Source: an uncultured Gemmatimonadales bacterium (GTDB lineage Bacteria; Gemmatimonadota; Gemmatimonadetes; Gemmatimonadales; GWC2-71-9). Taken from it: a DNA stretch of 64,000 bases. A program made the translations under genes and the position numbers. Under the pieces are notes generated by a model. That model was not told the DNA's origin. It saw only the letters and a list, made by a program, of their open reading frames with translations, and searched no databases. This document shows, in pieces, positions 1 through 64,000 of this stretch (positions within the stretch are counted from its first letter, which is position 1; each line of letters begins with the position of its first letter). The stretch spans positions 512,001 through 576,000 of the forward strand of contig CAVZZO010000001.1 in NCBI GenBank assembly GCA_963779755.1, read 5' to 3'.

Positions 1-633
1 GCGAAGGACGCGATCCGCGCCGGCGCGAAGGTCCTGGTGCACAGCGTCTTTTCCCAGCAGGTGGATGACGAGTTCATCCAGCTGGCCCGCGAGCACCATG
101 TGATCTACATCCCCACCCTGACGGTAGTGGAAGGTTATCCCAACATGTTCCTGGGTCTTCCGGCGGATTCCCTGCCGTATCCCGCGGGCTGCGTGGACTC
201 GCTTACCCGGGCCAAGCTGGCGAAAGGACTCCCCGATTCTCTGCGTCCAGTCTGGGCCCGGGGCCCGACGGCACACGCCCCGCCCAATCCCTCACTCCAG
301 AACGGCCTCGCCAACCTGAAGCGGGTACAGGATGCAGGGATTACCGTGGCCATGGGTACCGATGCGGGGAATCCCGGTACGCTGCACGGGCCGTCGGTCT
401 ATCGGGAAATGGACCTGATGCAGCAGGCCGGCCTCACCCCGATGCAGGTGCTGGTGGATGCCACCCGGAACGGGGCCGCAGCGATGGGGCGGGGCAGCGA
501 TTTTGGAACCCTGGAGCTCGGCAAGGCCGGCGACCTCGTGATTCTGGATGCGGATCCGCTTCGGGATATTGCCAACCTCCGGCGGGTGGACCGCGTGATC
601 AAAGGCGGTGTCGTGGTCTGGCCGCCACACTGA
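1..633 (+). CDS. Amidohydrolase family protein (5'-partial; frame open from window start)
   Basis: Frame 1 is open from base 1. Contains MGTDAG, G-T-L-E-x-G-K-x-G-D-L-V-I-L-D-x-D-P-L and VIKGG, typical of the amidohydrolase C-terminus. Confidence 0.85.
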   Translation, partial: AKDAIRAGAKVLVHSVFSQQVDDEFIQLAREHHVIYIPTLTVVEGYPNMFLGLPADSLPYPAGCVDSLTRAKLAKGLPDSLRPVWARGPTAHAPPNPSLQNGLANLKRVQDAGITVAMGTDAGNPGTLHGPSVYREMDLMQQAGLTPMQVLVDATRNGAAAMGRGSDFGTLELGKAGDLVILDADPLRDIANLRRVDRVIKGGVVVWPPH

Positions 634-730
634 TGGCCGCGAGGGGCAGGCCACCGGGAGCCCGCCACGGGGAAGCGTCCGGCTGGCCCTCCTTGTCGCC
701 GCGGCGCCACCCCGTCTGATTTCACGGTCG

Positions 731-2965
731 ATGCCGGATCCCACCCCCCCTCTCGCCGCCGGCCTGTCCGGCCGCTACCGACTCGAGCGCGAGCTCGGCG
801 CGGGGGGGATGGCCACGGTCTATCTGGCTCTGGAGTCCAAACACGAGCGCCAGGTCGCCATCAAGGTGCTCAAATCGCAGGTGGCTGCCTCCCTGGGAAA
901 GGAGCGGTTCCTGCGCGAGATCGGCATCGCCGCGCGGCTGGCGCATCCCCATATCGTCCCCTTGATCGACTCGGGGGAGGCGGGCGGTACCCTCTACTAC
1001 GTGTCTCCCTTCGTCACCGGCGGCTCGCTGCGGGACCGGCTGAACCGGGACTGCCGGCTGCCGGTGCGCGACGCCCTGCGCATCGTGCAGGAGGTGGGGT
1101 CCGCGCTGGACTACGCCCACCGCAGCGGGTTCGTACACCGGGACGTGAAACCGGAGAATATCCTCTTCGCCGAAGGGCTGGCCCTGCTGGCCGACTTCGG
1201 CGTGGCCACCGTGGGCGACACGTGCGACCCGGACCGGATCACCGAATCCGGCGTCGTCGTCGGTACCCCCGAATACATGAGCCCGGAGCAGGCCAGCGGC
1301 GAGTCCACGCTGGAAGGCACCAGCGACCTGTACAGCCTGGCCTGCGTGCTGTATGAGATGCTGGCCGGCGAGCCGCCGCTGCGGGGGCCATCCTACCGCG
1401 CAACGATGGCCAAGCAGGTCACCGAAACGCCCCCGCCCGTCCGGACCCGGCGGCCCGAGGTGCCGCCGGCGGTGGAAGAGGCGCTGGAGGCGGCGCTCAG
1501 GAAAGACCCGGCGCAGCGGTTTCCGACGGTTGCCGCCTTTCTCCAGGCCCTGCAGCAGCCTGAGGCGGCATCGGCCGCCCCGCGTATCGGCCTGCGGTCC
1601 ATCGCGGTCCTGCCCTTCGTCAATGCCAGCCCCGATCCGGAGAACGAGTACCTCAGCGACGGGCTGACCGAGGAGCTGATCAACGCGCTCGCCCAGATCG
1701 AGGGGTTGCGGGTGGCGTCGCGCACCTCGGTGTTCGCGTTGAAGGGCACCACGCGCGATGCTCGGGCCATCGGGGCGCTGCTGGATGTCTCCGAAATACT
1801 GGAGGGGACCGTCCGCCGGTCGGGCGACCGCCTGCGTATCGGGGTGCAGCTCACCTCGGCGGCGGACGGGCGGGTGCTCTGGTCGGAGCGGTTCGACCGC
1901 AAGCTGGAGGATGTCTTCGTGATCGAAGACGAGATCGCCCGGACCATCGTGACCACGTTGCGGGCCACCTCGTTCGCCGATCTGGCGGAGCCGGCGCCGC
2001 GCCGGTACACCGCGAACCTGGCGGCGTACAGCCTCTATCTCAAAGGCCGCTACGCCTGGAACAAGCGCAGCAACGAGGGCGTCACCGAGGCGATCGCCTG
2101 TTTCGAACAGACCATTGCCATGGATCCGGGTTATGCCCTGGCCTATACCGGCCTGGCGGACGCCTACGCCCTGCACGTGGACTACCGCAACGTCCCGGTG
2201 CACGAGGGTTTTGCCCGCGCCAAGGAATACGCCCGCAAGGCGCTGGAGCTGGATGACAGCCTGGCGGAGGGGCACGCCTCCCTGGCCTGGAGCCTGTTCA
2301 TCTACGACTGGGACTGGGCCGCGGCCGGGCGTGAGTTCCGGCGCGCCATTGAGCTGGCGCCTACCTATGCCACCGGCCACCAGTGGTACGCCATGCTGCT
2401 CAACTCGCAGGGTCGCACCGACGAGGCGCTGGTGGAGGGGCATACCGCCCTGGAGCTGGACCCGGCGTCGGTATCGGTGCGCCGGACGGTGGGCTGGCTG
2501 TACTACTACGGGCGCCGCTATACCCAGGCGCGCTACCACCTGGCGCGGGCGATCGCCATGAATCCGCTGGCGGAGGAGAGCTATCGGGTGATGGGACTGG
2601 TGCTGTCGCAGGAGGGCGAGCATGCCGAGGCCGTGCGGGTGCTGCGGGAAGCCTCCGCCATGGCCGATGCGGGAGCCTATACCCGGGCCAATCTGGGCTA
2701 TGTCCTCGGCCGGAGTGGGGCGCAGGAGGAGGCCGAGGCGGTGTTGCGGGAGGTAAGGACCCTGGCGGAACGGGATTACGTCTCGCCCGTCGCCTTTGTC
2801 CTGCTCCACCTCGGCCTGGGCCATCCGGACGAGGCGCTGCACTGGGCCGGGCGGGCGCTGGAGGAGCGGCGCGGGTGGATGGCCTACCTCCGGGTCAATC
2901 CGGTGGTGGATGCGCTGCGCGGATTGCCCGGGTTCGAGCAGCTGCTCCGCAAGGTGCGGCTGTGA
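731..2965 (+). CDS. Ser/Thr protein kinase with TolB-N-like domain and TPR repeats
   Basis: GAGGMATVY, VAIKVL, HRDVKPEN, ADFG and GTPEYMSPEQ, then SIAVLPFVN...YLSDGLTEELI and helical TPR repeats. Start set at ATG 731 by comparison with the two paralogous kinases. Confidence 0.92.
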   Translation: MPDPTPPLAAGLSGRYRLERELGAGGMATVYLALESKHERQVAIKVLKSQVAASLGKERFLREIGIAARLAHPHIVPLIDSGEAGGTLYYVSPFVTGGSLRDRLNRDCRLPVRDALRIVQEVGSALDYAHRSGFVHRDVKPENILFAEGLALLADFGVATVGDTCDPDRITESGVVVGTPEYMSPEQASGESTLEGTSDLYSLACVLYEMLAGEPPLRGPSYRATMAKQVTETPPPVRTRRPEVPPAVEEALEAALRKDPAQRFPTVAAFLQALQQPEAASAAPRIGLRSIAVLPFVNASPDPENEYLSDGLTEELINALAQIEGLRVASRTSVFALKGTTRDARAIGALLDVSEILEGTVRRSGDRLRIGVQLTSAADGRVLWSERFDRKLEDVFVIEDEIARTIVTTLRATSFADLAEPAPRRYTANLAAYSLYLKGRYAWNKRSNEGVTEAIACFEQTIAMDPGYALAYTGLADAYALHVDYRNVPVHEGFARAKEYARKALELDDSLAEGHASLAWSLFIYDWDWAAAGREFRRAIELAPTYATGHQWYAMLLNSQGRTDEALVEGHTALELDPASVSVRRTVGWLYYYGRRYTQARYHLARAIAMNPLAEESYRVMGLVLSQEGEHAEAVRVLREASAMADAGAYTRANLGYVLGRSGAQEEAEAVLREVRTLAERDYVSPVAFVLLHLGLGHPDEALHWAGRALEERRGWMAYLRVNPVVDALRGLPGFEQLLRKVRL

Positions 2966-4311
2966 AGAGCGGGCTCAATCGCCGTCGCTTTCTGCAATCT
3001 GGCACCGCCGCTGCAGGCGCTCTCGCTTTGATGTGGCGGCCGGTCGCCCCGTTCCTGCATGCGTCTCCCCCCGACCCCCGCCTCGACTGGTGGCGCGAGG
3101 CCCGGTTCGGGATATTCATCCACTGGGGCCTGTATTCCGTCCTGGCCGGCGAATGGGGCGGCCGGACCGATTACGCCGAGTGGATCCGGAACAACGCCCA
3201 CATTCCTCTGAAGGAGTACGACAAGCTCGTCGGCCGGTTCAATCCCGTCAGGTTCGATGCGGATCGGTGGATCGCTGCCGCCAAGGATGCCGGGGCCCAC
3301 TACGTCACCATCACCACCAAGCATCACGACGGCTTCTGCCTGTTCGATTCCCGGCAGACCGATTTCTGCATCCGCTCCACCCCGTTCCGGCGCGACATCA
3401 TGCGGGAGATCGCCGGCGCCTGCCGCCGGCAGGGGCTCATATCCTGCTGGTATCACTCCATCATGGACTGGCACCATCCCGACTACCTGCCAAGGCGCGA
3501 TTGGGAGGCGGAGACCCGGCCGGTGGACGGAGCGCGCTTCAGCCGGTATGTGGAATATCTCCACCGGCAGGTGGCCGAGTTGCTCCGGAGCTACGGCGAG
3601 ATCGGGGTTATGTGGTTCGACGGAAACTGGGAGGGCACCTGGACCCACGAAATGGGACTGGCGCTCTATCGTCACTGCCGCTCGCTGCAACCGGCCGTCA
3701 TCGTGAACAACCGGATCGAGGGCTGGTCGCCGATGCCGGTCACGGACAAGCTGGGCGATTTCGGCACGCCGGAGCAGCGGATTCCGGATATGGGGCTGCC
3801 GGGGGTGGACTGGGAATCCTGCATCACCATGAACGACAACTGGGGCTACAATCGGAACGATCATCACTTCAAGCCGGTGCCCCAGCTGATCGGGCTGCTG
3901 GTGGAGACCGCGTCGAAGGGTGGCAATCTGCTGCTCAACGTGGGGCCCAGGCCGGACGGGACGTTCCCGGAAGAGAGCGTCGAGGGGCTCAAGGGCATCG
4001 GCCGCTGGATGGCGGTGAACGGCGAGGCGATCTACGGCACCACGGCCTCGGTTTTCAAGGACGCGCCGTTCCGGTCCACCACCAAAGGGAACCACCTCTA
4101 TCTCTTTCTGGAGAAATGGCCGGAAGGCTCCCTGCTGCTGCCGGGACTGCGGACGCCGGTCCGCCAGGCGCGGCTCCTGGGGGATTCAGGGCGGCCGATC
4201 GCTGCGGCAGCGGCGGATAGCGGCGTGCACCTGACCCTGGCGGGTGCCGATCCCGAAGCGATCTGGCCGGTGGTGGCATTGGAGTTGGAGGGTGAGCCGC
4301 GTTTCTTCTGA
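2962..4311 (+). CDS. Alpha-L-fucosidase (GH29), Tat-exported
   Basis: GTG overlaps the kinase stop (GTGA). Tat motif NRRRFLQ. GH29 motifs RFGIFIHWG, KHHDGF, WFDG and WESCITMNDNWGY. Confidence 0.9.
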   Translation: MKSGLNRRRFLQSGTAAAGALALMWRPVAPFLHASPPDPRLDWWREARFGIFIHWGLYSVLAGEWGGRTDYAEWIRNNAHIPLKEYDKLVGRFNPVRFDADRWIAAAKDAGAHYVTITTKHHDGFCLFDSRQTDFCIRSTPFRRDIMREIAGACRRQGLISCWYHSIMDWHHPDYLPRRDWEAETRPVDGARFSRYVEYLHRQVAELLRSYGEIGVMWFDGNWEGTWTHEMGLALYRHCRSLQPAVIVNNRIEGWSPMPVTDKLGDFGTPEQRIPDMGLPGVDWESCITMNDNWGYNRNDHHFKPVPQLIGLLVETASKGGNLLLNVGPRPDGTFPEESVEGLKGIGRWMAVNGEAIYGTTASVFKDAPFRSTTKGNHLYLFLEKWPEGSLLLPGLRTPVRQARLLGDSGRPIAAAAADSGVHLTLAGADPEAIWPVVALELEGEPRFF

Positions 4312-4369
4312 GGCTCACACGATTCCGGAACCGCCGCGAACCGGGTCGCCCGCTGCAGCCCAGCCGGAA

Positions 4370-7300
4370 TTACCGGAAGGCCGCACCCGCCCAGGTCCTC
4401 CGGGTTGGCGAAATGGTTCCCGCCGATTCGAAGGGGCCGCAGGCATCGTCGCTCACCTCGGCGCTGCCGAGGGCCAGAGTCGCCGCGTCGCGGTAGGCCA
4501 CCTGGCAGCCGGTGATCCGGGCGTAGGAGCCGCTGCTGTCGAAGCCGCCGGCGGTAACCACCAGCTCGGTGTGGATCTCCTGGAGGCCCTCGCCGGCGAC
4601 CAGCTCCCCGCCCGCCTCCGACAGCCCCAGCCAGAACATCTGCGACGGGAAACTGCCGAGCTGGTGGGGCGTGGGACTGGCCGTGCGGACCTCCCAGAGG
4701 GTGCCGCCGGTGGAGCGCATGTCCTGGGTGTAGCTCTTGCACAGGGCGCGCGGGTCGGTGGTGCCGGGGATGGTGTCGGTAAAGGGGCAGGGGAGCCAGG
4801 GGCCGGTGGTGGCGGCCGTGGTCGTCATCCGGTTCACCGCGACCACCACCCGACCGCCCCGGGGGTCGAAGGCCGGCCGGGCCGAGGCGACATCGCTCGC
4901 GGTGGTGAGGGCTGCGGTACACTCATAGGGGGTCACGGTGGACTGGCCGTTGATCACCGTGTCGCGGCGCTCCTGGCGGAAACAGTCGGAGCCCGAGCCG
5001 GGATTGACGGACACGGGCAGGCTGGTGAGGGAGGTCCAGCCCGGGTGGTAGAGGGAGTAGAGCTGGATATCGAAGCTGGTGGTGCTCCCGGCGGTGCTGC
5101 CCAGCACCCGCGGTGCTGCCCAGCACCCGCACGGCGCTGTCGTTGTCGTGCGAAACGAAGAGCGAGCTGAGATAGGTGCCGCCCCAGAGCGTATCGGGCA
5201 GGGTGAAGGGCGGCCCTTCCTGCCAGGATCGGGAGCCCGCGTCGTAGAGGAACTCCCGATCGAAGTTCTGCGCGCCCACCAGGTCTATCCGGCGGCCGCC
5301 ATGCCGCACGTTCACCAGGCCCGCGGCCTCGCCCAGATCGGCCAGCACTTCCACTCCGGTGCCGCGCCGGGCCAGGAGCTGGCCATGGGCGGTCCAGACG
5401 TGGGTGCCGCAGAGCGGGGTCCCGGGCCGCTCCCGGGAGAGCAGCGAGAGGGCGCCATAGGCGTCGAGCTGGTAGATGGATTCACTGCTGGGGAAGCCCG
5501 GCACCGGCTGGGCCGGCTCCACCTCTCCGGTGGTGGGGTTGAATTTCGGTTCCCGGGCGCCGCGGACGATGTAGTCCTTCACCTGGGCAGCGGTGAGTGT
5601 TGGATCCATGGCCCAGAGCAATGCGGCCACACCGGAGACGAACGGAGCGGCCAGGGAGGTGCCGTTGTCGGCTAGCACCCCTCCACCCGGAATGAGGCTC
5701 CCACGGCCTCGGCGGGAGCAGCTATGGCGGTGGCGCCCAGGAACAGGTTGGAATTGGCCCATTTCTGTCCCTGCATATTCGTGCCGGCCACGAACATGAT
5801 CTGATCCCGGAAGCGGGCGATCTCCGGCGGGGCGCCACTCTGGAAGGGAGTGATCAGAGCCTGCAGAAGGCCGAGGTTATCACCTCGTGCGGCGAGGATC
5901 TCGTCTATAGTGAAATCGCGTCCATTATTGTCCACGGATTGCACGATCAGGTTCCCCGCGGCGAGGTAGTCGTATAGGGCCTTCTTCATACGCTCCAACT
6001 CCTCGGGATCCGTACTCCCGACTGCCGCAGAGCTCTGGAGTACCCGTATGCCTCTGGCTGCTGCCGTGGGGAAGAGCTCGAGCACGAGATATCCCGTCAG
6101 ATCTTCTGGGATACTATCCCCAAGACCGTAAGCAAGCAGTTGGAGATTTGCTCCCCAAATCATTCCCGCTATCCCTTCCCCGTTGTTCCCATCGGCAGCC
6201 AATATCGAAGCCACCTGGGTTCCGTGCCGGAGACCTACCTCCGTCCTGTAGTAGCTGGGTGCGAACATGAGAGGTATCGAGCTGGGTCCAGACAGCGTGG
6301 CCGAGGAAAGGTCCTTCGACGGGTCGAAATGGAAATCAATTACGCCGATTCCAACCCGCCCACTAGTGTACGTGCCGGTTTCACAACCCCAGGCAAGCGG
6401 CGCACGGATTGCCAAGCGTGGGCGAGTCACATCCGTGGGTGTTACCCAGTCGCTACGTTGTGCGCCAATTCCGTCCACCGGGTGTTGGCTGTGGAACGTG
6501 ATTCCGCTGCGACGATGTACTGGGGCAGCGTAGTCGACACCGGATTCATCGTCATTCAAACGCCGCTTCAGCGCCTCATACGCTTCCCAACTGGCACCGG
6601 GATCCGGAACACGGACGAAGTATTCCTGCTGCGCTGGCCCCCCGCTGATAATCTCGGCACCATATCGCTGAAAGAGACTGCGGATTGTTCTTCCACTGGT
6701 GGTATCGTCGAACCGGATGACGAAAATATTCCGGTAGAAGACGTTCATTGTGTCCCCCGGCGGAGCAATGACAATCGTCGTATCCCGGGGGAAGATCCCG
6801 AGCGGTGGCACCGCCGGCCGGCTGGTATCCGCATCCGAGGCTTCGGCGTAGAGCACCAGCTGGAATCGCAGCACCCCCGAATGCACCGCCAACTCCACCC
6901 AGCGGATCTGCGACGTGTCCCCGGCCGCCAGCTCGTCCTGGGGCGGCTGGACCGCGAGCAGGGTGTCGTAGCGCCACAATACCGCACCCGGGAGGTGCGG
7001 AGCATCGGCCGCGAGCGCGGAGTCCGGATTCAGGAAGTTGAGGTAATCCGCGGTCCACTGGTTCTGGGCCAGGCCGGGCGCTTCCAGCACGGTCAAGCTG
7101 TCTTCCCAGCCATAAAGCCGGGCGGGCGCACGGAAGGGCTGCGCGGTCTGGTTGGCCAGGGCCAGGGGGAGGCGCACCCGGTCGGCCGGGCCGTCATACA
7201 CCGGGGCGCCGGCCAGGACCGGCCGCACGCCGCCGCAGGCGCCGCCCGAGGCGGTCACGAAGGCGCTGTCGTCGTCCACGGTGATGGTCTCCCTGCCCCG

Positions 7301-7471
7301 GACCTCCACCTGGAAGCGGGCACAGCCTTGCTGCGCGACGGGATAGATTGGGCCGAGCGGTTTCTGGAGGGCAGGGGCTAACGGGGTCCCCCGGCAGGCG
7401 AGCAGGGAGCCAAGCAGCAGGAGCACGCGGGCCTCACGAGGGGGGACAGGCACCCAGCGCGTTGGTGGCAC
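4370..7471 (-). pseudogene. S8 subtilisin-like lipoprotein, array copy A (two frameshifts)
   Basis: Collinear with intact copy C. One G is missing at about 5696 (GAGGCT vs GAGGGCT), giving a stop at 5672, and there is a 19-bp tandem duplication at 5091-5128. Lipobox LLAC; triad motifs VIDF, HGTQVA and GTSLAAP. Confidence 0.85.
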
Positions 7472-7531
7472 AGGACGTATCCGGAAGAGAAGTGGCCAGC
7501 GGTGATCACGGGGGACGGCCCTACCGGGGAT

Positions 7532-7559
7532 AGCCTACCGCTGGGAACGCGGTTGTCAA
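7532..7559 (-). promoter_or_regulatory. Sigma70-type promoter TTGACA-N16-TAGGCT for S8 copy A
   Basis: Perfect -35 box and TAnnnT -10 box, conserved at the same position upstream of all four copies. Confidence 0.7.
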
Positions 7560-7564
7560 GATCG

Positions 7565-7669
7565 GGTGAGCGGTCAGCGGTGAGCGGTGAGCGGTCAGCG
7601 GTGAGCGGTGAGCGGTCAGCGGTGAGCGGTGAGCGGTCAGCGGTGAGCGGTGAGCGGTCAGGGGTGAGC
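7565..7669. repeat. Heptamer VNTR (GGTGAGC/GGTCAGC) x15
   Basis: Counted directly; shows a 21-bp higher-order pattern. Confidence 0.95.
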
Positions 7670-7824
7670 GCGGGTCTCCTCTCGACCTATCGAGTGGCTG
7701 GGTCTCCGTCTTGAGGCTTGAAGCCCTCCAAGCGCCGCCGGCGCATCGATGGACAGGCTGAAGCCTGCCCTCGGCCTAACGATCCCTGAAGGGATGCCGG
7801 CAGGCGGGCGACGTCGCAGGCGCG
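7670..7824. repeat. Hairpin-rich inter-gene element of the S8 array, copy 1 (truncated by the copy B deletion)
   Basis: Near-identical to 9672-9826 and 13126-13280. Confidence 0.9.
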
Positions 7825-9487
7825 TCCCGGAAGCGGGCGATCTCCGCCGGGGCGCCGCTCTGGAAGGGAGTGATCAGAGTCTGCAGAAGCCCGAGGTTAT
7901 CACCTCGTGCGGCGAGGATCTCGTCTATAGTGAAATTGCGACCATTATTGTCCACGGATTGGACAAAGAGGTTGCCGGCAGCAAGGTACTGGTACAGCGC
8001 GTCCTTTATGCGCTGTAATTCGTACGGATACGTGCTCCCGATCGCGGCAGAACTGTGAAGTACGCGAACGCCTGCTGCCTGGGCACCTGGGAAGAGGTTG
8101 TTGGCCAGATAAGCGGTAATGTTGAGCGGAACGTCGCCACCTAGGCCATAGGCCAAGAGTTGGAGATCCGCCTTCCAGATCATCCCCGAAATGCCCTCGT
8201 GATTGTTTCCGTCTGCTGCCACGATCGAAGCCACCTGGGTTCCGTGTCGAAGGCCAACGGCAGTCGTAAAGTATGAAGGGGCTGGTGTCAAAGGTACGGA
8301 AGTGGGCTCCAGTAGGGTGGCAGAGGAGAAGTCTTTGGAGAGGTCGAAGTGGAAGTCGATTACTCCTACTTTGACTCGATTCGGGGTGTTGGTGCCCGTT
8401 TCGCAGCCCCAGGCGAGCGGGGCACGGATGGCCAAACGAGAGCGAGTGAAGTCGGTGGCTGTTGCCCAGTCTTGACGTTGTGCGCCAGGTCCGTCAAGCG
8501 GATATCGAGTGTGGAACGTGATTCCACTCCGATAGCTCATTGGGGCCGCATATCGTATCCCAGGTTCCATCTCATTGAGTTGCCGCATCAATCCGTCATA
8601 TGCTTCCCAACTGGAGCCCGGATCCGGGATCCGCACGATGTATTCTCTCGCATTTGACAGACCGCCGATAATCTCCGCTTGATAACGCTGAAAAAGACTG
8701 CGGATAGTGCTCCCGCTCGTAGAATCATCGAAGCGGATCCCAATGATGTTCCGGAAGAAGACATTCATCGTGTCACCAGGAGGTGCTGTGACTATCGTTG
8801 AGTCATATGGAAAGAACGCGCTGGGCGGAATCGCCGGCCTAGTGGTATCCGCATCCGAGGCTTCGGCGTAGAGCACCAGCTGGAACTTCAGCACCCCCGA
8901 GTGCACGGCCACCTCCACCCAGCGTACCTGTGACGTTGCGCCGCCAGCCAGCTCGTCTTTCGGCGGCTGTGCCGCCAGTAGCGTGTCATAGCGCCACAGC
9001 ACCGCGCCCGGCAGGCGCGGATCGGCGGCATCGAGCGCCGAGTCCGGATGCAGGAAGTTCAGGTAATCCGCGGTCCACTGGTTCTGGGCCAGGCCGGGCG
9101 CTTCCAGCACGGTCAGGCTGTCCTCCCAGCCGTAGAGCCGGGCGCACGGAAGGGCTGCGCGGTCTGATTGGCCAGGGCCAGGGGGAGGCGCACCCGGTCG
9201 GCCGGGCCATCATACACCGGGGAGCCAGCCAAGACCGGCCGCACGCCGCCGCAGGCAGCGCCCGATGCCGTCACGAAGGCGTTGTCGTCGTCTATGGTGA
9301 TGGTCTCCTTGCCCCGGACCTCGACCTCGAACCGGGCACAGCCCTGCTGGGCCACCGGATACACCGGGCCCAGGGGCTTCTGGGAGACCGGAGCCAGCGG
9401 AGTCCCCCGGCAGGCGAGGAGGGAGCAGAGGAGCAGAAGCATGGAGGTCTCACGAGAGGGGACGGGCAGCCGGCGCGTGGGCGGCAC
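7776..9487 (-). pseudogene. S8 subtilisin-like lipoprotein, array copy B (frameshift and 3' truncation)
   Basis: One GGGC unit is lost at about 9140. Homology stops at 7825 after EIARFRD, so the catalytic Ser and C-terminal domain are missing (about 1.46 kb deleted relative to copy C). Asp and His motifs are retained. Confidence 0.88.
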
Positions 9488-9547
9488 AGGACGTCTCCGG
9501 AAGAGAGGTCGCCGGTTGCAGATCAGGAGGACTGCCCTACCGGGGAT

Positions 9548-9575
9548 AGCCTACCGCTGGGAACGCGGTTGTCAA
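9548..9575 (-). promoter_or_regulatory. Sigma70-type promoter TTGACA-N16-TAGGCT for S8 copy B
   Basis: Same motif and spacing as the other copies. Confidence 0.7.
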
Positions 9576-9580
9576 GATCG

Positions 9581-9671
9581 GGTGAGCGGTCAGCGGTGAG
9601 CGGTGAGCGGTGAGCGGTCAGCGGTGAGCGGTGAGCGGTCAGCGGTGAGCGGTGAGCGGTCAGGGGTGAGC
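9581..9671. repeat. Heptamer VNTR (GGTGAGC/GGTCAGC) x13
   Basis: Counted directly. Confidence 0.95.
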
Positions 9672-9875
9672 GCGGGTCTCCTCTCGACCTATCGAGTGGC
9701 TGGGTCTCCGTCTCGAGGCTTGAAGCCCTCCAAGCGCCGCCGGCGGATCGGTGGACAGGCTGAAGCCTGCCCTCGGCCCGACGATCCCTGAAGGGATGCC
9801 GGCAGGCGGGCGACGTCGCAGGCGCGCCCACGGGTCGCCGCCGGAGTATGACCCCTGGAGCGGGAGGCGCGGGGG
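9672..9875. repeat. Hairpin-rich inter-gene element of the S8 array, copy 2
   Basis: Near-identical to 13126-13329. Contains GGCTTGAAGCC, CAGGCTGAAGCCTG and ATCCCTGAAGGGAT palindromes. Confidence 0.9.
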
Positions 9876-12800
9876 TTATCGCCCGGATACCCCGGCCCAC
9901 CTCCGGGTTGGCGAAATGGTTCCCGCCGATTCGAAGGGGCCGCAGGCATCGTCGCTCGCCTCGGCGCTGCCGAGGGCCAGGGTCACCGCGTCGCGGTAGG
10001 CCACCTGGCAGCCGGTGGTCCGGGCGTAGGAGCCGCTGCTGTCGAAGCCGCCGGCGGTAACCACCAGCTCGGTGTGAAGCTCCTGGATGCCCTCGCCTGC
10101 GACCAGCTCCCCGCCCGCTTCCGCCAGCCCCAGCCAGAACATCTGCGCCGGGAAACTGCCGAGCTGGTGGGGCGTGGGACTGGCCGTGCGGACCTCCCAG
10201 AGGGTGCCGCCGGTGGAGCGCATGTCCTGCGCGTAGCTCTTGCACAGGGCGCGCGGGTCGGTGGTGCCGGGGATGGTGTCGGTAAAGGGGCAGGGGAGCC
10301 AGGGACCGGTGGTGGCGGCGGTGGTGGTGAGCCGGTTGACCGCCACGACGATCCGGCCGCCCCGGGGGTCGAATGCCGTCCGGGCCGAGGCCACTTCGCT
10401 CGAGGTGGTGAGCGCCGCGGTACACTCGTAGGGGGTCACGGTGGGCTGGCCGTTGATTACGGTGTCGCGGCGCTCCTGGCGGAAACAGTCGGAGCCCGAG
10501 CCGGGATTGACGGACACGGGCAGGCTGGTGAGTGAGGTCCAGCCCGGGTGGTAGAGGGAGTAGAGCTGGATATCGAAGGTGGTGGTACTCCCGGTGGTGC
10601 TGCCCAGCACCCGCACCGCGCTGTCGTTGTCGTGGGAGACAATGAGCGAGCTGAGATAGGTGCCGCCCCAGAGCGTATCCGGCAGGGTGAAGGGCGGCCC
10701 CTCGTGCCAGGAACGGGAGCCCGCGTCGTAGAGGAACTCCCGATCGAAGTTCTGCGCGCCCACCAGGTCTATCCGGCGGCCGCCATGCCGCACGTTCACC
10801 AGGCCCGCGGCCTCGCCCAGATCGGCCAGCACTTCCACTCCGGTGCCGCGCCGGGCCAGGAGCTGGCCATGGGCGGTCCAGACGTGGGTGCCGCAGAGGG
10901 GGGTGCCGGGTCGCTCCCGGGAGAGCAGCGAGAGGGCGCCATAGGCGTCGAGCTGGTAGATGGATTCACTGCTGGGGAAGCCCGGCACCGGCTGGGCCGG
11001 CTCCACCTCTCCGGTGGTGGGGTTGAATTTCGGTTCCCGGGCGCCGCGGACGATGTAGTCCTTCACCTGGGCAGCGGTGAGTGTTGGATCCATGGCCCAG
11101 AGCAATGCGGCCACACCGGAGACGAACGGAGCGGCCAGGGAGGTGCCGTTGTCGGCTAGCACCCCTCCACCCGGAATGAGGGCTCCCACGGCCTCGGCGG
11201 GAGCAGCTATGGCGGTGGCGCCCAGGAACAGGTTGGAATTGGCCCATTTCTGTCCCTGCATATTCGTGCCGGCCACGAACATGATCTGATCCCGGAAGCG
11301 GGCGATCTCCGGCGGGGCGCCGCTCTGGAAGGGGGCGATCAGAGCCTGCAAAAGGCCGAGGTTATCACCTCGTGCGGCGAGGATGTCGTCGACAGTGAAA
11401 TCGCGTCCATTATTGTCCACGGATTGGACGATAAGGTTGCCAGCTGCCAGATAGTCATACAGGGCATGCTTCAATCGATCGACTTGATATGGGACGGTGC
11501 TTCCGACGGCCGCAGAGCTGTGTAGGATCTGGACTCCCTCGGCTTGCGCAGTTGGGAGAAGAGTCGCAGTGAGGTAATCGGTAATATCTTCCGGTACACT
11601 GTCACCATGGCCATAAGCAAAGAGATGGAGATCCGATCCCCAGATCATCCCGGCAATCCCTTTCATGTTGTTCCCGTCGGCCGCCAAAATGGACGCAACC
11701 TCCGTCCCATGCCGCAACCCAACGTCGGTAGTGTAATAACTGGGTGCTGGGACCAGAGGAAACCGCGCCGGTTCAGAGAGCGTAGCTGATGACAAGTCGA
11801 ATGAGGGATCGAAATGGAAGTCAATCACCCCCGCTCTAATACGTTCGTTGGTATACATGCCAGTTTCACAGCCCCATGCTAACGGTGCGCGGATCGCCAT
11901 TCGCGAACGCGTCACGTCTGTAGGCAATAACCAGTCACCACGCCCTGCACCGGTTCCATCTACCGGATAGCGGGTGTGAAATGTAATTCCGCTTCGGCGA
12001 CTCATCGGGGATGCATAGTCAAGACCGGGTTCCTCGTCATTGAGGCGGTGCAATAGCGCCTCGTATGCTTCCCAAGTTGGTCCAGGATCGGGAACGCGAA
12101 CGACATATTCTTCATTCGCTGGCCGGCCGCCGATGATCTCTGCATCGTATCGCTGAAAAAGGTCTCGGACTGTCACGCCGCCTGTAGAATCATCAAAGCG
12201 GATCACGAAGATGTTTCGATAGAAGACATTGACGGTGTCCCCCGGCGGAGCAATGACAATCGTCGTATCCCGGGGGAAGATGTCGAGCGGCGGCACCGCC
12301 GGGCGGCTGGTATCCGCATCTGAGGCTTCGGCATAGAGCACCAGCTGGAATCGCAGCACCCCCGAATGCACCGCCACCTCCACCCAGCGGATCTGCGAAG
12401 TATCCCCGGCCGCCAACTCGTCCTGGGGCGGCTGGGCCGCGAGCAGCGTGTCATAGCGCCACAGCACCGCGCCCGGCAGGCGCGGATCGGCGGCATCGAG
12501 CGCCGAGTCCGGATGCAGGAAGTTCAGGTAGTCCGCGGTCCACTGGTTCTGGGCTAGGCCGGGCGCTTCCAGCACCGTCAGGCTGTCCTCCCAGCCGTAG
12601 AGCCGGGCGGGCGCACGGAAGGGCTGCGAGGTCTGATTGGCCAGGGCCAGGGGGAGGCGCACCCGGTCGGCCGGACCGTCATACACCGGCGCCCCGGCCA
12701 GGACGGGCCGCACGCCGCCACACGCGGCGCCCGAGGCGGTCACGAAGGCGCTGTCGTCGTCCACGGTGATGGTCTCCCTGCCCCGGACCTCCACCTGGAA

Positions 12801-12956
12801 GCGGGCACAGCCTTGCTGCGCCACCGGATAGACCGGGCCGAGCGGTTTCTGGAGGGCCGGGGCTAGCGGGGTCCCCCGGCAGGCGAGCAGGGAGCAGAGG
12901 AGCAGGAGCATGCGGGCCTCACGTGAGGGGACAGGCACCCAGCCCGTTGGTGGCAC
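9876..12956 (-). CDS. S8 subtilisin-like serine protease lipoprotein, array copy C (intact)
   Basis: Lipobox LLAC, prodomain-like segment (RNIFVIRFDD...AEIIGG...YVVRVP), triad GVIDF / HGTEVASILAA / GTSLAAPFVSG, Cys-rich C-terminal domain. GTG start chosen by alignment with copies A and B. Confidence 0.9.
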   Translation of the reverse strand: MPPTGWVPVPSREARMLLLLCSLLACRGTPLAPALQKPLGPVYPVAQQGCARFQVEVRGRETITVDDDSAFVTASGAACGGVRPVLAGAPVYDGPADRVRLPLALANQTSQPFRAPARLYGWEDSLTVLEAPGLAQNQWTADYLNFLHPDSALDAADPRLPGAVLWRYDTLLAAQPPQDELAAGDTSQIRWVEVAVHSGVLRFQLVLYAEASDADTSRPAVPPLDIFPRDTTIVIAPPGDTVNVFYRNIFVIRFDDSTGGVTVRDLFQRYDAEIIGGRPANEEYVVRVPDPGPTWEAYEALLHRLNDEEPGLDYASPMSRRSGITFHTRYPVDGTGAGRGDWLLPTDVTRSRMAIRAPLAWGCETGMYTNERIRAGVIDFHFDPSFDLSSATLSEPARFPLVPAPSYYTTDVGLRHGTEVASILAADGNNMKGIAGMIWGSDLHLFAYGHGDSVPEDITDYLTATLLPTAQAEGVQILHSSAAVGSTVPYQVDRLKHALYDYLAAGNLIVQSVDNNGRDFTVDDILAARGDNLGLLQALIAPFQSGAPPEIARFRDQIMFVAGTNMQGQKWANSNLFLGATAIAAPAEAVGALIPGGGVLADNGTSLAAPFVSGVAALLWAMDPTLTAAQVKDYIVRGAREPKFNPTTGEVEPAQPVPGFPSSESIYQLDAYGALSLLSRERPGTPLCGTHVWTAHGQLLARRGTGVEVLADLGEAAGLVNVRHGGRRIDLVGAQNFDREFLYDAGSRSWHEGPPFTLPDTLWGGTYLSSLIVSHDNDSAVRVLGSTTGSTTTFDIQLYSLYHPGWTSLTSLPVSVNPGSGSDCFRQERRDTVINGQPTVTPYECTAALTTSSEVASARTAFDPRGGRIVVAVNRLTTTAATTGPWLPCPFTDTIPGTTDPRALCKSYAQDMRSTGGTLWEVRTASPTPHQLGSFPAQMFWLGLAEAGGELVAGEGIQELHTELVVTAGGFDSSGSYARTTGCQVAYRDAVTLALGSAEASDDACGPFESAGTISPTRRWAGVSGR

Positions 12957-13016
12957 AGGAGATCTCGGGAAGAGGAGTGGCCGGTAGTGGATCATGGACA
13001 CGGCCCTGCTGCGGAT

Positions 13017-13044
13017 AGCCTACCGCTGGGACCGCGGCTGTCAA
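13017..13044 (-). promoter_or_regulatory. Sigma70-type promoter TTGACA-N16-TAGGCT for S8 copy C
   Basis: Hexamers conserved while spacer bases differ from copies A and B. Confidence 0.7.
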
Positions 13045-13049
13045 GATCG

Positions 13050-13125
13050 GGTGGCGGTCAGCGGTGAGCGGTCAGCGGTGAGCGGTGAGCGGTCAGCGGT
13101 GAGCGGTGAGCGGTCAGGGGTGAGC
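13050..13125. repeat. Heptamer VNTR (GGTGAGC/GGTCAGC) x11, first unit degenerate
   Basis: Counted directly. Confidence 0.95.
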
Positions 13126-13329
13126 GCGGGTCTCCTCTCGACCTGTCGAGTGGCTGGGTCTCCGTCTCGAGGCTTGAAGCCCTCCAAGCGCCGCCGGCGG
13201 ATCGGTGGACAGGCTGAAGCCTGCCCTCGGCCCGACGATCCCTGAAGGGATGCCGGCAGGCGGGCGACGTCGCAGGCGCGCCCACGGGTCGCCGCCGGAG
13301 TATGACCCCTGGAGCGGGAGGCGCGGGGG
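13126..13329. repeat. Hairpin-rich inter-gene element of the S8 array, copy 3
   Basis: Near-identical to 9672-9875. Confidence 0.9.
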
Positions 13330-16314
13330 TTATCGCCCGGATATCCCGGCCCACCTCCGGGTTGGCGAATAGGAGCCGCTGCTGTCGAAGCCGCCGGCGG
13401 TAACCACCAGCTCGGTGTGGATCTCCTGGAGGCCCTCGCCGGCGACCAGCTCCCCGCCCGCCTCCGCCAGCCCCAGCCAGAACATCTGCGCCGGGAAACT
13501 GCCGAGCTGGTGGGGCGTGGGACTGGCCGTGCGGACCTCCCAGAGCGTGCCGCCGGTGGAGCGGACATCCTGCGTGTAGCTCTTGCAGAGGGCGCGCGGG
13601 TCGGTGGTGCCGGGGATGGTGTCGGTAAAGGGGCAGGGGAGCCAGGGGCCGGTGGTGGCGGCCGTGGTCGTCATCCGGTTCACCGCGACCACTACCCGAC
13701 CGCCCCGGGGGTCGAAGGCCGGCCGGGCCGAGGCGACATCGCTCGCGGTGGTGAGGGCCGCGGTACACTCATAGGGGGTCACGGTGGGCTGGCCGTTGAT
13801 CACCGTGTCGCGGCGCTCCTGGCGGAAACAGTCGGAGCCGGAGCCGGGATTGACGGATACCGGCAGGCTCGTGAGCGAGGTCCAGCCCGGGTGGTAGAGG
13901 GAGTAGAGCTGGATGTCGAAGGTGGTGGTGCTGCTGCCGAGCACCCGGACGGCGCTGTCGTTGTCGTGGGAGACAAAGAGCGAGCTGAGATAGGTGCCGC
14001 CCCAGAGGGTGTCGGGGAGGGTGAAGGGCGTTCCTTCCTGCCAGGATCGGGAGCCCGCGTCGTAGAGGAATTCCCGATCGAAGTTCTGCGCTCCCACCAG
14101 GTCTATCCGGCGCCCGCCGTGACGCACGTTCACCAGGCCCGCGGCCTCGCCCAGCTCGGCCAGGACCTCGACCCCGCTGCCCTGGCGGGCCAGGAGCTGG
14201 CCATTGGCGGTCCAGACGTGGGTGCCGCAGAGGGGGGTGCCGGGCCGCTCCCGGGAGAGCAGCGAGAGGGCGCCGTAGGCGTCGAGCTGGTAGACTCCGG
14301 GCGGTCCAGCTCCCAGCTGCTGCGGAGTAACCATGGTTCCTGTTTGCGGGTCGAATCTTGGGACCTGCGCGCCACGGAGGAGGAGGTCCTTGACCTGGAC
14401 CGCTGTAAGGGTCGGGTCGAACGTCAAGAGTTGGGCGATGGCCCCTGCCACGAACGGTGCGGAGTAGGAGGTACCGGTTCGAACGGAGGTCCCGCCGGGG
14501 AAATCATTGATTCGCGCCAGCGTTTCGATATCCACGGCTGGCGCGGCGATCTGGGTGGCTCCCTCCCAGACGTTGGAAGAGGCATAGTAGTTAGACCCAT
14601 CAGCGCCCGCGACGAAGATGATCTGTCCGGGGTAGCGGGAATAGAGCCGGGCAGCCGCCGCATCCAGGGCCGTCGCACGCGCGTCCTGTGTTGTCTGAAG
14701 TGCTGAGACGGAAATTACGGCACTATAATTCCCCGTGGCCATTACGAATGTGTTGCTGGGACTTGCAGACAGGTACCCTTCCAGTGCCTCAGCCAGCCGT
14801 GAGACGTGGGTCGTATCTTTGATAAACCCGGCCCCCACTGAGGTTAGCAGTACGGGAATACCAGCTCTTGCAGCACTGTCGAAGACTACAGTAAGGCGGC
14901 TAACAGGATCGTTCACCACGACCGTATCGTGGCCGTAGGCAAACAGATGCAGGTCACCGCCCCAGACCATGCCAGCAATGCCCTCCCCGTTGTCGCCGGT
15001 TGCAGCCAGAATGCCCGCGACAGCAGTACCGTGTGAACGGTATATGGCCCCGGCGGTCGCGTTGCCGTCGGGGGTCGGATCGGTCAGGAAGGCGCTGGGG
15101 ATTGTCGGTGCTGTGGGGAGTACTAAATGGATCTGCGATCCTTGAAAGTCTGGATGTGCGTTATCAAAGGTGAAATCAATGACACCAAGGCGTGCCTCTG
15201 TATTGGTGTAAGCGCCAGTCTCACAGCCCCAGGCCAAAGGGGCACGGACGGACATCCAAGGTCGGAGAGAAGGTGATCCCAAAACCCAATCCGCTCTCCT
15301 GTGCGATACCCCATCGATTGGAAGCCGGTACCGTGGGTCGAGCTTTCCTCGATAAGTGACTCCTGACACCCAGCGAACGGCGGGTTCCCTCACGATCATA
15401 TTGCGCAACGATTCCAAGTCTTCCCATCTGGTGCCGGGGTCAGGCACCTGAATCAGGTACGTACCATACCTGCCCTCCTGGGGTATGCCCCCAATGATCG
15501 TTGCGTGGTACCGTTGTAGAACCGTGCGAATGGCTGGTCCGGTTGCTGAATCCTCAAAGGCGACAATTAAGATGTTCCGGAAGTACAGGACACTTGCGTC
15601 ATCAGGATGGGGAACAACCAACGTGCTATCGAACGGATACGGGCCCACCGGGGGTACCGCAGGCCGGCTAGTATCCGCGTCCGCCGCCTCGGCATAGAGT
15701 ACCAGCTGGAACTTCAGCACCCCTGAGTGCACCGCCAGCTCCACCCAACGCACCTGCGAACTCGCGCCCGCCGCAAGCTCGTCCTTGGGCGGCTGGGCCG
15801 AGAGCAGCGTGTCGTAGCGCCACAGGACCGCGCCGGGAAGCTGCGGGTCAGTGGCATCGAGCGCGGAGTCCGGGGACAGGAAATCGAGGTAGTCCGCGGT
15901 CCATTCATTCTGGGCCAGGCCCGGCGCTTCCAGCACCGTCAGGCTGTCCTCCCAGCCGTAGAGCCGGGCCGGGGCGCGGAAGGGCTGTGCGGTCTGGTTG
16001 GCCAGAGCCATTGGAATGCGTACCCGGTCGGCCGGGCCGTCATAGACCGGGGTTCCCGCCAGCACCGGCCGCACTCCGCCACAGGCGGCGCCCGAGGCGG
16101 TCACGAAGGCGCTGTCGTCCTCCACCGCGATAGTTTCCTTGCCCCGGACCTCCACCTGGAAGCGGGCGCAGCCCTGCTGGGCCACCGGATAGACCGGGCC
16201 GAGCGGTTTCTGGAGGGCCGTCCCTGGTTTCCCACGGCAGGCAAGGAGGGAGCAGAGGAGCAAGAGGATGCACGGCTCGAGGGAGCGGTCGGGCAAACGC
16301 CGCGTTGGCGCCAC
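13330..16314 (-). CDS. S8 subtilisin-like serine protease lipoprotein, array copy D (most divergent core; in-frame 37-codon C-terminal deletion)
   Basis: Lipobox LLAC, triad GVIDF / HGTAVAGILAA / GTSYSAPFVAG, oxyanion motif ATGN. Flanks near-identical to copy C. Start may instead be ATG 16320. Confidence 0.88.
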   Translation of the reverse strand: MAPTRRLPDRSLEPCILLLLCSLLACRGKPGTALQKPLGPVYPVAQQGCARFQVEVRGKETIAVEDDSAFVTASGAACGGVRPVLAGTPVYDGPADRVRIPMALANQTAQPFRAPARLYGWEDSLTVLEAPGLAQNEWTADYLDFLSPDSALDATDPQLPGAVLWRYDTLLSAQPPKDELAAGASSQVRWVELAVHSGVLKFQLVLYAEAADADTSRPAVPPVGPYPFDSTLVVPHPDDASVLYFRNILIVAFEDSATGPAIRTVLQRYHATIIGGIPQEGRYGTYLIQVPDPGTRWEDLESLRNMIVREPAVRWVSGVTYRGKLDPRYRLPIDGVSHRRADWVLGSPSLRPWMSVRAPLAWGCETGAYTNTEARLGVIDFTFDNAHPDFQGSQIHLVLPTAPTIPSAFLTDPTPDGNATAGAIYRSHGTAVAGILAATGDNGEGIAGMVWGGDLHLFAYGHDTVVVNDPVSRLTVVFDSAARAGIPVLLTSVGAGFIKDTTHVSRLAEALEGYLSASPSNTFVMATGNYSAVISVSALQTTQDARATALDAAAARLYSRYPGQIIFVAGADGSNYYASSNVWEGATQIAAPAVDIETLARINDFPGGTSVRTGTSYSAPFVAGAIAQLLTFDPTLTAVQVKDLLLRGAQVPRFDPQTGTMVTPQQLGAGPPGVYQLDAYGALSLLSRERPGTPLCGTHVWTANGQLLARQGSGVEVLAELGEAAGLVNVRHGGRRIDLVGAQNFDREFLYDAGSRSWQEGTPFTLPDTLWGGTYLSSLFVSHDNDSAVRVLGSSTTTFDIQLYSLYHPGWTSLTSLPVSVNPGSGSDCFRQERRDTVINGQPTVTPYECTAALTTASDVASARPAFDPRGGRVVVAVNRMTTTAATTGPWLPCPFTDTIPGTTDPRALCKSYTQDVRSTGGTLWEVRTASPTPHQLGSFPAQMFWLGLAEAGGELVAGEGLQEIHTELVVTAGGFDSSGSYSPTRRWAGISGR

Positions 16315-16375
16315 AGGCATTTCCGGGGAGAGGTGGGCCGGCGACCGATCCAGGGACACCTGCTCTACTGGTGTG

Positions 16376-16403
16376 AGCCTACCGCCGGGAACGCGGCTGT
16401 CAA
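16376..16403 (-). promoter_or_regulatory. Sigma70-type promoter TTGACA-N16-TAGGCT for S8 copy D
   Basis: Same motif; only one heptamer-like unit (GGTGAGT) lies next to it. Confidence 0.7.
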
Positions 16404-16498
16404 GATCGGGTGAGTGGGGGGGCTGCTCTGGCCTCCGGCCTCCAGGCTTCCTATCCTGTTAACGTTCTCCGGTTCGATTCCCTGACCCTGAGCCCCCC

Positions 16499-19273
16499 AT
16501 GACGGACATGGCAGGCCGCCTCGACGCGGCCCTCGCCGGCCGCTACCGCATCGAGCGTGAGCTCGGCCAGGGCGGCATGGCCACGGTCTACCTGGCGCAG
16601 GACCTCAAACACGACCGCCGGGTGGCGCTCAAGGTCCTGCGGCCGGATCTCGCGGCCATCCTGGGGCCGGAGCGCTTCCTCAAGGAAATCCGTCTCACCG
16701 CCAACCTGCAGCACCCGCATATCCTGCCGCTGCTGGATTCCGGTCAAGTTGAAGGGACCTGGCTGGTCGAAGGTCAAAGGTCGAAGGTCGAAGGGGAGAG
16801 TCCACGTACCGCCATACCGCCCTACCGCCATACCGCCCTGTTCTACGTCATGCCCTTCGTCGAGGGCGAGTCGCTCCGCGACCGGCTCTCCCGGGAGCAC
16901 CAGCTGGGCATTGACGAGGCTGTGCGCATCGCCACCGAGGTGGCGGACGCCCTGAGCTACGCCCACGGACAGGGAGTGATCCACCGGGACATCAAGCCGG
17001 AGAATATCCTGCTCTACGGCGGCCACGCGCTGGTGGCGGATTTCGGGATCGCGCTGGCGGCCAGCCGCTCGGAAGGCGCCGCGCGGATTACCGAGACCGG
17101 CATCAGTCTGGGAACCCCGGCGTACATGGCGCCGGAGCAGGCCATGGGCGAGCGGGACCTTACCCCCCGGGCCGATATCTATTCCCTGAGCTGCGTCCTG
17201 TATGAGATGCTGGCCGGCGACCCGCCGTTCCAGGGCGGCTCGGCTCAGGCGATCGTGGCCAAGGTGCTGACCGAGCGCGCCCCGCTGGTTTCGGCGGGGC
17301 GGGAGACGGTGCCGCGACACATCGCCGCCGCGGTCCACAAGGGCCTTGCCCGCCTGCCCGCCGACCGGTTTCCCACCGCGGCGGCGTTTGCGGATGCGCT
17401 GGCGCGTCCAGGTTTGAGTTCCGGGCCCGATACGATACCGCTGCAGCCTGGGGAGATGTCTTCCGCCGGTTTCCTCCGACGCTACGCCGCGGTGCTGGGA
17501 CTGTCGGCGGCCTTGGTCCTGCTGCTGGCCTTTGTGCTCGGGAGCCGGTCGCGGAGGCCTCCGCCCGGCCCGCTCCTGCGCATTCCGGTCGCGCTTCCGG
17601 AGGGACAGGGCATCGCCCTCGGGGCTGGTCCCGCCGTTGCGCTTGCCCCCGATGCATCCCGCCTGGTGTATCTCGGGGCAACACCCAATGGCGTGCAACT
17701 CCGCCTATGGTCGCTGAACTCGCTCGCTACGGATTCCATCCCCGGGACCGCCGGGGCGGCGGGGCCGGTATTCTCACCCGACGGCAGGTCCCTCGCATTC
17801 TGGCAAGACGGGGTCCTGAAGTCCTTGTCCCTTCAGGGCGGCCTGGGGGTGGAGGTCGCCGATTCCGCCACTATTCTGGGAGACGACTGGGGTCCCGACG
17901 GCTATATCTACTATGCCCGCGCCGGTGACAGACCAGGTATCTCGCGAGTTCGCGCGACAGGCGGGCCGCCCGAGATCGTCAGCACCGCCGATACCAGCCG
18001 GGGCGAGACCGATCACCGCTGGGTCAGCGTGCTGCCGAACGGCCGAGGGGTGTTGTTCACCGCGTGGCGCGGCAACTACGACCGGTCGGACATCGAGATC
18101 GCAGATTTTGGAAACGGCCGTACCAGAGTTCTCACCAAAGGCATCTTCGCGCGGGTTGCTCCCACCGGCTATCTCATCGTGATCAAGGGCGACCACAGCC
18201 TCTGGGCGGCCCCGTTCGATCTGGGTGCCCTGAAGCTTTCGGGGCGGGAAGTGCCCCTGCTCAAGGGGGTCAACGTCAAGAACGGAGGGGCCTCGGATCT
18301 TTCCCTGGCCAGGAGCGGCACACTGGCCTACGTCACCGGGGAAACACCGGTAGAGGAGTTGGTGTGGGTGGCCCGGGACGGCTCGGAGCAGGCGATAGAT
18401 CCGGCACTGCGCGGGAACTTCGGCTCGGTTGCCCTTTCGCCGGACGGGAGCCGCATCGCGTTGAGCAACTGGGCGGAGTCCTCGGAAAACCTCTGGATCT
18501 ATGATGTCGCCCGCCGGGCCCTCTCCCGCCTGACCTTCGACGGCGTGCGGAACCGCCGGCCGGAATGGAGCCTGGACGGAGCGAGCATCACGTATTCCTC
18601 GGATCGTGCCGGTGAGCTGACGCTCTGGCGCGTCTCGGCCGACGGTGGCGCTCCGGTCCCGGTCCTCCCGGCCTCGGTGCACGATCAGGCTCAGGAGGCC
18701 ACCTGGACGCCCGATGGCGCGTTGCTGGTCTTTCGCCGCGGACCGGGGGGAGGCGGCAGCCCCGACCTGATGGTGTTTCGCCCCGGCCGTGACAGCCTTG
18801 CCCGCCCACTGCTGACTTCGCGTTTCTCGGAGTTCGCGCCCCACCTGTCTCCCGATGGCCGCTGGCTCGCGTATGTATCGAATGAGTCCGGCCGCCGGGA
18901 GGTCTATGTCCGGTCCTTCCCGGAGACCGGTGGAAAATGGCAGGTTTCAACGGACGGGGGGGCCGAGCCGGTCTGGAGCCGGAGCGGCGAGGAGTTGTTC
19001 TATCGGTCGGCGGACGGGGAATTGATGTCGGCCTCGGTCCGGCAACAACCGTCGTTCGCGGTCCTCTCACGGCGGGCCCTCTTCTCTGCCTCGGGCTACG
19101 CCACGGATGAGGGCCACGCCTTGTACGGGGTTACTCCCGACGCACAGCACTTCCTCATGGTAAAGGTGCTCAAGGGCACCCCCGGAGAGCCGGACCTTGG
19201 CGCCAGGGCATATCAGCTGGTCCTTGTCCTCAACTGGTTCCAGGACCTGACCCGCGCCGAATCACGGCGGTGA
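16499..19273 (+). CDS. Ser/Thr protein kinase with transmembrane helix and PD40/TolB-like beta-propeller
   Basis: GQGGMATVY, HRDIKPEN, ADFG, GTPAYMAPEQ, a hydrophobic segment, multiple SPDG repeats and terminal VLNWF. Confidence 0.92.
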   Translation: MTDMAGRLDAALAGRYRIERELGQGGMATVYLAQDLKHDRRVALKVLRPDLAAILGPERFLKEIRLTANLQHPHILPLLDSGQVEGTWLVEGQRSKVEGESPRTAIPPYRHTALFYVMPFVEGESLRDRLSREHQLGIDEAVRIATEVADALSYAHGQGVIHRDIKPENILLYGGHALVADFGIALAASRSEGAARITETGISLGTPAYMAPEQAMGERDLTPRADIYSLSCVLYEMLAGDPPFQGGSAQAIVAKVLTERAPLVSAGRETVPRHIAAAVHKGLARLPADRFPTAAAFADALARPGLSSGPDTIPLQPGEMSSAGFLRRYAAVLGLSAALVLLLAFVLGSRSRRPPPGPLLRIPVALPEGQGIALGAGPAVALAPDASRLVYLGATPNGVQLRLWSLNSLATDSIPGTAGAAGPVFSPDGRSLAFWQDGVLKSLSLQGGLGVEVADSATILGDDWGPDGYIYYARAGDRPGISRVRATGGPPEIVSTADTSRGETDHRWVSVLPNGRGVLFTAWRGNYDRSDIEIADFGNGRTRVLTKGIFARVAPTGYLIVIKGDHSLWAAPFDLGALKLSGREVPLLKGVNVKNGGASDLSLARSGTLAYVTGETPVEELVWVARDGSEQAIDPALRGNFGSVALSPDGSRIALSNWAESSENLWIYDVARRALSRLTFDGVRNRRPEWSLDGASITYSSDRAGELTLWRVSADGGAPVPVLPASVHDQAQEATWTPDGALLVFRRGPGGGGSPDLMVFRPGRDSLARPLLTSRFSEFAPHLSPDGRWLAYVSNESGRREVYVRSFPETGGKWQVSTDGGAEPVWSRSGEELFYRSADGELMSASVRQQPSFAVLSRRALFSASGYATDEGHALYGVTPDAQHFLMVKVLKGTPGEPDLGARAYQLVLVLNWFQDLTRAESRR

Positions 19274-19289
19274 TCCGGCCGGGCCGTGA

Positions 19290-20120
19290 GCTTTCGCCGG
19301 GGCTCTCGACTGCGAATGGCTTGAGTGAATCCACAGATTACACAGATTGACACGGATTGCGCTCCGCGCTGTGGCAACGCTCCACCAAGGCCGGCCTGAA
19401 CCCCCACATAGCACAGCAATTCTCACTTGTTCGAAGGCCCGGCAAGGCCCTACGGAGCGACGCCGGAAATCGGAGCAGAATCTGTGTGACTCTGTGTAAT
19501 CTGTGGATCCCCCTGCTGTTGCTGAGCTCAGCCCTGGCCGGATGCGAGCTAACAGGGCACATGATGGTGGGGCGGGGCTTGCGCCGGGCCCGTCGAACGC
19601 GAATGGCTTGAGTGAATCCACAGATTACACAGATTGACACGGACTGCGCTCCGCGCTGTGGCAACACTCCACCAAGGCCGTTCCTGAGCACCCACAAAGC
19701 ACAGCAATTCTCATTTGTTCGAAGGCCCGGCAAGGCTCCACGGAGCGACGCCGGAAATCGGAGCAGAATCTGTGTGAATCTGTGTAATCTGTGGATCCCC
19801 CTGCTGTTGCTGAGCTCAGCCCTGGCCGGATGCGAGCTGACAGGGCACATGATGGTGGGGCGGGGCTTGCGCCAGGGCTCTCGACTGCGAATGGCTTGAG
19901 TGAATCCACAGATTACACAGGTTGACACGGATTGCGCTCCGCGCGGTGGCAACGCTCCACCAAGGCCGTTCCTGAGCACCCACAAAGCACAGCAATTCTC
20001 ATTTGTTCGAAGGCCCGGCAAGGCTCCACGGAGCGACGCCGGAAATCGGAGCAGAATCTGTGTGAATCTGTGTAATCTGTGGATCCCCCTGCTGTTGCTG
20101 AGCTCAGCCCTGCCTGGATG
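19290..20120. repeat. Tandem repeat with 287-288 bp period, about 2.9 copies, each containing a 30-bp inverted repeat pair
   Basis: GCGAATGGCTTGAGTG recurs at 19312, 19599 and 19887. IR arms ATCCACAGATTACACAGATT... and ...AATCTGTGTAATCTGTGGAT. Confidence 0.95.
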
Positions 20121-21168
20121 CCGGCCAACAGGCGCCGAGCTGGCCGGTTCTCATGTCATTCCTCATCCCGTCCCCGCCTCGGCGCCGGAAGTCCGATACT
20201 ACCGCGCGGCGGAACGGCAGGGAACAGTCGCGATTGATGGTAGGCTGGATGACTCGGCCTGGGCCACGGCGCCCTGGAGCCCCGACTTCGTGGACATCGA
20301 AGGCAGCCGCGCGCCGGCGCCGCGCTATTCCACCCGGATCAAGCTGATGTGGGACAGCACCGCACTGTACATCGGGGCCCGGCTGGAGGACCCCGATCTC
20401 TGGGGGACCCTGCGAACCCGCGACACGGTGATCTTTCTGGACAACGATTTCGAGGTGTTTCTCGATCCCGACGGCGATACCCATCACTACTACGAGATGG
20501 AAATCAATCAGCTGGGCACGGTATGGGACCTGCTCCTGGTGAAGCCCTACCGCGACGGTGGCCCGGCGGTGACCAGTTGGGATGTCGCCGGGCTGCGGAG
20601 CGCGGTACATCTCGAGGGCACGATCAACCAGCCGGCCGACCGGGACAGCGGCTGGACGGTCGAGCTGGCCATCCCCTGGAAGGCCCTGGGTGAACCCGTG
20701 CCGTCCGAAGGTGCGCGCTGGCGGGTGAATTTCTCCCGGGTGCAGTGGACCCTGGACACGGCCGGCGGGAGCTACCACAAGCGGCTGGATCCGCACACCG
20801 GCAAGCCGCTGCCGGAGGCGAACTGGGTCTGGTCTCCCCAACTGGCGGTCAACATGCACATGCCGGAGATGTGGGGCGTGGTGGAGTTCACCACCGGCCG
20901 CGGTGCCATGGCGGTATCCGCCCCGGTTACCGCTGACGATCGGGCGCGCTGGACACTGCGGCGGGTGTATTACGCCGAGCGGGCGCGGTTTTCCCAGATG
21001 GGTAGCTACAGTGGCGACCTCGAAGCGCTCGGCCTGAAAGACGGCGGACAAGATATCCATCTGGAGCTGACTGTCGGCGGCTGGCAGGCGACGCTGCCGT
21101 CAGGAAGCACTCCGTGGCACATCCGGCAGGACGGGCTCGTCTGGGCCGATGCAGGAGGCCGCCCGTGA
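20062..21168 (+). CDS. Carbohydrate-binding family 9-like (CBM9/DOMON-like) exported protein
   Basis: IDGRLDD.AW, KLMWD..LY, DNDFEVFLDPDGD..HYYEMEIN, WTVELAIPW and WRVNFSR. Start is uncertain (GTG 20062 with upstream GGAG, or 19900). Confidence 0.8.
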   Translation: MNLCNLWIPLLLLSSALPGCRPTGAELAGSHVIPHPVPASAPEVRYYRAAERQGTVAIDGRLDDSAWATAPWSPDFVDIEGSRAPAPRYSTRIKLMWDSTALYIGARLEDPDLWGTLRTRDTVIFLDNDFEVFLDPDGDTHHYYEMEINQLGTVWDLLLVKPYRDGGPAVTSWDVAGLRSAVHLEGTINQPADRDSGWTVELAIPWKALGEPVPSEGARWRVNFSRVQWTLDTAGGSYHKRLDPHTGKPLPEANWVWSPQLAVNMHMPEMWGVVEFTTGRGAMAVSAPVTADDRARWTLRRVYYAERARFSQMGSYSGDLEALGLKDGGQDIHLELTVGGWQATLPSGSTPWHIRQDGLVWADAGGRP

Positions 21169-22238
21169 AACGGCGTGCCTTCGTCGGCTCGGTCGCCGCC
21201 GGCTTGCTGGCGGCCCGCCTTCCGCGGAATGTCTCCCGCCGGAGTGCCGGCGGCCCGCGCCACTGGGTCTGGGCCCATGCCAATGACGACCCGGTGAATG
21301 CCTGGCGTGGCAAGTTCGCCCGGCTGCGCACTGCCGGCATCGACGGCGTTCTGGTCACCGGCGGCGACGCGGAGCAGCTGGCCGCCGCGGCGCACGTGGA
21401 AGGGCTAGCCTTCCACCGCTGGACCTGGATCATGAATCGGACTGGCGACGCCTGGGTGAAGGAGCATCACCCCGAATGGTTCAGCGTAAGCCGAAAGGGT
21501 GAATCGTCGCTCACCCACCCGCCCTATGTCGGGTACTACCAGTGGCTCTGCCCCAGCCGGCCGGAGGTGCGGGAATATCTCCGGGGCAAGGTAGAGGAGG
21601 AGGCGTTCCATCCGTCGGTGGACGGAGTGCATCTCGACTATATCCGCTATCCCGACGTGATCCTCCCCCGGGGCCTGTGGGCGAAGTACGGCCTGGTGCA
21701 GGATCACGAGATGCCGGAATACGACTTCTGCTACTGTGATGTATGCCGGGAGGCGTTCCGGCGTCAGAGCGGGCGGGACCCGCTGCGGCTGGCCGAGCCT
21801 GCGGCCGATCCGGAGTGGCGATCCTACCGCTGGAACAGCATCACCGACGTGGTCCGGGTACTCGCCACCTCGGCGCATGCTCGAGGCAAGGAGATTTCGG
21901 CGGCGGTCTTTCCCACGCCGGCGCTGGCCCGCAAGCTGGTGCGCCAGGCCTGGGACCAGTGGCCCCTGGACCGGGTCTTTCCCATGCTGTATCACAAGTT
22001 CTATCTGGAGGACGTGGCCTGGATCGGCCGCTCGGCTGCCGAGGGCGTGGCGGCGCTGCAGGGAGCCTTCCCCTTGCATGCCGGGCTCTATCTGCCGGAC
22101 CTGCCGCCGGCGGAATTGGGCCGGGCGATCCTCTCGGCCCGGGAGGGCGGTGTCGCCGGCGTATCATTATTCGATGCGGGAGGCTTGAAGGAGGAGCACC
22201 TTCCCGTCCTGCGGCAGGCGCTGCGCGACTGGACCTGA
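21165..22238 (+). CDS. Glycoside hydrolase-like TIM-barrel protein (GHL10/DUF187-like), Tat signal
   Basis: AGGAGG RBS, GTGA overlap, KRRAFV Tat motif, WLCPSRPEVREY and VDGVHLDYIRYP. Confidence 0.8.
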   Translation: MKRRAFVGSVAAGLLAARLPRNVSRRSAGGPRHWVWAHANDDPVNAWRGKFARLRTAGIDGVLVTGGDAEQLAAAAHVEGLAFHRWTWIMNRTGDAWVKEHHPEWFSVSRKGESSLTHPPYVGYYQWLCPSRPEVREYLRGKVEEEAFHPSVDGVHLDYIRYPDVILPRGLWAKYGLVQDHEMPEYDFCYCDVCREAFRRQSGRDPLRLAEPAADPEWRSYRWNSITDVVRVLATSAHARGKEISAAVFPTPALARKLVRQAWDQWPLDRVFPMLYHKFYLEDVAWIGRSAAEGVAALQGAFPLHAGLYLPDLPPAELGRAILSAREGGVAGVSLFDAGGLKEEHLPVLRQALRDWT

Positions 22239-22244
22239 CTCTGC

Positions 22245-22844
22245 CTATTGCTTTGCCCGGAAGCGGCGCACCCGGATCTCGTTGCCGCAGTCGGTGGAGG
22301 AGCACCAGCGGCGGCTGCCATTGCGGCTCCGGTCAATGAAGAGCCAGCCGCAGGGATGGTTGCCGCACTGGCGCAGCCGCCCCGGCGGCGGATGGCGCAG
22401 GAGCTCGACCGCCGCGAGTACGATCGGATAGAGGGGCAGAAGCAGGTCGTCCGTGCCGGGCCAGGTGAACACCAGCGCGGTTCCGGACCATTCCGCCGCC
22501 GCTGTCCGCAGCGCCCGCAACTCTTCTTCCCGCAGCTGCTCCAGGTCCGCCGCCGCCGGGTTCTTCCCGCTGGCGACTGCGGCAAGGATCCGGTAGAGCA
22601 ACTCCCGCACCTCGATCGCATGCTTCAGGGCGCGTCCCGCCTGCTGCGGGTGCTGTATGGCGAGCGACGACAGCCGGTTGGCTCTCGCCGGCGCCAGCAG
22701 CCCGGCGTGGCGGAACCACTCGAGCAGCGCACCATAGTCGGTGAGCCACTCGGTGCGATCCGCCGAGGCGTGCCAGCCCGCGGTATTGGTGAAATCCAGC
22801 GCGGGGTGCCCGCCGATAAGAGCCAGGGAACCTGCCTGAGCCAT
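22245..22844 (-). CDS. ABATE/CGNR zinc-finger domain protein (putative regulator)
   Basis: GGHPALDFTNT at the N-terminus; C..H.CGWLFIDRSRNGSRRWCSS..CGN at the C-terminus. Confidence 0.9.
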   Translation of the reverse strand: MAQAGSLALIGGHPALDFTNTAGWHASADRTEWLTDYGALLEWFRHAGLLAPARANRLSSLAIQHPQQAGRALKHAIEVRELLYRILAAVASGKNPAAADLEQLREEELRALRTAAAEWSGTALVFTWPGTDDLLLPLYPIVLAAVELLRHPPPGRLRQCGNHPCGWLFIDRSRNGSRRWCSSTDCGNEIRVRRFRAKQ

Positions 22845-22890
22845 CCCCGAATCTATCCCGCCGCGCTTTCCCTCAGGAGGGGTCGCGCGG

Positions 22891-25578
22891 TCAGGCGCCT
22901 ATCCAGTAGCTCACCTTGAGCTGGAGCGCATCGCCCGAGGGAGCGGACCAGAGATGCCGCAGGTCCCGGCTCAGCCGGAAAGGCAGCGCCTCGCCAGTGG
23001 CCTGCTCGTGCGTCCACACCAGGAACAGGGTCGAGCCGGGGCGAAACTCCCAGCGCAACAGCAGATTCAGGTGCGCGTCACGCTGGGAGAAGGACGGATC
23101 ACCGAAGACGTACGCGGTTGCCGTTCCCTGGTCAACCAGGTAATCGTCGGCGGCGCTGCGGGTCAGCCGCGCCGGTGCGATGGGCCGCACCCGGTCAACC
23201 GGCCGGCTTGCCTCCGGAGCCACCACCTCCTGGAACCGGTCGAACGTCCCGCCGCTCAGAAATACCTGGCCGTACAGCTGCAGGGTGAGGTGGGCCGAGA
23301 AGGCGAGCGTCGCCCGGGCGGTCAGCGAGGTGGTGACCTGCCGCAGCCGTCCCACCAGGAAATGGGCCCCGCCGGCGGAATCCACGGCCTGCGCCGCGTA
23401 CTGCCAGGACTCGCGCGCAGCGTCGAGTTCCGGGGACAGGCCGACCTGCAGCCGGTCGGTGAGGAAGGCGCTGAAGTCGGCCTGGGCGCTACCGGTGACG
23501 GACCCGGTCGCCGCTTCGCGCTCGCCGGCCAGCTGCAGTGTGGCCTGCCAGCGGCGGCGCGTGTCGGTATAGGCCGTGAGGGTAAGACGATTTCTGCCCG
23601 GCAACCGGAAGGCCGGACCGCCGCGCAGGACCTCCGGGTCGGTGGCTGGAAACTCGCGGTCGAAGGCCAGGGATCCGCCCCAGTAGTTTTGCAGGTCGAG
23701 TCCCGCCTTGAGGCCGGCGACCGCGGCGCGCCGCCGGCCGGCAAAGGTCCAGCCCACGCCGACCTGGTCGGACCCGATGTACCACCGGCGGACGAAGGCG
23801 CCGGGATGATACCTAAGAAACTTCCAGTGCGCCGTCGCGAGGAGCCAGTCGGCGTTGCGCTGGAATCCCAGATCATTGGATTCGAACCCGGGGCTCACCA
23901 GGAGACCCGCAAGCCCCCACTGCAGGCGGCCCTCGATCCGGTCGGCGGCCAGCTGGGCGCTGATGCCGGACATGGTCGCGGCGCTGTCCACCGCCGCGCG
24001 CAGTCCGAGATGTCTGGGCTCCCGCCGCAGGGCCGCGATGTGTGCCGGCGTGCCGCTGACCCGGCTGGCGAGGGCCGCACCGGACAGCTCCCATGCCCCG
24101 CCGGCCACGCGGATGCGGCCGTCCGTCCCCAGCACCAGCGCGCCGCGGGCCAGGGTCGAATCCACCCCATCATGCATGTTGAGCCGGCCGGTGAAGGTCG
24201 CCATCGCCCCCAGTTCTCCTTTGCCGTCGGCCGATTCCCGTCTCACCCGCGCGGCGGTGAAATGGGTGAGCGGCGCCAGCATCTCCCGATCCGCCACCCC
24301 TGACCGGCTGAAGCGCGCGTACTCGGCCCCGGTCCACGCCTGGAGTATCCCTCCAGACCAGCCCGAGGCCGTCCGGCCCGTGGCACGGAAGGCGCCCAGC
24401 ACCCCCGTTGCCTCCGGCCGGCGGCATCCCGTCACCGCCGCCGGGCAGCCTCGCACCGGAGCGCGCCCGATGCGGCGGGAGTAGAAGGGGCTCTCTTGGG
24501 CGAAGCTGGTCCCCCGAGCGGAGAACTCCAGCGGCCGGCCGAAGCGGAAGATCTGGGCATCGTCCACGAACAGCGGACGCTGCTCGGCGAGGAAGGTCTC
24601 AAAGGTGGTGAGATTGATCTGGGAGGGATCGGCTTCCACCTGCCCGAAATCCGGGTGGAGCGACAGTGCCAGGGTGGTGGCCGAGCCCGGGCGGTAGCGG
24701 ATATCGGCGCCTACCCTGCCGGCGGTCTCGAATCCTCCCGTCCCGCCGGGAAGGCCGATCGCCGCGCGCGAGCCGGTGACCGCCGAGTAGGGCACGATCT
24801 GAAGGGCGCCGGTGCCAGGCGGTGCCGCCAGGATCAGCCGGTTGAAATGGGAGACCACGCCGGTGATGCTGGGCAACCGGGGGGACCAGTTGGAGGACTC
24901 TCCCCGGTGGGGGGAGTAACGATAGAAGTTGATCCCCCAGGATATCGGCACCCCCGGCTGCGTGGCTGCCAGGCTCAGCTGAGAAAAAGGAATCCGGTAC
25001 TCGGCCGACCAGCCCAGACTATCCGTGGTGGCGGCCGCTTCCCAGACGCCGTTCCAGGCGCCGTCGTAGTCCACATCGTTGGACCAGGCCCCGTCCGCCT
25101 GGACGCCGCGCGGGTTCACTCCGAAGCTGAAACCGCTGCGCCGGTCGAAGCGGGAATCGATCTCCACGAAGACCCAGTCGGAGGTCGTTTCATCATCCCG
25201 CCGGGGGTAGGGCGCCAGGATGGAATCGGGATGCGGATCATACAGGCGCACGGCCACATAGAGCGCCTGATCATCGAACAGCACGCGCGCCTCGCTGGGC
25301 AGGGTGGCCAAAGCGCCGGGTGCCGGGGTGCTCTGCACGAAGTCGGTCGCCGGAGCGGCGCCCCGCCAGGCGGCGTCATCCAGCCGGCCGTCCACCCGGG
25401 GCGGGGCGCCTGTGATATGGCCAGCCTCGAGCGTCCGGGACAGCAGCGCCGCGGCGTGGCGCGCGCTTGAATCCTGGGACGCTCCCGGGAGGGCCGGGCT
25501 CTGGGCCGCGAGGTGGCGCGGGGCGGCGAGGGCCGAGATGAGCAGCAGGCAGGAAACGGGGCCGCGACAGACTGGCAT
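22891..25578 (-). CDS. DUF5916-type protein: CBM9-like domain plus predicted outer-membrane beta-barrel
   Basis: Signal peptide, VDGRLDDAAW, PDFGQVEADP..INL..FETF..E.RP.F, FYSRRIG and LRWEFRPGSTLFLVW. GAGGTG RBS before ATG 25578. Confidence 0.82.
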   Translation of the reverse strand: MPVCRGPVSCLLLISALAAPRHLAAQSPALPGASQDSSARHAAALLSRTLEAGHITGAPPRVDGRLDDAAWRGAAPATDFVQSTPAPGALATLPSEARVLFDDQALYVAVRLYDPHPDSILAPYPRRDDETTSDWVFVEIDSRFDRRSGFSFGVNPRGVQADGAWSNDVDYDGAWNGVWEAAATTDSLGWSAEYRIPFSQLSLAATQPGVPISWGINFYRYSPHRGESSNWSPRLPSITGVVSHFNRLILAAPPGTGALQIVPYSAVTGSRAAIGLPGGTGGFETAGRVGADIRYRPGSATTLALSLHPDFGQVEADPSQINLTTFETFLAEQRPLFVDDAQIFRFGRPLEFSARGTSFAQESPFYSRRIGRAPVRGCPAAVTGCRRPEATGVLGAFRATGRTASGWSGGILQAWTGAEYARFSRSGVADREMLAPLTHFTAARVRRESADGKGELGAMATFTGRLNMHDGVDSTLARGALVLGTDGRIRVAGGAWELSGAALASRVSGTPAHIAALRREPRHLGLRAAVDSAATMSGISAQLAADRIEGRLQWGLAGLLVSPGFESNDLGFQRNADWLLATAHWKFLRYHPGAFVRRWYIGSDQVGVGWTFAGRRRAAVAGLKAGLDLQNYWGGSLAFDREFPATDPEVLRGGPAFRLPGRNRLTLTAYTDTRRRWQATLQLAGEREAATGSVTGSAQADFSAFLTDRLQVGLSPELDAARESWQYAAQAVDSAGGAHFLVGRLRQVTTSLTARATLAFSAHLTLQLYGQVFLSGGTFDRFQEVVAPEASRPVDRVRPIAPARLTRSAADDYLVDQGTATAYVFGDPSFSQRDAHLNLLLRWEFRPGSTLFLVWTHEQATGEALPFRLSRDLRHLWSAPSGDALQLKVSYWIGA

Positions 25579-25731
25579 TTTCACCTCTGAGGTAATGGGC
25601 AAGAATACGTTAGCTCATTACCGAGGGTTTCGCACCCGGGGTGGTGCCCGGGGCGCATACTGCCGCCCGTCCCACTTCGCTACATTCCGATCATTCCCAC
25701 ACAGCCGCGCTTTTCTCCTTCAGGGGAGCCC

Positions 25732-28434
25732 ATGCCATCCGTCCAGGACCGACTGAACGTCGCGCTCGCCCATCGCTATCGGGTCGAGCAGGAATTGGGG
25801 CAGGGCGGTATGGCTACGGTCTACCTGGCGCAGGATCTCCGCCACGACCGGAAAGTCGCCATCAAGGTGCTGCGGCCAGAGCTGGCGGCCGTGATCGGGG
25901 CGGAGCGCTTCCTGCGCGAGATCAAGACCATCGCCAGCCTGCAGCATTCCCACATTCTGGGGCTGATCGATTCCGGAGAGGTGGAGGGCACGGCGTTCTA
26001 CGTCATGCCCTTCGTGGAGGGCGAGTCGCTGCGGGACCGGCTGGCACGAGAGAAGCAGCTGCCCATTGCCGACACCATCCGGATCGCCAGCGAAGTCGCG
26101 TCGGCACTGGATTATGCCCACCGGCACGGGGTGATCCACCGGGATATCAAGCCGGAGAACATCCTGCTGCATGACGGGCAGGCGCTGGTTGCCGATTTCG
26201 GCATCGCGCTGGCGGTGTCCAGTGCCGCCGGCACCCGGATGACGGAAACCGGCATGAGTCTGGGCACCCCGCACTACATGAGTCCGGAACAGGCCATGGG
26301 CGAGCGGGACATCACGGCGCGGTCGGATGTGTACGCCCTGGGGGCGATGACCTACGAAATGCTGGTGGGGGATCCGCCGTTCACCGGGCCCAGCGCCCAG
26401 GCCATCGTGGCCAAGGTGGTGACGGAAAAACCGGTGCCGCCCAGTGTGTCCCGCGACACCGTCCCCGCCAGCGTGGAAGAGGCGGTGCTGACGGCCCTCG
26501 CCAAGCTCCCCGCCGACCGGTACGCGACGGCCGCCGAGTTTGCAGCGGCACTCACCGGGCCATCATCCGGTACGAGCGGCGCCCGGCCTGCCGCCGGCCG
26601 GGCCCCAATCCGGGCCGGAAGCGCGTGGCCCTTCCGGGCGGCGGTCGCGGTGGCGCTGGTGGCGATCGTCTGCGCTGCCTGGTTCGCGGCGCGGGCTGCC
26701 AGGGAGCCGGCGGCACCGGTATCGCGGTTCGTGCTGAACCTTCCCAATCTGCGCTCCGGCGACGTCTTCTACCGGGGAAACGCCTTTGCGCTGTCGCCCG
26801 ACGGCTCCCGGCTTGCCTACGTCGGCATCGGCGCCAGCGGGGCGGTACAACTCTGGGTGCGTGACCGGGACGAGCTCACCCCCCATGCGCTGGCCGGCAC
26901 CGACGGGGCCGACGGGCCGTTTTTCTCTCCCGACGGGCGCTGGATCGGCTATTTCGCCTACGGCTCACTGTACAAGATCCCCGCCGAGGGCGGGACGGCG
27001 ATACCTCTTGCCGATTCGTCCAGCAGCAACCTCATTCCCAGCGGAACCTGGCTTCCCGATGGGCGAATCCTCTTCAACGGAGCACGGTTCGACCTGCGGG
27101 AGATTTCCGATGCCGGGGGGCCGGTGCGGGTGCTCGAAGAGGCGAACCAGCGGATGGGTCTGGGGACGGTCTTTCCCACGGCGCTGCCGCGGAAAGATGC
27201 CATCCTGATCACCGAGTGCACGAACAACTGCGCCCGGATGAACATTCTCGCGTTGAATCTGAAGACGCATGAACAGGATACTCTGCTGGCCAGTACGGCC
27301 CGGGCATGGTACCTGCCGGGCGACCGCCTGATCGCGGTGCGCCAGGACGGCACGCTGATCGGCGCCACTTTCGATCCGCGATCGCTGCGCCTCACCGGTA
27401 CCCCGGTGCCGCTCCTCGCCGGCATCCGGATGGAGTTGGGCGTGAGCCCGGAACTTGCCGTGGGCGGCGATGGCACTCTGGTGTACCTCCCCGCCGATTC
27501 CGGGGGCAGCGATGTGACCGTGGTCCGGGTGGACCGCCGGGGCACAGCGGCCGTCCTGGACCCTGCCTGGCGGGCCAATATCAACTACGTGGCGCTTTCG
27601 CCCGACGGGCGCCGGCTGGCGGCAAGCATCGTCTCGGGTGATCGGACCGATATCTGGGTGAAGCAGCTCGACGCCGGACCGCTCACCCGGCTCACCTTCC
27701 GGGGCACCCTCAATTACCGCCCGTCATGGGGCCGCGACGGCCGGGTCCTGACCTTCACCTCGGACCAGGATGGCCCCTCGTATCTCTTCTCGGTTCGGGC
27801 CGACGGCAGCAACCGGCCCCGGCGGCTCTTCGAGGGCGACACCACCCAGATCGACGAATCCTTCTACTCTCCGGACGGACAGTGGTTGGTGTACCGCGCC
27901 GGCGTCACCGACGGGGCGCGGCGGATCTACGCCCGGCGGATCGGGAGCGATACCGGCCGGGTGGCGCTCGTATCCGACGGCTTCGATGCCTACATGCCGG
28001 CGCTTTCCCCGGACGGGAAGTGGCTGGCCTATGTCTCCGTGGAGTCGGGTCACGAGGAGGTCTATGTGCGGCCCTTCCCGGACGCTGCCCGGGCGCGCTG
28101 GCAGATCTCCACCTCGGGAGGCAACAATCCCGTGTGGTCGCCCGACGGGCGGGAGCTGTTCTACCTCACGGCCGCCGACAGCCTGGCTTCGGTCGCCGTC
28201 GCCCCGGGGCCGGGCCCGGATTTCCTGGCCGGGCCGCGCCAGTCGCTCTTCTCTGTCCGCCCTTTCCTGTTTGCGCCGTTCCATCAGGCATTTTCGGTGA
28301 CTCCCGACGGGCGAAGCTTCATCATGCTTCGCCGGGTGGACGCGGGGCAGGGGAGCACCAGCTCATTGACGGTGGTCCTCAACTGGTTCCAGGAACTGGG
28401 AACCAAACTGAAAGGACTGAGAAAAAAGGACTGA
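25732..28434 (+). CDS. Ser/Thr protein kinase with transmembrane helix and PD40/TolB-like beta-propeller
   Basis: All kinase motifs present; SPDG repeats; paralog of 16499-19273. Confidence 0.92.
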   Translation: MPSVQDRLNVALAHRYRVEQELGQGGMATVYLAQDLRHDRKVAIKVLRPELAAVIGAERFLREIKTIASLQHSHILGLIDSGEVEGTAFYVMPFVEGESLRDRLAREKQLPIADTIRIASEVASALDYAHRHGVIHRDIKPENILLHDGQALVADFGIALAVSSAAGTRMTETGMSLGTPHYMSPEQAMGERDITARSDVYALGAMTYEMLVGDPPFTGPSAQAIVAKVVTEKPVPPSVSRDTVPASVEEAVLTALAKLPADRYATAAEFAAALTGPSSGTSGARPAAGRAPIRAGSAWPFRAAVAVALVAIVCAAWFAARAAREPAAPVSRFVLNLPNLRSGDVFYRGNAFALSPDGSRLAYVGIGASGAVQLWVRDRDELTPHALAGTDGADGPFFSPDGRWIGYFAYGSLYKIPAEGGTAIPLADSSSSNLIPSGTWLPDGRILFNGARFDLREISDAGGPVRVLEEANQRMGLGTVFPTALPRKDAILITECTNNCARMNILALNLKTHEQDTLLASTARAWYLPGDRLIAVRQDGTLIGATFDPRSLRLTGTPVPLLAGIRMELGVSPELAVGGDGTLVYLPADSGGSDVTVVRVDRRGTAAVLDPAWRANINYVALSPDGRRLAASIVSGDRTDIWVKQLDAGPLTRLTFRGTLNYRPSWGRDGRVLTFTSDQDGPSYLFSVRADGSNRPRRLFEGDTTQIDESFYSPDGQWLVYRAGVTDGARRIYARRIGSDTGRVALVSDGFDAYMPALSPDGKWLAYVSVESGHEEVYVRPFPDAARARWQISTSGGNNPVWSPDGRELFYLTAADSLASVAVAPGPGPDFLAGPRQSLFSVRPFLFAPFHQAFSVTPDGRSFIMLRRVDAGQGSTSSLTVVLNWFQELGTKLKGLRKKD

Positions 28435-28457
28435 GGGAAAACTGAACCGGCGCAAGG

Positions 28458-28497
28458 CTTCGGCCCCTTCGGTCGCTGCGCTTCCTCAGGGTGACAG
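28458..28497. repeat. Solo REP-like element of the same family as the 43533-44005 array
   Basis: GCTTCGGCCCCTTCGGTCGCTGCGCTTCCTCAGGGTGACA is close to the reverse complement of the array arm TGTCACCCTGAGGGAGCGCAGCGACCGAAGGG. Confidence 0.85.
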
Positions 28498-28643
28498 TTG
28501 TCTTGTACTTTTCACTCTGACGCCTATGCTGCCGTCCTGCGACCGAGCGGCCTCCAATAAGAGAGCCGCGAGGAAGTCCTTTAGGGCCGTCCTGCCGTCC
28601 CTTGCCACTACCTTCCAGAGTCCACCCTCACGGAGCGCCACGC

Positions 28644-28880
28644 ATGGGCTACCGCCGATTCACCGATCAGTCAGGCAATGAGTGGGAGGTCCGGGATATC
28701 ACCCGCTCGGAATGGGAGTTTCAGCCGGTTGCCGGCAACCCGGAGCGGCTGCGTTCGGTGCGCGCCCCCGGATACGAAACCGACCCGTTCGAGTTGAGCG
28801 AGGAAGAGCTGCAGAAGCTGCTGGGGGAGGGCGGGGGGGAGGGCCGGTCGAAGCCGATGAAATTCCCCTTCAAGGATTGA
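28644..28880 (+). CDS. Small hypothetical protein (78 aa)
   Basis: GGAG RBS, typical GC3-biased codons, sequence MGYRRFTDQSGNEWEV...LSEEELQKLL. Confidence 0.7.
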   Translation: MGYRRFTDQSGNEWEVRDITRSEWEFQPVAGNPERLRSVRAPGYETDPFELSEEELQKLLGEGGGEGRSKPMKFPFKD

Positions 28881-28966
28881 GCCGCCGGGCCCGCGGGGGA
28901 CTGCGCGCTGGCCAGACGGGCGGCGGGCTTGTATAGTCGAAGATCTCCCCCCGCAGGAGGACCTCC

Positions 28967-29401
28967 ATGCCCGCCGTCCGCGATATCCTGGCCCGCAAGG
29001 GAAACGCCGTGATCTCCGTTGAACCGGGATCCCTGGTGCTGGAAGCCGCCCGCCTGATGAACGAGCGGGGCATCGGGAGTGTCCTGGTCATGGATGAAGA
29101 CCGCCTGGTCGGGATCTTCACCGAGCGCGACGTTCTGCGCCGGGTGGTAGCCAGCGGCCGCGATCCGCTGAGCACCGCGGTGCGGGAAGTCATGACGACC
29201 GACCTCCTGACCTGCGAGGCCGATACCGCGCTCGAGCAGGTGGCCGCCACCATGAGCGGGCGCCGCATCCGGCATCTGCCGGTACTGGAGGGAGCCCGGG
29301 TGGTGGGCGTCATGACCAGCGGCGACCTGCTGGCCTGGCAGCTGGACGACCAGGCCAGCATGATCCGGCACCTGAACAGCTACGTGTACGACGTGCGCTG
29401 A
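28967..29401 (+). CDS. CBS domain-containing protein
   Basis: AGGAGG RBS; LVGIFTERD and IRHLPV..GVMTSGDL form a CBS pair. Confidence 0.93.
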   Translation: MPAVRDILARKGNAVISVEPGSLVLEAARLMNERGIGSVLVMDEDRLVGIFTERDVLRRVVASGRDPLSTAVREVMTTDLLTCEADTALEQVAATMSGRRIRHLPVLEGARVVGVMTSGDLLAWQLDDQASMIRHLNSYVYDVR

Positions 29402-29533
29402 GCTGGGGAGACTCCCCTGGCCTCCTCGACCGCTCCGGCAGGTCGAGGGGGTCAAGGAGGTCGAGGTCGGTCGCGTCCCGTCGTCCGGGTTGGCGGGCTT
29501 CGCTCCCCAATCCTGCGGAACTCCCAACGAAGA

Positions 29534-29680
29534 AACCGCAGATTTCGCAGATAGTGTGCGCCGACCCTGTATCCTGTGATATCGTCGAGACCAGACAACT
29601 GTTGTTGCACCACTTCAGGAAGAAGCAGACCACGATCACGAACCGGAGGTCTGTCTGCGTAATCTGCGTAATCTGCGGTT
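29534..29680. repeat. Inverted-repeat element with 9-bp periodic (CGCAGATT) arms
   Basis: AACCGCAGATTTCGCAGAT ... ATCTGCGTAATCTGCGGTT. Confidence 0.8.
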
Positions 29681-29744
29681 CCAGCACAGAGCCTGACCGT
29701 CCCCGAAGTCCTGACGAAGCTCCCTTCAACACAAGGAACACCCT

Positions 29745-32006
29745 GTGCGCCCGATGCGTCTGGTGTTTGCGCTGTTTCTTGCCTCTCCCGTAGCCGCCGC
29801 CGCCCAGCAGATCCCCGCGCCGGTAGATTCCATGCTGCACCGTCTGTTCGCTTCGCGCGAATTCGCCGGCCAGCGCTTCGGGCCCGCACGCTGGATGGAC
29901 AGCGGCTCGGCCTATACGACGGTCGAGAACTCCGACTCCCTGAAGGGCGGGCGCGACATCGTTCGCTACGAGACGGCGACCGGCGAACATCGCGTGCTCG
30001 TTTCCGCTCGGGCACTGGTGCCCCCGGGAGACAGCGCGGCGCTCCGCTTCGACGATTACGTCTGGTCGCCGGACGGCGCGAAGCTCCTCCTGTTTACTAA
30101 TACAAGGAAAGTCTGGCGGCAGAATACCCGGGGCGACTACTGGGTGCTGGACCGGAAGAGCGGCACGCTCACGCAACTGGGCGGCCCCGCCGCCGAGCCC
30201 TCCACCCTGATGTATGCCAAGTTCTCGCCCCAGGGCGACCGGGTAGCCTATGTGCGGGGCGGCGATATCTACGTGGAACGGCTGGCGGACGGGAACATCA
30301 CCCGGCTTACCACGGGCGCCGACTCCCTGCACGTGAACGGCATGACCGACTGGGTCTACGAGGAAGAGTTCGGCCTGCGCGACGGATTTCGCTGGTCGCC
30401 GGACGGGCGGCGGATCGCCTTCTGGCACTTCGACATGACCGGCGTGGGCACCTTCCTGCTGATCAACGATACCGATTCGCTCTATCCTTTCACGATACCC
30501 ATCCAGTACCCCAAGTCGGGCACCACCAATTCGGCGGTGACCGCGGGAATCGTGAGCGCCGCCGGCGGCCCGGTGACCTGGCTCCAGGTACCGGGAGATC
30601 CGCGCAACGACTACCTGCCGCGGATGGACTGGGTGGACAGCGGCACCATCGTGCTGCAGCGGATCAACCGCCCGCAGAACACCGACCGGCTGATGCTGGC
30701 CGACGCCGCGACGGGCGCCACCCGGACGATCCTCACCGAGCGGGACAGCGCCTGGGTGAGCGTGGTGAACGACCTTACCTGGATCAACCACGGCCGCGAG
30801 TTCCTCTGGCCCAGTGAGCGCGACGGCTGGCGCCACATCTACCGGGTTTCCCGGGACGGCCGGCGCATGAAACTGATTACCCCCGGGGCGTTCGATGTGG
30901 TGGACGTCGCGGGGATCGACACCCGGGGCGGCTGGCTCTACTACATCGCCTCGCCGGACAACGCGACCCAGCGCTATCTGTATCGCAACCGGCTCGACGG
31001 AAAGGGGCAGGCGCGCCGGGTGACGCCTGGCGGCCTGGCCGGCACCCACGGCTACAATATCGCGCCCGATGGGAGTTGGGCGTTCCATAGTGTCTCGTCG
31101 TTCGACCGGCCGCCCACGATGGACCTGGTGCGCCTGCCGTCGCACCAGTCGGCCCGCACCCTCATCGCCAACGACTCCCTGGGGGCACGGGTGGCGCCGC
31201 TGCTGGTGCCGGGCGAGTTCTTCCGCGTAGGCCTGCCCGACAGCGCCATGCTGGACGGCTGGATGATCCGGCCGCGTGACTTCGACTCCACGAAGACCTA
31301 CCCCATCCTCATGTATGTCTACGGAGAGCCGGCGGGGCAGACGGCGCGCGACGCCTGGTTCGGTACCCAGAGGCTCTGGTACCAGATGCTGGCCGACCGG
31401 GGTTACCTGGTGGCGAGCGTGGACAACCGGGGGACGCCCTCGCCCCGCGGCCGCGACTGGCGCAAGGTGGTCTACGGGGCTGTGGGCGTGCTCTCGTCGC
31501 GGGAACAGGCCGACGCGGTGCGGGTGCTGGCGCGGACGCGACCCTACGTGGATTCGACACGGGTCGCGATCTGGGGCTGGAGCGGCGGCGGCACCAATAC
31601 CCTGAACGCCATGTTCCGCTATCCCGACGTGTACCAGGTCGGCATGGCCGTCGCCCCGGTGCCGGATCAGCGGCTCTACGATACGATTTACCAGGAACGC
31701 TACATGAATACGCCGGAGAACAATCCGGAAGGCTATCGGCAGGGCTCGGCCATCAACTTCGCCGAAGGGCTGAAGGGAAGCCTGCTGCTGGTGCACGGCT
31801 CCGGCGACGATAACGTGCACTACCAGGGCAGCGAGCGGTTGCTCAACCGGCTGATCTCGCTGAACAAACAGGTGGATTTCATGGAGTACCCCAACCGGAC
31901 GCACTGCATCTGCGAGGGCCGGGGAACGACACTGAACATCTACTCCCTGCTTACCCGCTACCTGCTCACCCACCTGCCTGCCGGCGCCCGGAGCACGAAC
32001 CGGTGA
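29745..32006 (+). CDS. S9B dipeptidyl peptidase IV-like protein
   Basis: Signal peptide, DWVYEEEF, GWSGGG nucleophile, DDNVH and a C-terminal His. Confidence 0.93.
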   Translation: MRPMRLVFALFLASPVAAAAQQIPAPVDSMLHRLFASREFAGQRFGPARWMDSGSAYTTVENSDSLKGGRDIVRYETATGEHRVLVSARALVPPGDSAALRFDDYVWSPDGAKLLLFTNTRKVWRQNTRGDYWVLDRKSGTLTQLGGPAAEPSTLMYAKFSPQGDRVAYVRGGDIYVERLADGNITRLTTGADSLHVNGMTDWVYEEEFGLRDGFRWSPDGRRIAFWHFDMTGVGTFLLINDTDSLYPFTIPIQYPKSGTTNSAVTAGIVSAAGGPVTWLQVPGDPRNDYLPRMDWVDSGTIVLQRINRPQNTDRLMLADAATGATRTILTERDSAWVSVVNDLTWINHGREFLWPSERDGWRHIYRVSRDGRRMKLITPGAFDVVDVAGIDTRGGWLYYIASPDNATQRYLYRNRLDGKGQARRVTPGGLAGTHGYNIAPDGSWAFHSVSSFDRPPTMDLVRLPSHQSARTLIANDSLGARVAPLLVPGEFFRVGLPDSAMLDGWMIRPRDFDSTKTYPILMYVYGEPAGQTARDAWFGTQRLWYQMLADRGYLVASVDNRGTPSPRGRDWRKVVYGAVGVLSSREQADAVRVLARTRPYVDSTRVAIWGWSGGGTNTLNAMFRYPDVYQVGMAVAPVPDQRLYDTIYQERYMNTPENNPEGYRQGSAINFAEGLKGSLLLVHGSGDDNVHYQGSERLLNRLISLNKQVDFMEYPNRTHCICEGRGTTLNIYSLLTRYLLTHLPAGARSTNR

Positions 32007-33295
32007 GCTCCCGAATCGCCCGGGCCGCCTTCCCGCTACTTGCCGCGGCGGCGGCATGCTCCGCGGCCGCGGCCCAGGGTCTCCCCGCGGGAACCCCTGC
32101 CGGGCTGGGCTTCTCTGCCGCGCGGCTCGGCCGGATCGACAGCGTATTTCAGGCGATGGTGGATTCCGGCTCGATCACCGGCGGCGTAGCGCTGGTGGTG
32201 CGGCACGGCAAAGTGGCCTACGTGAAGTCTTTCGGCTGGGCCGACCGGGAAGCGAAGCGCCCGATGACTCCGCAGACGCTCTTCCGGATCGCCTCGCAGA
32301 CCAAGGCGATCACCAGCGTCGCCGCCATGCTCCTGGTGGAACAGGGCCGGTTGCGGCTGGACGACCCCGTCGCGCGGTTCATTCCCAGCTTCGCCCACGA
32401 CTCGGTGGCCATGCCGGGCGATAGCGGCGCGCTGGTGCCGGCGCGCCGCGCGCCCACCATTCGCGAGCTGCTGACCCACACCTCGGGCCTCAGCTACGGC
32501 GTGGAATCGCGGATCGCCGAACGCTACCGCGCGGCGGGCCTGGGGCCGGCCGCCGGCTACGGCTGGTATTTCGCCGACAAGAACGAGCCCATCTGCGCCA
32601 CCATCGACCGTCTGGGAGCGCTACCGCTCGCTGCCCAGCCGGGGGAGCGCTGGGTCTACGGCTACTCGCTGGACGTGCTGGGCTGCGTCATCGAACGGGT
32701 TTCGGGCGTCCCGCTGGACCGCTTCATTCACGACCGGATCCTGGCGCCGCTGCACATGCGCAGTACCTGGTTCTACCCGCCCGATTCCGTGGCCGGGCGG
32801 CTGGCCACGGTGTACGCCCCCACCGACACCGGCCTGGCGCGGGCCCGACCCGGCGGCCGGGGCCAGGGTGATTATATCGATGGGCCGCGAAGGAGCTTTT
32901 CCGGCGGTGCCGGGCTGGTGTCGACCATCGGCGACTATGCCCGCTTCCTCCAGATGCTGCTGAACGGCGGCGAGCTGGACGGGGCGCGTATCCTGAGCCC
33001 CGCCACGGTGCGGCTCATGACCGCCAATCAGGTGGATACGCTGTATCCGGAGCCGGGCAGCGGATTCGGGCTCGGATTCCAGATCCTGCTCGATCCCGGG
33101 CGGGCCGGGGAGTACGGATCGCCCGGCCGCTTCGGCTGGGGCGGCGCCTACGGCACCAACTACTGGGTGGATCCGGGGAACGACCTGGTGGCGCTGGAGA
33201 TGATCCAGCTGCTTCCGCCCAACGTGGACCTGGCGGACCGGTTCCGCGCTACGGTGTATCAGGCCCTCGTCTCGCCGGGCCGCCCGGTGCGATGA
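32003..33295 (+). CDS. Serine hydrolase, beta-lactamase-related family
   Basis: FRIASQTK (SxxK), LLTHTSG, PGERWVYG, GGAGLVST and WGG. Confidence 0.9.
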   Translation: MSSRIARAAFPLLAAAAACSAAAAQGLPAGTPAGLGFSAARLGRIDSVFQAMVDSGSITGGVALVVRHGKVAYVKSFGWADREAKRPMTPQTLFRIASQTKAITSVAAMLLVEQGRLRLDDPVARFIPSFAHDSVAMPGDSGALVPARRAPTIRELLTHTSGLSYGVESRIAERYRAAGLGPAAGYGWYFADKNEPICATIDRLGALPLAAQPGERWVYGYSLDVLGCVIERVSGVPLDRFIHDRILAPLHMRSTWFYPPDSVAGRLATVYAPTDTGLARARPGGRGQGDYIDGPRRSFSGGAGLVSTIGDYARFLQMLLNGGELDGARILSPATVRLMTANQVDTLYPEPGSGFGLGFQILLDPGRAGEYGSPGRFGWGGAYGTNYWVDPGNDLVALEMIQLLPPNVDLADRFRATVYQALVSPGRPVR

Positions 33296-34659
33296 CCGAC
33301 CTCGCCGGGGCCGAAACCGTCGCGTCCCCAGCCGCGGCGCCGCGCGGCGGCCTGCTCCGGGTGCTGGGCACCGCCTTCGGGCTGGCCATCGCCGTCGGGG
33401 CCACGGTCGGCGGCGGCATCCTGCGCACCCCGGGCGAGATCGCCGCCGCGCTTCCCTCTCCCCTGTTGTACATGGCAGTCTGGATCGTCGGCGCCGGCGC
33501 CTCACTGCTCGGCGCCAATATCTATTCCGAGCTGGGCGCAATGATCCCGGCGGCCGGCGGCCAGTACGTGTTCGCCCGCCGCGCCTTCGGCGACGGCATC
33601 GGGTTCTTCGTCGGCTATGCCGACTGGCTCAACTGGTGCCTGGGGCCGGTGGTGCTGACGCTCATCGTCGGCGAGTACATGACGGGGCTCTTCCCCGCCC
33701 TCGCCGGCCATGAAATGCTGGTGGATTTCGTCACCCTCGGCGGCCTCGCCACGCTGCAGTGGATCGGCGTTCGTAGCGGTGGCCGGACCCAGGAAATCAC
33801 CAGTCTGCTGAAGGCGCTGGCCCTGGCGGGACTGGTCGTCGCGGCCTTCGTTCTGCCGCATGCCGCCATGGCTCCCGCGGCCGCGGCGGTGCCGCACGGG
33901 TGGTCGCTGCTGCTTGCCTTCGGGGTGGCCATGCAGGGGATCGTGTTCACCTATGACAGCTATTACATCGTGATCTACTGTGGCGAGGAAGTGCGCGACC
34001 CCGGGCGGGAGATCCCGCGCAGCATGTTCCGCGGCCTCTGGCTGGTGATCGGCATCTATCTCCTGGTCAATCTCGCCTACCTGGCGGTGGTGCCCGTGAG
34101 CCGGATGGCAGGCGATCCTTTCGTCGGCGCCACCATGGCCCAGGCGCTCTTCGGCCCCCGGGGAGATACCATCATCCGCCTGATCATGATCGTTTCCATT
34201 CTGGGCACCATCAATGCGGAGCTGATGGCGATCCCGCGGATCCTGCTGGCCATGAGCCGGGATGGGCTCTTCCCCCGCTGGGGGGAACGGGTGAACCGGG
34301 GCGGCACCCCCCACGTAGCCTTGGCATTGAGTCTCCTCGTAATCGTCGCCTTTCTGCTCACGGGGTCGTTCAACGCCGCCCTGGCGCTGGACTCGATCCT
34401 GATCGTTGCGCTCTACGTCGCGTCTTTCGGCGCCCTGTTCATGCTGCGCCGCCGGGAGCCGGAAACGCCGCGGCCCTACCGCGCCTGGGGATATCCTCTG
34501 GCCCCGGCGCTGACCCTGCTCGGCGCGGTCGGTTTACTCGTGGCTCTCTCGGCCGGCGACCCGAAGAGCGCCGCCATCATCGGCGCCGTGCTGCTGGCAA
34601 GCTGGCCGCTGGCGCGGGCGATTCGCCGGCTGGAATCGGGCCGTTCTCGACCGTCTTAG
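33292..34659 (+). CDS. APC-family amino acid permease
   Basis: About 12 hydrophobic segments, VGGGI, ELGAMIPAAGGQY, EEVRDP.R.IP and RPYRAWGYP. Confidence 0.9.
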   Translation: MTDLAGAETVASPAAAPRGGLLRVLGTAFGLAIAVGATVGGGILRTPGEIAAALPSPLLYMAVWIVGAGASLLGANIYSELGAMIPAAGGQYVFARRAFGDGIGFFVGYADWLNWCLGPVVLTLIVGEYMTGLFPALAGHEMLVDFVTLGGLATLQWIGVRSGGRTQEITSLLKALALAGLVVAAFVLPHAAMAPAAAAVPHGWSLLLAFGVAMQGIVFTYDSYYIVIYCGEEVRDPGREIPRSMFRGLWLVIGIYLLVNLAYLAVVPVSRMAGDPFVGATMAQALFGPRGDTIIRLIMIVSILGTINAELMAIPRILLAMSRDGLFPRWGERVNRGGTPHVALALSLLVIVAFLLTGSFNAALALDSILIVALYVASFGALFMLRRREPETPRPYRAWGYPLAPALTLLGAVGLLVALSAGDPKSAAIIGAVLLASWPLARAIRRLESGRSRPS

Positions 34660-34680
34660 CCCCCTCGGCTATCTCGCCTG

Positions 34681-34752
34681 GAGAGGGACGAGAGGGTCGA
34701 GAGGGTCGAGAGGGTCGAGAGGGTCGAGAAGGCTGAGAGGGTCGAGGGCGAC
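34681..34752. repeat. 9-bp tandem repeat (GAGAGGGTC) x8 between convergent genes
   Basis: Counted directly; four consecutive perfect units. Confidence 0.9.
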
Positions 34753-34756
34753 GAGG

Positions 34757-35812
34757 TTACACTGTCTCCCGCCGGTCGCTCAGGAACGCGCCGACCGGCG
34801 CCAGGGCGGGCACATGATCGCCCATGATCTTGACGGTGGCGAAGAAGGGAACGGCGAGGAGCGCTCCCGCCACGCCCCAGAGGAACCAGCCGAAGAGCAC
34901 GCCGACCAGCACCGCCACCGGGTTCAGCCGCAGGCGGTTGCCGTAGACGATGGGGCTCACCAGGCTGTTCTGCAACGTGGCGATGAGCAGGTAGGTCAGG
35001 GGGACCGCGACGATGTGTCCCAGCCCGTGGAAGCGTCCGAAGGCGACCACCGCGAGCAGGACGCTCATGGTGGCGGCGCCGACGTAGGGGATGAACTCCA
35101 GCAGCACGGTCAGGGCGCCCCAGAGGAACGGCGTAGGCATCTGAAGCAGCCACATGGCAAAGCCGACGACGACGCCCTGTCCCAGATAGATGAGAGCCGA
35201 GGTGCCAAGGTAGCGTCCCACGGCGTGCTGGACCTCGCGGGTGATCTGAACCGCCGCGCGCTTGTCCTGCAATACGGGGAGCATCTGCACCAGCTTCTGC
35301 AGGAACATGTCGCCCGACGCCAGGAGCAGGAACAGCAGCAGGAAGACCTCCGCCGCGCCGGCTACCAGCGCGGCGGTGGTACCGAAGAGATTCGACACAT
35401 AGGGTGGTACCGTGGGTGGCGCGGGCGGGCTACCCCGCGTCTCTCCCGCCTGGCTCAGCTCCTGGGCCGCCTGCGAGACCTTGTCGAGGGAATGCCGCGC
35501 CTGGGCCAGCTTGGCCTTGGCCGCGCGGAAGTCCGCCGGGGCTTCCTCCATCCAGCTGCGGACCGGGTTGGCCAGCAGGTATCCGGCGCCCACCAGCGCG
35601 CCGAGCAGCGCGACGACCACCAGGGCGGAGGCGACGGAGGGGGGGAGGTGCCATCCCTCCAGCTTCCGGGCCACGGGCCGCAGCAGCACATTGAGGAGCA
35701 GCGCCAGCGCCACCGGAATGAAGAACGCCCGCGCAAGGTAGAGCGCGGCAATGACGGCCAGTGTGGCCAGGAGGATCAGACTGAACGAGCGCGCCCGTGA
35801 CGATTCGCTCAT
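34757..35812 (-). CDS. AI-2E family transporter
   Basis: FIPVALALLL..LL.P, FIPYVG, P.VYG.RLRLNP and WLWG..GALLAVP-like motif. Start reset to ATG 35812. Confidence 0.88.
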   Translation of the reverse strand: MSESSRARSFSLILLATLAVIAALYLARAFFIPVALALLLNVLLRPVARKLEGWHLPPSVASALVVVALLGALVGAGYLLANPVRSWMEEAPADFRAAKAKLAQARHSLDKVSQAAQELSQAGETRGSPPAPPTVPPYVSNLFGTTAALVAGAAEVFLLLFLLLASGDMFLQKLVQMLPVLQDKRAAVQITREVQHAVGRYLGTSALIYLGQGVVVGFAMWLLQMPTPFLWGALTVLLEFIPYVGAATMSVLLAVVAFGRFHGLGHIVAVPLTYLLIATLQNSLVSPIVYGNRLRLNPVAVLVGVLFGWFLWGVAGALLAVPFFATVKIMGDHVPALAPVGAFLSDRRETV

Positions 35813-35885
35813 GCGGAACCGTACGCTTTCCGGCCTGATACGTGAGGGGCGGAGCCCCGTGCCGACGGGGCTGGCCGGCGGGGGG

Positions 35886-37253
35886 GTGAGCCGCCGGAAC
35901 TTCCTGAAGAATAGCGCGGTCGTGGGGGTGGCGGCGTTCGCCGGCGGCCTCCCTGCGGGTCCGTTTGCTCTGCCGCGACCGGTGCCCACGGCGGCGCAGC
36001 TGCGCTGGCAGCAGGACGAGCTGGCGATGTTCCTCCACTTCGGGGTCAATACCTTCACCGACCGGGAATGGGGGCTGGGAGACGAGGATCCCGCGATCTT
36101 CAACCCGGCGTCTCTGGATGCCCGCCAGTGGGCGCGGGTGGCCCGCGCAACCGGCTTCCGGGCGATGATCCTCACCGCCAAGCATCACGACGGCTTCTGT
36201 CTCTGGCCCACCCGTACCACCGCGCACTCGGTCGCGTCCAGCCCCTGGCGCGGGGGCGGGGGCGACGTTGTCCGGGAGTTCGTGGATGCCTGCCGAAGCG
36301 AAGGGCTGCGGCCGGGACTCTACCTCTCTCCCTGGGACCGGAACGCACCCAGCTACGGCGATTCTCCGCGGTATAACGACTTCTACTGCGAGCAGCTGAC
36401 GGAGTTGCTCACCTGGTATGGTACTCTGGCCGAGGTCTGGTTCGACGGCGCCAACGGCGAGGGGCCCGACGGCCGCCGCCAGGCGTACGACTGGCCCAGG
36501 GTCTTCGGTACCGTCCGCCGACTGCAACCCGAGGCGGTGATCTTCTCGGATGCGGGGCCGGATATCCGCTGGATCGGCAACGAGGACGGCGTGGCGGGAG
36601 ACCCGAACTGGTCGCTGGTCGATCCCGCCGCCGTGCCCTATCCCGGCGCTTCCGGGCCGGGCATCATCGCCATGCTGCAGCACGGTGACCCCGATGGGAC
36701 GGCCTGGCGCCCGGGCGAAACGGATGTCTCCATCCGGCCGGGATGGTTCCATCACCCCGCGGAGGATGAGCGAGTGAAGACGCCGGAGCGGCTGGAGGAG
36801 ATCTACTTCTCCTCCGTGGGGCGGAACTCCAAGCTGCTGCTCAACGTGCCGCCGGCGAAGAACGGCCGCATCGCGGCGCCGGACGCCGCCAGCCTCCAGG
36901 GGTTCCACGATCGCATGCGCCGGCATTTCGAAAGCGATCTGGGGGCAAACGGGGAGTACCGATGGACCGTGGACCGGACCGGCAGGTCGGGACACGGCGA
37001 GCTCCGGCTCTCGCGCCCAGCCACAGCGGCGACCCTGGCGCTGGAGGAGGACATCCGGCTGAACCAGGTGGTGGGACGATACGTCGTCTCCGGCTTTGAC
37101 GGGACCGCTTGGCGGGAGCTGTCCCGGGGCGAGACTATCGGCTACCGGAAGCTGGACCGCTTCGAGCCGCTCCGCCTGGAACAGGTGCGGCTCTCGGTCG
37201 AGGCCGTGGCGGCACCCATCCCGCCCGTGCGCCTGCGGCTCTTCGCCGGCTGA
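35886..37253 (+). CDS. Alpha-L-fucosidase (GH29, likely subfamily B), Tat-exported
   Basis: SRRNFLK Tat motif; FLHFGVNTFTDREWG, KHHDGFCLWP, WFDGA, RWIGNE and ETDVSIRPGWF. Confidence 0.9.
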   Translation: MSRRNFLKNSAVVGVAAFAGGLPAGPFALPRPVPTAAQLRWQQDELAMFLHFGVNTFTDREWGLGDEDPAIFNPASLDARQWARVARATGFRAMILTAKHHDGFCLWPTRTTAHSVASSPWRGGGGDVVREFVDACRSEGLRPGLYLSPWDRNAPSYGDSPRYNDFYCEQLTELLTWYGTLAEVWFDGANGEGPDGRRQAYDWPRVFGTVRRLQPEAVIFSDAGPDIRWIGNEDGVAGDPNWSLVDPAAVPYPGASGPGIIAMLQHGDPDGTAWRPGETDVSIRPGWFHHPAEDERVKTPERLEEIYFSSVGRNSKLLLNVPPAKNGRIAAPDAASLQGFHDRMRRHFESDLGANGEYRWTVDRTGRSGHGELRLSRPATAATLALEEDIRLNQVVGRYVVSGFDGTAWRELSRGETIGYRKLDRFEPLRLEQVRLSVEAVAAPIPPVRLRLFAG

Positions 37254-37336
37254 TCATCCGGGGTCGCTACCCCGCCGCGGCGGAGTCCGGTAGTTTCCTA
37301 CACCCCGAATCTCTCAACTCATTCCGGACCGGAGTC

Positions 37337-38200
37337 ATGGCGAACCTCGGCTCATACCATCCCCATATCGTCCATTTCGTCGTAGCCCTCGGGTTGCTCG
37401 GTGTCGTCCTCCGGCTCGTCTCGCTCACCGGGAAGCTGCGGTGGACCAGGCCGGCTGGAACCCTGTTGCTGGTGCTCACCGCCATCGCGAGCTACGTGGC
37501 GGTGAAGTCGGGCCACGAAGCCCATGAGCTGGTCGAACGTATTCCCGGGGTGGCCCCGGCGGTTCGCGCGCACGAGGAGCTGGGTGAAGAAACCCGGAAC
37601 CTGTTCATTGCCGTCGCGGTGGTGGACCTCATCGGCCTGGCGATGACGCGCCGGGAAAAGCTGCAGCGCCTGATCTTCGCGGTCTCCGGCGTGGGCGGCA
37701 TCGTCGCCTCGGTGGTCCTGGTCAAGGCGGCGGACAAGGGCGGCAACCTGGTGTATTCCTATATCGGCGGCCCGGGGCTGCGTACCGGGAAACCGGAGGA
37801 CATCCAGCGACTGCTGATCGCCGGGCTGTATGAGGGCGCCCTGGCCGCCCGGAAGGAAGGCAGGAGCGAACAGGCCGCGCGTCTGACGGACGAACTGGTG
37901 CGGGCTGCGCCCAACGATACCGCGATCATGTTCGTCGCCGCCGAGTCGGCCATCCGGGACCGGCACGATCCCCGGGCCGCCCTGGCCATGGTGGACAGCA
38001 TCCAGGCGTCACCCGCCAACCGGCGCGTGATGATCCAGAAGGCCTCCCTGCAAGCCGAGGCCTACCGCGCGCTGCAGATGCCCGACTCGGCGACGGCCGT
38101 GCTGGACGACCTGGTTCGGCGCTACCCCGACGACCGCTTCCTGAAGGGCATGGTGGCGCGGATGAAGAATCCGGGCCGCGGGGAGGGCGAGCGGGAGTAG
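37337..38200 (+). CDS. DUF2231-like membrane protein with C-terminal TPR-like helices
   Basis: HPHIVHF motif, four TM segments, HEE and GGNLVY; GGAG RBS. Confidence 0.75.
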   Translation: MANLGSYHPHIVHFVVALGLLGVVLRLVSLTGKLRWTRPAGTLLLVLTAIASYVAVKSGHEAHELVERIPGVAPAVRAHEELGEETRNLFIAVAVVDLIGLAMTRREKLQRLIFAVSGVGGIVASVVLVKAADKGGNLVYSYIGGPGLRTGKPEDIQRLLIAGLYEGALAARKEGRSEQAARLTDELVRAAPNDTAIMFVAAESAIRDRHDPRAALAMVDSIQASPANRRVMIQKASLQAEAYRALQMPDSATAVLDDLVRRYPDDRFLKGMVARMKNPGRGEGERE

Positions 38201-38350
38201 GACGGGAGAAAGACGGGAAGAAGACGGGAAGAAGACGGGAAGAAGACGGGAGAAAGACGGGAGAAAGACGGGAGAAAGACGGGAATAGGATGCAAGGGCC
38301 ATCCTTCCCGTCTCTTTTCCGTCCTTTTTCCGTCTTCTTCCGTCCTTTTT
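38201..38350. repeat. 11-bp tandem repeat (GACGGGAGAAA/GACGGGAAGAA) x8 followed by four degenerate inverted units
   Basis: Counted directly; fills the gap between convergent stop codons. Confidence 0.92.
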
Positions 38351-39025
38351 CTACCCCGCAAAGCAGTAGTTGCAGCCCTGTTCCTGGGCGCGCCCTACCG
38401 CCATCACGCCGGAGGGGACGACCTGGATGCCGGGAATGAGATTCGCCACCCATTCCTTCTTGACGTCGTCGGCGTTCAGGTTCATCTCCTTCGCGTACGC
38501 CCCGCTGTAGACGGTGAGCGCCATGTTGCAGACTCCGACCAGTGTGCCGGAATTGACCAGTTCGGCAATGCCCAGTCCGGGAATCGGCAGGCCTTCGATC
38601 TTGGCGTAGATGTTCCGCTTGGCGGGCGACTCGCCGTCCTTGATGCCGAGCTTCTCGCCGAAGGGATACTTGGCCCACATGGCATCGTTGAGCGCCAGGG
38701 GCATTGCCTCGTGCCGCAGGATCACCACCGCCGTGTCGTCGGCATCCGTGGTGCCGTAGGTGGAGTTCATGGTCATGAGGTAGATCCGGGGCCAGATCCC
38801 CGGCATGCCGCCGTTCGGCAGGGGCGAATCGAAGACCATCCGGTGCTTGCCCTTGATCTTGCCGAACCAGGCTTCCAGCTGGGGGTCGATGCCGCCGGAG
38901 AGCGGCGGGGTTTCGGCCGCGATGCGCCCGCCGGGCACCAGCTCCGCCAGGCCGAATGCGGCGGCGCTGGCTGCCAGGGTGGCCACGAAGCCGCGCCGGT
39001 GGGTGGAAATCGGGAAATCACCCAT
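38351..39025 (-). CDS. Tat-exported protein, possibly DsrE/F-like fold
   Basis: HRRGFV Tat motif; GVCNMAL and VVPSGVMAVGRAQEQGCNY resemble DsrE-like C-termini. GGAGGA RBS. Confidence 0.65.
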   Translation of the reverse strand: MGDFPISTHRRGFVATLAASAAAFGLAELVPGGRIAAETPPLSGGIDPQLEAWFGKIKGKHRMVFDSPLPNGGMPGIWPRIYLMTMNSTYGTTDADDTAVVILRHEAMPLALNDAMWAKYPFGEKLGIKDGESPAKRNIYAKIEGLPIPGLGIAELVNSGTLVGVCNMALTVYSGAYAKEMNLNADDVKKEWVANLIPGIQVVPSGVMAVGRAQEQGCNYCFAG

Positions 39026-39142
39026 GGTGTCCTCCTGGGAATGGGGGTGGGTCCGGGGAACGTATGCTAAGGTCTGGGGCGGAAACGGTCCAGCCCCCCG
39101 AGGGGAAGCGGAGGGCTGGACCCTCTCAGCGGTTCCGGGGGG

Positions 39143-41056
39143 TCACCGGGCGGTCCAGACGTTGTCCCCCGGTGCCACATCCTGGAAACGGTATTCCGGG
39201 TCCACCGTTATCAGCACAAGTTCCTTGCTGCCAACAACTTCGGAGACAACAACCGACCGCGCGCCGGAGAACCACACGGCCGCCGGCCGCCGGACGGTGG
39301 TGGAGGTTCCGTCGGCAAAATCGAGCTTCAGAATGACCGGCATGGCCATCTGGCCGTGGTCGGTCACCTCGATGCGGACCGCGCTCCCCTCCCGGGAGAC
39401 GGCGCCGATGCCCTGGTCGAAGGTATCGGTGGTGAACCACCAGGCGTTCCAGAACCAGCCCAGGTCCCGCCCCAGCCGGTGCTGCATGAAGAAGAAGAAG
39501 TCCCAGGGCGAGGGGTGTTTGAACCGCCAGGCCCGGGCATAGGCGCTGAAGGCCGCCTGTACCGCGGAGTCGCCCACCACGCCGCCCAGGGCGTGGAGTG
39601 CCAGCGGCGCCTTTACGTAGGCCTGGAGAGTATAGAGCGGGCCGGCCCAGTCGCTGGGCCACATCATCGGCGGCTCCAGTTCGGCGCCGGCCACCTGCCG
39701 GTAGTACTGGCCTTCCTGCTTCCAGTCGGTCGGCTGGTGGTCGTAGTCCTCCTGCGCCGCGTTGTCGATGAAGTCGTTGAAGCCTTCGTCCTGCCAGCCG
39801 TACCAGGTCTCGTTGGATCCGACCATCATGGGGAACCACTCGTGTCCCAACTCGTGGGTGGTGACGCCGAAGCCGGGGCCGGAGAAGATGATCATGGGAT
39901 ACTCCATGCCGGTCTCCGGGCCGTCGGTCTGCGTGGCCTGGGGAAAGGCGTACGGCATGACATACCGGGAGTGGTGCTCCAGGGCGAACCTTGCCAGCTG
40001 GGCGGTTTTCTGGAACCGGGTGTGCTCCGGGTAGTACAGCTCCTGCACCAGGGTCGGCGCCGGCGTGCGGGCGTGGGTGGCGTCCCAGACGAAGTTGCGT
40101 GAGGCGGCGAAGGCGAAGTCGTTCACCGTATCGGCGGTAAAGTGCCAGGTGAGCGAGTCGGCCGCCAGGGTGGCCTTCCCCGCGCCGCGACCGCCGGCAG
40201 CCACCACATGGACCGTGCTGTCCACCTTCATGGCGAGTGCCAGGCGGTCGCGGACCTGGCGGGGCAGGACGTCGGCCGGATTGGCCAGGGTCCCGGTGGC
40301 GCCCACCAGCCAGCCGGCGGGGAGGGTGATCCGCACATCGAACCGGCCGAACTGATTGTAGAACTCGCCGATGCCGAGGTAGGGGTCGTTATCCCATCCC
40401 CGCAGGTCGTTGTACATCGCCACCTGGGGGTACCACTGCGCCACCTGGTACAGCTCATGATCCCAGCGCCCCATCCGCTCGGCGCGCTTCGAGCGGTCCA
40501 CGTTGGGGACGGTGAAGTGCCAGGCGACGTCCAGGGTGGCGGTCGCCCCCGGCATGACGGGGGCCGCGAGGCGGAGGAAGGCTACGGTTCCGGCAACCCG
40601 CCAGGTGCTGTCGCTGGTATCCACGACCGCGCCGTTCACCGCCAGGCGTTCCACGGTCATGCCGGTGGTGATGTCGGTGACGTAATCGTTGCGGCTCACT
40701 TCCGGCGTGTAATAGTTCTGGAAGAGCCGCAGGACGATCATCTTGAGCGTGTCGGGAGAGCTGTTGTGCAGGCTGATGGTTTCCCTGCCCTGCAGCACCG
40801 CCGTCGCCACATCGAGCGAGGCGTCGATGCGATAGTCCACCGCCTGCTGCCAGTAGTTCGGGCCGGGCCGCCCGGTCGAGTCGCGGGTCCCGGCGGCAAA
40901 GGCGCGGCGGATCATCGGCCCCATCGGGAGGAGGCGCTGGACGGCTCGGGGCGGAAGCCCGCTCGTATCCGGCGGGGCGGCCGGGGTCTGGGCATACAGC
41001 GCCGGGACAACGAGAAGGGCGAGAAATACGGGGAGAATCGGCCCTGGCCGGGGCAT
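39143..41056 (-). CDS. M1 family metallo-aminopeptidase
   Basis: YWQQ..DY.I, AQWYP, GMEYP, HELGH followed by DEG 18 residues later, and W.FKHP.P.DFF. Confidence 0.92.
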   Translation of the reverse strand: MPRPGPILPVFLALLVVPALYAQTPAAPPDTSGLPPRAVQRLLPMGPMIRRAFAAGTRDSTGRPGPNYWQQAVDYRIDASLDVATAVLQGRETISLHNSSPDTLKMIVLRLFQNYYTPEVSRNDYVTDITTGMTVERLAVNGAVVDTSDSTWRVAGTVAFLRLAAPVMPGATATLDVAWHFTVPNVDRSKRAERMGRWDHELYQVAQWYPQVAMYNDLRGWDNDPYLGIGEFYNQFGRFDVRITLPAGWLVGATGTLANPADVLPRQVRDRLALAMKVDSTVHVVAAGGRGAGKATLAADSLTWHFTADTVNDFAFAASRNFVWDATHARTPAPTLVQELYYPEHTRFQKTAQLARFALEHHSRYVMPYAFPQATQTDGPETGMEYPMIIFSGPGFGVTTHELGHEWFPMMVGSNETWYGWQDEGFNDFIDNAAQEDYDHQPTDWKQEGQYYRQVAGAELEPPMMWPSDWAGPLYTLQAYVKAPLALHALGGVVGDSAVQAAFSAYARAWRFKHPSPWDFFFFMQHRLGRDLGWFWNAWWFTTDTFDQGIGAVSREGSAVRIEVTDHGQMAMPVILKLDFADGTSTTVRRPAAVWFSGARSVVVSEVVGSKELVLITVDPEYRFQDVAPGDNVWTAR

Positions 41057-41089
41057 GGCTGCTCCATTCTGGTTTGACGGAGTGTAGTG

Positions 41090-41177
41090 CAAAGACGCAG
41101 AGACCGCGAAGAGGTGCGAAGGACAGGCTCGCCCTGAAGGAGAAACCTAGCGTCCCTTCGCGCCTTTCGCGTCTTTG
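41090..41177. repeat. Imperfect inverted repeat with short-period arms between divergent genes
   Basis: CAAAGACGCAGAGACCGCGAAG ... CTTCGCGCCTTTCGCGTCTTTG. Confidence 0.7.
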
Positions 41178-41292
41178 GGCTTCAGGGGGAAACCTCGCCC
41201 CCAGCCTTGCCGTAAAGGCAGCATTCCAGCCACATTCGGGGGGCTTTTTTCTCCCGGCCCCGCCGGTTACCTCCTGCAACGAGCCGCCGACC

Positions 41293-43530
41293 ATGCGTGC
41301 GAATCTGACGGTGTCCTTCCTGGCCCTTCTGCTGCTGCCGGCCACCGCCGGGGCGCAGCAGAAGGCCACGTTCAAGTCGCTGGGCGAGGCGATGACCGCC
41401 TCGGGAATTCTCAGCGGCCGCTCCGGCCCCCGGAACGTCAACTGGATCGACGGCGGGAAGCGGTTTTCCTACATCGCCCGGGGCGACTCGGGCGAAGAGA
41501 TCCGGGCCACCGATCCCGCGACCGGGCAGGACAACCTGCTCTTCCGGGCGAGCGGCATGACCTTCCCCGACACCAGCGAGGCGTTCAGCTACCGCTCGTT
41601 TCAGTGGTCGCAGGATTCCCGCCACCTGATCTTCCAGACCCACTTCAAGCCGATCTTCCGCCGGTCGGGCACGGCCGACTACTACGTCTACTCCCTGGAC
41701 GACCACGCGCTCCAGCTGGCGGCCCAGGGCGCCCGGACCGCCGAGTTGTCGCCCGACGGCGGCATGCTGGGTTATGAGCGTGGCGGCGATCTCTTCGCCT
41801 ACGACCTGGCGGGCAAACGGGAGACGCGTCTCACTACCGGCGGCAACGACACCGTTTTCAATGGGCATTTCGACTGGGTGTACGAAGAGGAGTTCGGGAT
41901 GGCCCAGGCGTGGAACTGGTCGCCCGACAGCCGGCATATCGCCTACTGGCAGGTGGATGAGAGTGCCGAGCCGGTCATTCAGCTCACCGACTACAGCGGG
42001 AATCATCCCGATTGGTGGAAGCTGCGGATCCCCCAGCCCGGCGACTCGAATCCCACGGTGAAGATCGGAGTCGTGGACGTGAAGACGGGCAAGCAGGTCT
42101 GGCTCGACCCCGGGATCACGGGCGACTACTACGTGCCCCGGATCTACTGGACCAGCCGGCCCGATACCCTGGCGGTGCTGACCCTGAACCGGCCGCAGAA
42201 CCGGATGCAGCTCTTCTTCTTCGACGTGACCACCGGCGGCAAGCGCCTGGTCATGACCGACACCTCCAGCACCTGGATCGACGTGTACGACTTCTACGCC
42301 GGCATCCAGGACATGATGTCCTTCCCCGCGGGAAAGACCGAGTTCTTCTGGATCAGCGACCGCGACGGGTGGCAGCACGTGTACCGGTACGACTACTCCG
42401 GGAAGCTGATGAACCAGGTCACGAAGGGGAATTGGAGCGTCACCCGGATCGAAGGCATCGACCCCGGGAGCAAGACCATCTACTACACCTCCACCCAGGC
42501 GTCGCCGCTCCAGCGGCAGCTCTATGCCGTGGGGTTCGACGGCAAGCATCAGCGCCGCCTGACCGAATCGCGCGGGACGCATTCGATCGACATGTCCCCC
42601 GATACCCGCTACTACATCGACCGCTGGTCGGCGGTGGACCAGCCCCGGCAGGTGGAGCTGTGGGCCACCGGCGGAAAAATGCTGAAGAAGATGGAGGACA
42701 ACGCCGCCACCTCAAAGTGGCTGGAAACGCACGCCTATTCGCCGCTGCGGCTCTTCAGCTTCACGACGTCCGACTCGGTGCGGCTGGACGGCTCGCTGAT
42801 CCTGCCGCCGGCCTTCGACTCCACCACCGGGCACCCGGTGGTGCTGTCCATCTACGGCGGCCCCGGATCGCAGCAGGTATACGACAGCTGGAGCAGCAAC
42901 GGCTACACCCAGTGGCTGGCGCAGCAGGGCTACATCGTGGTGGGGCTCAACAACCGGGGCTCCAACAACTACGGCAGCGCCTTCGAGAAGATCGTCTACC
43001 AGCACCTGGGCAAGTGGGAAAGCCACGATTTCGCCGAGGTCGTCAAGTACCTGGATGCGAAGCCCTTCGTGGACGCCACCCGGGTCGCGATTATGGGCGG
43101 CAGCTATGGCGGGTACAGCACCGTCTACACCATGGAGATGTACCCCGATCTCTTCAGCGTAGGCATCGCCAATTCGGCGGTGACCGACTGGCGCTTCTAT
43201 GACACCATCTACACCGAGCGCTACATGAACCTGCTGGAGAGCAACAAGGAGGGATATGACTCCAGCTCGGCGGTGGTCAACGCGCCGAAGCTCAAGGGGC
43301 ACATCATGGTGGTCAACGGCATGATGGACGACAATGTCCATCCGCAGAACACCATGCAGCTGCTCACCGCGCTCACCAACGCGGGCCACGATGTGGATTT
43401 GCGGACCTATCCGCCCGGCCGCCACGGCTCGGCCTATAATGGCCCCAGTTTCATGCTGCTGCTCGACGTGCAGACCGACTATCTCCAGCGCTTCCTGAAG
43501 CCGGAGATGAGCGCGGGGGCGACGAAGTAA
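41293..43530 (+). CDS. S9B dipeptidyl peptidase IV-like protein
   Basis: Signal peptide, DWVYEEEF, GGSYGG, DDNVH and YP.GRH. Confidence 0.93.
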   Translation: MRANLTVSFLALLLLPATAGAQQKATFKSLGEAMTASGILSGRSGPRNVNWIDGGKRFSYIARGDSGEEIRATDPATGQDNLLFRASGMTFPDTSEAFSYRSFQWSQDSRHLIFQTHFKPIFRRSGTADYYVYSLDDHALQLAAQGARTAELSPDGGMLGYERGGDLFAYDLAGKRETRLTTGGNDTVFNGHFDWVYEEEFGMAQAWNWSPDSRHIAYWQVDESAEPVIQLTDYSGNHPDWWKLRIPQPGDSNPTVKIGVVDVKTGKQVWLDPGITGDYYVPRIYWTSRPDTLAVLTLNRPQNRMQLFFFDVTTGGKRLVMTDTSSTWIDVYDFYAGIQDMMSFPAGKTEFFWISDRDGWQHVYRYDYSGKLMNQVTKGNWSVTRIEGIDPGSKTIYYTSTQASPLQRQLYAVGFDGKHQRRLTESRGTHSIDMSPDTRYYIDRWSAVDQPRQVELWATGGKMLKKMEDNAATSKWLETHAYSPLRLFSFTTSDSVRLDGSLILPPAFDSTTGHPVVLSIYGGPGSQQVYDSWSSNGYTQWLAQQGYIVVGLNNRGSNNYGSAFEKIVYQHLGKWESHDFAEVVKYLDAKPFVDATRVAIMGGSYGGYSTVYTMEMYPDLFSVGIANSAVTDWRFYDTIYTERYMNLLESNKEGYDSSSAVVNAPKLKGHIMVVNGMMDDNVHPQNTMQLLTALTNAGHDVDLRTYPPGRHGSAYNGPSFMLLLDVQTDYLQRFLKPEMSAGATK

Positions 43531-43532
43531 TT

Positions 43533-44005
43533 CTTCGGCCCCTTCGCTTCGCTCAGGGCGACAATGCCGTCGATCGCGGCTCGGCCTGGGGAGAATTGTC
43601 ACCCTGAGGGAGCGCAGCGACCGAAGGGACCGAAACCGTACGCCAGGCTTCGGCCCCCTCGCTTCGCTCCGGGTGACAATGCTGTCGATCGCGGCTCGGC
43701 CTGGGGAGAGTTGTCACCCTGAGGGAGCGGAGCGACCGAAGGGGCCGAAACCGTACTCCGGGCTTCGGCCCCTTCGCTTCGCTCAGGGTGACAATGCCGT
43801 CGATCGCGGCTCGGCCTGGGGAGAGTTGTCACCCTGAGGGAGCGGAGCGACCGAAGGGGCCGAAACCGTACTCCAGGCTTCGGCCCCTTCGCTTCGCTCA
43901 GGGTGACAATGCCGTCGATCGCGGCTCGGCCTGGGGAGAGTTGTCACCCTGAGGGAGCGGAGCGACCGAAGGGGCCGAAACCATACCGAGTGCTTCGGCC
44001 CCTTC
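43533..44005. repeat. REP/BIME-like palindromic tandem array, 115-bp period, 4 units plus a partial unit
   Basis: CTTCGGCCCC at 43533, 43648, 43763, 43878 and 43993. Arms GTCACCCTGAG...GAAGGGGCCGAA and TTCGGCCCCTTC...CTCAGGGTGAC are inverted. Confidence 0.93.
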
Positions 44006-44134
44006 CCTGCTCACGCGCAAGGCCGTCACGCCGATTTCCCGATCTCTTTACTCCCATTTCTCCGTTCCCTGCTTTCTTGCGTTTTTGCGATCGGCCCCCA
44101 GATTGGTGCCACCTTCCGCCCCCGGAGTACAAGC

Positions 44135-45976
44135 TTGTACAACCTGCTTGCCGCCCTGCTCCTGATCGGGAGCGGGTTGGGTGTGTCTGCGCCCGATTCT
44201 CTCCCTGTCGTCAATGCCAACGAGAACCACCACCCTGCCGGCACCCTGGTCCGGGGCGAGCTTACCCTGCGGATGGTTGCCCGCGAGGCGCGCTGGTCGC
44301 CCGAAGACGGGGCAGGAGCGTTCCTGACTATCGCGTCCTTCGGGGAGGAGGGAAAGGCACCCACGAATCCGGGGCCGCTCATCCGTGTGCCGGAGGGGAC
44401 CACCATCCACGCGGTGGTGCGTAACGCGCTGGCCCGCCCGCTGGTGCTGCACGGGCTGGACAGCCGGCCGGGAAACGCCGCAGACACGCTCTTTATTCCC
44501 GCGGGCGAGACGCGGGAAGTGCGCTTCCCGGCGGGCGAGCCCGGGACCTATCTCTACTGGGGCAGCACCACGGGCGCGGCGTCACTCCAGCAACGACACG
44601 GGTATGAGAGCCAGCTGTCCGGGGCGTTCATCGTGGATGCCCCGGGCCCCGTGGCTTCCGACCGTATCATGGTCCTGGGAGTGTGGATTGACTCTCTGGA
44701 GATCGGTGGCCACCGGGACGAATACGAGTCGCCGGTCATCAACGGCCGCTCCTATCCTCATACGGTACCTGAGAACCTGACCGTCGGCGATTCGGTCCAC
44801 TGGCGGGTGATCAACACCAGCGACCGGTCCCATCCGATGCACCTCCACGGTTTCTTCTTCCGGATGCTGGCGCGGGGCGATATGGAGCGGGATACGGTGA
44901 TCGCGCCGGAACGGCGCTGGTTGGCGGTCACCGAGCACATGCCCCCGGGGGGAACGGCGCGAATGGAGTGGTCGCCCGACCGGCCGGGCAACTGGATCTT
45001 CCACTGCCACATCGTCTACCACATTCTCTGGCACACGACGCACCTGCCGCGCGGCGCGGCCGATACGATGCCGCCTGCCGGGATGCCCATGGCGGGGATG
45101 ATCATCCCGCTGCATATCCGGCCCGACCCCGACGCGCCCGTCGCCGCTGCCCCCACCGATACCCAGGATGTGCGGCTGGTGATCCAGCGGCGGGACGGTG
45201 TCTGGGATTCCCTCCCGGGGCTGGGCTACGTGATCCAGCACGGGGGCCAGCCCGCGGCGCCGGATTCGGTGAATATCCCGGGGTCACCCCTGGTGCTGAC
45301 GCGCGGCCGCTATGCCCGGATCGAGGTGGTCAATCATCTCAAGGAAAGCACGGTGGTGCACTGGCACGGGATGGAGATCCACAGCTATTACGACGGGGTC
45401 CCTGCCGTAAGCGGCTGGGGCACGCACATCGCGCCGCCCATCGCCGCCGGCGACAGTTTTGTGGTGGAGATGACGCCGCCCCGGGCCGGGACATTCATCT
45501 ACCACACCCACCTCGACGATCTCTGGCAGCTGGGGCACGGGCTGTACGGCCCGCTGATCGTGCTGAAACCGGGGGAGCATTACGACCCCGCCACGGACCA
45601 CGTGATATTCTTCAGCTTCCTCACCCCCGAAACCCTGGAAAACGTGCTGGTCAACGGGCATCGGCACCCCCGGCCGCTGGGCTTCCAGGCCGGCGTGCCG
45701 CAGCGGCTCCGGTTCATTTCCATGCCGACGGCGGGAGACATCCAGTATCGTCTGCTGGATGCCGACTCTTCCCTGGTGGACTGGCAGCCCGTGGCGAAGG
45801 ACGGAGCGGACCTGCCCCCGGCGGACCGTACGTCCGGGCCGGCGAGGTTCAACATCGATGTGGGGGAGACCTACGATTTCTCCTACACCCCGTCCCACCC
45901 CGGTCCCATGCGGCTGGAAATGTGGACCGGCAACGGAAAGCTGCTGGTGCGGACGATTCCGATCGAAGTGCGGTAG
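44135..45976 (+). CDS. Multicopper oxidase with atypical four-cupredoxin-domain layout
   Basis: Signal peptide; HPMHLHG and HCHIVYH precede HWHG and YHTH. TTG start is uncertain. Confidence 0.85.
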   Translation: MYNLLAALLLIGSGLGVSAPDSLPVVNANENHHPAGTLVRGELTLRMVAREARWSPEDGAGAFLTIASFGEEGKAPTNPGPLIRVPEGTTIHAVVRNALARPLVLHGLDSRPGNAADTLFIPAGETREVRFPAGEPGTYLYWGSTTGAASLQQRHGYESQLSGAFIVDAPGPVASDRIMVLGVWIDSLEIGGHRDEYESPVINGRSYPHTVPENLTVGDSVHWRVINTSDRSHPMHLHGFFFRMLARGDMERDTVIAPERRWLAVTEHMPPGGTARMEWSPDRPGNWIFHCHIVYHILWHTTHLPRGAADTMPPAGMPMAGMIIPLHIRPDPDAPVAAAPTDTQDVRLVIQRRDGVWDSLPGLGYVIQHGGQPAAPDSVNIPGSPLVLTRGRYARIEVVNHLKESTVVHWHGMEIHSYYDGVPAVSGWGTHIAPPIAAGDSFVVEMTPPRAGTFIYHTHLDDLWQLGHGLYGPLIVLKPGEHYDPATDHVIFFSFLTPETLENVLVNGHRHPRPLGFQAGVPQRLRFISMPTAGDIQYRLLDADSSLVDWQPVAKDGADLPPADRTSGPARFNIDVGETYDFSYTPSHPGPMRLEMWTGNGKLLVRTIPIEVR

Positions 45977-45980
45977 GCTC

Positions 45981-48900
45981 CTATTCTGTCTTCATTCCTC
46001 TTTCCTGTCTGATTGCCGCCCACCGCCGCAGCAGCTCTTCCAGCTGCCCGCGGTAATCCCGGTACACCGCCCGCTGGCCTTCCGTGGGGGCGGCGTCGGC
46101 GCTCTGGACGCCGGTGACCAGGCTCGCCAGGACGCCGGTGATGCGTGACAGGTTCGTGTCGCCGGCCTGGACCAGGGACCGAAGTGAGCCGGCAGTCGCC
46201 GAGTCGAGCGCGGTGGAATCCGCGAGCTGAGCCTCGATCTGGTGGTCCGCGCCTACCGCGCGCTGCAGCAGGGAGTCGATCGCCTGCGCCAGAGCCAGCT
46301 GCTGCCGCAAGGCGGCGGCGGTCACGTGAACCCTGGGGTCCATCCGCACGGCCAGGGGCCGAGTCTGGTCTTTCCCACCGACGGTCAGCGTCACGCGGTA
46401 GTTGCCCGGGAGTACCAGGGGCCCTCTGGGCTCGAGCGGAGTCCCCTCCTTCCATACCCCGGCGATGGAGAAGTCGTAGCGCAGCGCCATGGGCGTGGGA
46501 TACCGCAGATCCCACAGGAACCGGTGCATGCCGGGCTCCGCCGATACCCGTCCCGGCGCCACCGTCCAGTCCTTCTGGAAATAGCGGTTGGACGGCAGCT
46601 CCTCGGCCGCGCCCTCGCTGGAGAACCGGCGGACCACGTGGCCCGCCGAGTCGCGGAGGGTGAGCGTCACCGGCCCGGAGGCGCCCTGCCCGATCCAGTA
46701 ATCGATGATGGCGCCGGCCGGCGGGTTCTGGCCCAGGGGCGTGGACGGAGGCGGCGGGGTATCGCGGTTCTCGTTGCCCCGGAGGCGCCACGCGGAGGCC
46801 GGCCGGAACAGGTGGGCCGGCGCGCGCGCGATAGTGGCGCTCGCTTCGCGCAGCGGCGCCAGATCGTCCAGCGCCCAGATGCCGCGGCCCTGGGTGGCGG
46901 CCAGGAGGTCGCCCTGGTGGACCAGCAGGTCGCGCACCCAGGTGGTGGGGAAGCCCGGTCCCAGCGGCTGCCAGTGATCGCCGTCGTCAAAGGAGACGTA
47001 CACGCCGCGATTGGTGCCGGCGTACAGCAGCCCCCGCCGCTCGGGGTCGGCCCGCAGCGCCGTGGTATACTCATCCCCCGGCAGGCCGGTATCGATCGGC
47101 TGCCAGGTGCGCCCCAGGTCGTGGGTGCGCAGCAGCATCGGCGCGAAGCGGTCCAGCCGGTGGGTGTCCACCGCCACATAGGCGCTGGCAGTGTCCTTTG
47201 CGGCCGCGTCGATGGTGGTGATTCGTCCCCAGGCCGGGACTGACGGCGGGGTGACGTTACGCCAGTGCGCGCCGCCGTCGGTGGTGACGTGGATCAGGCC
47301 ATCATCGGTCCCGGCCCAGATCAGGCGGCGACTCGCGGCCGAGGGCGCGATGGCATAGATCACGCCGAAGCCGCAGTCCCGCGCCGCGGGCGGCGCCGGG
47401 TTCTCGCAGCCCGTGGCGCCTTCCTGCTTGCCGCTCAGGTCGGGGCTCGCCGCCGACCAGTGGTCGCCGTCGTCCAGCGACCGGAAGAGCACCTGCGATC
47501 CCAGGTACATGGCGTGCGGCACAAAGGGCGAGAATACCAGCGGGGTGATCCAGGTGTAACGGTACCTGACCGTGGTGGGCCGGGCGCCGTAACTCGAGAC
47601 CGGCCAGGGCGAGACCTCCGCCGATTGGCGCGTCTCCTCGTTGAAGCGGGACACGTGGCCGCCCAGGCCGCTGCCGAAGACCATGTCCGGGTTCCCCGGT
47701 TTGGGCACCATATAGTCGCGCTCATCGCCGCCCACCGGGTGCCAGTCGCGCTCCTCGATGACGCCGTAGGGGCCGCTGCTCGCGATCTCCACCGTGCCGT
47801 TGTCCTGCTGGCCGCTGTAGATGTGATAGGGAAACCGGTCGTCGGCGGCGAGATGGTAGAACTGTCCCGTGGGCTGGTTATACCAGCTGGACCAGGTGGC
47901 GCCGCCGTTCAGCGTCAGCACCGCCCCCTGGTCCGATCCGGTAATCATCCTCTGAGGATTCACCGGGTCGATCCAGAGCGAGTGGTAATCATCTCCGCCG
48001 GGCGAGCCGCGCATGACCTCGAAGTGCTTCCCTCCGTCGGTGGAGCGCCGGATGGAGCGGCCCATCACGTAGACGGTATTCGAATCGTCCGGCGCCACTA
48101 CCACGCGCCCGAAGTAACTGCTGCCCAGCGAGCCGTCGTGGTTCACGTACTCCCAGCTGGCGCCGCCGTCCCTGGAGCGGTACAGCCCGCCGCCCCCCTC
48201 GGGCGCGTCCACCACCGCGTAGACGATCCGGCCGCCGCTCCCCCGCGCCACCGCCAGGCCGATCCGGCCCAGGGTACCGGCCGGCCAGCCGCTGCCGCCC
48301 AGCTTCTGCCAGTGCTCGCCGCCGTCGTTGCTCCGGTAGACCGCCGATTCGGGCCCGGCGTAGGGCTGGAAATAGTCCAGCCAGGGGTGCATGTGCATCT
48401 GCCACGCCGCGGCGTAGACCACCGAGGTGCTCTCCGGATCCCAGGCCAGGTCCACCACGCCGGTGCTGTCGCTCACGAAGAGGGTGCGGCGCCAGGTCTT
48501 GCCCCCGTCGTCGGTGTCGTAGACCCCGCGCTCGGCGTTGGGCCCGAAGACGTGGCCCATCGCAGCCACCAGCACGTGCCGCGCATCGGAGGGGCTCACC
48601 AGCAGCGCGCCGATATGCCGGGTGGAGTCCAGGCCGATGTGCCTCCAGGTCTCGCCTCCATCTTCCGAACGGTAGACCCCGTCGCCAGCCATGATGTCGT
48701 AGCGGGCCGCCACCTGGCCGGTGCCGGCATAGAGCACCTTCGGATCGGAGGGGGCGATTGCCAGGGCGCCGATCGCCGCGCTGGTCTCGTGCTGCATCCA
48801 GGGGTGCCAGGTGCGGCCCGCGTCGGTGCTCTTCCACACGCCGCCGCCCGCGCCGCCGAACCAGAAGGTACTGGAGCTGCCGGGGACGCCGGTCACCGCC

Positions 48901-49040
48901 GTCGCCCATCCCGCGCGGTACGGCCCTACCTGCCGCCAGCGCATGTCCTGGTAGAGCGTGGTGTGAATGGAGGCGGGAGTCTGCGCGGCGGCAACCTGCG
49001 CCAGGCACAGGAGGATGGCGGCGGGGAGGGTCCGTGTCAT
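45981..49040 (-). CDS. BNR/Asp-box (sortilin/VPS10-like) beta-propeller protein, putative glycosyl hydrolase
   Basis: WRQVGPYRAG, many S-x-D-G-G-x-T-W Asp boxes, and QPTGQFYH. Confidence 0.88.
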   Translation of the reverse strand: MTRTLPAAILLCLAQVAAAQTPASIHTTLYQDMRWRQVGPYRAGWATAVTGVPGSSSTFWFGGAGGGVWKSTDAGRTWHPWMQHETSAAIGALAIAPSDPKVLYAGTGQVAARYDIMAGDGVYRSEDGGETWRHIGLDSTRHIGALLVSPSDARHVLVAAMGHVFGPNAERGVYDTDDGGKTWRRTLFVSDSTGVVDLAWDPESTSVVYAAAWQMHMHPWLDYFQPYAGPESAVYRSNDGGEHWQKLGGSGWPAGTLGRIGLAVARGSGGRIVYAVVDAPEGGGGLYRSRDGGASWEYVNHDGSLGSSYFGRVVVAPDDSNTVYVMGRSIRRSTDGGKHFEVMRGSPGGDDYHSLWIDPVNPQRMITGSDQGAVLTLNGGATWSSWYNQPTGQFYHLAADDRFPYHIYSGQQDNGTVEIASSGPYGVIEERDWHPVGGDERDYMVPKPGNPDMVFGSGLGGHVSRFNEETRQSAEVSPWPVSSYGARPTTVRYRYTWITPLVFSPFVPHAMYLGSQVLFRSLDDGDHWSAASPDLSGKQEGATGCENPAPPAARDCGFGVIYAIAPSAASRRLIWAGTDDGLIHVTTDGGAHWRNVTPPSVPAWGRITTIDAAAKDTASAYVAVDTHRLDRFAPMLLRTHDLGRTWQPIDTGLPGDEYTTALRADPERRGLLYAGTNRGVYVSFDDGDHWQPLGPGFPTTWVRDLLVHQGDLLAATQGRGIWALDDLAPLREASATIARAPAHLFRPASAWRLRGNENRDTPPPPSTPLGQNPPAGAIIDYWIGQGASGPVTLTLRDSAGHVVRRFSSEGAAEELPSNRYFQKDWTVAPGRVSAEPGMHRFLWDLRYPTPMALRYDFSIAGVWKEGTPLEPRGPLVLPGNYRVTLTVGGKDQTRPLAVRMDPRVHVTAAALRQQLALAQAIDSLLQRAVGADHQIEAQLADSTALDSATAGSLRSLVQAGDTNLSRITGVLASLVTGVQSADAAPTEGQRAVYRDYRGQLEELLRRWAAIRQERGMKTE

Positions 49041-49097
49041 GAGGGGTCCACCGGTTCGGGAATGAAGCTGGGCGCGCCGGGCAAAGGGGCGCGCTTT

Positions 49098-51023
49098 CTA
49101 TTGTAATGCGAAGGCGACGATCGCGTCGCTCAGTCCCCAGAGATCGCCGCTGCCGCCCGCCGCGACCACCACATACTGCCTGCCGCCTGTCGCGTAGGTC
49201 ATCGGTGTCGCCTTGGCGCCGGCGGGAAGATCGCCCCGCCACAGCTCCAGGCCGGTGCGCGTATCGAAGGCGCGAAGGTGATGGTCGAAGGTGCCGGCCT
49301 GGAAGATGAGTCCGCTCGCCGTGGCGATCGGCCCGCCCAGCACGGGCGAGCCCCAGGACGCCGGCGCGCTGTCGCTTAGCTGTCCCAGCGGCACGCGCCA
49401 GCGCACCCGGCCCGTGCGGAGATCTACGCCGACCAGCTGCCCAAAGGGAGGCGGCGTACAGGGAACGCCGGCCGGCGACGCCAGTATCTGGCGCCGCATG
49501 ACATACGGCGTGCCGTGCATGTCGGTGTATTCAGGTTCGATCCGCTGCGGTTGATCCGAACGGCGCGCGAGGGCTGCCCGGCCCCGGGAGATGAGCCGGA
49601 TCGCCACAGCCAGCCGGTTCACCGGAATCACCGCGATCTGGCTGGCGGGGTCGAACGCTACGCCGCCCCACGCTACGCCGCCGACATTTGACGGCACGAT
49701 GAACGAGCCCTGGAGGCTGGGCGGGGTGTACATCCCCTCGTTCCGCAGCCCGCCGATCAGTCCCGCGCAGGCGGCGCGCGAGGCACTGTCCGGGCCCCAG
49801 GCCGAATCGGAGGGGAATCCCTGCGGGCTTAGCGCCTCCACGGAGGAGACCGGCTGGGTGGGAGACGCCTGTTCGCCCGGCACATCGCTCTTCGGCACCG
49901 CGCGTTCCGCTACCGGAAAAATCGGTGCACCGCTCGTGCGGTCGAGCACGAACAGCTGGCCGGTCTTGGTGGCCTGGAGCACCGCCGGAACGGGCCGGCC
50001 GTTGCGCATCACGTCCACCAGCGCCGGCGGCGCGGCGTTGTCGTAATCCCAGAGATCGTGGTGCACCGTCTGGAAACTCCAGACCAACGCTCCCGTCGAG
50101 GCGCGCAACGCCACCACCGAGTTTCCGTAGCGGCCGTCGCCCAGGCGGGTGCCGCCCCAGTAGTCGACGCTCGGGCTGCCGGTGGGGAGAATGACCAGAT
50201 CGTTGGCGGAGTCGGCCGCGATCACCGACCAGGCGTTGGCGGCGCCGGTGCGGTGGCCCCCGGGCCCGCGCCAGGTGGCATAGGCGGAATCGTGCGGGTC
50301 CTGAGGCACCGGATCCCAGCGCCAGCGCAGCCGGCCGGTGCGGGCGTCGAAGCCCCGGACTTCGCCGCTCGGCGCATCGGTGTAGTTGTTGTCGGCCACA
50401 CCCGATCCCACCACGAGCACGTCGCCGACCACCGCCGGCGGCGAGGTCTCCTCGTATTCCTCGGGGAAGTGCGGCGGGTTCCGCAGCCCCTGTCGCAGGT
50501 CCACGATGCCGTGGTTGCCGAACCCCGGGCAGGGGGTGCCGGTGTCGCGGTCGAGCGAGATCAACCGTGCGTCCACCGTCACGGCCACGATGCGCCGGGC
50601 GCACGCAACCCCCGGCGGCGCGTGCGCGTCGGTCCAGGCAGACACGCCCCTGCTGGTCCAGTCACCGAAATGGGCGGCGGGGGACACCGCGCCGTCCCAC
50701 CGCCACTTCTCCCGGCCCGTCGCCGCATCGAGCGCGATCACCTTGCCCAGCGGAGTGCTGAAGTAGAGTGTGCCGTCAAGCTCGATCGGGGTCGCCTCGA
50801 GCGACATGGATCGGCCCGACTTCGCAATCACTTCCCGTTCACCCGTCGAATAGCGCCACACCGGCTGCAATTGCGCAACGTTGGCCGGCGTGATCTGGGT
50901 GAGCGGGCTGTAGCGGCTTCCGAGAGCATCGTGCCCATACGCGCGCCAGGCGGAGTCGGGCGTCTGGGCGCGGAGTGAAGAAAGGAGAAACGGGAGAAGC
51001 AGGAGAGGGACGGCCTTGTTCAT
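49098..51023 (-). CDS. PQQ-dependent dehydrogenase (glucose/quinate/shikimate family, no N-terminal membrane anchor)
   Basis: RYSPLTQI...NV..L, EATPI, WSFQTVHHDLWDYD, PPFGQL, and ATPMTY...GRQYVV. Confidence 0.9.
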   Translation of the reverse strand: MNKAVPLLLLPFLLSSLRAQTPDSAWRAYGHDALGSRYSPLTQITPANVAQLQPVWRYSTGEREVIAKSGRSMSLEATPIELDGTLYFSTPLGKVIALDAATGREKWRWDGAVSPAAHFGDWTSRGVSAWTDAHAPPGVACARRIVAVTVDARLISLDRDTGTPCPGFGNHGIVDLRQGLRNPPHFPEEYEETSPPAVVGDVLVVGSGVADNNYTDAPSGEVRGFDARTGRLRWRWDPVPQDPHDSAYATWRGPGGHRTGAANAWSVIAADSANDLVILPTGSPSVDYWGGTRLGDGRYGNSVVALRASTGALVWSFQTVHHDLWDYDNAAPPALVDVMRNGRPVPAVLQATKTGQLFVLDRTSGAPIFPVAERAVPKSDVPGEQASPTQPVSSVEALSPQGFPSDSAWGPDSASRAACAGLIGGLRNEGMYTPPSLQGSFIVPSNVGGVAWGGVAFDPASQIAVIPVNRLAVAIRLISRGRAALARRSDQPQRIEPEYTDMHGTPYVMRRQILASPAGVPCTPPPFGQLVGVDLRTGRVRWRVPLGQLSDSAPASWGSPVLGGPIATASGLIFQAGTFDHHLRAFDTRTGLELWRGDLPAGAKATPMTYATGGRQYVVVAAGGSGDLWGLSDAIVAFALQ

Positions 51024-51162
51024 GGTTGTGTCCAGACCTGGCCGGTGGGCTCGCAGATCCAGCTGGCGCTGGGCGGAAACCCCGGCATCGCGGTACCGGT
51101 TGACACCCGCAACCAGTCTGCCGGGCGGCGAACGGAAGTGACTTCGCTGCGCGCGCGGAGGG

Positions 51163-51969
51163 TCAGGCGGCCGCGATGATGCTCGCAGCCGGCTGGAGCA
51201 GGCGCGCCAATCGCAGGAGTGCTTCGGCTTCCTGGTCCTGGGCGACACGGAAATCGTAGACGTCGCCGACCAGGGCATAATACTCGATCTGGCGCCGCAC
51301 GGTGGCGGAGTCGGGTGCTGCCGCGGCCGCCAGGAGATCGCCGGCCCGGTCGCGCAGCAGACGACTGAGCGGCAGCCCGCCGGAGACGCGCAGTGCCAGT
51401 GCCTGGAGATCGCGCAGCCGGCGGTCCCAGCCGTGGGCCAGCTCCCGGTGCGCCGGATCGGCCAGCAGTCGTGCCGCGGCGGGGGTGAAGCGCGCCCGGA
51501 CCGCCGGCGCGCGCTCCGGAAGAAGAGGGTGGAGGTCGTAGAGCTGCCGGGTGCGGAGGAAGCGGCGGCGCCGGAAGACGAGCATCTCCGCCAGACGCTC
51601 CCAGCTGACCACCACGGATACCGGCTCTTCCCGGCTGTCGAGCAGGACGATGTCGTCGCCTTCGGCCGCTACCGCGGCGAGCCAGTGATCCCACTGGTCC
51701 ACGCAGAGCAGTGTGGGGGTCCCGGCGGCGAGTATCTCCAGCAGGGCGTCCCGGGCCGAGGCCGCGCGCAGATGCCGCAGAACCTGCAGGCGGTAGCCGT
51801 ACAACTGCGCGGCCCGTCCCAGGCCGACCTCGTCCGTGCCCTTCGCCTCGCACGTCCCCGCCGCCCTGCCCAGGTCGTTCTCGTGAGCCACGACCCCGTA
51901 GGTCAACAGCGCATACTTGAGCGCGAACGGTCCGCACTCGTACACGGTGGGTTGGGGATAGAGGCTCAT
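51163..51969 (-). CDS. Stand-alone C39-like (papain-fold) cysteine peptidase domain protein
   Basis: QPTVYECGPFALKYAL, GT...GT..., DHWLAA and LLDS give the Q-C-H-D arrangement. Confidence 0.65.
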   Translation of the reverse strand: MSLYPQPTVYECGPFALKYALLTYGVVAHENDLGRAAGTCEAKGTDEVGLGRAAQLYGYRLQVLRHLRAASARDALLEILAAGTPTLLCVDQWDHWLAAVAAEGDDIVLLDSREEPVSVVVSWERLAEMLVFRRRRFLRTRQLYDLHPLLPERAPAVRARFTPAAARLLADPAHRELAHGWDRRLRDLQALALRVSGGLPLSRLLRDRAGDLLAAAAAPDSATVRRQIEYYALVGDVYDFRVAQDQEAEALLRLARLLQPAASIIAAA

Positions 51970-52173
51970 CGGGAAGGCGCCCGCCCAGCGGGTTAGAGGT
52001 GCCCCGGAAACTAGATGGGGGGGCAAGGGGAAGGGAGACCGAAACCATGGTGAAGCGCTTAACATGTTGTGGTGCAACGGATTAGACGCCGGCTGCCCGG
52101 GCCTGATGTGGATGGGAAGTGAGACGTCAGAACCTCTGAGGCGGTCCTGGACTCCACATTCTTCGGATTGGAC

Positions 52174-54294
52174 TCACAGCCCCAGCTGTTGCCGGAGAGC
52201 CCGGAAACGGGGATCGGTCCGGAGCGGATCGAAGGCGGCGGAATGGGCGAGCATGTCAATGTTGATGCTGCCCCAGTCGGCAGTCGCCAGGCATCGAAAT
52301 GCCCCGTCCGGATCGCCGAGTGCAGCCAGAGCGGCGCCGAGCATGAGAGGCTCGGCGCCTGAATTCAGAGCGGTGCGAATAACAGCCCGGGCGCGCTCCT
52401 TAGAACCGGCTCTTGCCAGAGTATATGCAAGGGCACCCGGTCCCCGCGGCGCGTCAGGAAACTCGCGACGGAACAGTTTACAGGTCTCCACCGCCTGCGT
52501 CGGGTCGCCGCCTTCAGCCTGCGCAAACGCGAGCACCAGGTGCGCCTCCGCGGCGGCCTCCATGGCTATGGCCTTCCTTGCAGACTGGATGGCGCGTTCG
52601 TAGTGGTGGAGCAGATACAGGATGAACGCATGTCCCATCCGGACGGCGGGAGAGAGGGGATCGAGCCTGGTGGCGCGCTCGATCTCGAGCAGCGCTTCCC
52701 GGGATTTCCCGAGCCGGAGCAGATGATCAGCGTACCAGTGACGCGCGGTGGCGTAGTTGGGATTGAGCTGAAGCGCCCGGCGAAATTCCTTGCCCGATTC
52801 CTCGCGGCGCCGCTCCGACTCGAGGGAGCGGGCCAGCGAGGCGTGCGCCTGGGCCGAGCCCTCGTCGAGTTCGAGCGCCCGGGACGCAGCCTCCCGGGCT
52901 TCGCGGTGTGACTTGATCCGATCCGCGCGAGCGAAGAGCGGTAACAGAGTTAACGTGTCCGCCAGCCCCGACCAGGCGGCCGCATAGGCAGGATCATGCT
53001 GGATCGAACGCCGGAACAGTCGTTCGGCTTCCTCCAGGGCCTCCGGAGAGCGCCGCGACCAGGCGTGCCGCCCCTGCAGGCAGAGACTGTAGGCCTCCAG
53101 GTCCTCCGTCGGCTCCCAGCTCAGGCGCTCGCTCGAGGCGGGGTCGAGCTCGATCCTGAGTGCGTTGGCGATTGCACGGGCCACCGCCTCCTGAGCTCCG
53201 AAGAGATCGCGGGTGGAGAGCCGGCGGGCGTAAGTGCGCGACCAGAGGAGCGCTCCGTCGCTGCCCGCGACGAGCCGGACATGGATTCGCGCGCTATCGC
53301 CTTCGACCTGAACACTGCCCTCCACCACCGCGTCTACCCCGAGGCGCCGGCTTATCTCCCGAGCGTCGTGGTCTCCGCTCAGAAAGCGGAAGGAGGAGGT
53401 CCCCGCAATCACCTTGAGGCCATCCATCCGGCCCAGGGCGTTCAGGGCCTCTTCCGGAAGGCTGTCGGCGAAAACGGCGCCGCCGGACTGGTCACCCAGC
53501 GCCCGGAACGAGAGCACGGCCAGGGAGCGAATGGGTGACGCGCTTCCATCGTCCGTTGTCTTCGAGCCCGTCCCCACCCTGGCCTGGATCGACGCCATGG
53601 CGTCCCGGGTCTGCGCTGCAGGTGCGAGCTCGTACTCGTCGGCGAGCCGGGTGGCAAAGTCCTGATACAGACGCAGCGCTCCGCCCGGGTCGCCGGTCTG
53701 GTCGAGCAGGAGGAGCAGGCGCCGGACCACCGATTCCTCGAACGGCGAGACCTCCAGCGCGCGGCGCAGAACCAGGATGCTCTTCGCCGGGTCTCCCTGC
53801 GCTTCCGCGGCTTCGGCGGCGCTCAGGGCCGCCCCCACCACCGCGTCCCTGATCCGCTCCCGGTGATCCGTGAGCCAGCGCTCGAAGTCCGAGGTGCCCC
53901 CAAGGTGAAAGCCCTCAAGAAGTTCGCCGGTGTAGAGGCGCAGCGCGTCGTCCCACCGGCCATCGGCCAGGCAATCTTCCAGCTCGATGGCATCGCACCA
54001 CACCCGGCTCCGGTCAATGGAGATTTCGTCCTGGCCGAAGCACAGAACCGGGTCCGATCCGAGGCAGCGGCGCAGCCGGTACATGGCCTGGCTCAGGGCG
54101 GCCCGCGCGTGGGCCTGGTCCAATTGGGGCCAGAGGAGATACACGATGCGGTCGCGACGCGACGCGCGGCTCGAGGCTTCCAGGCAGAGGTACGCCAGCA
54201 GGGCGAGTTGCTTCGGCTGGAGGCAGAGGTGGCCTCGCCGATCCTCGCCATCGGGCTCGATACCCGGCGCCCCCAGGATCTTGAATCGGATCAT
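52174..54294 (-). CDS. SARP/BTAD transcriptional regulator with TolB-N-like domain and TPR repeats
   Basis: LALLAYL...RRD....LWP, ARAALSQAMYRLRR, LYTGELLEGF, FERWL..R, SLAVLSF and TPRs. Confidence 0.9.
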   Translation of the reverse strand: MIRFKILGAPGIEPDGEDRRGHLCLQPKQLALLAYLCLEASSRASRRDRIVYLLWPQLDQAHARAALSQAMYRLRRCLGSDPVLCFGQDEISIDRSRVWCDAIELEDCLADGRWDDALRLYTGELLEGFHLGGTSDFERWLTDHRERIRDAVVGAALSAAEAAEAQGDPAKSILVLRRALEVSPFEESVVRRLLLLLDQTGDPGGALRLYQDFATRLADEYELAPAAQTRDAMASIQARVGTGSKTTDDGSASPIRSLAVLSFRALGDQSGGAVFADSLPEEALNALGRMDGLKVIAGTSSFRFLSGDHDAREISRRLGVDAVVEGSVQVEGDSARIHVRLVAGSDGALLWSRTYARRLSTRDLFGAQEAVARAIANALRIELDPASSERLSWEPTEDLEAYSLCLQGRHAWSRRSPEALEEAERLFRRSIQHDPAYAAAWSGLADTLTLLPLFARADRIKSHREAREAASRALELDEGSAQAHASLARSLESERRREESGKEFRRALQLNPNYATARHWYADHLLRLGKSREALLEIERATRLDPLSPAVRMGHAFILYLLHHYERAIQSARKAIAMEAAAEAHLVLAFAQAEGGDPTQAVETCKLFRREFPDAPRGPGALAYTLARAGSKERARAVIRTALNSGAEPLMLGAALAALGDPDGAFRCLATADWGSINIDMLAHSAAFDPLRTDPRFRALRQQLGL

Positions 54295-54614
54295 CGTGCC
54301 TCTCTCCCCCATCGCCGGATGGCTGCCCCCGGGCGGTGAGACTTTGGTGAGCTCCACCCGATAAGAATATGCGTCCGAACGCCGAAATCAGGACATCGGG
54401 GGCAGCGGGCCGGGTACCGCACCTCAGCGAGAATCGGCGTCATCCCGGAGACCAATCGGGCAGGGAGCCAGGGCCCAGGCGAGCCGGAACGTCCGCGTCT
54501 CGGCCGATGAGGATCTGCTGGGTTTCTTCTGTCTCCCGGATCTCAAGTCAGAGGGGCGCGCCGGGGGAACCAAGGCGTCCACCCGGCGATCACCTGGAAG
54601 CTAAGGAGGAGGAA

Positions 54615-55742
54615 ATGGCGAACTGGCGAATGCCGGCGTCAGCGTTGGCACTGGCCGCCGTGCTGGTATCCTGTGAGACGAAAATGGTCACCTCTCCGGC
54701 GTCCCTATCGTCCTTCAGGTCGGAGGCGTGCACCGTCGTGCCCGACCGGCACGAAGCGGCGTCGGACGTCGTACTGAACCTGGACCCTACCCGGGGCGAG
54801 TTTCCCGAGGGGATCGCCGTAGACCATCGCGGCGACATCTACGTGGGCCTTCGGTTCACCGGCGTCCTGCTGCGATTCCGGCCGGGAACGGCGTCCGAGG
54901 TCGTGACGCGGTTCGCTGCGGTGGATGCCGACGGAGATCCTCTTCCGGACCAGGGGCTCCTCGGACTGGCCACGGACCACCGGGGGAACGTCTATGCGGC
55001 GGTGGCCTCGTTCGATCCCGCGACGGGGGCACCGGCTTCGAGCCACGGGGTGTGGCGCATCACCCCGGCCGGCGACCGGGAACTGCTGCCCGGCAGCGCA
55101 CAGATCTTCTTCCCCAACGCCCTCACCTTCGACCGCCGTGGCAACCTCTACGTCAGCTCCTCCACCGGACCGCCTACCGGCCCCGGCGCCTTCGAGGAGG
55201 GAGGCGTCTGGAAGGTGGCGCCGGGGGGATCCGCCGCGCTCTGGTTCCGCGGTCCGGAGCTGACGGGGACCGGTGATGTGGCGCCGGGACCGTTCCCCAT
55301 CGGTGCCAACGGCATCGTCCACCACGGGAGCTCGCTTTTCGTCGCCAGCACGGAGAAACGTCAGTTGGTAGAGCTCCCGATCCGACCGGACGGGGGAGCG
55401 GGACCGGCCCGCGTTGCGGCAATTCTGGGTGTGCCCGGCGGGCCGAACCCCTTCGCCGGAGTGGTGGACGGTCTCGGGGTGGACGCGTGCGGCAACCTGT
55501 ATCCGGTGCTCATCGGTGAGAGCCGGCTCGTACGTGTCTCCCCTGACGGGTCCACGATGGAGACGGTGGCCGACGCGCAGGACGGCCTCCAGACGCCCAC
55601 GAGCGTCGCCTTCGGTGCCGGGAACGGCGCCACCGATGTCTTCATCGCCGAGTTCGCCGCCCTGGCCCCGCTGCTGGGCCAGCAGCCCGACCCGAAGGTG
55701 GTCAGGGTGCGCGTGGGGGTTCCGGGGCCGGACGCTCGATGA
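54615..55742 (+). CDS. SMP-30/gluconolactonase/LRE-like beta-propeller lipoprotein
   Basis: AGGAGG RBS, lipobox LVSC, FPEGIAVD..G, FPNALTFD..GNLYV, GANGI and DGLGVD..GNLY. Confidence 0.85.
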   Translation: MANWRMPASALALAAVLVSCETKMVTSPASLSSFRSEACTVVPDRHEAASDVVLNLDPTRGEFPEGIAVDHRGDIYVGLRFTGVLLRFRPGTASEVVTRFAAVDADGDPLPDQGLLGLATDHRGNVYAAVASFDPATGAPASSHGVWRITPAGDRELLPGSAQIFFPNALTFDRRGNLYVSSSTGPPTGPGAFEEGGVWKVAPGGSAALWFRGPELTGTGDVAPGPFPIGANGIVHHGSSLFVASTEKRQLVELPIRPDGGAGPARVAAILGVPGGPNPFAGVVDGLGVDACGNLYPVLIGESRLVRVSPDGSTMETVADAQDGLQTPTSVAFGAGNGATDVFIAEFAALAPLLGQQPDPKVVRVRVGVPGPDAR

Positions 55743-55809
55743 GAGGGGGTGGCGGGGGAGTCCGTGCAACGTCGCGCGCCGCCTCCATCCACCCCTCGAA
55801 CGGGGCGCC

Positions 55810-55977
55810 CCGTCTCCAGCCACAGGAGGGGCGAGGAGCACGTCGCGCCTGTGGCTGACCCCCGGCTCGGTGGCCAGGTAGACGAGGAGGGCCGCTGTCT
55901 GGACTGGAGTGCGACGGGGTCGGCCCCGGCATCCCCGATCGCCACCTCCACGTGGCGAGGGTCTCAATCCGGATCAT
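55810..55977 (-). pseudogene. Decayed 5' fragment of a SARP/BTAD regulator
   Basis: Joining frames gives MIRIETL.HVEVAIGDAGADPVALQSRQ.AALLVYLATEPGVSHRRDVLLA.LW, which aligns with the N-terminus of 52174-54294. Confidence 0.75.
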
Positions 55978-56001
55978 CGCCTTCCCGGGCGTCCCCAGCA
56001 C

Positions 56002-57049
56002 ATGTTCCGATTGACAATCGCCCTTCCCGCCGCGCTCCTTTCAGCCTGTGCTGGCAGCCTGCGACCCGGGCGTTCCCACGGATTCCTCCAGAATCGTTCT
56101 CTCACATGCGGTGGCCATGACGCGCACCTGGGATTCCATCAGCTTCAACCCCGCGGCCGGCGAGTACCCCGAAGGAATCGCGTTCGATCCCCGGGGTCAC
56201 CTGTATGTAGGTCTTACGCGCCTGGCTGAGGTCCGCCGGGTGGACCCGGACGGAACCGTGCAGCCGTTCGCTGCCCTCCTTCCTCTCGACCAGGTCCCCA
56301 TTCCGCCCGATGGTGCACCCGGACTGTTGGGACTCGCGACGAACGCGCTGGGCGACATCTATGCGGCGCTGGTCACCTACGATCCGGCAACACACGGTGT
56401 CTACCGGATCAACGGCCGCGCCGGAGCGGCCGTGCGGTTGCCCGGATCAGAGGCGATCTGCTATCCCAACGCGCTGGTCTTCGATGAGCGTGGGAACCTG
56501 TACGTGACGGAATCGACCCGGATACCGTGCGGCGGCGACCCGACGGTGGGCGCGGTCTGGCGGATCCCGCCGGGCGGCAGCGCCGAACTGTGGGTGGAGA
56601 GCGCCGCGCTGGCCGGCACGGGGGACCTTCCGATACCGGTGCCTATCGGCGCCAACGGGATCGTGTTCCGCCCGGGGGAAGGCGGGCCCGGAACGCTGAT
56701 CGCCGCGAACACGGAGAAGGGCGCCCTGCTCTCGATTCCGGTTCAGCCCGACGGGAGTCCCGGCAATCTCGCCACCCTGGCCCAGGGCCCGATGATCTCT
56801 ACGGTGGACGGCATCGTGCTGGACATCCATGGCGCGATCTACGCCATGGTGATCGGACAGGACCGGATCGTGAAGGTGAGCCCGGACGGAAGCACCTTCG
56901 ACGTGGTGGCCAGCGGCCCGCCACTGGACTTTCCGGTGAACGCCGTCTTCGGGGTTCACGGCGCCGATCGTGGCCGGCTCTTCGTCGCAAACTTCGCCCT
57001 GCCCGCCTTCGGCGGGACCAAGCCGGGAATCGTCGTTATCGAGCCGTGA
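56002..57049 (+). CDS. Second SMP-30/gluconolactonase-like lipoprotein; signal peptide appears frameshifted
   Basis: Paralog of 54615-55742 (YPEGIAFD, YPNALVFD, GANGI). ATG 56002 encodes MFRLTIALPAALLSA one frame off from VLAAC at 56048. Confidence 0.78.
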
Positions 57050-57084
57050 ACGCCAGGCCGTCTTCACCCCTCCGGGAGGTCTTC

Positions 57085-57666
57085 ATGTCCCTGCAGCCAT
57101 ACGCCCCGGCGGCCGCCCTCACCCTCCTGCTCGCGGTCGTCGCCTCGGGTTGCGGCGAATCTTCCCAGGAGCCGACGGTCGTCGCCTCGGAGGTGGTGAC
57201 CACCCTTGCTGAAAATGCTTCGCTTGCCGGCGGGACCGGCGGAGGCATCACGGTTTCGGCGACCGGCGCCAGTGAGGACGGCCGCACGTTCCGGGGCACG
57301 CTCACGATCACCGGCGCGGACTTCGACCCGCAGATCGGGCCGGTGCTGCTTGTGGGCCTGCACGGCGCCCTGACCCCCGCGTCTCCGGATGCGGAAGCCA
57401 CCCCCACCGAGAGCGTGCCCCTCACCTTCGGCCCGATCGAGCTGAGTTATAAGGAGATGAAAACTGACGAGGACTGCATTCAACTGGAGATGCAGCCGCC
57501 CGCGGAGTTCGATCCGGAGACCAAGACCAGCATCCAGTTCGATGTGTCCAAGCTGACGATGGCAATGCTACCGGGTCCGGCCAGCCTCCTGGCTGACCTG
57601 ATCTGCGCCAACGATCGAGCAGTCGCCGTAGGCTGGAGCGTGGAGGGCTCCGGCCCGGTCGAGTAG
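57085..57666 (+). CDS. Hypothetical lipoprotein
   Basis: GGAGGT RBS; hydrophobic signal ending in ASGC. Confidence 0.7.
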   Translation: MSLQPYAPAAALTLLLAVVASGCGESSQEPTVVASEVVTTLAENASLAGGTGGGITVSATGASEDGRTFRGTLTITGADFDPQIGPVLLVGLHGALTPASPDAEATPTESVPLTFGPIELSYKEMKTDEDCIQLEMQPPAEFDPETKTSIQFDVSKLTMAMLPGPASLLADLICANDRAVAVGWSVEGSGPVE

Positions 57667-57686
57667 TTGGCCCGCGGCCTTACCTC

Positions 57687-59663
57687 TCACTCCTTTGCTT
57701 CCCACCGGTTATTCCCCCGGTCGACATCGGGCAGCTGCCGGTCGGGATCCAGCTCCACCGAGGTCAGGGGGCTGGTCGACGGGTAGCGCAGGGTGTACTC
57801 CCCGCCGCGCTCCCAGATCTCCACCGGCAGATCAACAGTGTCCGCCGTGCCTCCCTGCCGGGCAATGCGCAGGCGCACCGGCATGGGGAGCGAGTCGTTG
57901 TTGCTGAGCGTGATGAGCGCGCCCTGGGCGGGATCGTCGTGCACGTAGGCCACGCTTTTCACGGCCTGGTCGAGCTGCCACGTACGGACGAACCATCCTT
58001 TCCAGAACCAGCCGAGGTCTTCGCCCGCCGCATCGTTCATGGTGCGGAAAAAGTCCTCCGGGGTGGGGTGCCGGAAGGCCCAGCGCCGGATGTAGGTACG
58101 GAAGGCCTGATTAAAGCGTTCGGGACCCAGAATAACGTCGCGCAGCAGGACCAGGCCGAGTGCCGGCTTGTAGTATTCGACCGCATGGCGATACCGCTCG
58201 GTCACAGCGTCGGCTCGGGTGATGATGGGCGGGGCGGCGGAATCGGTGAGCAGCGGAATGATTTCCTGCGCCGGGTTACCGCCCCTGGGGGCATATTCGC
58301 CGTCGCGCTTGGGGGCGAACTCCCCGTGGTTGAACTCGTCCGACGCGCCGATATCGATGAAGGTGTTGAAGCCTTCATCCATGAACGCGTTCCGCCGTTC
58401 GTTGGAGCCGACCAGCATGGGGAACCAGTCGTGGCCGATCTCGTGGGCCGTGACGGCCCACAGTTGTTTGCCCCGCCCGCGGGCTCCGCAGAAGACGATG
58501 CCCGGATACTCCATTCCGCCCACCGGCCCCGCGACATTGACGGCCACGGGCCAGGGGTAGGGGTACCAGCGGCGGGAAAAGATCTCCATGGCGCCCTTGA
58601 GGTACTCGGTCGACCGGCCCCAGGCGGAATCGCCGGCGCTCTCCACCGGATAGACCGACATGGCCAGGGCGGATTTTCCCTCCGGCAGCCGGACCCGGGC
58701 GGCATCCCAGATGAAGGCCCGCGATGCGGCAAACGCCACGTCCCGCGAGCTCCGCATGGTGAAATGCCAGGTCTTCTGTCGGCTGGTTTGCGGCCTCTTC
58801 GCCTCGGCCTCGACTTCGGATGCGGTGCGGATCATCACGGTGGAATCGCCGGCGCGGGCGCGCGCCAGGCGCTGCCGCTGTTCTGCCGTCAGCACGGAAT
58901 CGGGGTTCACCAGCTCGCCGGATCCGACCACGAGGTAATCGGCCGGTGCGGTCACGCGGTAGTCGAAGTTTCCGTAGTCGAGGAAGAACTCCCCGCTGCC
59001 CAGATAGGGCAGGGTGTTCCAGCCGCGGACATCGTCATACACCGCCATGCGAGGGTACCACTGGGCCAGCTCGAACTCGGGGCCGTTCCTGGTCTGGGCC
59101 CAGCCCATCCGGCCGGTGCGGCCGTGAATGAGGAAGCTGTAGTCGAACAGGAGGGTGACGGTCCCGCCATGCGGTGCAAGCGGCGCCGGCAGGAGAATCT
59201 TCATCCGGGAATCGGATAGCAGGTACTCGGCCTGCGTCGTCTTGCCGCCCAGGAGGACGCGCACGGAGCGGAAGCTGTAGCCTCCGGTGAGCCCCGCCGC
59301 CTCTCTCGCCTGCGCCGGCACCACCCCGGCGGCGGCCAGGGTGCCGCGCGAGCTGTCGGTAAACGCGTTCTGCTCCACCTGGAGCCAGACGTAGCGCAGG
59401 GTGTCGGGGCTGTTGTTGGTATAGTGGAGCGATTCGGTTGCGCTCAGGCGCTTGGCTTCCGGGTCCAGGGTCGCCTGGATGCGGTAGTCGGCCTCGTTCT
59501 GCCAGTAGGATGGTCCCGGCGCGCCGCTGCCGCTGCGATAACCGGTACCGGGATCGCTCAGGAACAGCGGATCAAAGGCCGCGTGTGCGCTGTAACCCAT
59601 GGGTTGCTGGGCGGCGAGCAGGCCGGGAAGGGCAAGGAGTGCTGCGAGCGCGAGAGGTTTCAT
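57687..59663 (-). CDS. M1 family metallo-aminopeptidase
   Basis: [26 protein letters not shown]...DEG and [13 protein letters not shown]. Confidence 0.92.
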
Positions 59664-59985
59664 TGGGGGAGCGGGAAGGGGAACGGGGGACGTGGAATGC
59701 AACTGTCCGGATAATAGCTCCGTCCTCTTCACGATAGGGAACCGCTGACGGTGGCGGCCGGGCTGAGCTTCCCTCTGCGGCCTGACGGATCGCTCCCTGG
59801 CGAATGGATCCCCATCCACCTTGGGGCGCTCCGAACGCCCGCTCCGGGAAGCCTCAGCCCCGGCCGCTGTCCTTCCCTGCTTCCCGTTTCCCTCTTCCCG
59901 CCGTATTGGTCAGGGCGGATGGTCGTCGGGACTGGGCCGCAGTCCCGAGGCGTGATACCGGCCACCCGGCCCCTGACCGTTGTTC

Positions 59986-61173
59986 CTACGGGTGCGGCGG
60001 TGCCGGCGTCGCGACGTACGGCACGGTTCCGTTGGCCGTCAGGGCATCACCGGTAATCTCTCCCGCGTCGTTGATGTCCCGGGCCGAAACCAGGAAGTCG
60101 CCGAACCCGGTCTGCACCAGATCGTTGAGGTCCTGCATGACGCCGTTCTGCCAGATGAAGGCTCGGCAGACGGCGCCACAGGAGACGCCTACTACCTGCC
60201 GCTGCGCATTGATGCCCAGCGCCTCGCTGATCTCGTCGCCGGGAAGCGTGCCCAGATCCTGGATGCCGTCCGCGCGGGTCCAGAGAAATGCGTGGGCGAT
60301 GAAGCTGCCGTCCTGGTCGCCCGGCGGATCGGAGAAGCCGACCACGTCACCCGCCTCGTTGATCGCCGTCGGGGTATTCCAGGCCACGCCGCCCAGATTA
60401 CCGATGTCGACCGGCTCGCCCTGGCTCCACAGCACCGCGTGCCGCGCGCTGAATTCGCCGACCGCAACATCACAATCGCCCGAGATTCCCACTACCTGGC
60501 CCCGGTTGTTGATGGCGGTGGCGGCGGAGGTGGAATCGCCGGAAAGGGGGCGCAGTTCGTGCGCGCTGCCGGACGCATCCCACAACACGGCGCGGAACTG
60601 GAGCACCTGGGGCGCATGGCAGGTCGGGTCGTGCACCGGCGTCTCCGCCCAGCCCACCACCTCGTCGCGGTCGTTCACCCCGGCGGCGTAGCCGTTCTCG
60701 CCGCCCAGGGTCGGCAGGCCGGTCATCACGCCATCCTTCCAGACGAAGCCGAGGCAGATATGATTGGTCACCGAGGAGAAGAAGGCACTGCAGCTCCATT
60801 CTTCGCCCAGCGTGCCCGTTTCGGCGGTTTCGGAAATCCCGACGACGGTTCCCTGGTGATTCTGGCCGGGCCAGACGACGCTGCTGTTAGGGCCGCCCAG
60901 CGTCTTCAGGTCCTGGATCAGTCCTTCGCGCCACAGCGCCGCGTGCCGGGTCTGGTTATCCGGCAGCAGGGCGAAGCCCGCGAGCCAGTCGCGCTGGCTG
61001 ATACTGTTGGCCCGATTGCTCGTCCCGCCCAGCGTCGCCGGGATCACCTGGATGTCGTATTGTGAGACCATGGGAACCCGGGCAGTCTGGTCGTTCGGCC
61101 TGGTGACCGACGCCTCCCGGCCGCAGCCCAGCACGGCGGCGGCCAGAATCGCGCTGCAGGTGATGTGCCTCAT
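59986..61173 (-). CDS. HAF-repeat extracellular lipoprotein
   Basis: AGGAGG RBS, lipobox VLGC, repeated HA.LW...G...DLGTLGG..S.A..IN..GQVVG. Confidence 0.88.
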   Translation of the reverse strand: MRHITCSAILAAAVLGCGREASVTRPNDQTARVPMVSQYDIQVIPATLGGTSNRANSISQRDWLAGFALLPDNQTRHAALWREGLIQDLKTLGGPNSSVVWPGQNHQGTVVGISETAETGTLGEEWSCSAFFSSVTNHICLGFVWKDGVMTGLPTLGGENGYAAGVNDRDEVVGWAETPVHDPTCHAPQVLQFRAVLWDASGSAHELRPLSGDSTSAATAINNRGQVVGISGDCDVAVGEFSARHAVLWSQGEPVDIGNLGGVAWNTPTAINEAGDVVGFSDPPGDQDGSFIAHAFLWTRADGIQDLGTLPGDEISEALGINAQRQVVGVSCGAVCRAFIWQNGVMQDLNDLVQTGFGDFLVSARDINDAGEITGDALTANGTVPYVATPAPPHP

Positions 61174-61343
61174 GCTGTCCTCCTGTGGTGTGTGGCACGC
61201 ACCGCAAACGACCGTAGCGATCGGCCGGTCACCCGGCGCGCTGCTTCCGGACCTGGAATCGGCGGACGATTCGAGGTCCCAAACCGGCGAGCAGCGCCCC
61301 TGCGGACGCGATACACTCCCGCTTCCCCGGCGGCCGAGGCTGC

Positions 61344-61712
61344 GTGTCCGATCGCGAGTGTCTGTTGGAGCTGAACGAGGAATACGTGCGCGCTTCACTG
61401 GCGGGCGACGTCCGCTGGTACAGCCGGCGGCTGGCCGACGACTTCGTCTGCATCGAGTCCGACGGAACGGTGCTCGACAAGGCCGCCTTTCTGCGGCATA
61501 CGTCCGCGGGTTCCGATCTGGTGCTCTACCGGCTGGAGGAGGTGGACGTGCGATGTTATGGCAACGTGGGACTGGTGCGGGCGACCGGCCGCTGGGTGGC
61601 CAGGGACGGCACCCGCGGCCTCAGCCGCTATGTCGACGTCTATGTGCTGGCGAACGGGGAGTGGCGTTGCGTCTCCGCGCAGGTCACCCGGCCTCCCGAT
61701 GGGAGGCATTGA
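61344..61712 (+). CDS. NTF2-like (DUF4440) protein
   Basis: LADDFVCIESDG..LDK..FL, VRCYGNVGLV, and RYVDVY....GEWRCVSAQ. Confidence 0.85.
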   Translation: MSDRECLLELNEEYVRASLAGDVRWYSRRLADDFVCIESDGTVLDKAAFLRHTSAGSDLVLYRLEEVDVRCYGNVGLVRATGRWVARDGTRGLSRYVDVYVLANGEWRCVSAQVTRPPDGRH

Positions 61713-61713
61713 G

Positions 61714-62244
61714 ATGTTTCCCAGGGGATTGATCGCCCCGGCGGTGCTGGCGCTGGGGGCCGGTGCGGCGGTGGCCCGCGTCCCGGCAGTGCCGCCCCCG
61801 CCGTGCGCCGCCACGGAATACCACCAGTTCGATTTCTTCGTCGGGGACTGGGATACCTACGACATATCGGCGGCGGATAGCATCGTGGCCCGGAATCATG
61901 TGACGCCGATCCTGGGTGGATGCGCCCTGGAAGAGGTCTATGACCAGAACGACGGCCTGCATGGGGTGAGTATCAGCGCCTGGGATCCGAGCCGGCGGCG
62001 CTGGCATCAGACCTGGGTGACCACGCGGGGGCGGGAGGTGCTGCTCCTCAACGGCGGGCTGCGAGGCGGGAAGATGGTGCTGACCGCCAGTGAGCGGCAG
62101 CCCGACGGGTCGAGCTCCCTGTTGCGCGGCACCTGGTGGCGGGAGGGCGCCGCGGTGCGCGAACGGGCCGAGCGTTCCACGGACGGCAGAGAGTGGAGCG
62201 TGGTGTTCGATATCGTCTTTCGGCCGCACCACGAGCCGGACTAA
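61714..62244 (+). CDS. Secreted hypothetical protein (DUF1579-like)
   Basis: GGAGG RBS, signal peptide, C...EYHQFDFFVGDWD, ILGGCAL.E, W.QTWV and STDG.EW. Confidence 0.7.
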   Translation: MFPRGLIAPAVLALGAGAAVARVPAVPPPPCAATEYHQFDFFVGDWDTYDISAADSIVARNHVTPILGGCALEEVYDQNDGLHGVSISAWDPSRRRWHQTWVTTRGREVLLLNGGLRGGKMVLTASERQPDGSSSLLRGTWWREGAAVRERAERSTDGREWSVVFDIVFRPHHEPD

Positions 62245-63740
62245 CCCGTGGCTCGCTGGCGGGCCGGCGCCGTGCCCTGGGAGCAAAGCCACAGGTGGAG
62301 GGCCGCATAGGCCCGCCAGGGCCGCCAGGCTTCGGCCCGTTCCAGCAGCGTCGCCTCGTCGGAGGCACCGGCGGCATGAAGCAGGCTGCGACCCGCCGGG
62401 GGGAACGCGTCGGGCCACTGCAGCGTGCGGAGGAGAATCCGCGTCGCCACCGGTTCGGCCACGCCCAGACCGATCAGGGCCCCAAGCGCAGGCTCCACTT
62501 CCCGGCCCGGCTCCAGCCGCAGAGCGCCGACGGCCATGGCACGGGCGACCCGAACCACGCACTCTGCCGCGCGGGACGGCAGGCCCAGGGAGCGGAGTCC
62601 GGCTTCCCCGAACCCGGCGACCCGCGCGGGAGTGGGCAGGGAGTGGGTGAGGCCGGGAACGTCGTCCGGCGCCGGTTCCCCCAGGGTCCATATCAGCCGG
62701 CGAAGCAGGTGGCCGGCCCCGGCTTCCGATCGCATGCCGGCGCGCACCAGGCTGCGAAGGGCGACCTCGAACGGGTCGAAGCAACCGGGCAGGCGGACCC
62801 CCGGATGGCGCCGGACCAGCGCCGCCAGCCCCGCCCGGGCCAGATGGGTGTCGATCGCGCCGGGCTGCGCATCCAGGTCGAAGAGGCGGCGCAGCCGCGG
62901 AATGAGCGGCATGAGCACCGGCGCAAGCGCCGTGGAGATCTGGAGCCGGAGCTGGCGGGATGCCTCCCGGTTTTCCACCACGACAGTCCCGCGCGCGCCC
63001 TCCAGCGACACCGTGCGCGCGTATCTCAAACCCTCCACTGCCTCGACCCCCGGCAGCGCATCATATCCCAGCAGCGTGAGGAGCCCGGTCCAGTCGAAAG
63101 GGGCGCGATATCCCAGCGTGAGTGACAGCCGTTCGCAGTCGCCGGTACTCCCCGGTCGCGCGGCGCCGGTCCGGACGGTCCGCCGCAATGCGGTGGGCGA
63201 CATCCGATACTGGTCGCGGAACACCGCGTTGAACCGGCGCAGACTCTGGAATCCACTGCTGAAGGCGATCCGGGTGACGGACAGGGTGGTGTCGGTGAGC
63301 AGACGCTTGGCGAGCAGCAGGCGGTAACTCCGGGCCAGTACTCCAGGTGAGATGCCGTACTCCCGTTCCAGAACCCGCCGCAGGTGCCGGGCGCTAACCC
63401 CCAGCTCGGTTGCCAACTGCCCGATGGATCGGCCGTTCAGGGCGCCCGCCTCGATGCGTGATGCCGCGATATGGGCCAGACGGGAGATCGCGTCCACCGG
63501 CGCCCGCCCCGGCGCCAACTCCGGCCGGCAGCGCAGGCAGGGACGGAACCCCGCCTTTTCCGCGGCCACGGTGGATTCAAAAAAACGCCGCCGCTCGGGG
63601 TTGGCCAGGCGGGACGGACAAATGGGCCGGCAGTAGATCCTCGTACTGGTGATCCCGACGAAGAAGAGCCCGTCGAACCGCGGATCGCGGGCGGCGAGCG
63701 CGCGTTCGCAGAGGCGCGGCGTCAGATCTGGGCTCAGCAT
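62241..63740 (-). CDS. Ada metal-binding / AraC HTH / AlkA-like fusion protein
   Basis: RDPRFDGLFF.GI.ST.IYCRPICP, GFRPCLRCRP, AraC-type SGFQSLRRFN, AlkA-N LGYRAPFDW and AWRPWRAYA. GGAGG RBS before ATG 63740. Confidence 0.9.
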   Translation of the reverse strand: MLSPDLTPRLCERALAARDPRFDGLFFVGITSTRIYCRPICPSRLANPERRRFFESTVAAEKAGFRPCLRCRPELAPGRAPVDAISRLAHIAASRIEAGALNGRSIGQLATELGVSARHLRRVLEREYGISPGVLARSYRLLLAKRLLTDTTLSVTRIAFSSGFQSLRRFNAVFRDQYRMSPTALRRTVRTGAARPGSTGDCERLSLTLGYRAPFDWTGLLTLLGYDALPGVEAVEGLRYARTVSLEGARGTVVVENREASRQLRLQISTALAPVLMPLIPRLRRLFDLDAQPGAIDTHLARAGLAALVRRHPGVRLPGCFDPFEVALRSLVRAGMRSEAGAGHLLRRLIWTLGEPAPDDVPGLTHSLPTPARVAGFGEAGLRSLGLPSRAAECVVRVARAMAVGALRLEPGREVEPALGALIGLGVAEPVATRILLRTLQWPDAFPPAGRSLLHAAGASDEATLLERAEAWRPWRAYAALHLWLCSQGTAPARQRATG

Positions 63741-63810
63741 GTCAGGAATCTCGCCTCCTTCGGCCCGGCAGACTGGCCGAAAAGGGCCATTGAAACCGGG
63801 GCTACCCCGG

Positions 63811-64000
63811 CCGTCCTCGCCGAGTCTCCCTTCGCGGCCGACTCGGCGCGACGGTACCCCTTTCCCTTTTCCCCTTCCCCCGCTTCTTGCACGCCGCCGT
63901 CCTCGCCGAGTCTCCCTCCGCGGCCAACTCGGCGCGACGGTTCCCATTTCCCTTTTCCCCGCTTCTTGCGCGGCGCCGTCCTCGCCGAGTCTCCCTCCGC
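63811..64000. repeat. Tandem hairpin repeat (79-86 bp period, at least 2.3 copies, runs off the window)
   Basis: CCGTCCTCGCCGAGTCTCCC at 63811, 63897 and 63976. Each complete unit pairs CGCCGAGT with ACTCGGCG. Confidence 0.88.

Follow-up and report, generated by a model that had tools for sequence, protein, structure and literature searches.

Tandem S8 proteases of Gemmatimonadota with an exchanged prodomain-plus-catalytic cassette: a candidate polymorphic surface protease family with free prodomain genes

Stand-alone propeptide inhibitors of subtilisins are known, an example being streptococcal Spi. In Plasmodium, the stand-alone prodomain-like protein SUB1-ProM inhibits selectively (PMC6993865), and POIA1 is a stand-alone propeptide inhibitor of the I9 family (PDB 1v5i). 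The closest known variable modules are those of the Rhs, CDI and MafB polymorphic toxins with orphan modules. Tips are displaced in Rhs (PMC2935791), the variable parts are low in GC, and further modules, cognate or not, are lined up downstream (see also PMC3150448). In the S8-PTS of Gram-positive bacteria, it is a BetaH toxin that is polymorphic, and its immunity proteins are unrelated; the S8 peptidase is a separate protein with a proposed role in processing (PMC9424270). The KLIKK proteases of Tannerella are clustered secreted enzymes with different catalytic domains and a near-identical terminal region, adjoined by lipoprotein inhibitors that protect the surface (PMC4404884; PMC9890683).

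Here we analyze a tandem array of S8 protease genes and its relatives. A search of the openly accessible literature found no description of this protease family or arrangement. Our best reading is a polymorphic, predicted surface protease that is exchanged by homologous recombination and has putative immunity derived from its own prodomain. The analysis also brought to light free prodomain genes at 15 non-redundant loci.

Genes, modules and variable cores of the array

The window, i.e., the whole 64,000-nt stretch analyzed (G000:C1:512001-576000), belongs to a 4.23-Mb genome of 68.6% GC. It contains four minus-strand S8 paralogs (A to D), flanked by Ser/Thr kinase genes and a fucosidase gene. 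The four tandem same-strand copies noted in a preliminary description of this DNA were recovered, and a fifth copy (E) was located outside the window, 1 kb to its left (G000:C1:506447-510957). The features of the array are as follows (window positions).

13330..16359, minus strand: copy A, a 1009-aa S8 protease and predicted lipoprotein, with an in-frame 111-bp deletion near the 3' end and a core of separate origin
14295..15650, minus strand: core of A (prodomain and whole catalytic domain, from the DTxRP to the YQLDAYG motif), 41-44% aa identity to B-E, GC4 0.59-0.69, short-read contigs in agreement with 0-2 mismatches
13002..13329, no strand: A-B spacer, bearing a 7-bp tandem array at 13050-13126 and near-identical in sequence to the other spacers
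9876..13001, minus strand: copy B, 1041 aa, intact
11427..12290, minus strand: variable block of B, spanning the prodomain, the catalytic Asp and His and the next two helices, GC4 0.58, fourfold sites random versus every other copy
10958..11426, minus strand: 3' half of the catalytic domain of B (Asn, Ser), homogenized with D (98% aa, 92/92 fourfold sites) and E (85% aa)
9488..9875, no strand: B-C spacer, with a 7-bp tandem array at 9581-9672
7826..9487, minus strand: copy C, carrying a core allele of its own and, near 9140, a 4-bp deletion; it breaks off at about 7826, where it is fused to the spacer, and lacks the catalytic Ser and the C domain
7472..7825, no strand: C-D spacer, whose 5' part is gone together with the 3' end of C, with a 7-bp tandem array at 7565-7670
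4370..7471, minus strand: copy D, carrying a core allele of its own; a C run near 5690 has a 1-bp deletion, and a 19-bp duplication lies at 5091-5130

As assembled, B is the only whole copy; A has lost its 111 bp in frame, and C, D and E (3/5) are broken. Copy E is interrupted by a 1382-bp insertion bearing a 401-aa transposase-like ORF, which we take to be IS256-like. The deletion and the duplication in D may be real lesions or long-read errors. An Rfam search of the window gave no matches, and a search of 40 relatives returned one distant full homolog (in genome G039) and no close ortholog.

Copy B consists of a signal with LLAC, a beta-rich N domain, a prodomain (about residues 232-343), a subtilisin fold (344-697) and a beta-propeller (703-1035); the C termini of the proteins comprise the propeller followed by WAGxSGR. 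In the structure model of B (mean pLDDT 79.8), residues 344-697 matched 3vv3 with Z 33.0 and rmsd 2.3 over 280 aligned residues, which identifies the subtilisin fold, and the propeller gave Z 13.7, rmsd 4.1 and 206 aligned residues. PF00082 was matched with 68.1 (A) and 64.5 bits (B) against a cut-off of 21.8. The active-site residues of B are D394, H431, the oxyanion N530 and S621, of which H431 and S621 are invariant in 54/54 rows; the acid position is occupied by Glu in 21/72 family cores. Based on profile, modelled fold, and the predicted triad with the oxyanion Asn, these proteins belong to Peptidase S8 (subtilases). The genes are predicted to encode surface lipoproteins, a call made by eye from a hydrophobic stretch ending in LLAC, with uncertain start codons. 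The N domain had no match in Pfam, and its leads in the Atlas were all below 0.9 (CBM-like, 0.76-0.81); the fold search with the whole model barely probed this domain. A PDB sequence search with the prodomain profile gave a best E of only 0.2.

The flanks had been described as near-identical in DNA. The proteins are 86-96% identical there, and the DNA is 80-95% identical, with patchy tracts of 100%. Between copies, the N flank (~200 codons) has an aa identity of 0.86-0.95 and a fourfold-site identity of 0.60-0.82, and the C flank 0.94-0.96 and 0.78-0.88, respectively. The core block, from the prodomain to just before the oxyanion Asn, is 68-73% identical in aa among B-E and 41-44% between A and the others, and its fourfold-site identity (0.23-0.34) is at the random level in 10/10 pairs. 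GC4 is 0.56-0.63 in this block versus 0.87-0.97 in the flanks. Both the synonymous divergence and the AT-richness claimed for the core are therefore real, and the hand counts of GC on which the latter had rested (23/60, 27/60 and 46/60) were right on recount. The heavy divergence claimed for the entire prodomain-plus-protease span applies to A only. B-E share about 70% of their residues. The variable block of B, D and E includes the prodomain and the catalytic Asp and His and stops before the oxyanion Asn and the catalytic Ser. In the 3' half of the catalytic domain, B equals D at 92/92 fourfold sites, E is largely alike, and only A differs. Variability among B-E peaks in the helix after the catalytic His (18/25 sites) and in the next helix.

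Informative flank sites are clustered in tracts (12 runs versus 24.7 after shuffling in the C flank; 33 versus 45.8 in the N flank), which argues that gene conversion does operate among the copies; within this array, it homogenizes both the flanks and a portion of the catalytic domain. In the cores, dN lies well below dS and no domain-wide signal of positive selection was found; the cores are under purifying selection.

Could the pattern be an assembly collapse or chimera, a risk already named in the preliminary description? The small indels of C and D resemble long-read errors, and 1-kb repeats of >90% identity can mislead assemblers. However, the flanks differ between copies at many sites, the same architecture recurs in independent assemblies, and short-read contigs from other runs match the cores and cross two flank/core joints with 1-2 mismatches. 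A contig of run X3 spans the joint of A (15572-15722, 2 mismatches), one of run X1 spans that of B (12209-12417, 1 mismatch), and the core of A is matched by contigs of three runs with 0-2 mismatches; the reads were too sparse for any whole gene to be spanned. An artefact of this kind is hardly credible.

Reassortment and base composition in the family

Word-based searches yielded a family census of 63 proteins and 98 loci, and a locus scan with one peptide pattern placed 26/26 loci from named genomes in Gemmatimonadota. Fourteen near-duplicate loci, together with L088 and L115 (frameshifted pieces of full genes), were left out before counting, and pairs sharing a slot or a core were pre-filtered by requiring 200 bp of DNA to match at 72%.

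Several relatives carry different cores in the same slot. L059 and L070 share 93-97% of their DNA over about 20 kb and 91% (N) and 94% (C) of the aa in the flanks, but only 42/48% in the core; the corresponding values are 86-88% over 20 kb and 39/44% for L033/L035, and 87-89% and 34/40% for L055/L102. Conversely, similar cores occur within other flanks. L034 and L090 share a core (93/89%, with 90% of its fourfold sites) next to N and C parts of 79% and 43% identity, L029 and L033 have cores 77% alike and unrelated N parts, and L072 and L085 are 76-79% identical in the core versus 24% (N) and 40% (C). In relatives, as in A, the DTxRP and YQLDAYG motifs mark the points at which identity is lost and regained, i.e., the edges of the prodomain and the catalytic fold. 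Breakpoints are fuzzy where cores resemble each other. L038 is an independent three-copy tandem array, with flanks of 93-100% and cores of 64-77% identity, in which the core ends before the catalytic Ser as in B and D.

The idea that the prodomain is swapped together with the protease agrees with the identity correlations: over 1176 non-independent pairs of 49 genes, the catalytic domain correlated with the prodomain at r = 0.70, with the C part at 0.34 and with the N part at 0.19. When N identity was ≥60%, catalytic identity was ≥55% in 5/60 pairs, and among pairs with similar catalytic domains the prodomain was also similar in 11/15, the N part in 4/15 and the C part in 2/15 (again, pairs are not independent). 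The trees of flanks and cores, whose comparison had been suggested as a check, are incongruent. In a quick tree of 33 selected rows, the core of A groups with L029/L033, apart from B-E (a 72-row tree agrees), and the AU test on the same 33 rows rejects a single clade of the window cores (p 2e-6). These comparisons demonstrate, at the level of sequence, modular mosaicism in the array and the family, linkage of prodomain and catalytic domain, and fixed domain-edge breakpoints between distant cores. Exchange of the prodomain-plus-catalytic cassette between constant flanks, originally proposed for this array, is well supported across the family by the reciprocal slot and core comparisons, the shared two-motif breakpoints and the tree incongruence.

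One might instead regard the copies as old tandem paralogs evolving in concert, with flanks homogenized by local conversion, no import of cores, and free prodomains (see below) left as deletion relics. The clustered informative sites, the 100% tracts between copies, and the cores of B-E, which form one clade with star-like 68-73% identity, would all suit this explanation, but the core of A groups with L029/L033, orthologous single-copy slots carry different cores, and the free prodomains have their own signal peptides, saturated synonymous sites and conserved protein sequences. We consider it improbable. As a full account, concerted evolution is contradicted by the exchange seen in relatives and by the core tree; it stays part of the account for B-E.

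Targeted hypermutation of the core (DGR-like or other) or site-specific cassette exchange by a recombinase, as in an integron or shufflon, could explain the near-uniform base composition at core fourfold sites and the recurrence of breakpoints at two motifs. Such a mechanism appears very improbable, given that near-identical cores are found in different genomes (such as L034/L090, with their 90% fourfold identity), that dS relates to dN as in ordinary divergence, and that breakpoints between similar cores are not sharp. Moreover, no site-specific recombinase or reverse transcriptase was detected among the 102 immediate neighbor proteins of 30 loci (two genes per side; NCBIfam at a strict E of 1e-25, many proteins having no match).

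To our knowledge, the cause of low GC in polymorphic modules is usually assumed and seldom tested. The low GC of the core, likened in the preliminary description to that of such modules, is real, but it is a property of the whole family and bears no sign of a foreign donor. GC4 is lower in the core than in the N flank in 71/78 non-redundant genes (median gap 0.20; the dip is missing in 7/78), with family medians of 0.87 (N), 0.69 (prodomain), 0.68-0.72 (catalytic) and 0.80 (C). In the genome of the window, 58 kinase genes and one further S8 gene served as controls and gave 0.77-0.98; a genome-wide scan for internal GC dips was swamped by non-coding in-frame leaders and provided no clean null. 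Since the dip is family-wide, it is not a donor signature; nor does anything point to a GC-poor donor, since single-copy genes show the dip as well and every named host is GC-rich. It may be that old divergent alleles, barred from allelic recombination, drift toward mutational bias and become GC-poor. The homogenized catalytic half, whose GC4 is 0.77-0.84 in B, D and E versus 0.69 in A, fits this idea. Recombination rate correlates with GC in 119/146 bacterial species, although the cause is debated (10.1101/2024.05.31.596828). Because all named carriers are GC-rich and yet have GC-poor cores, the family can separate a foreign donor from exclusion from recombination as explanations, and the low GC of polymorphic modules could be examined here with no donor involved.

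Free prodomain genes and the proposed explanation

Searching with the prodomain profile revealed protease-free prodomain ORFs beside an S8 gene, amounting to 26 units in 15 non-redundant loci. A locus has one unit or a row of as many as four. Most units have their own signal peptide, and their ends lie no more than a few residues from where maturation is predicted; 42 more small proteins (58-217 aa) match the profile. No free prodomain gene was found with this profile in the genome of the window itself. Only 12/51 loci with enough downstream DNA have such a gene, so it is not obligatory. One free protein (P0068) resembles PF22148/I9 prodomains (Atlas features 0.91, TM 0.55-0.58), and the free ORF of L039 matched PF22148 with 24.8 bits (cut-off 21), as did 0/3 other free ORFs. 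Based on these profile and model matches, the free genes are predicted to encode the prodomain fold alone, with an I9-like structure.

The core of the same locus ranked first of 85 for one unit in 12/15 loci, with a margin over the next core of 1-4 points in 7 of these loci and 6-14 points in 5. For 14/26 units, the top-ranked core was not that of their own locus. One unit of L070 is 81% identical to the prodomain of the L059 core, which is the allele at the same slot of a relative, and one of L074 is 67% identical to a core of the syntenic L039. Free prodomains are often saturated at fourfold sites at 55-74% aa identity (e.g., 14/54, 4/30 and 6/29). A complex predicted without alignments for the L074 unit and the neighboring catalytic domain scored 0.01.

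We propose that these are three-module S8 proteases, predicted to be surface lipoproteins, whose cassette is likely exchanged by homologous recombination via the flanks and whose prodomain is predicted to be an allele-matched inhibitor; we assign this reading a probability of about 60%. Homologous recombination through the constant flanks would move the central prodomain-plus-catalytic cassette, as suggested by the fuzzy breakpoints at similar cores and the lack of a recombinase among the neighbors analyzed. Distant cores could cross over only in the flanks, and consequently the entire cassette would move, as in copy A. Closer cores would also convert inside the catalytic domain, with the block from the prodomain to the post-His helices staying linked (B-E, L038), probably because the two helices after the catalytic His are the docking face of the prodomain, as in subtilisin structures. 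The existence of helices at 104-116 and 133-144 of subtilisin was confirmed. The prodomain would then serve as the allele-matched inhibitor within the cassette; the idea of a cognate inhibitor, put forward in the preliminary description, gains indirect support from the free prodomain genes next to the protease at 15 loci. In the manner of orphan immunity genes, free secreted prodomains would shield the surface of the cell against both the resident protease and kin alleles. As a best guess, the proteases target surface proteins of neighboring cells. Counting against this reading are the genome of the window, in which no free prodomain gene was found, the minority of loci that have one, the narrow margins in 7 of the 12 cognate cases, the three of five array copies broken as assembled, the lack of a positive-selection signal in the core and the seven genes without the GC dip.

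More tentatively, and at somewhat less than even odds, these parts may form a full kin-conflict system throughout Gemmatimonadota, with a swapped subtilase cassette, built-in self-immunity and libraries of free prodomains against kin alleles.

A quite different explanation involves no conflict between cells. The genes would encode surface proteases with a nutritional or housekeeping function, whose substrate range was diversified as modules shuffled by ordinary recombination, and free prodomains would be self-regulators or trans folding helpers. Purifying selection on the cores, the CBM96 domain at the N terminus of many relatives, the location of the protease genes among housekeeping genes, and the majority of loci without a free prodomain are in line with it, as is SUB1-ProM, which is a self-regulator (PMC6993865). 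On the other hand, for more than half of the units (14/26) the best-ranked core is from another locus, and several resemble the core that a relative has at the corresponding slot (the L070-L059 and L074-L039 pairs above). Mere self-regulation would not call for non-matching units in arrays of as many as four. We judge this explanation unlikely, though it deserves more weight than those discussed in the preceding sections.

In the family as we read it, the usual rule is reversed, with an exchangeable catalytic domain and constant accessory domains. If the free prodomains inhibit in an allele-specific way, a folding chaperone has taken on the role of immunity. The little-cultured but abundant phylum Gemmatimonadota would then have a first candidate antagonism system, equivalent among proteases to the toxin-immunity systems of bacteria, and proteases paired with their inhibitors would be available as a natural library.

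Comparison with known systems

The family shares with Rhs, CDI and MafB a variable module decoupled from the constant part, probable exchange by homologous recombination and low-GC variable parts, as far as the accessible descriptions of those systems go. The free prodomains at some loci are candidate counterparts of their downstream arrays, in which modules may be cognate or not. The variable module here lies within the protein, between two constant arms and followed by a propeller, whereas theirs is a C-terminal tip. In addition, it has one constant enzyme fold and is replaced in place rather than displaced downstream, and the enzyme's prodomain, encoded in cis and sometimes free, takes the place of a putative immunity protein. 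No delivery system was found, and any toxicity is putative. In its operation the family would resemble polymorphic toxin-immunity systems; where its variable module sits places it outside that class.

Similar to the S8-PTS in the text available on it, an S8 peptidase lies in a polymorphic locus. However, the S8 protein itself is the polymorphic part here, and the neighbors in the window are Ser/Thr kinases and a fucosidase, which sets the two apart by gene content. KLIKK proteases and potempins are comparable in having different catalytic domains on a near-constant region and an inhibitor gene adjoining the protease, which in the present family is putative and occurs at some loci. Nevertheless, in the accessible descriptions KLIKK enzymes comprise several protease classes sharing only the C-terminal part, potempins are beta-barrels unrelated to prodomains, and neither allele exchange nor orphan inhibitors are found for KLIKK (PMC4404884; PMC9890683). 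The C termini of the present proteins consist of the propeller and WAGxSGR instead of a T9SS domain with the KLIKK ending, and the free proteins are PF22148/I9-like instead of beta-barrels. Finally, SUB1-ProM, POIA1 and Spi have in common with this family a free prodomain-like gene next to a subtilase; those inhibitors are single and conserved, whereas the free prodomains described here form polymorphic arrays that appear to track exchangeable cores.

Kinase genes around the protease array

The array of minus-strand S8 proteases is located amid Ser/Thr kinase genes that lie on the opposite strand. Approximately 25 such genes, each encoding ~900 aa and all on one strand, occupy a 110-kb stretch of the contig (G000:C1:428955-540431), and a crude scan detected 58 Ser/Thr kinase genes in the whole genome. 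Within the window, the stretch includes the following intervals:

608-2965, kinase stretch
16499-19273, kinase stretch
25591-28431, kinase stretch

Repeats in the window

Several kinds of repeats were also identified:

19290-20132, 288-bp intergenic unit, 2.9 tandem copies, 94% alike
43533-44005, 115-bp palindromic, REP-like unit, 4.1 tandem copies, 95% alike
7565-7670, 9581-9672 and 13050-13126, and also 34681-34746 and 38192-38284, short intergenic tandem arrays with units of 7, 9 and 11 bp
63810-64000 (window edge), 60-65 bp repeats spaced 79-86 bp apart

The 288-bp tandem repeat had no match in a search against Rfam, and the 7-bp tandem unit was found again at several further sites in the genome.

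Catalytic residues and domain composition of relatives

Among 72 family cores (prodomain plus catalytic part), Glu replaces the catalytic Asp in 21, including those at loci L027, L028, L031, L039, L074, L084 and L102 of relatives, which suggests a Glu-His-Ser triad in part of this S8 family. In some members (L085 at 178-3273, L059, L070, L052 and L081), the N module is a different protease-like domain: that of L085 is a second S8 domain, and that of L070 appears, when its sequence is read by eye, to contain a trypsin-like stretch. Many other family members carry CBM96. Moreover, L037, L052, L096 and L116 have long ORFs that each hold two or three in-frame prodomain units, and these are possibly proteases with extra fused prodomains.

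Free prodomains and their neighbours

At L070, a gene for a 295-aa predicted lipoprotein (12714-13601) lies between the protease gene and the free prodomain gene, which encodes a prodomain without a protease; this lipoprotein gene is missing at the corresponding place in L059. In the ESM Atlas, Thermodesulfobacteriota and Bacteroidota also have clusters of small proteins made up of a prodomain alone, and of lipoproteins (PF22148, I9). Thus, free prodomains may be more widespread than the S8 family studied here.
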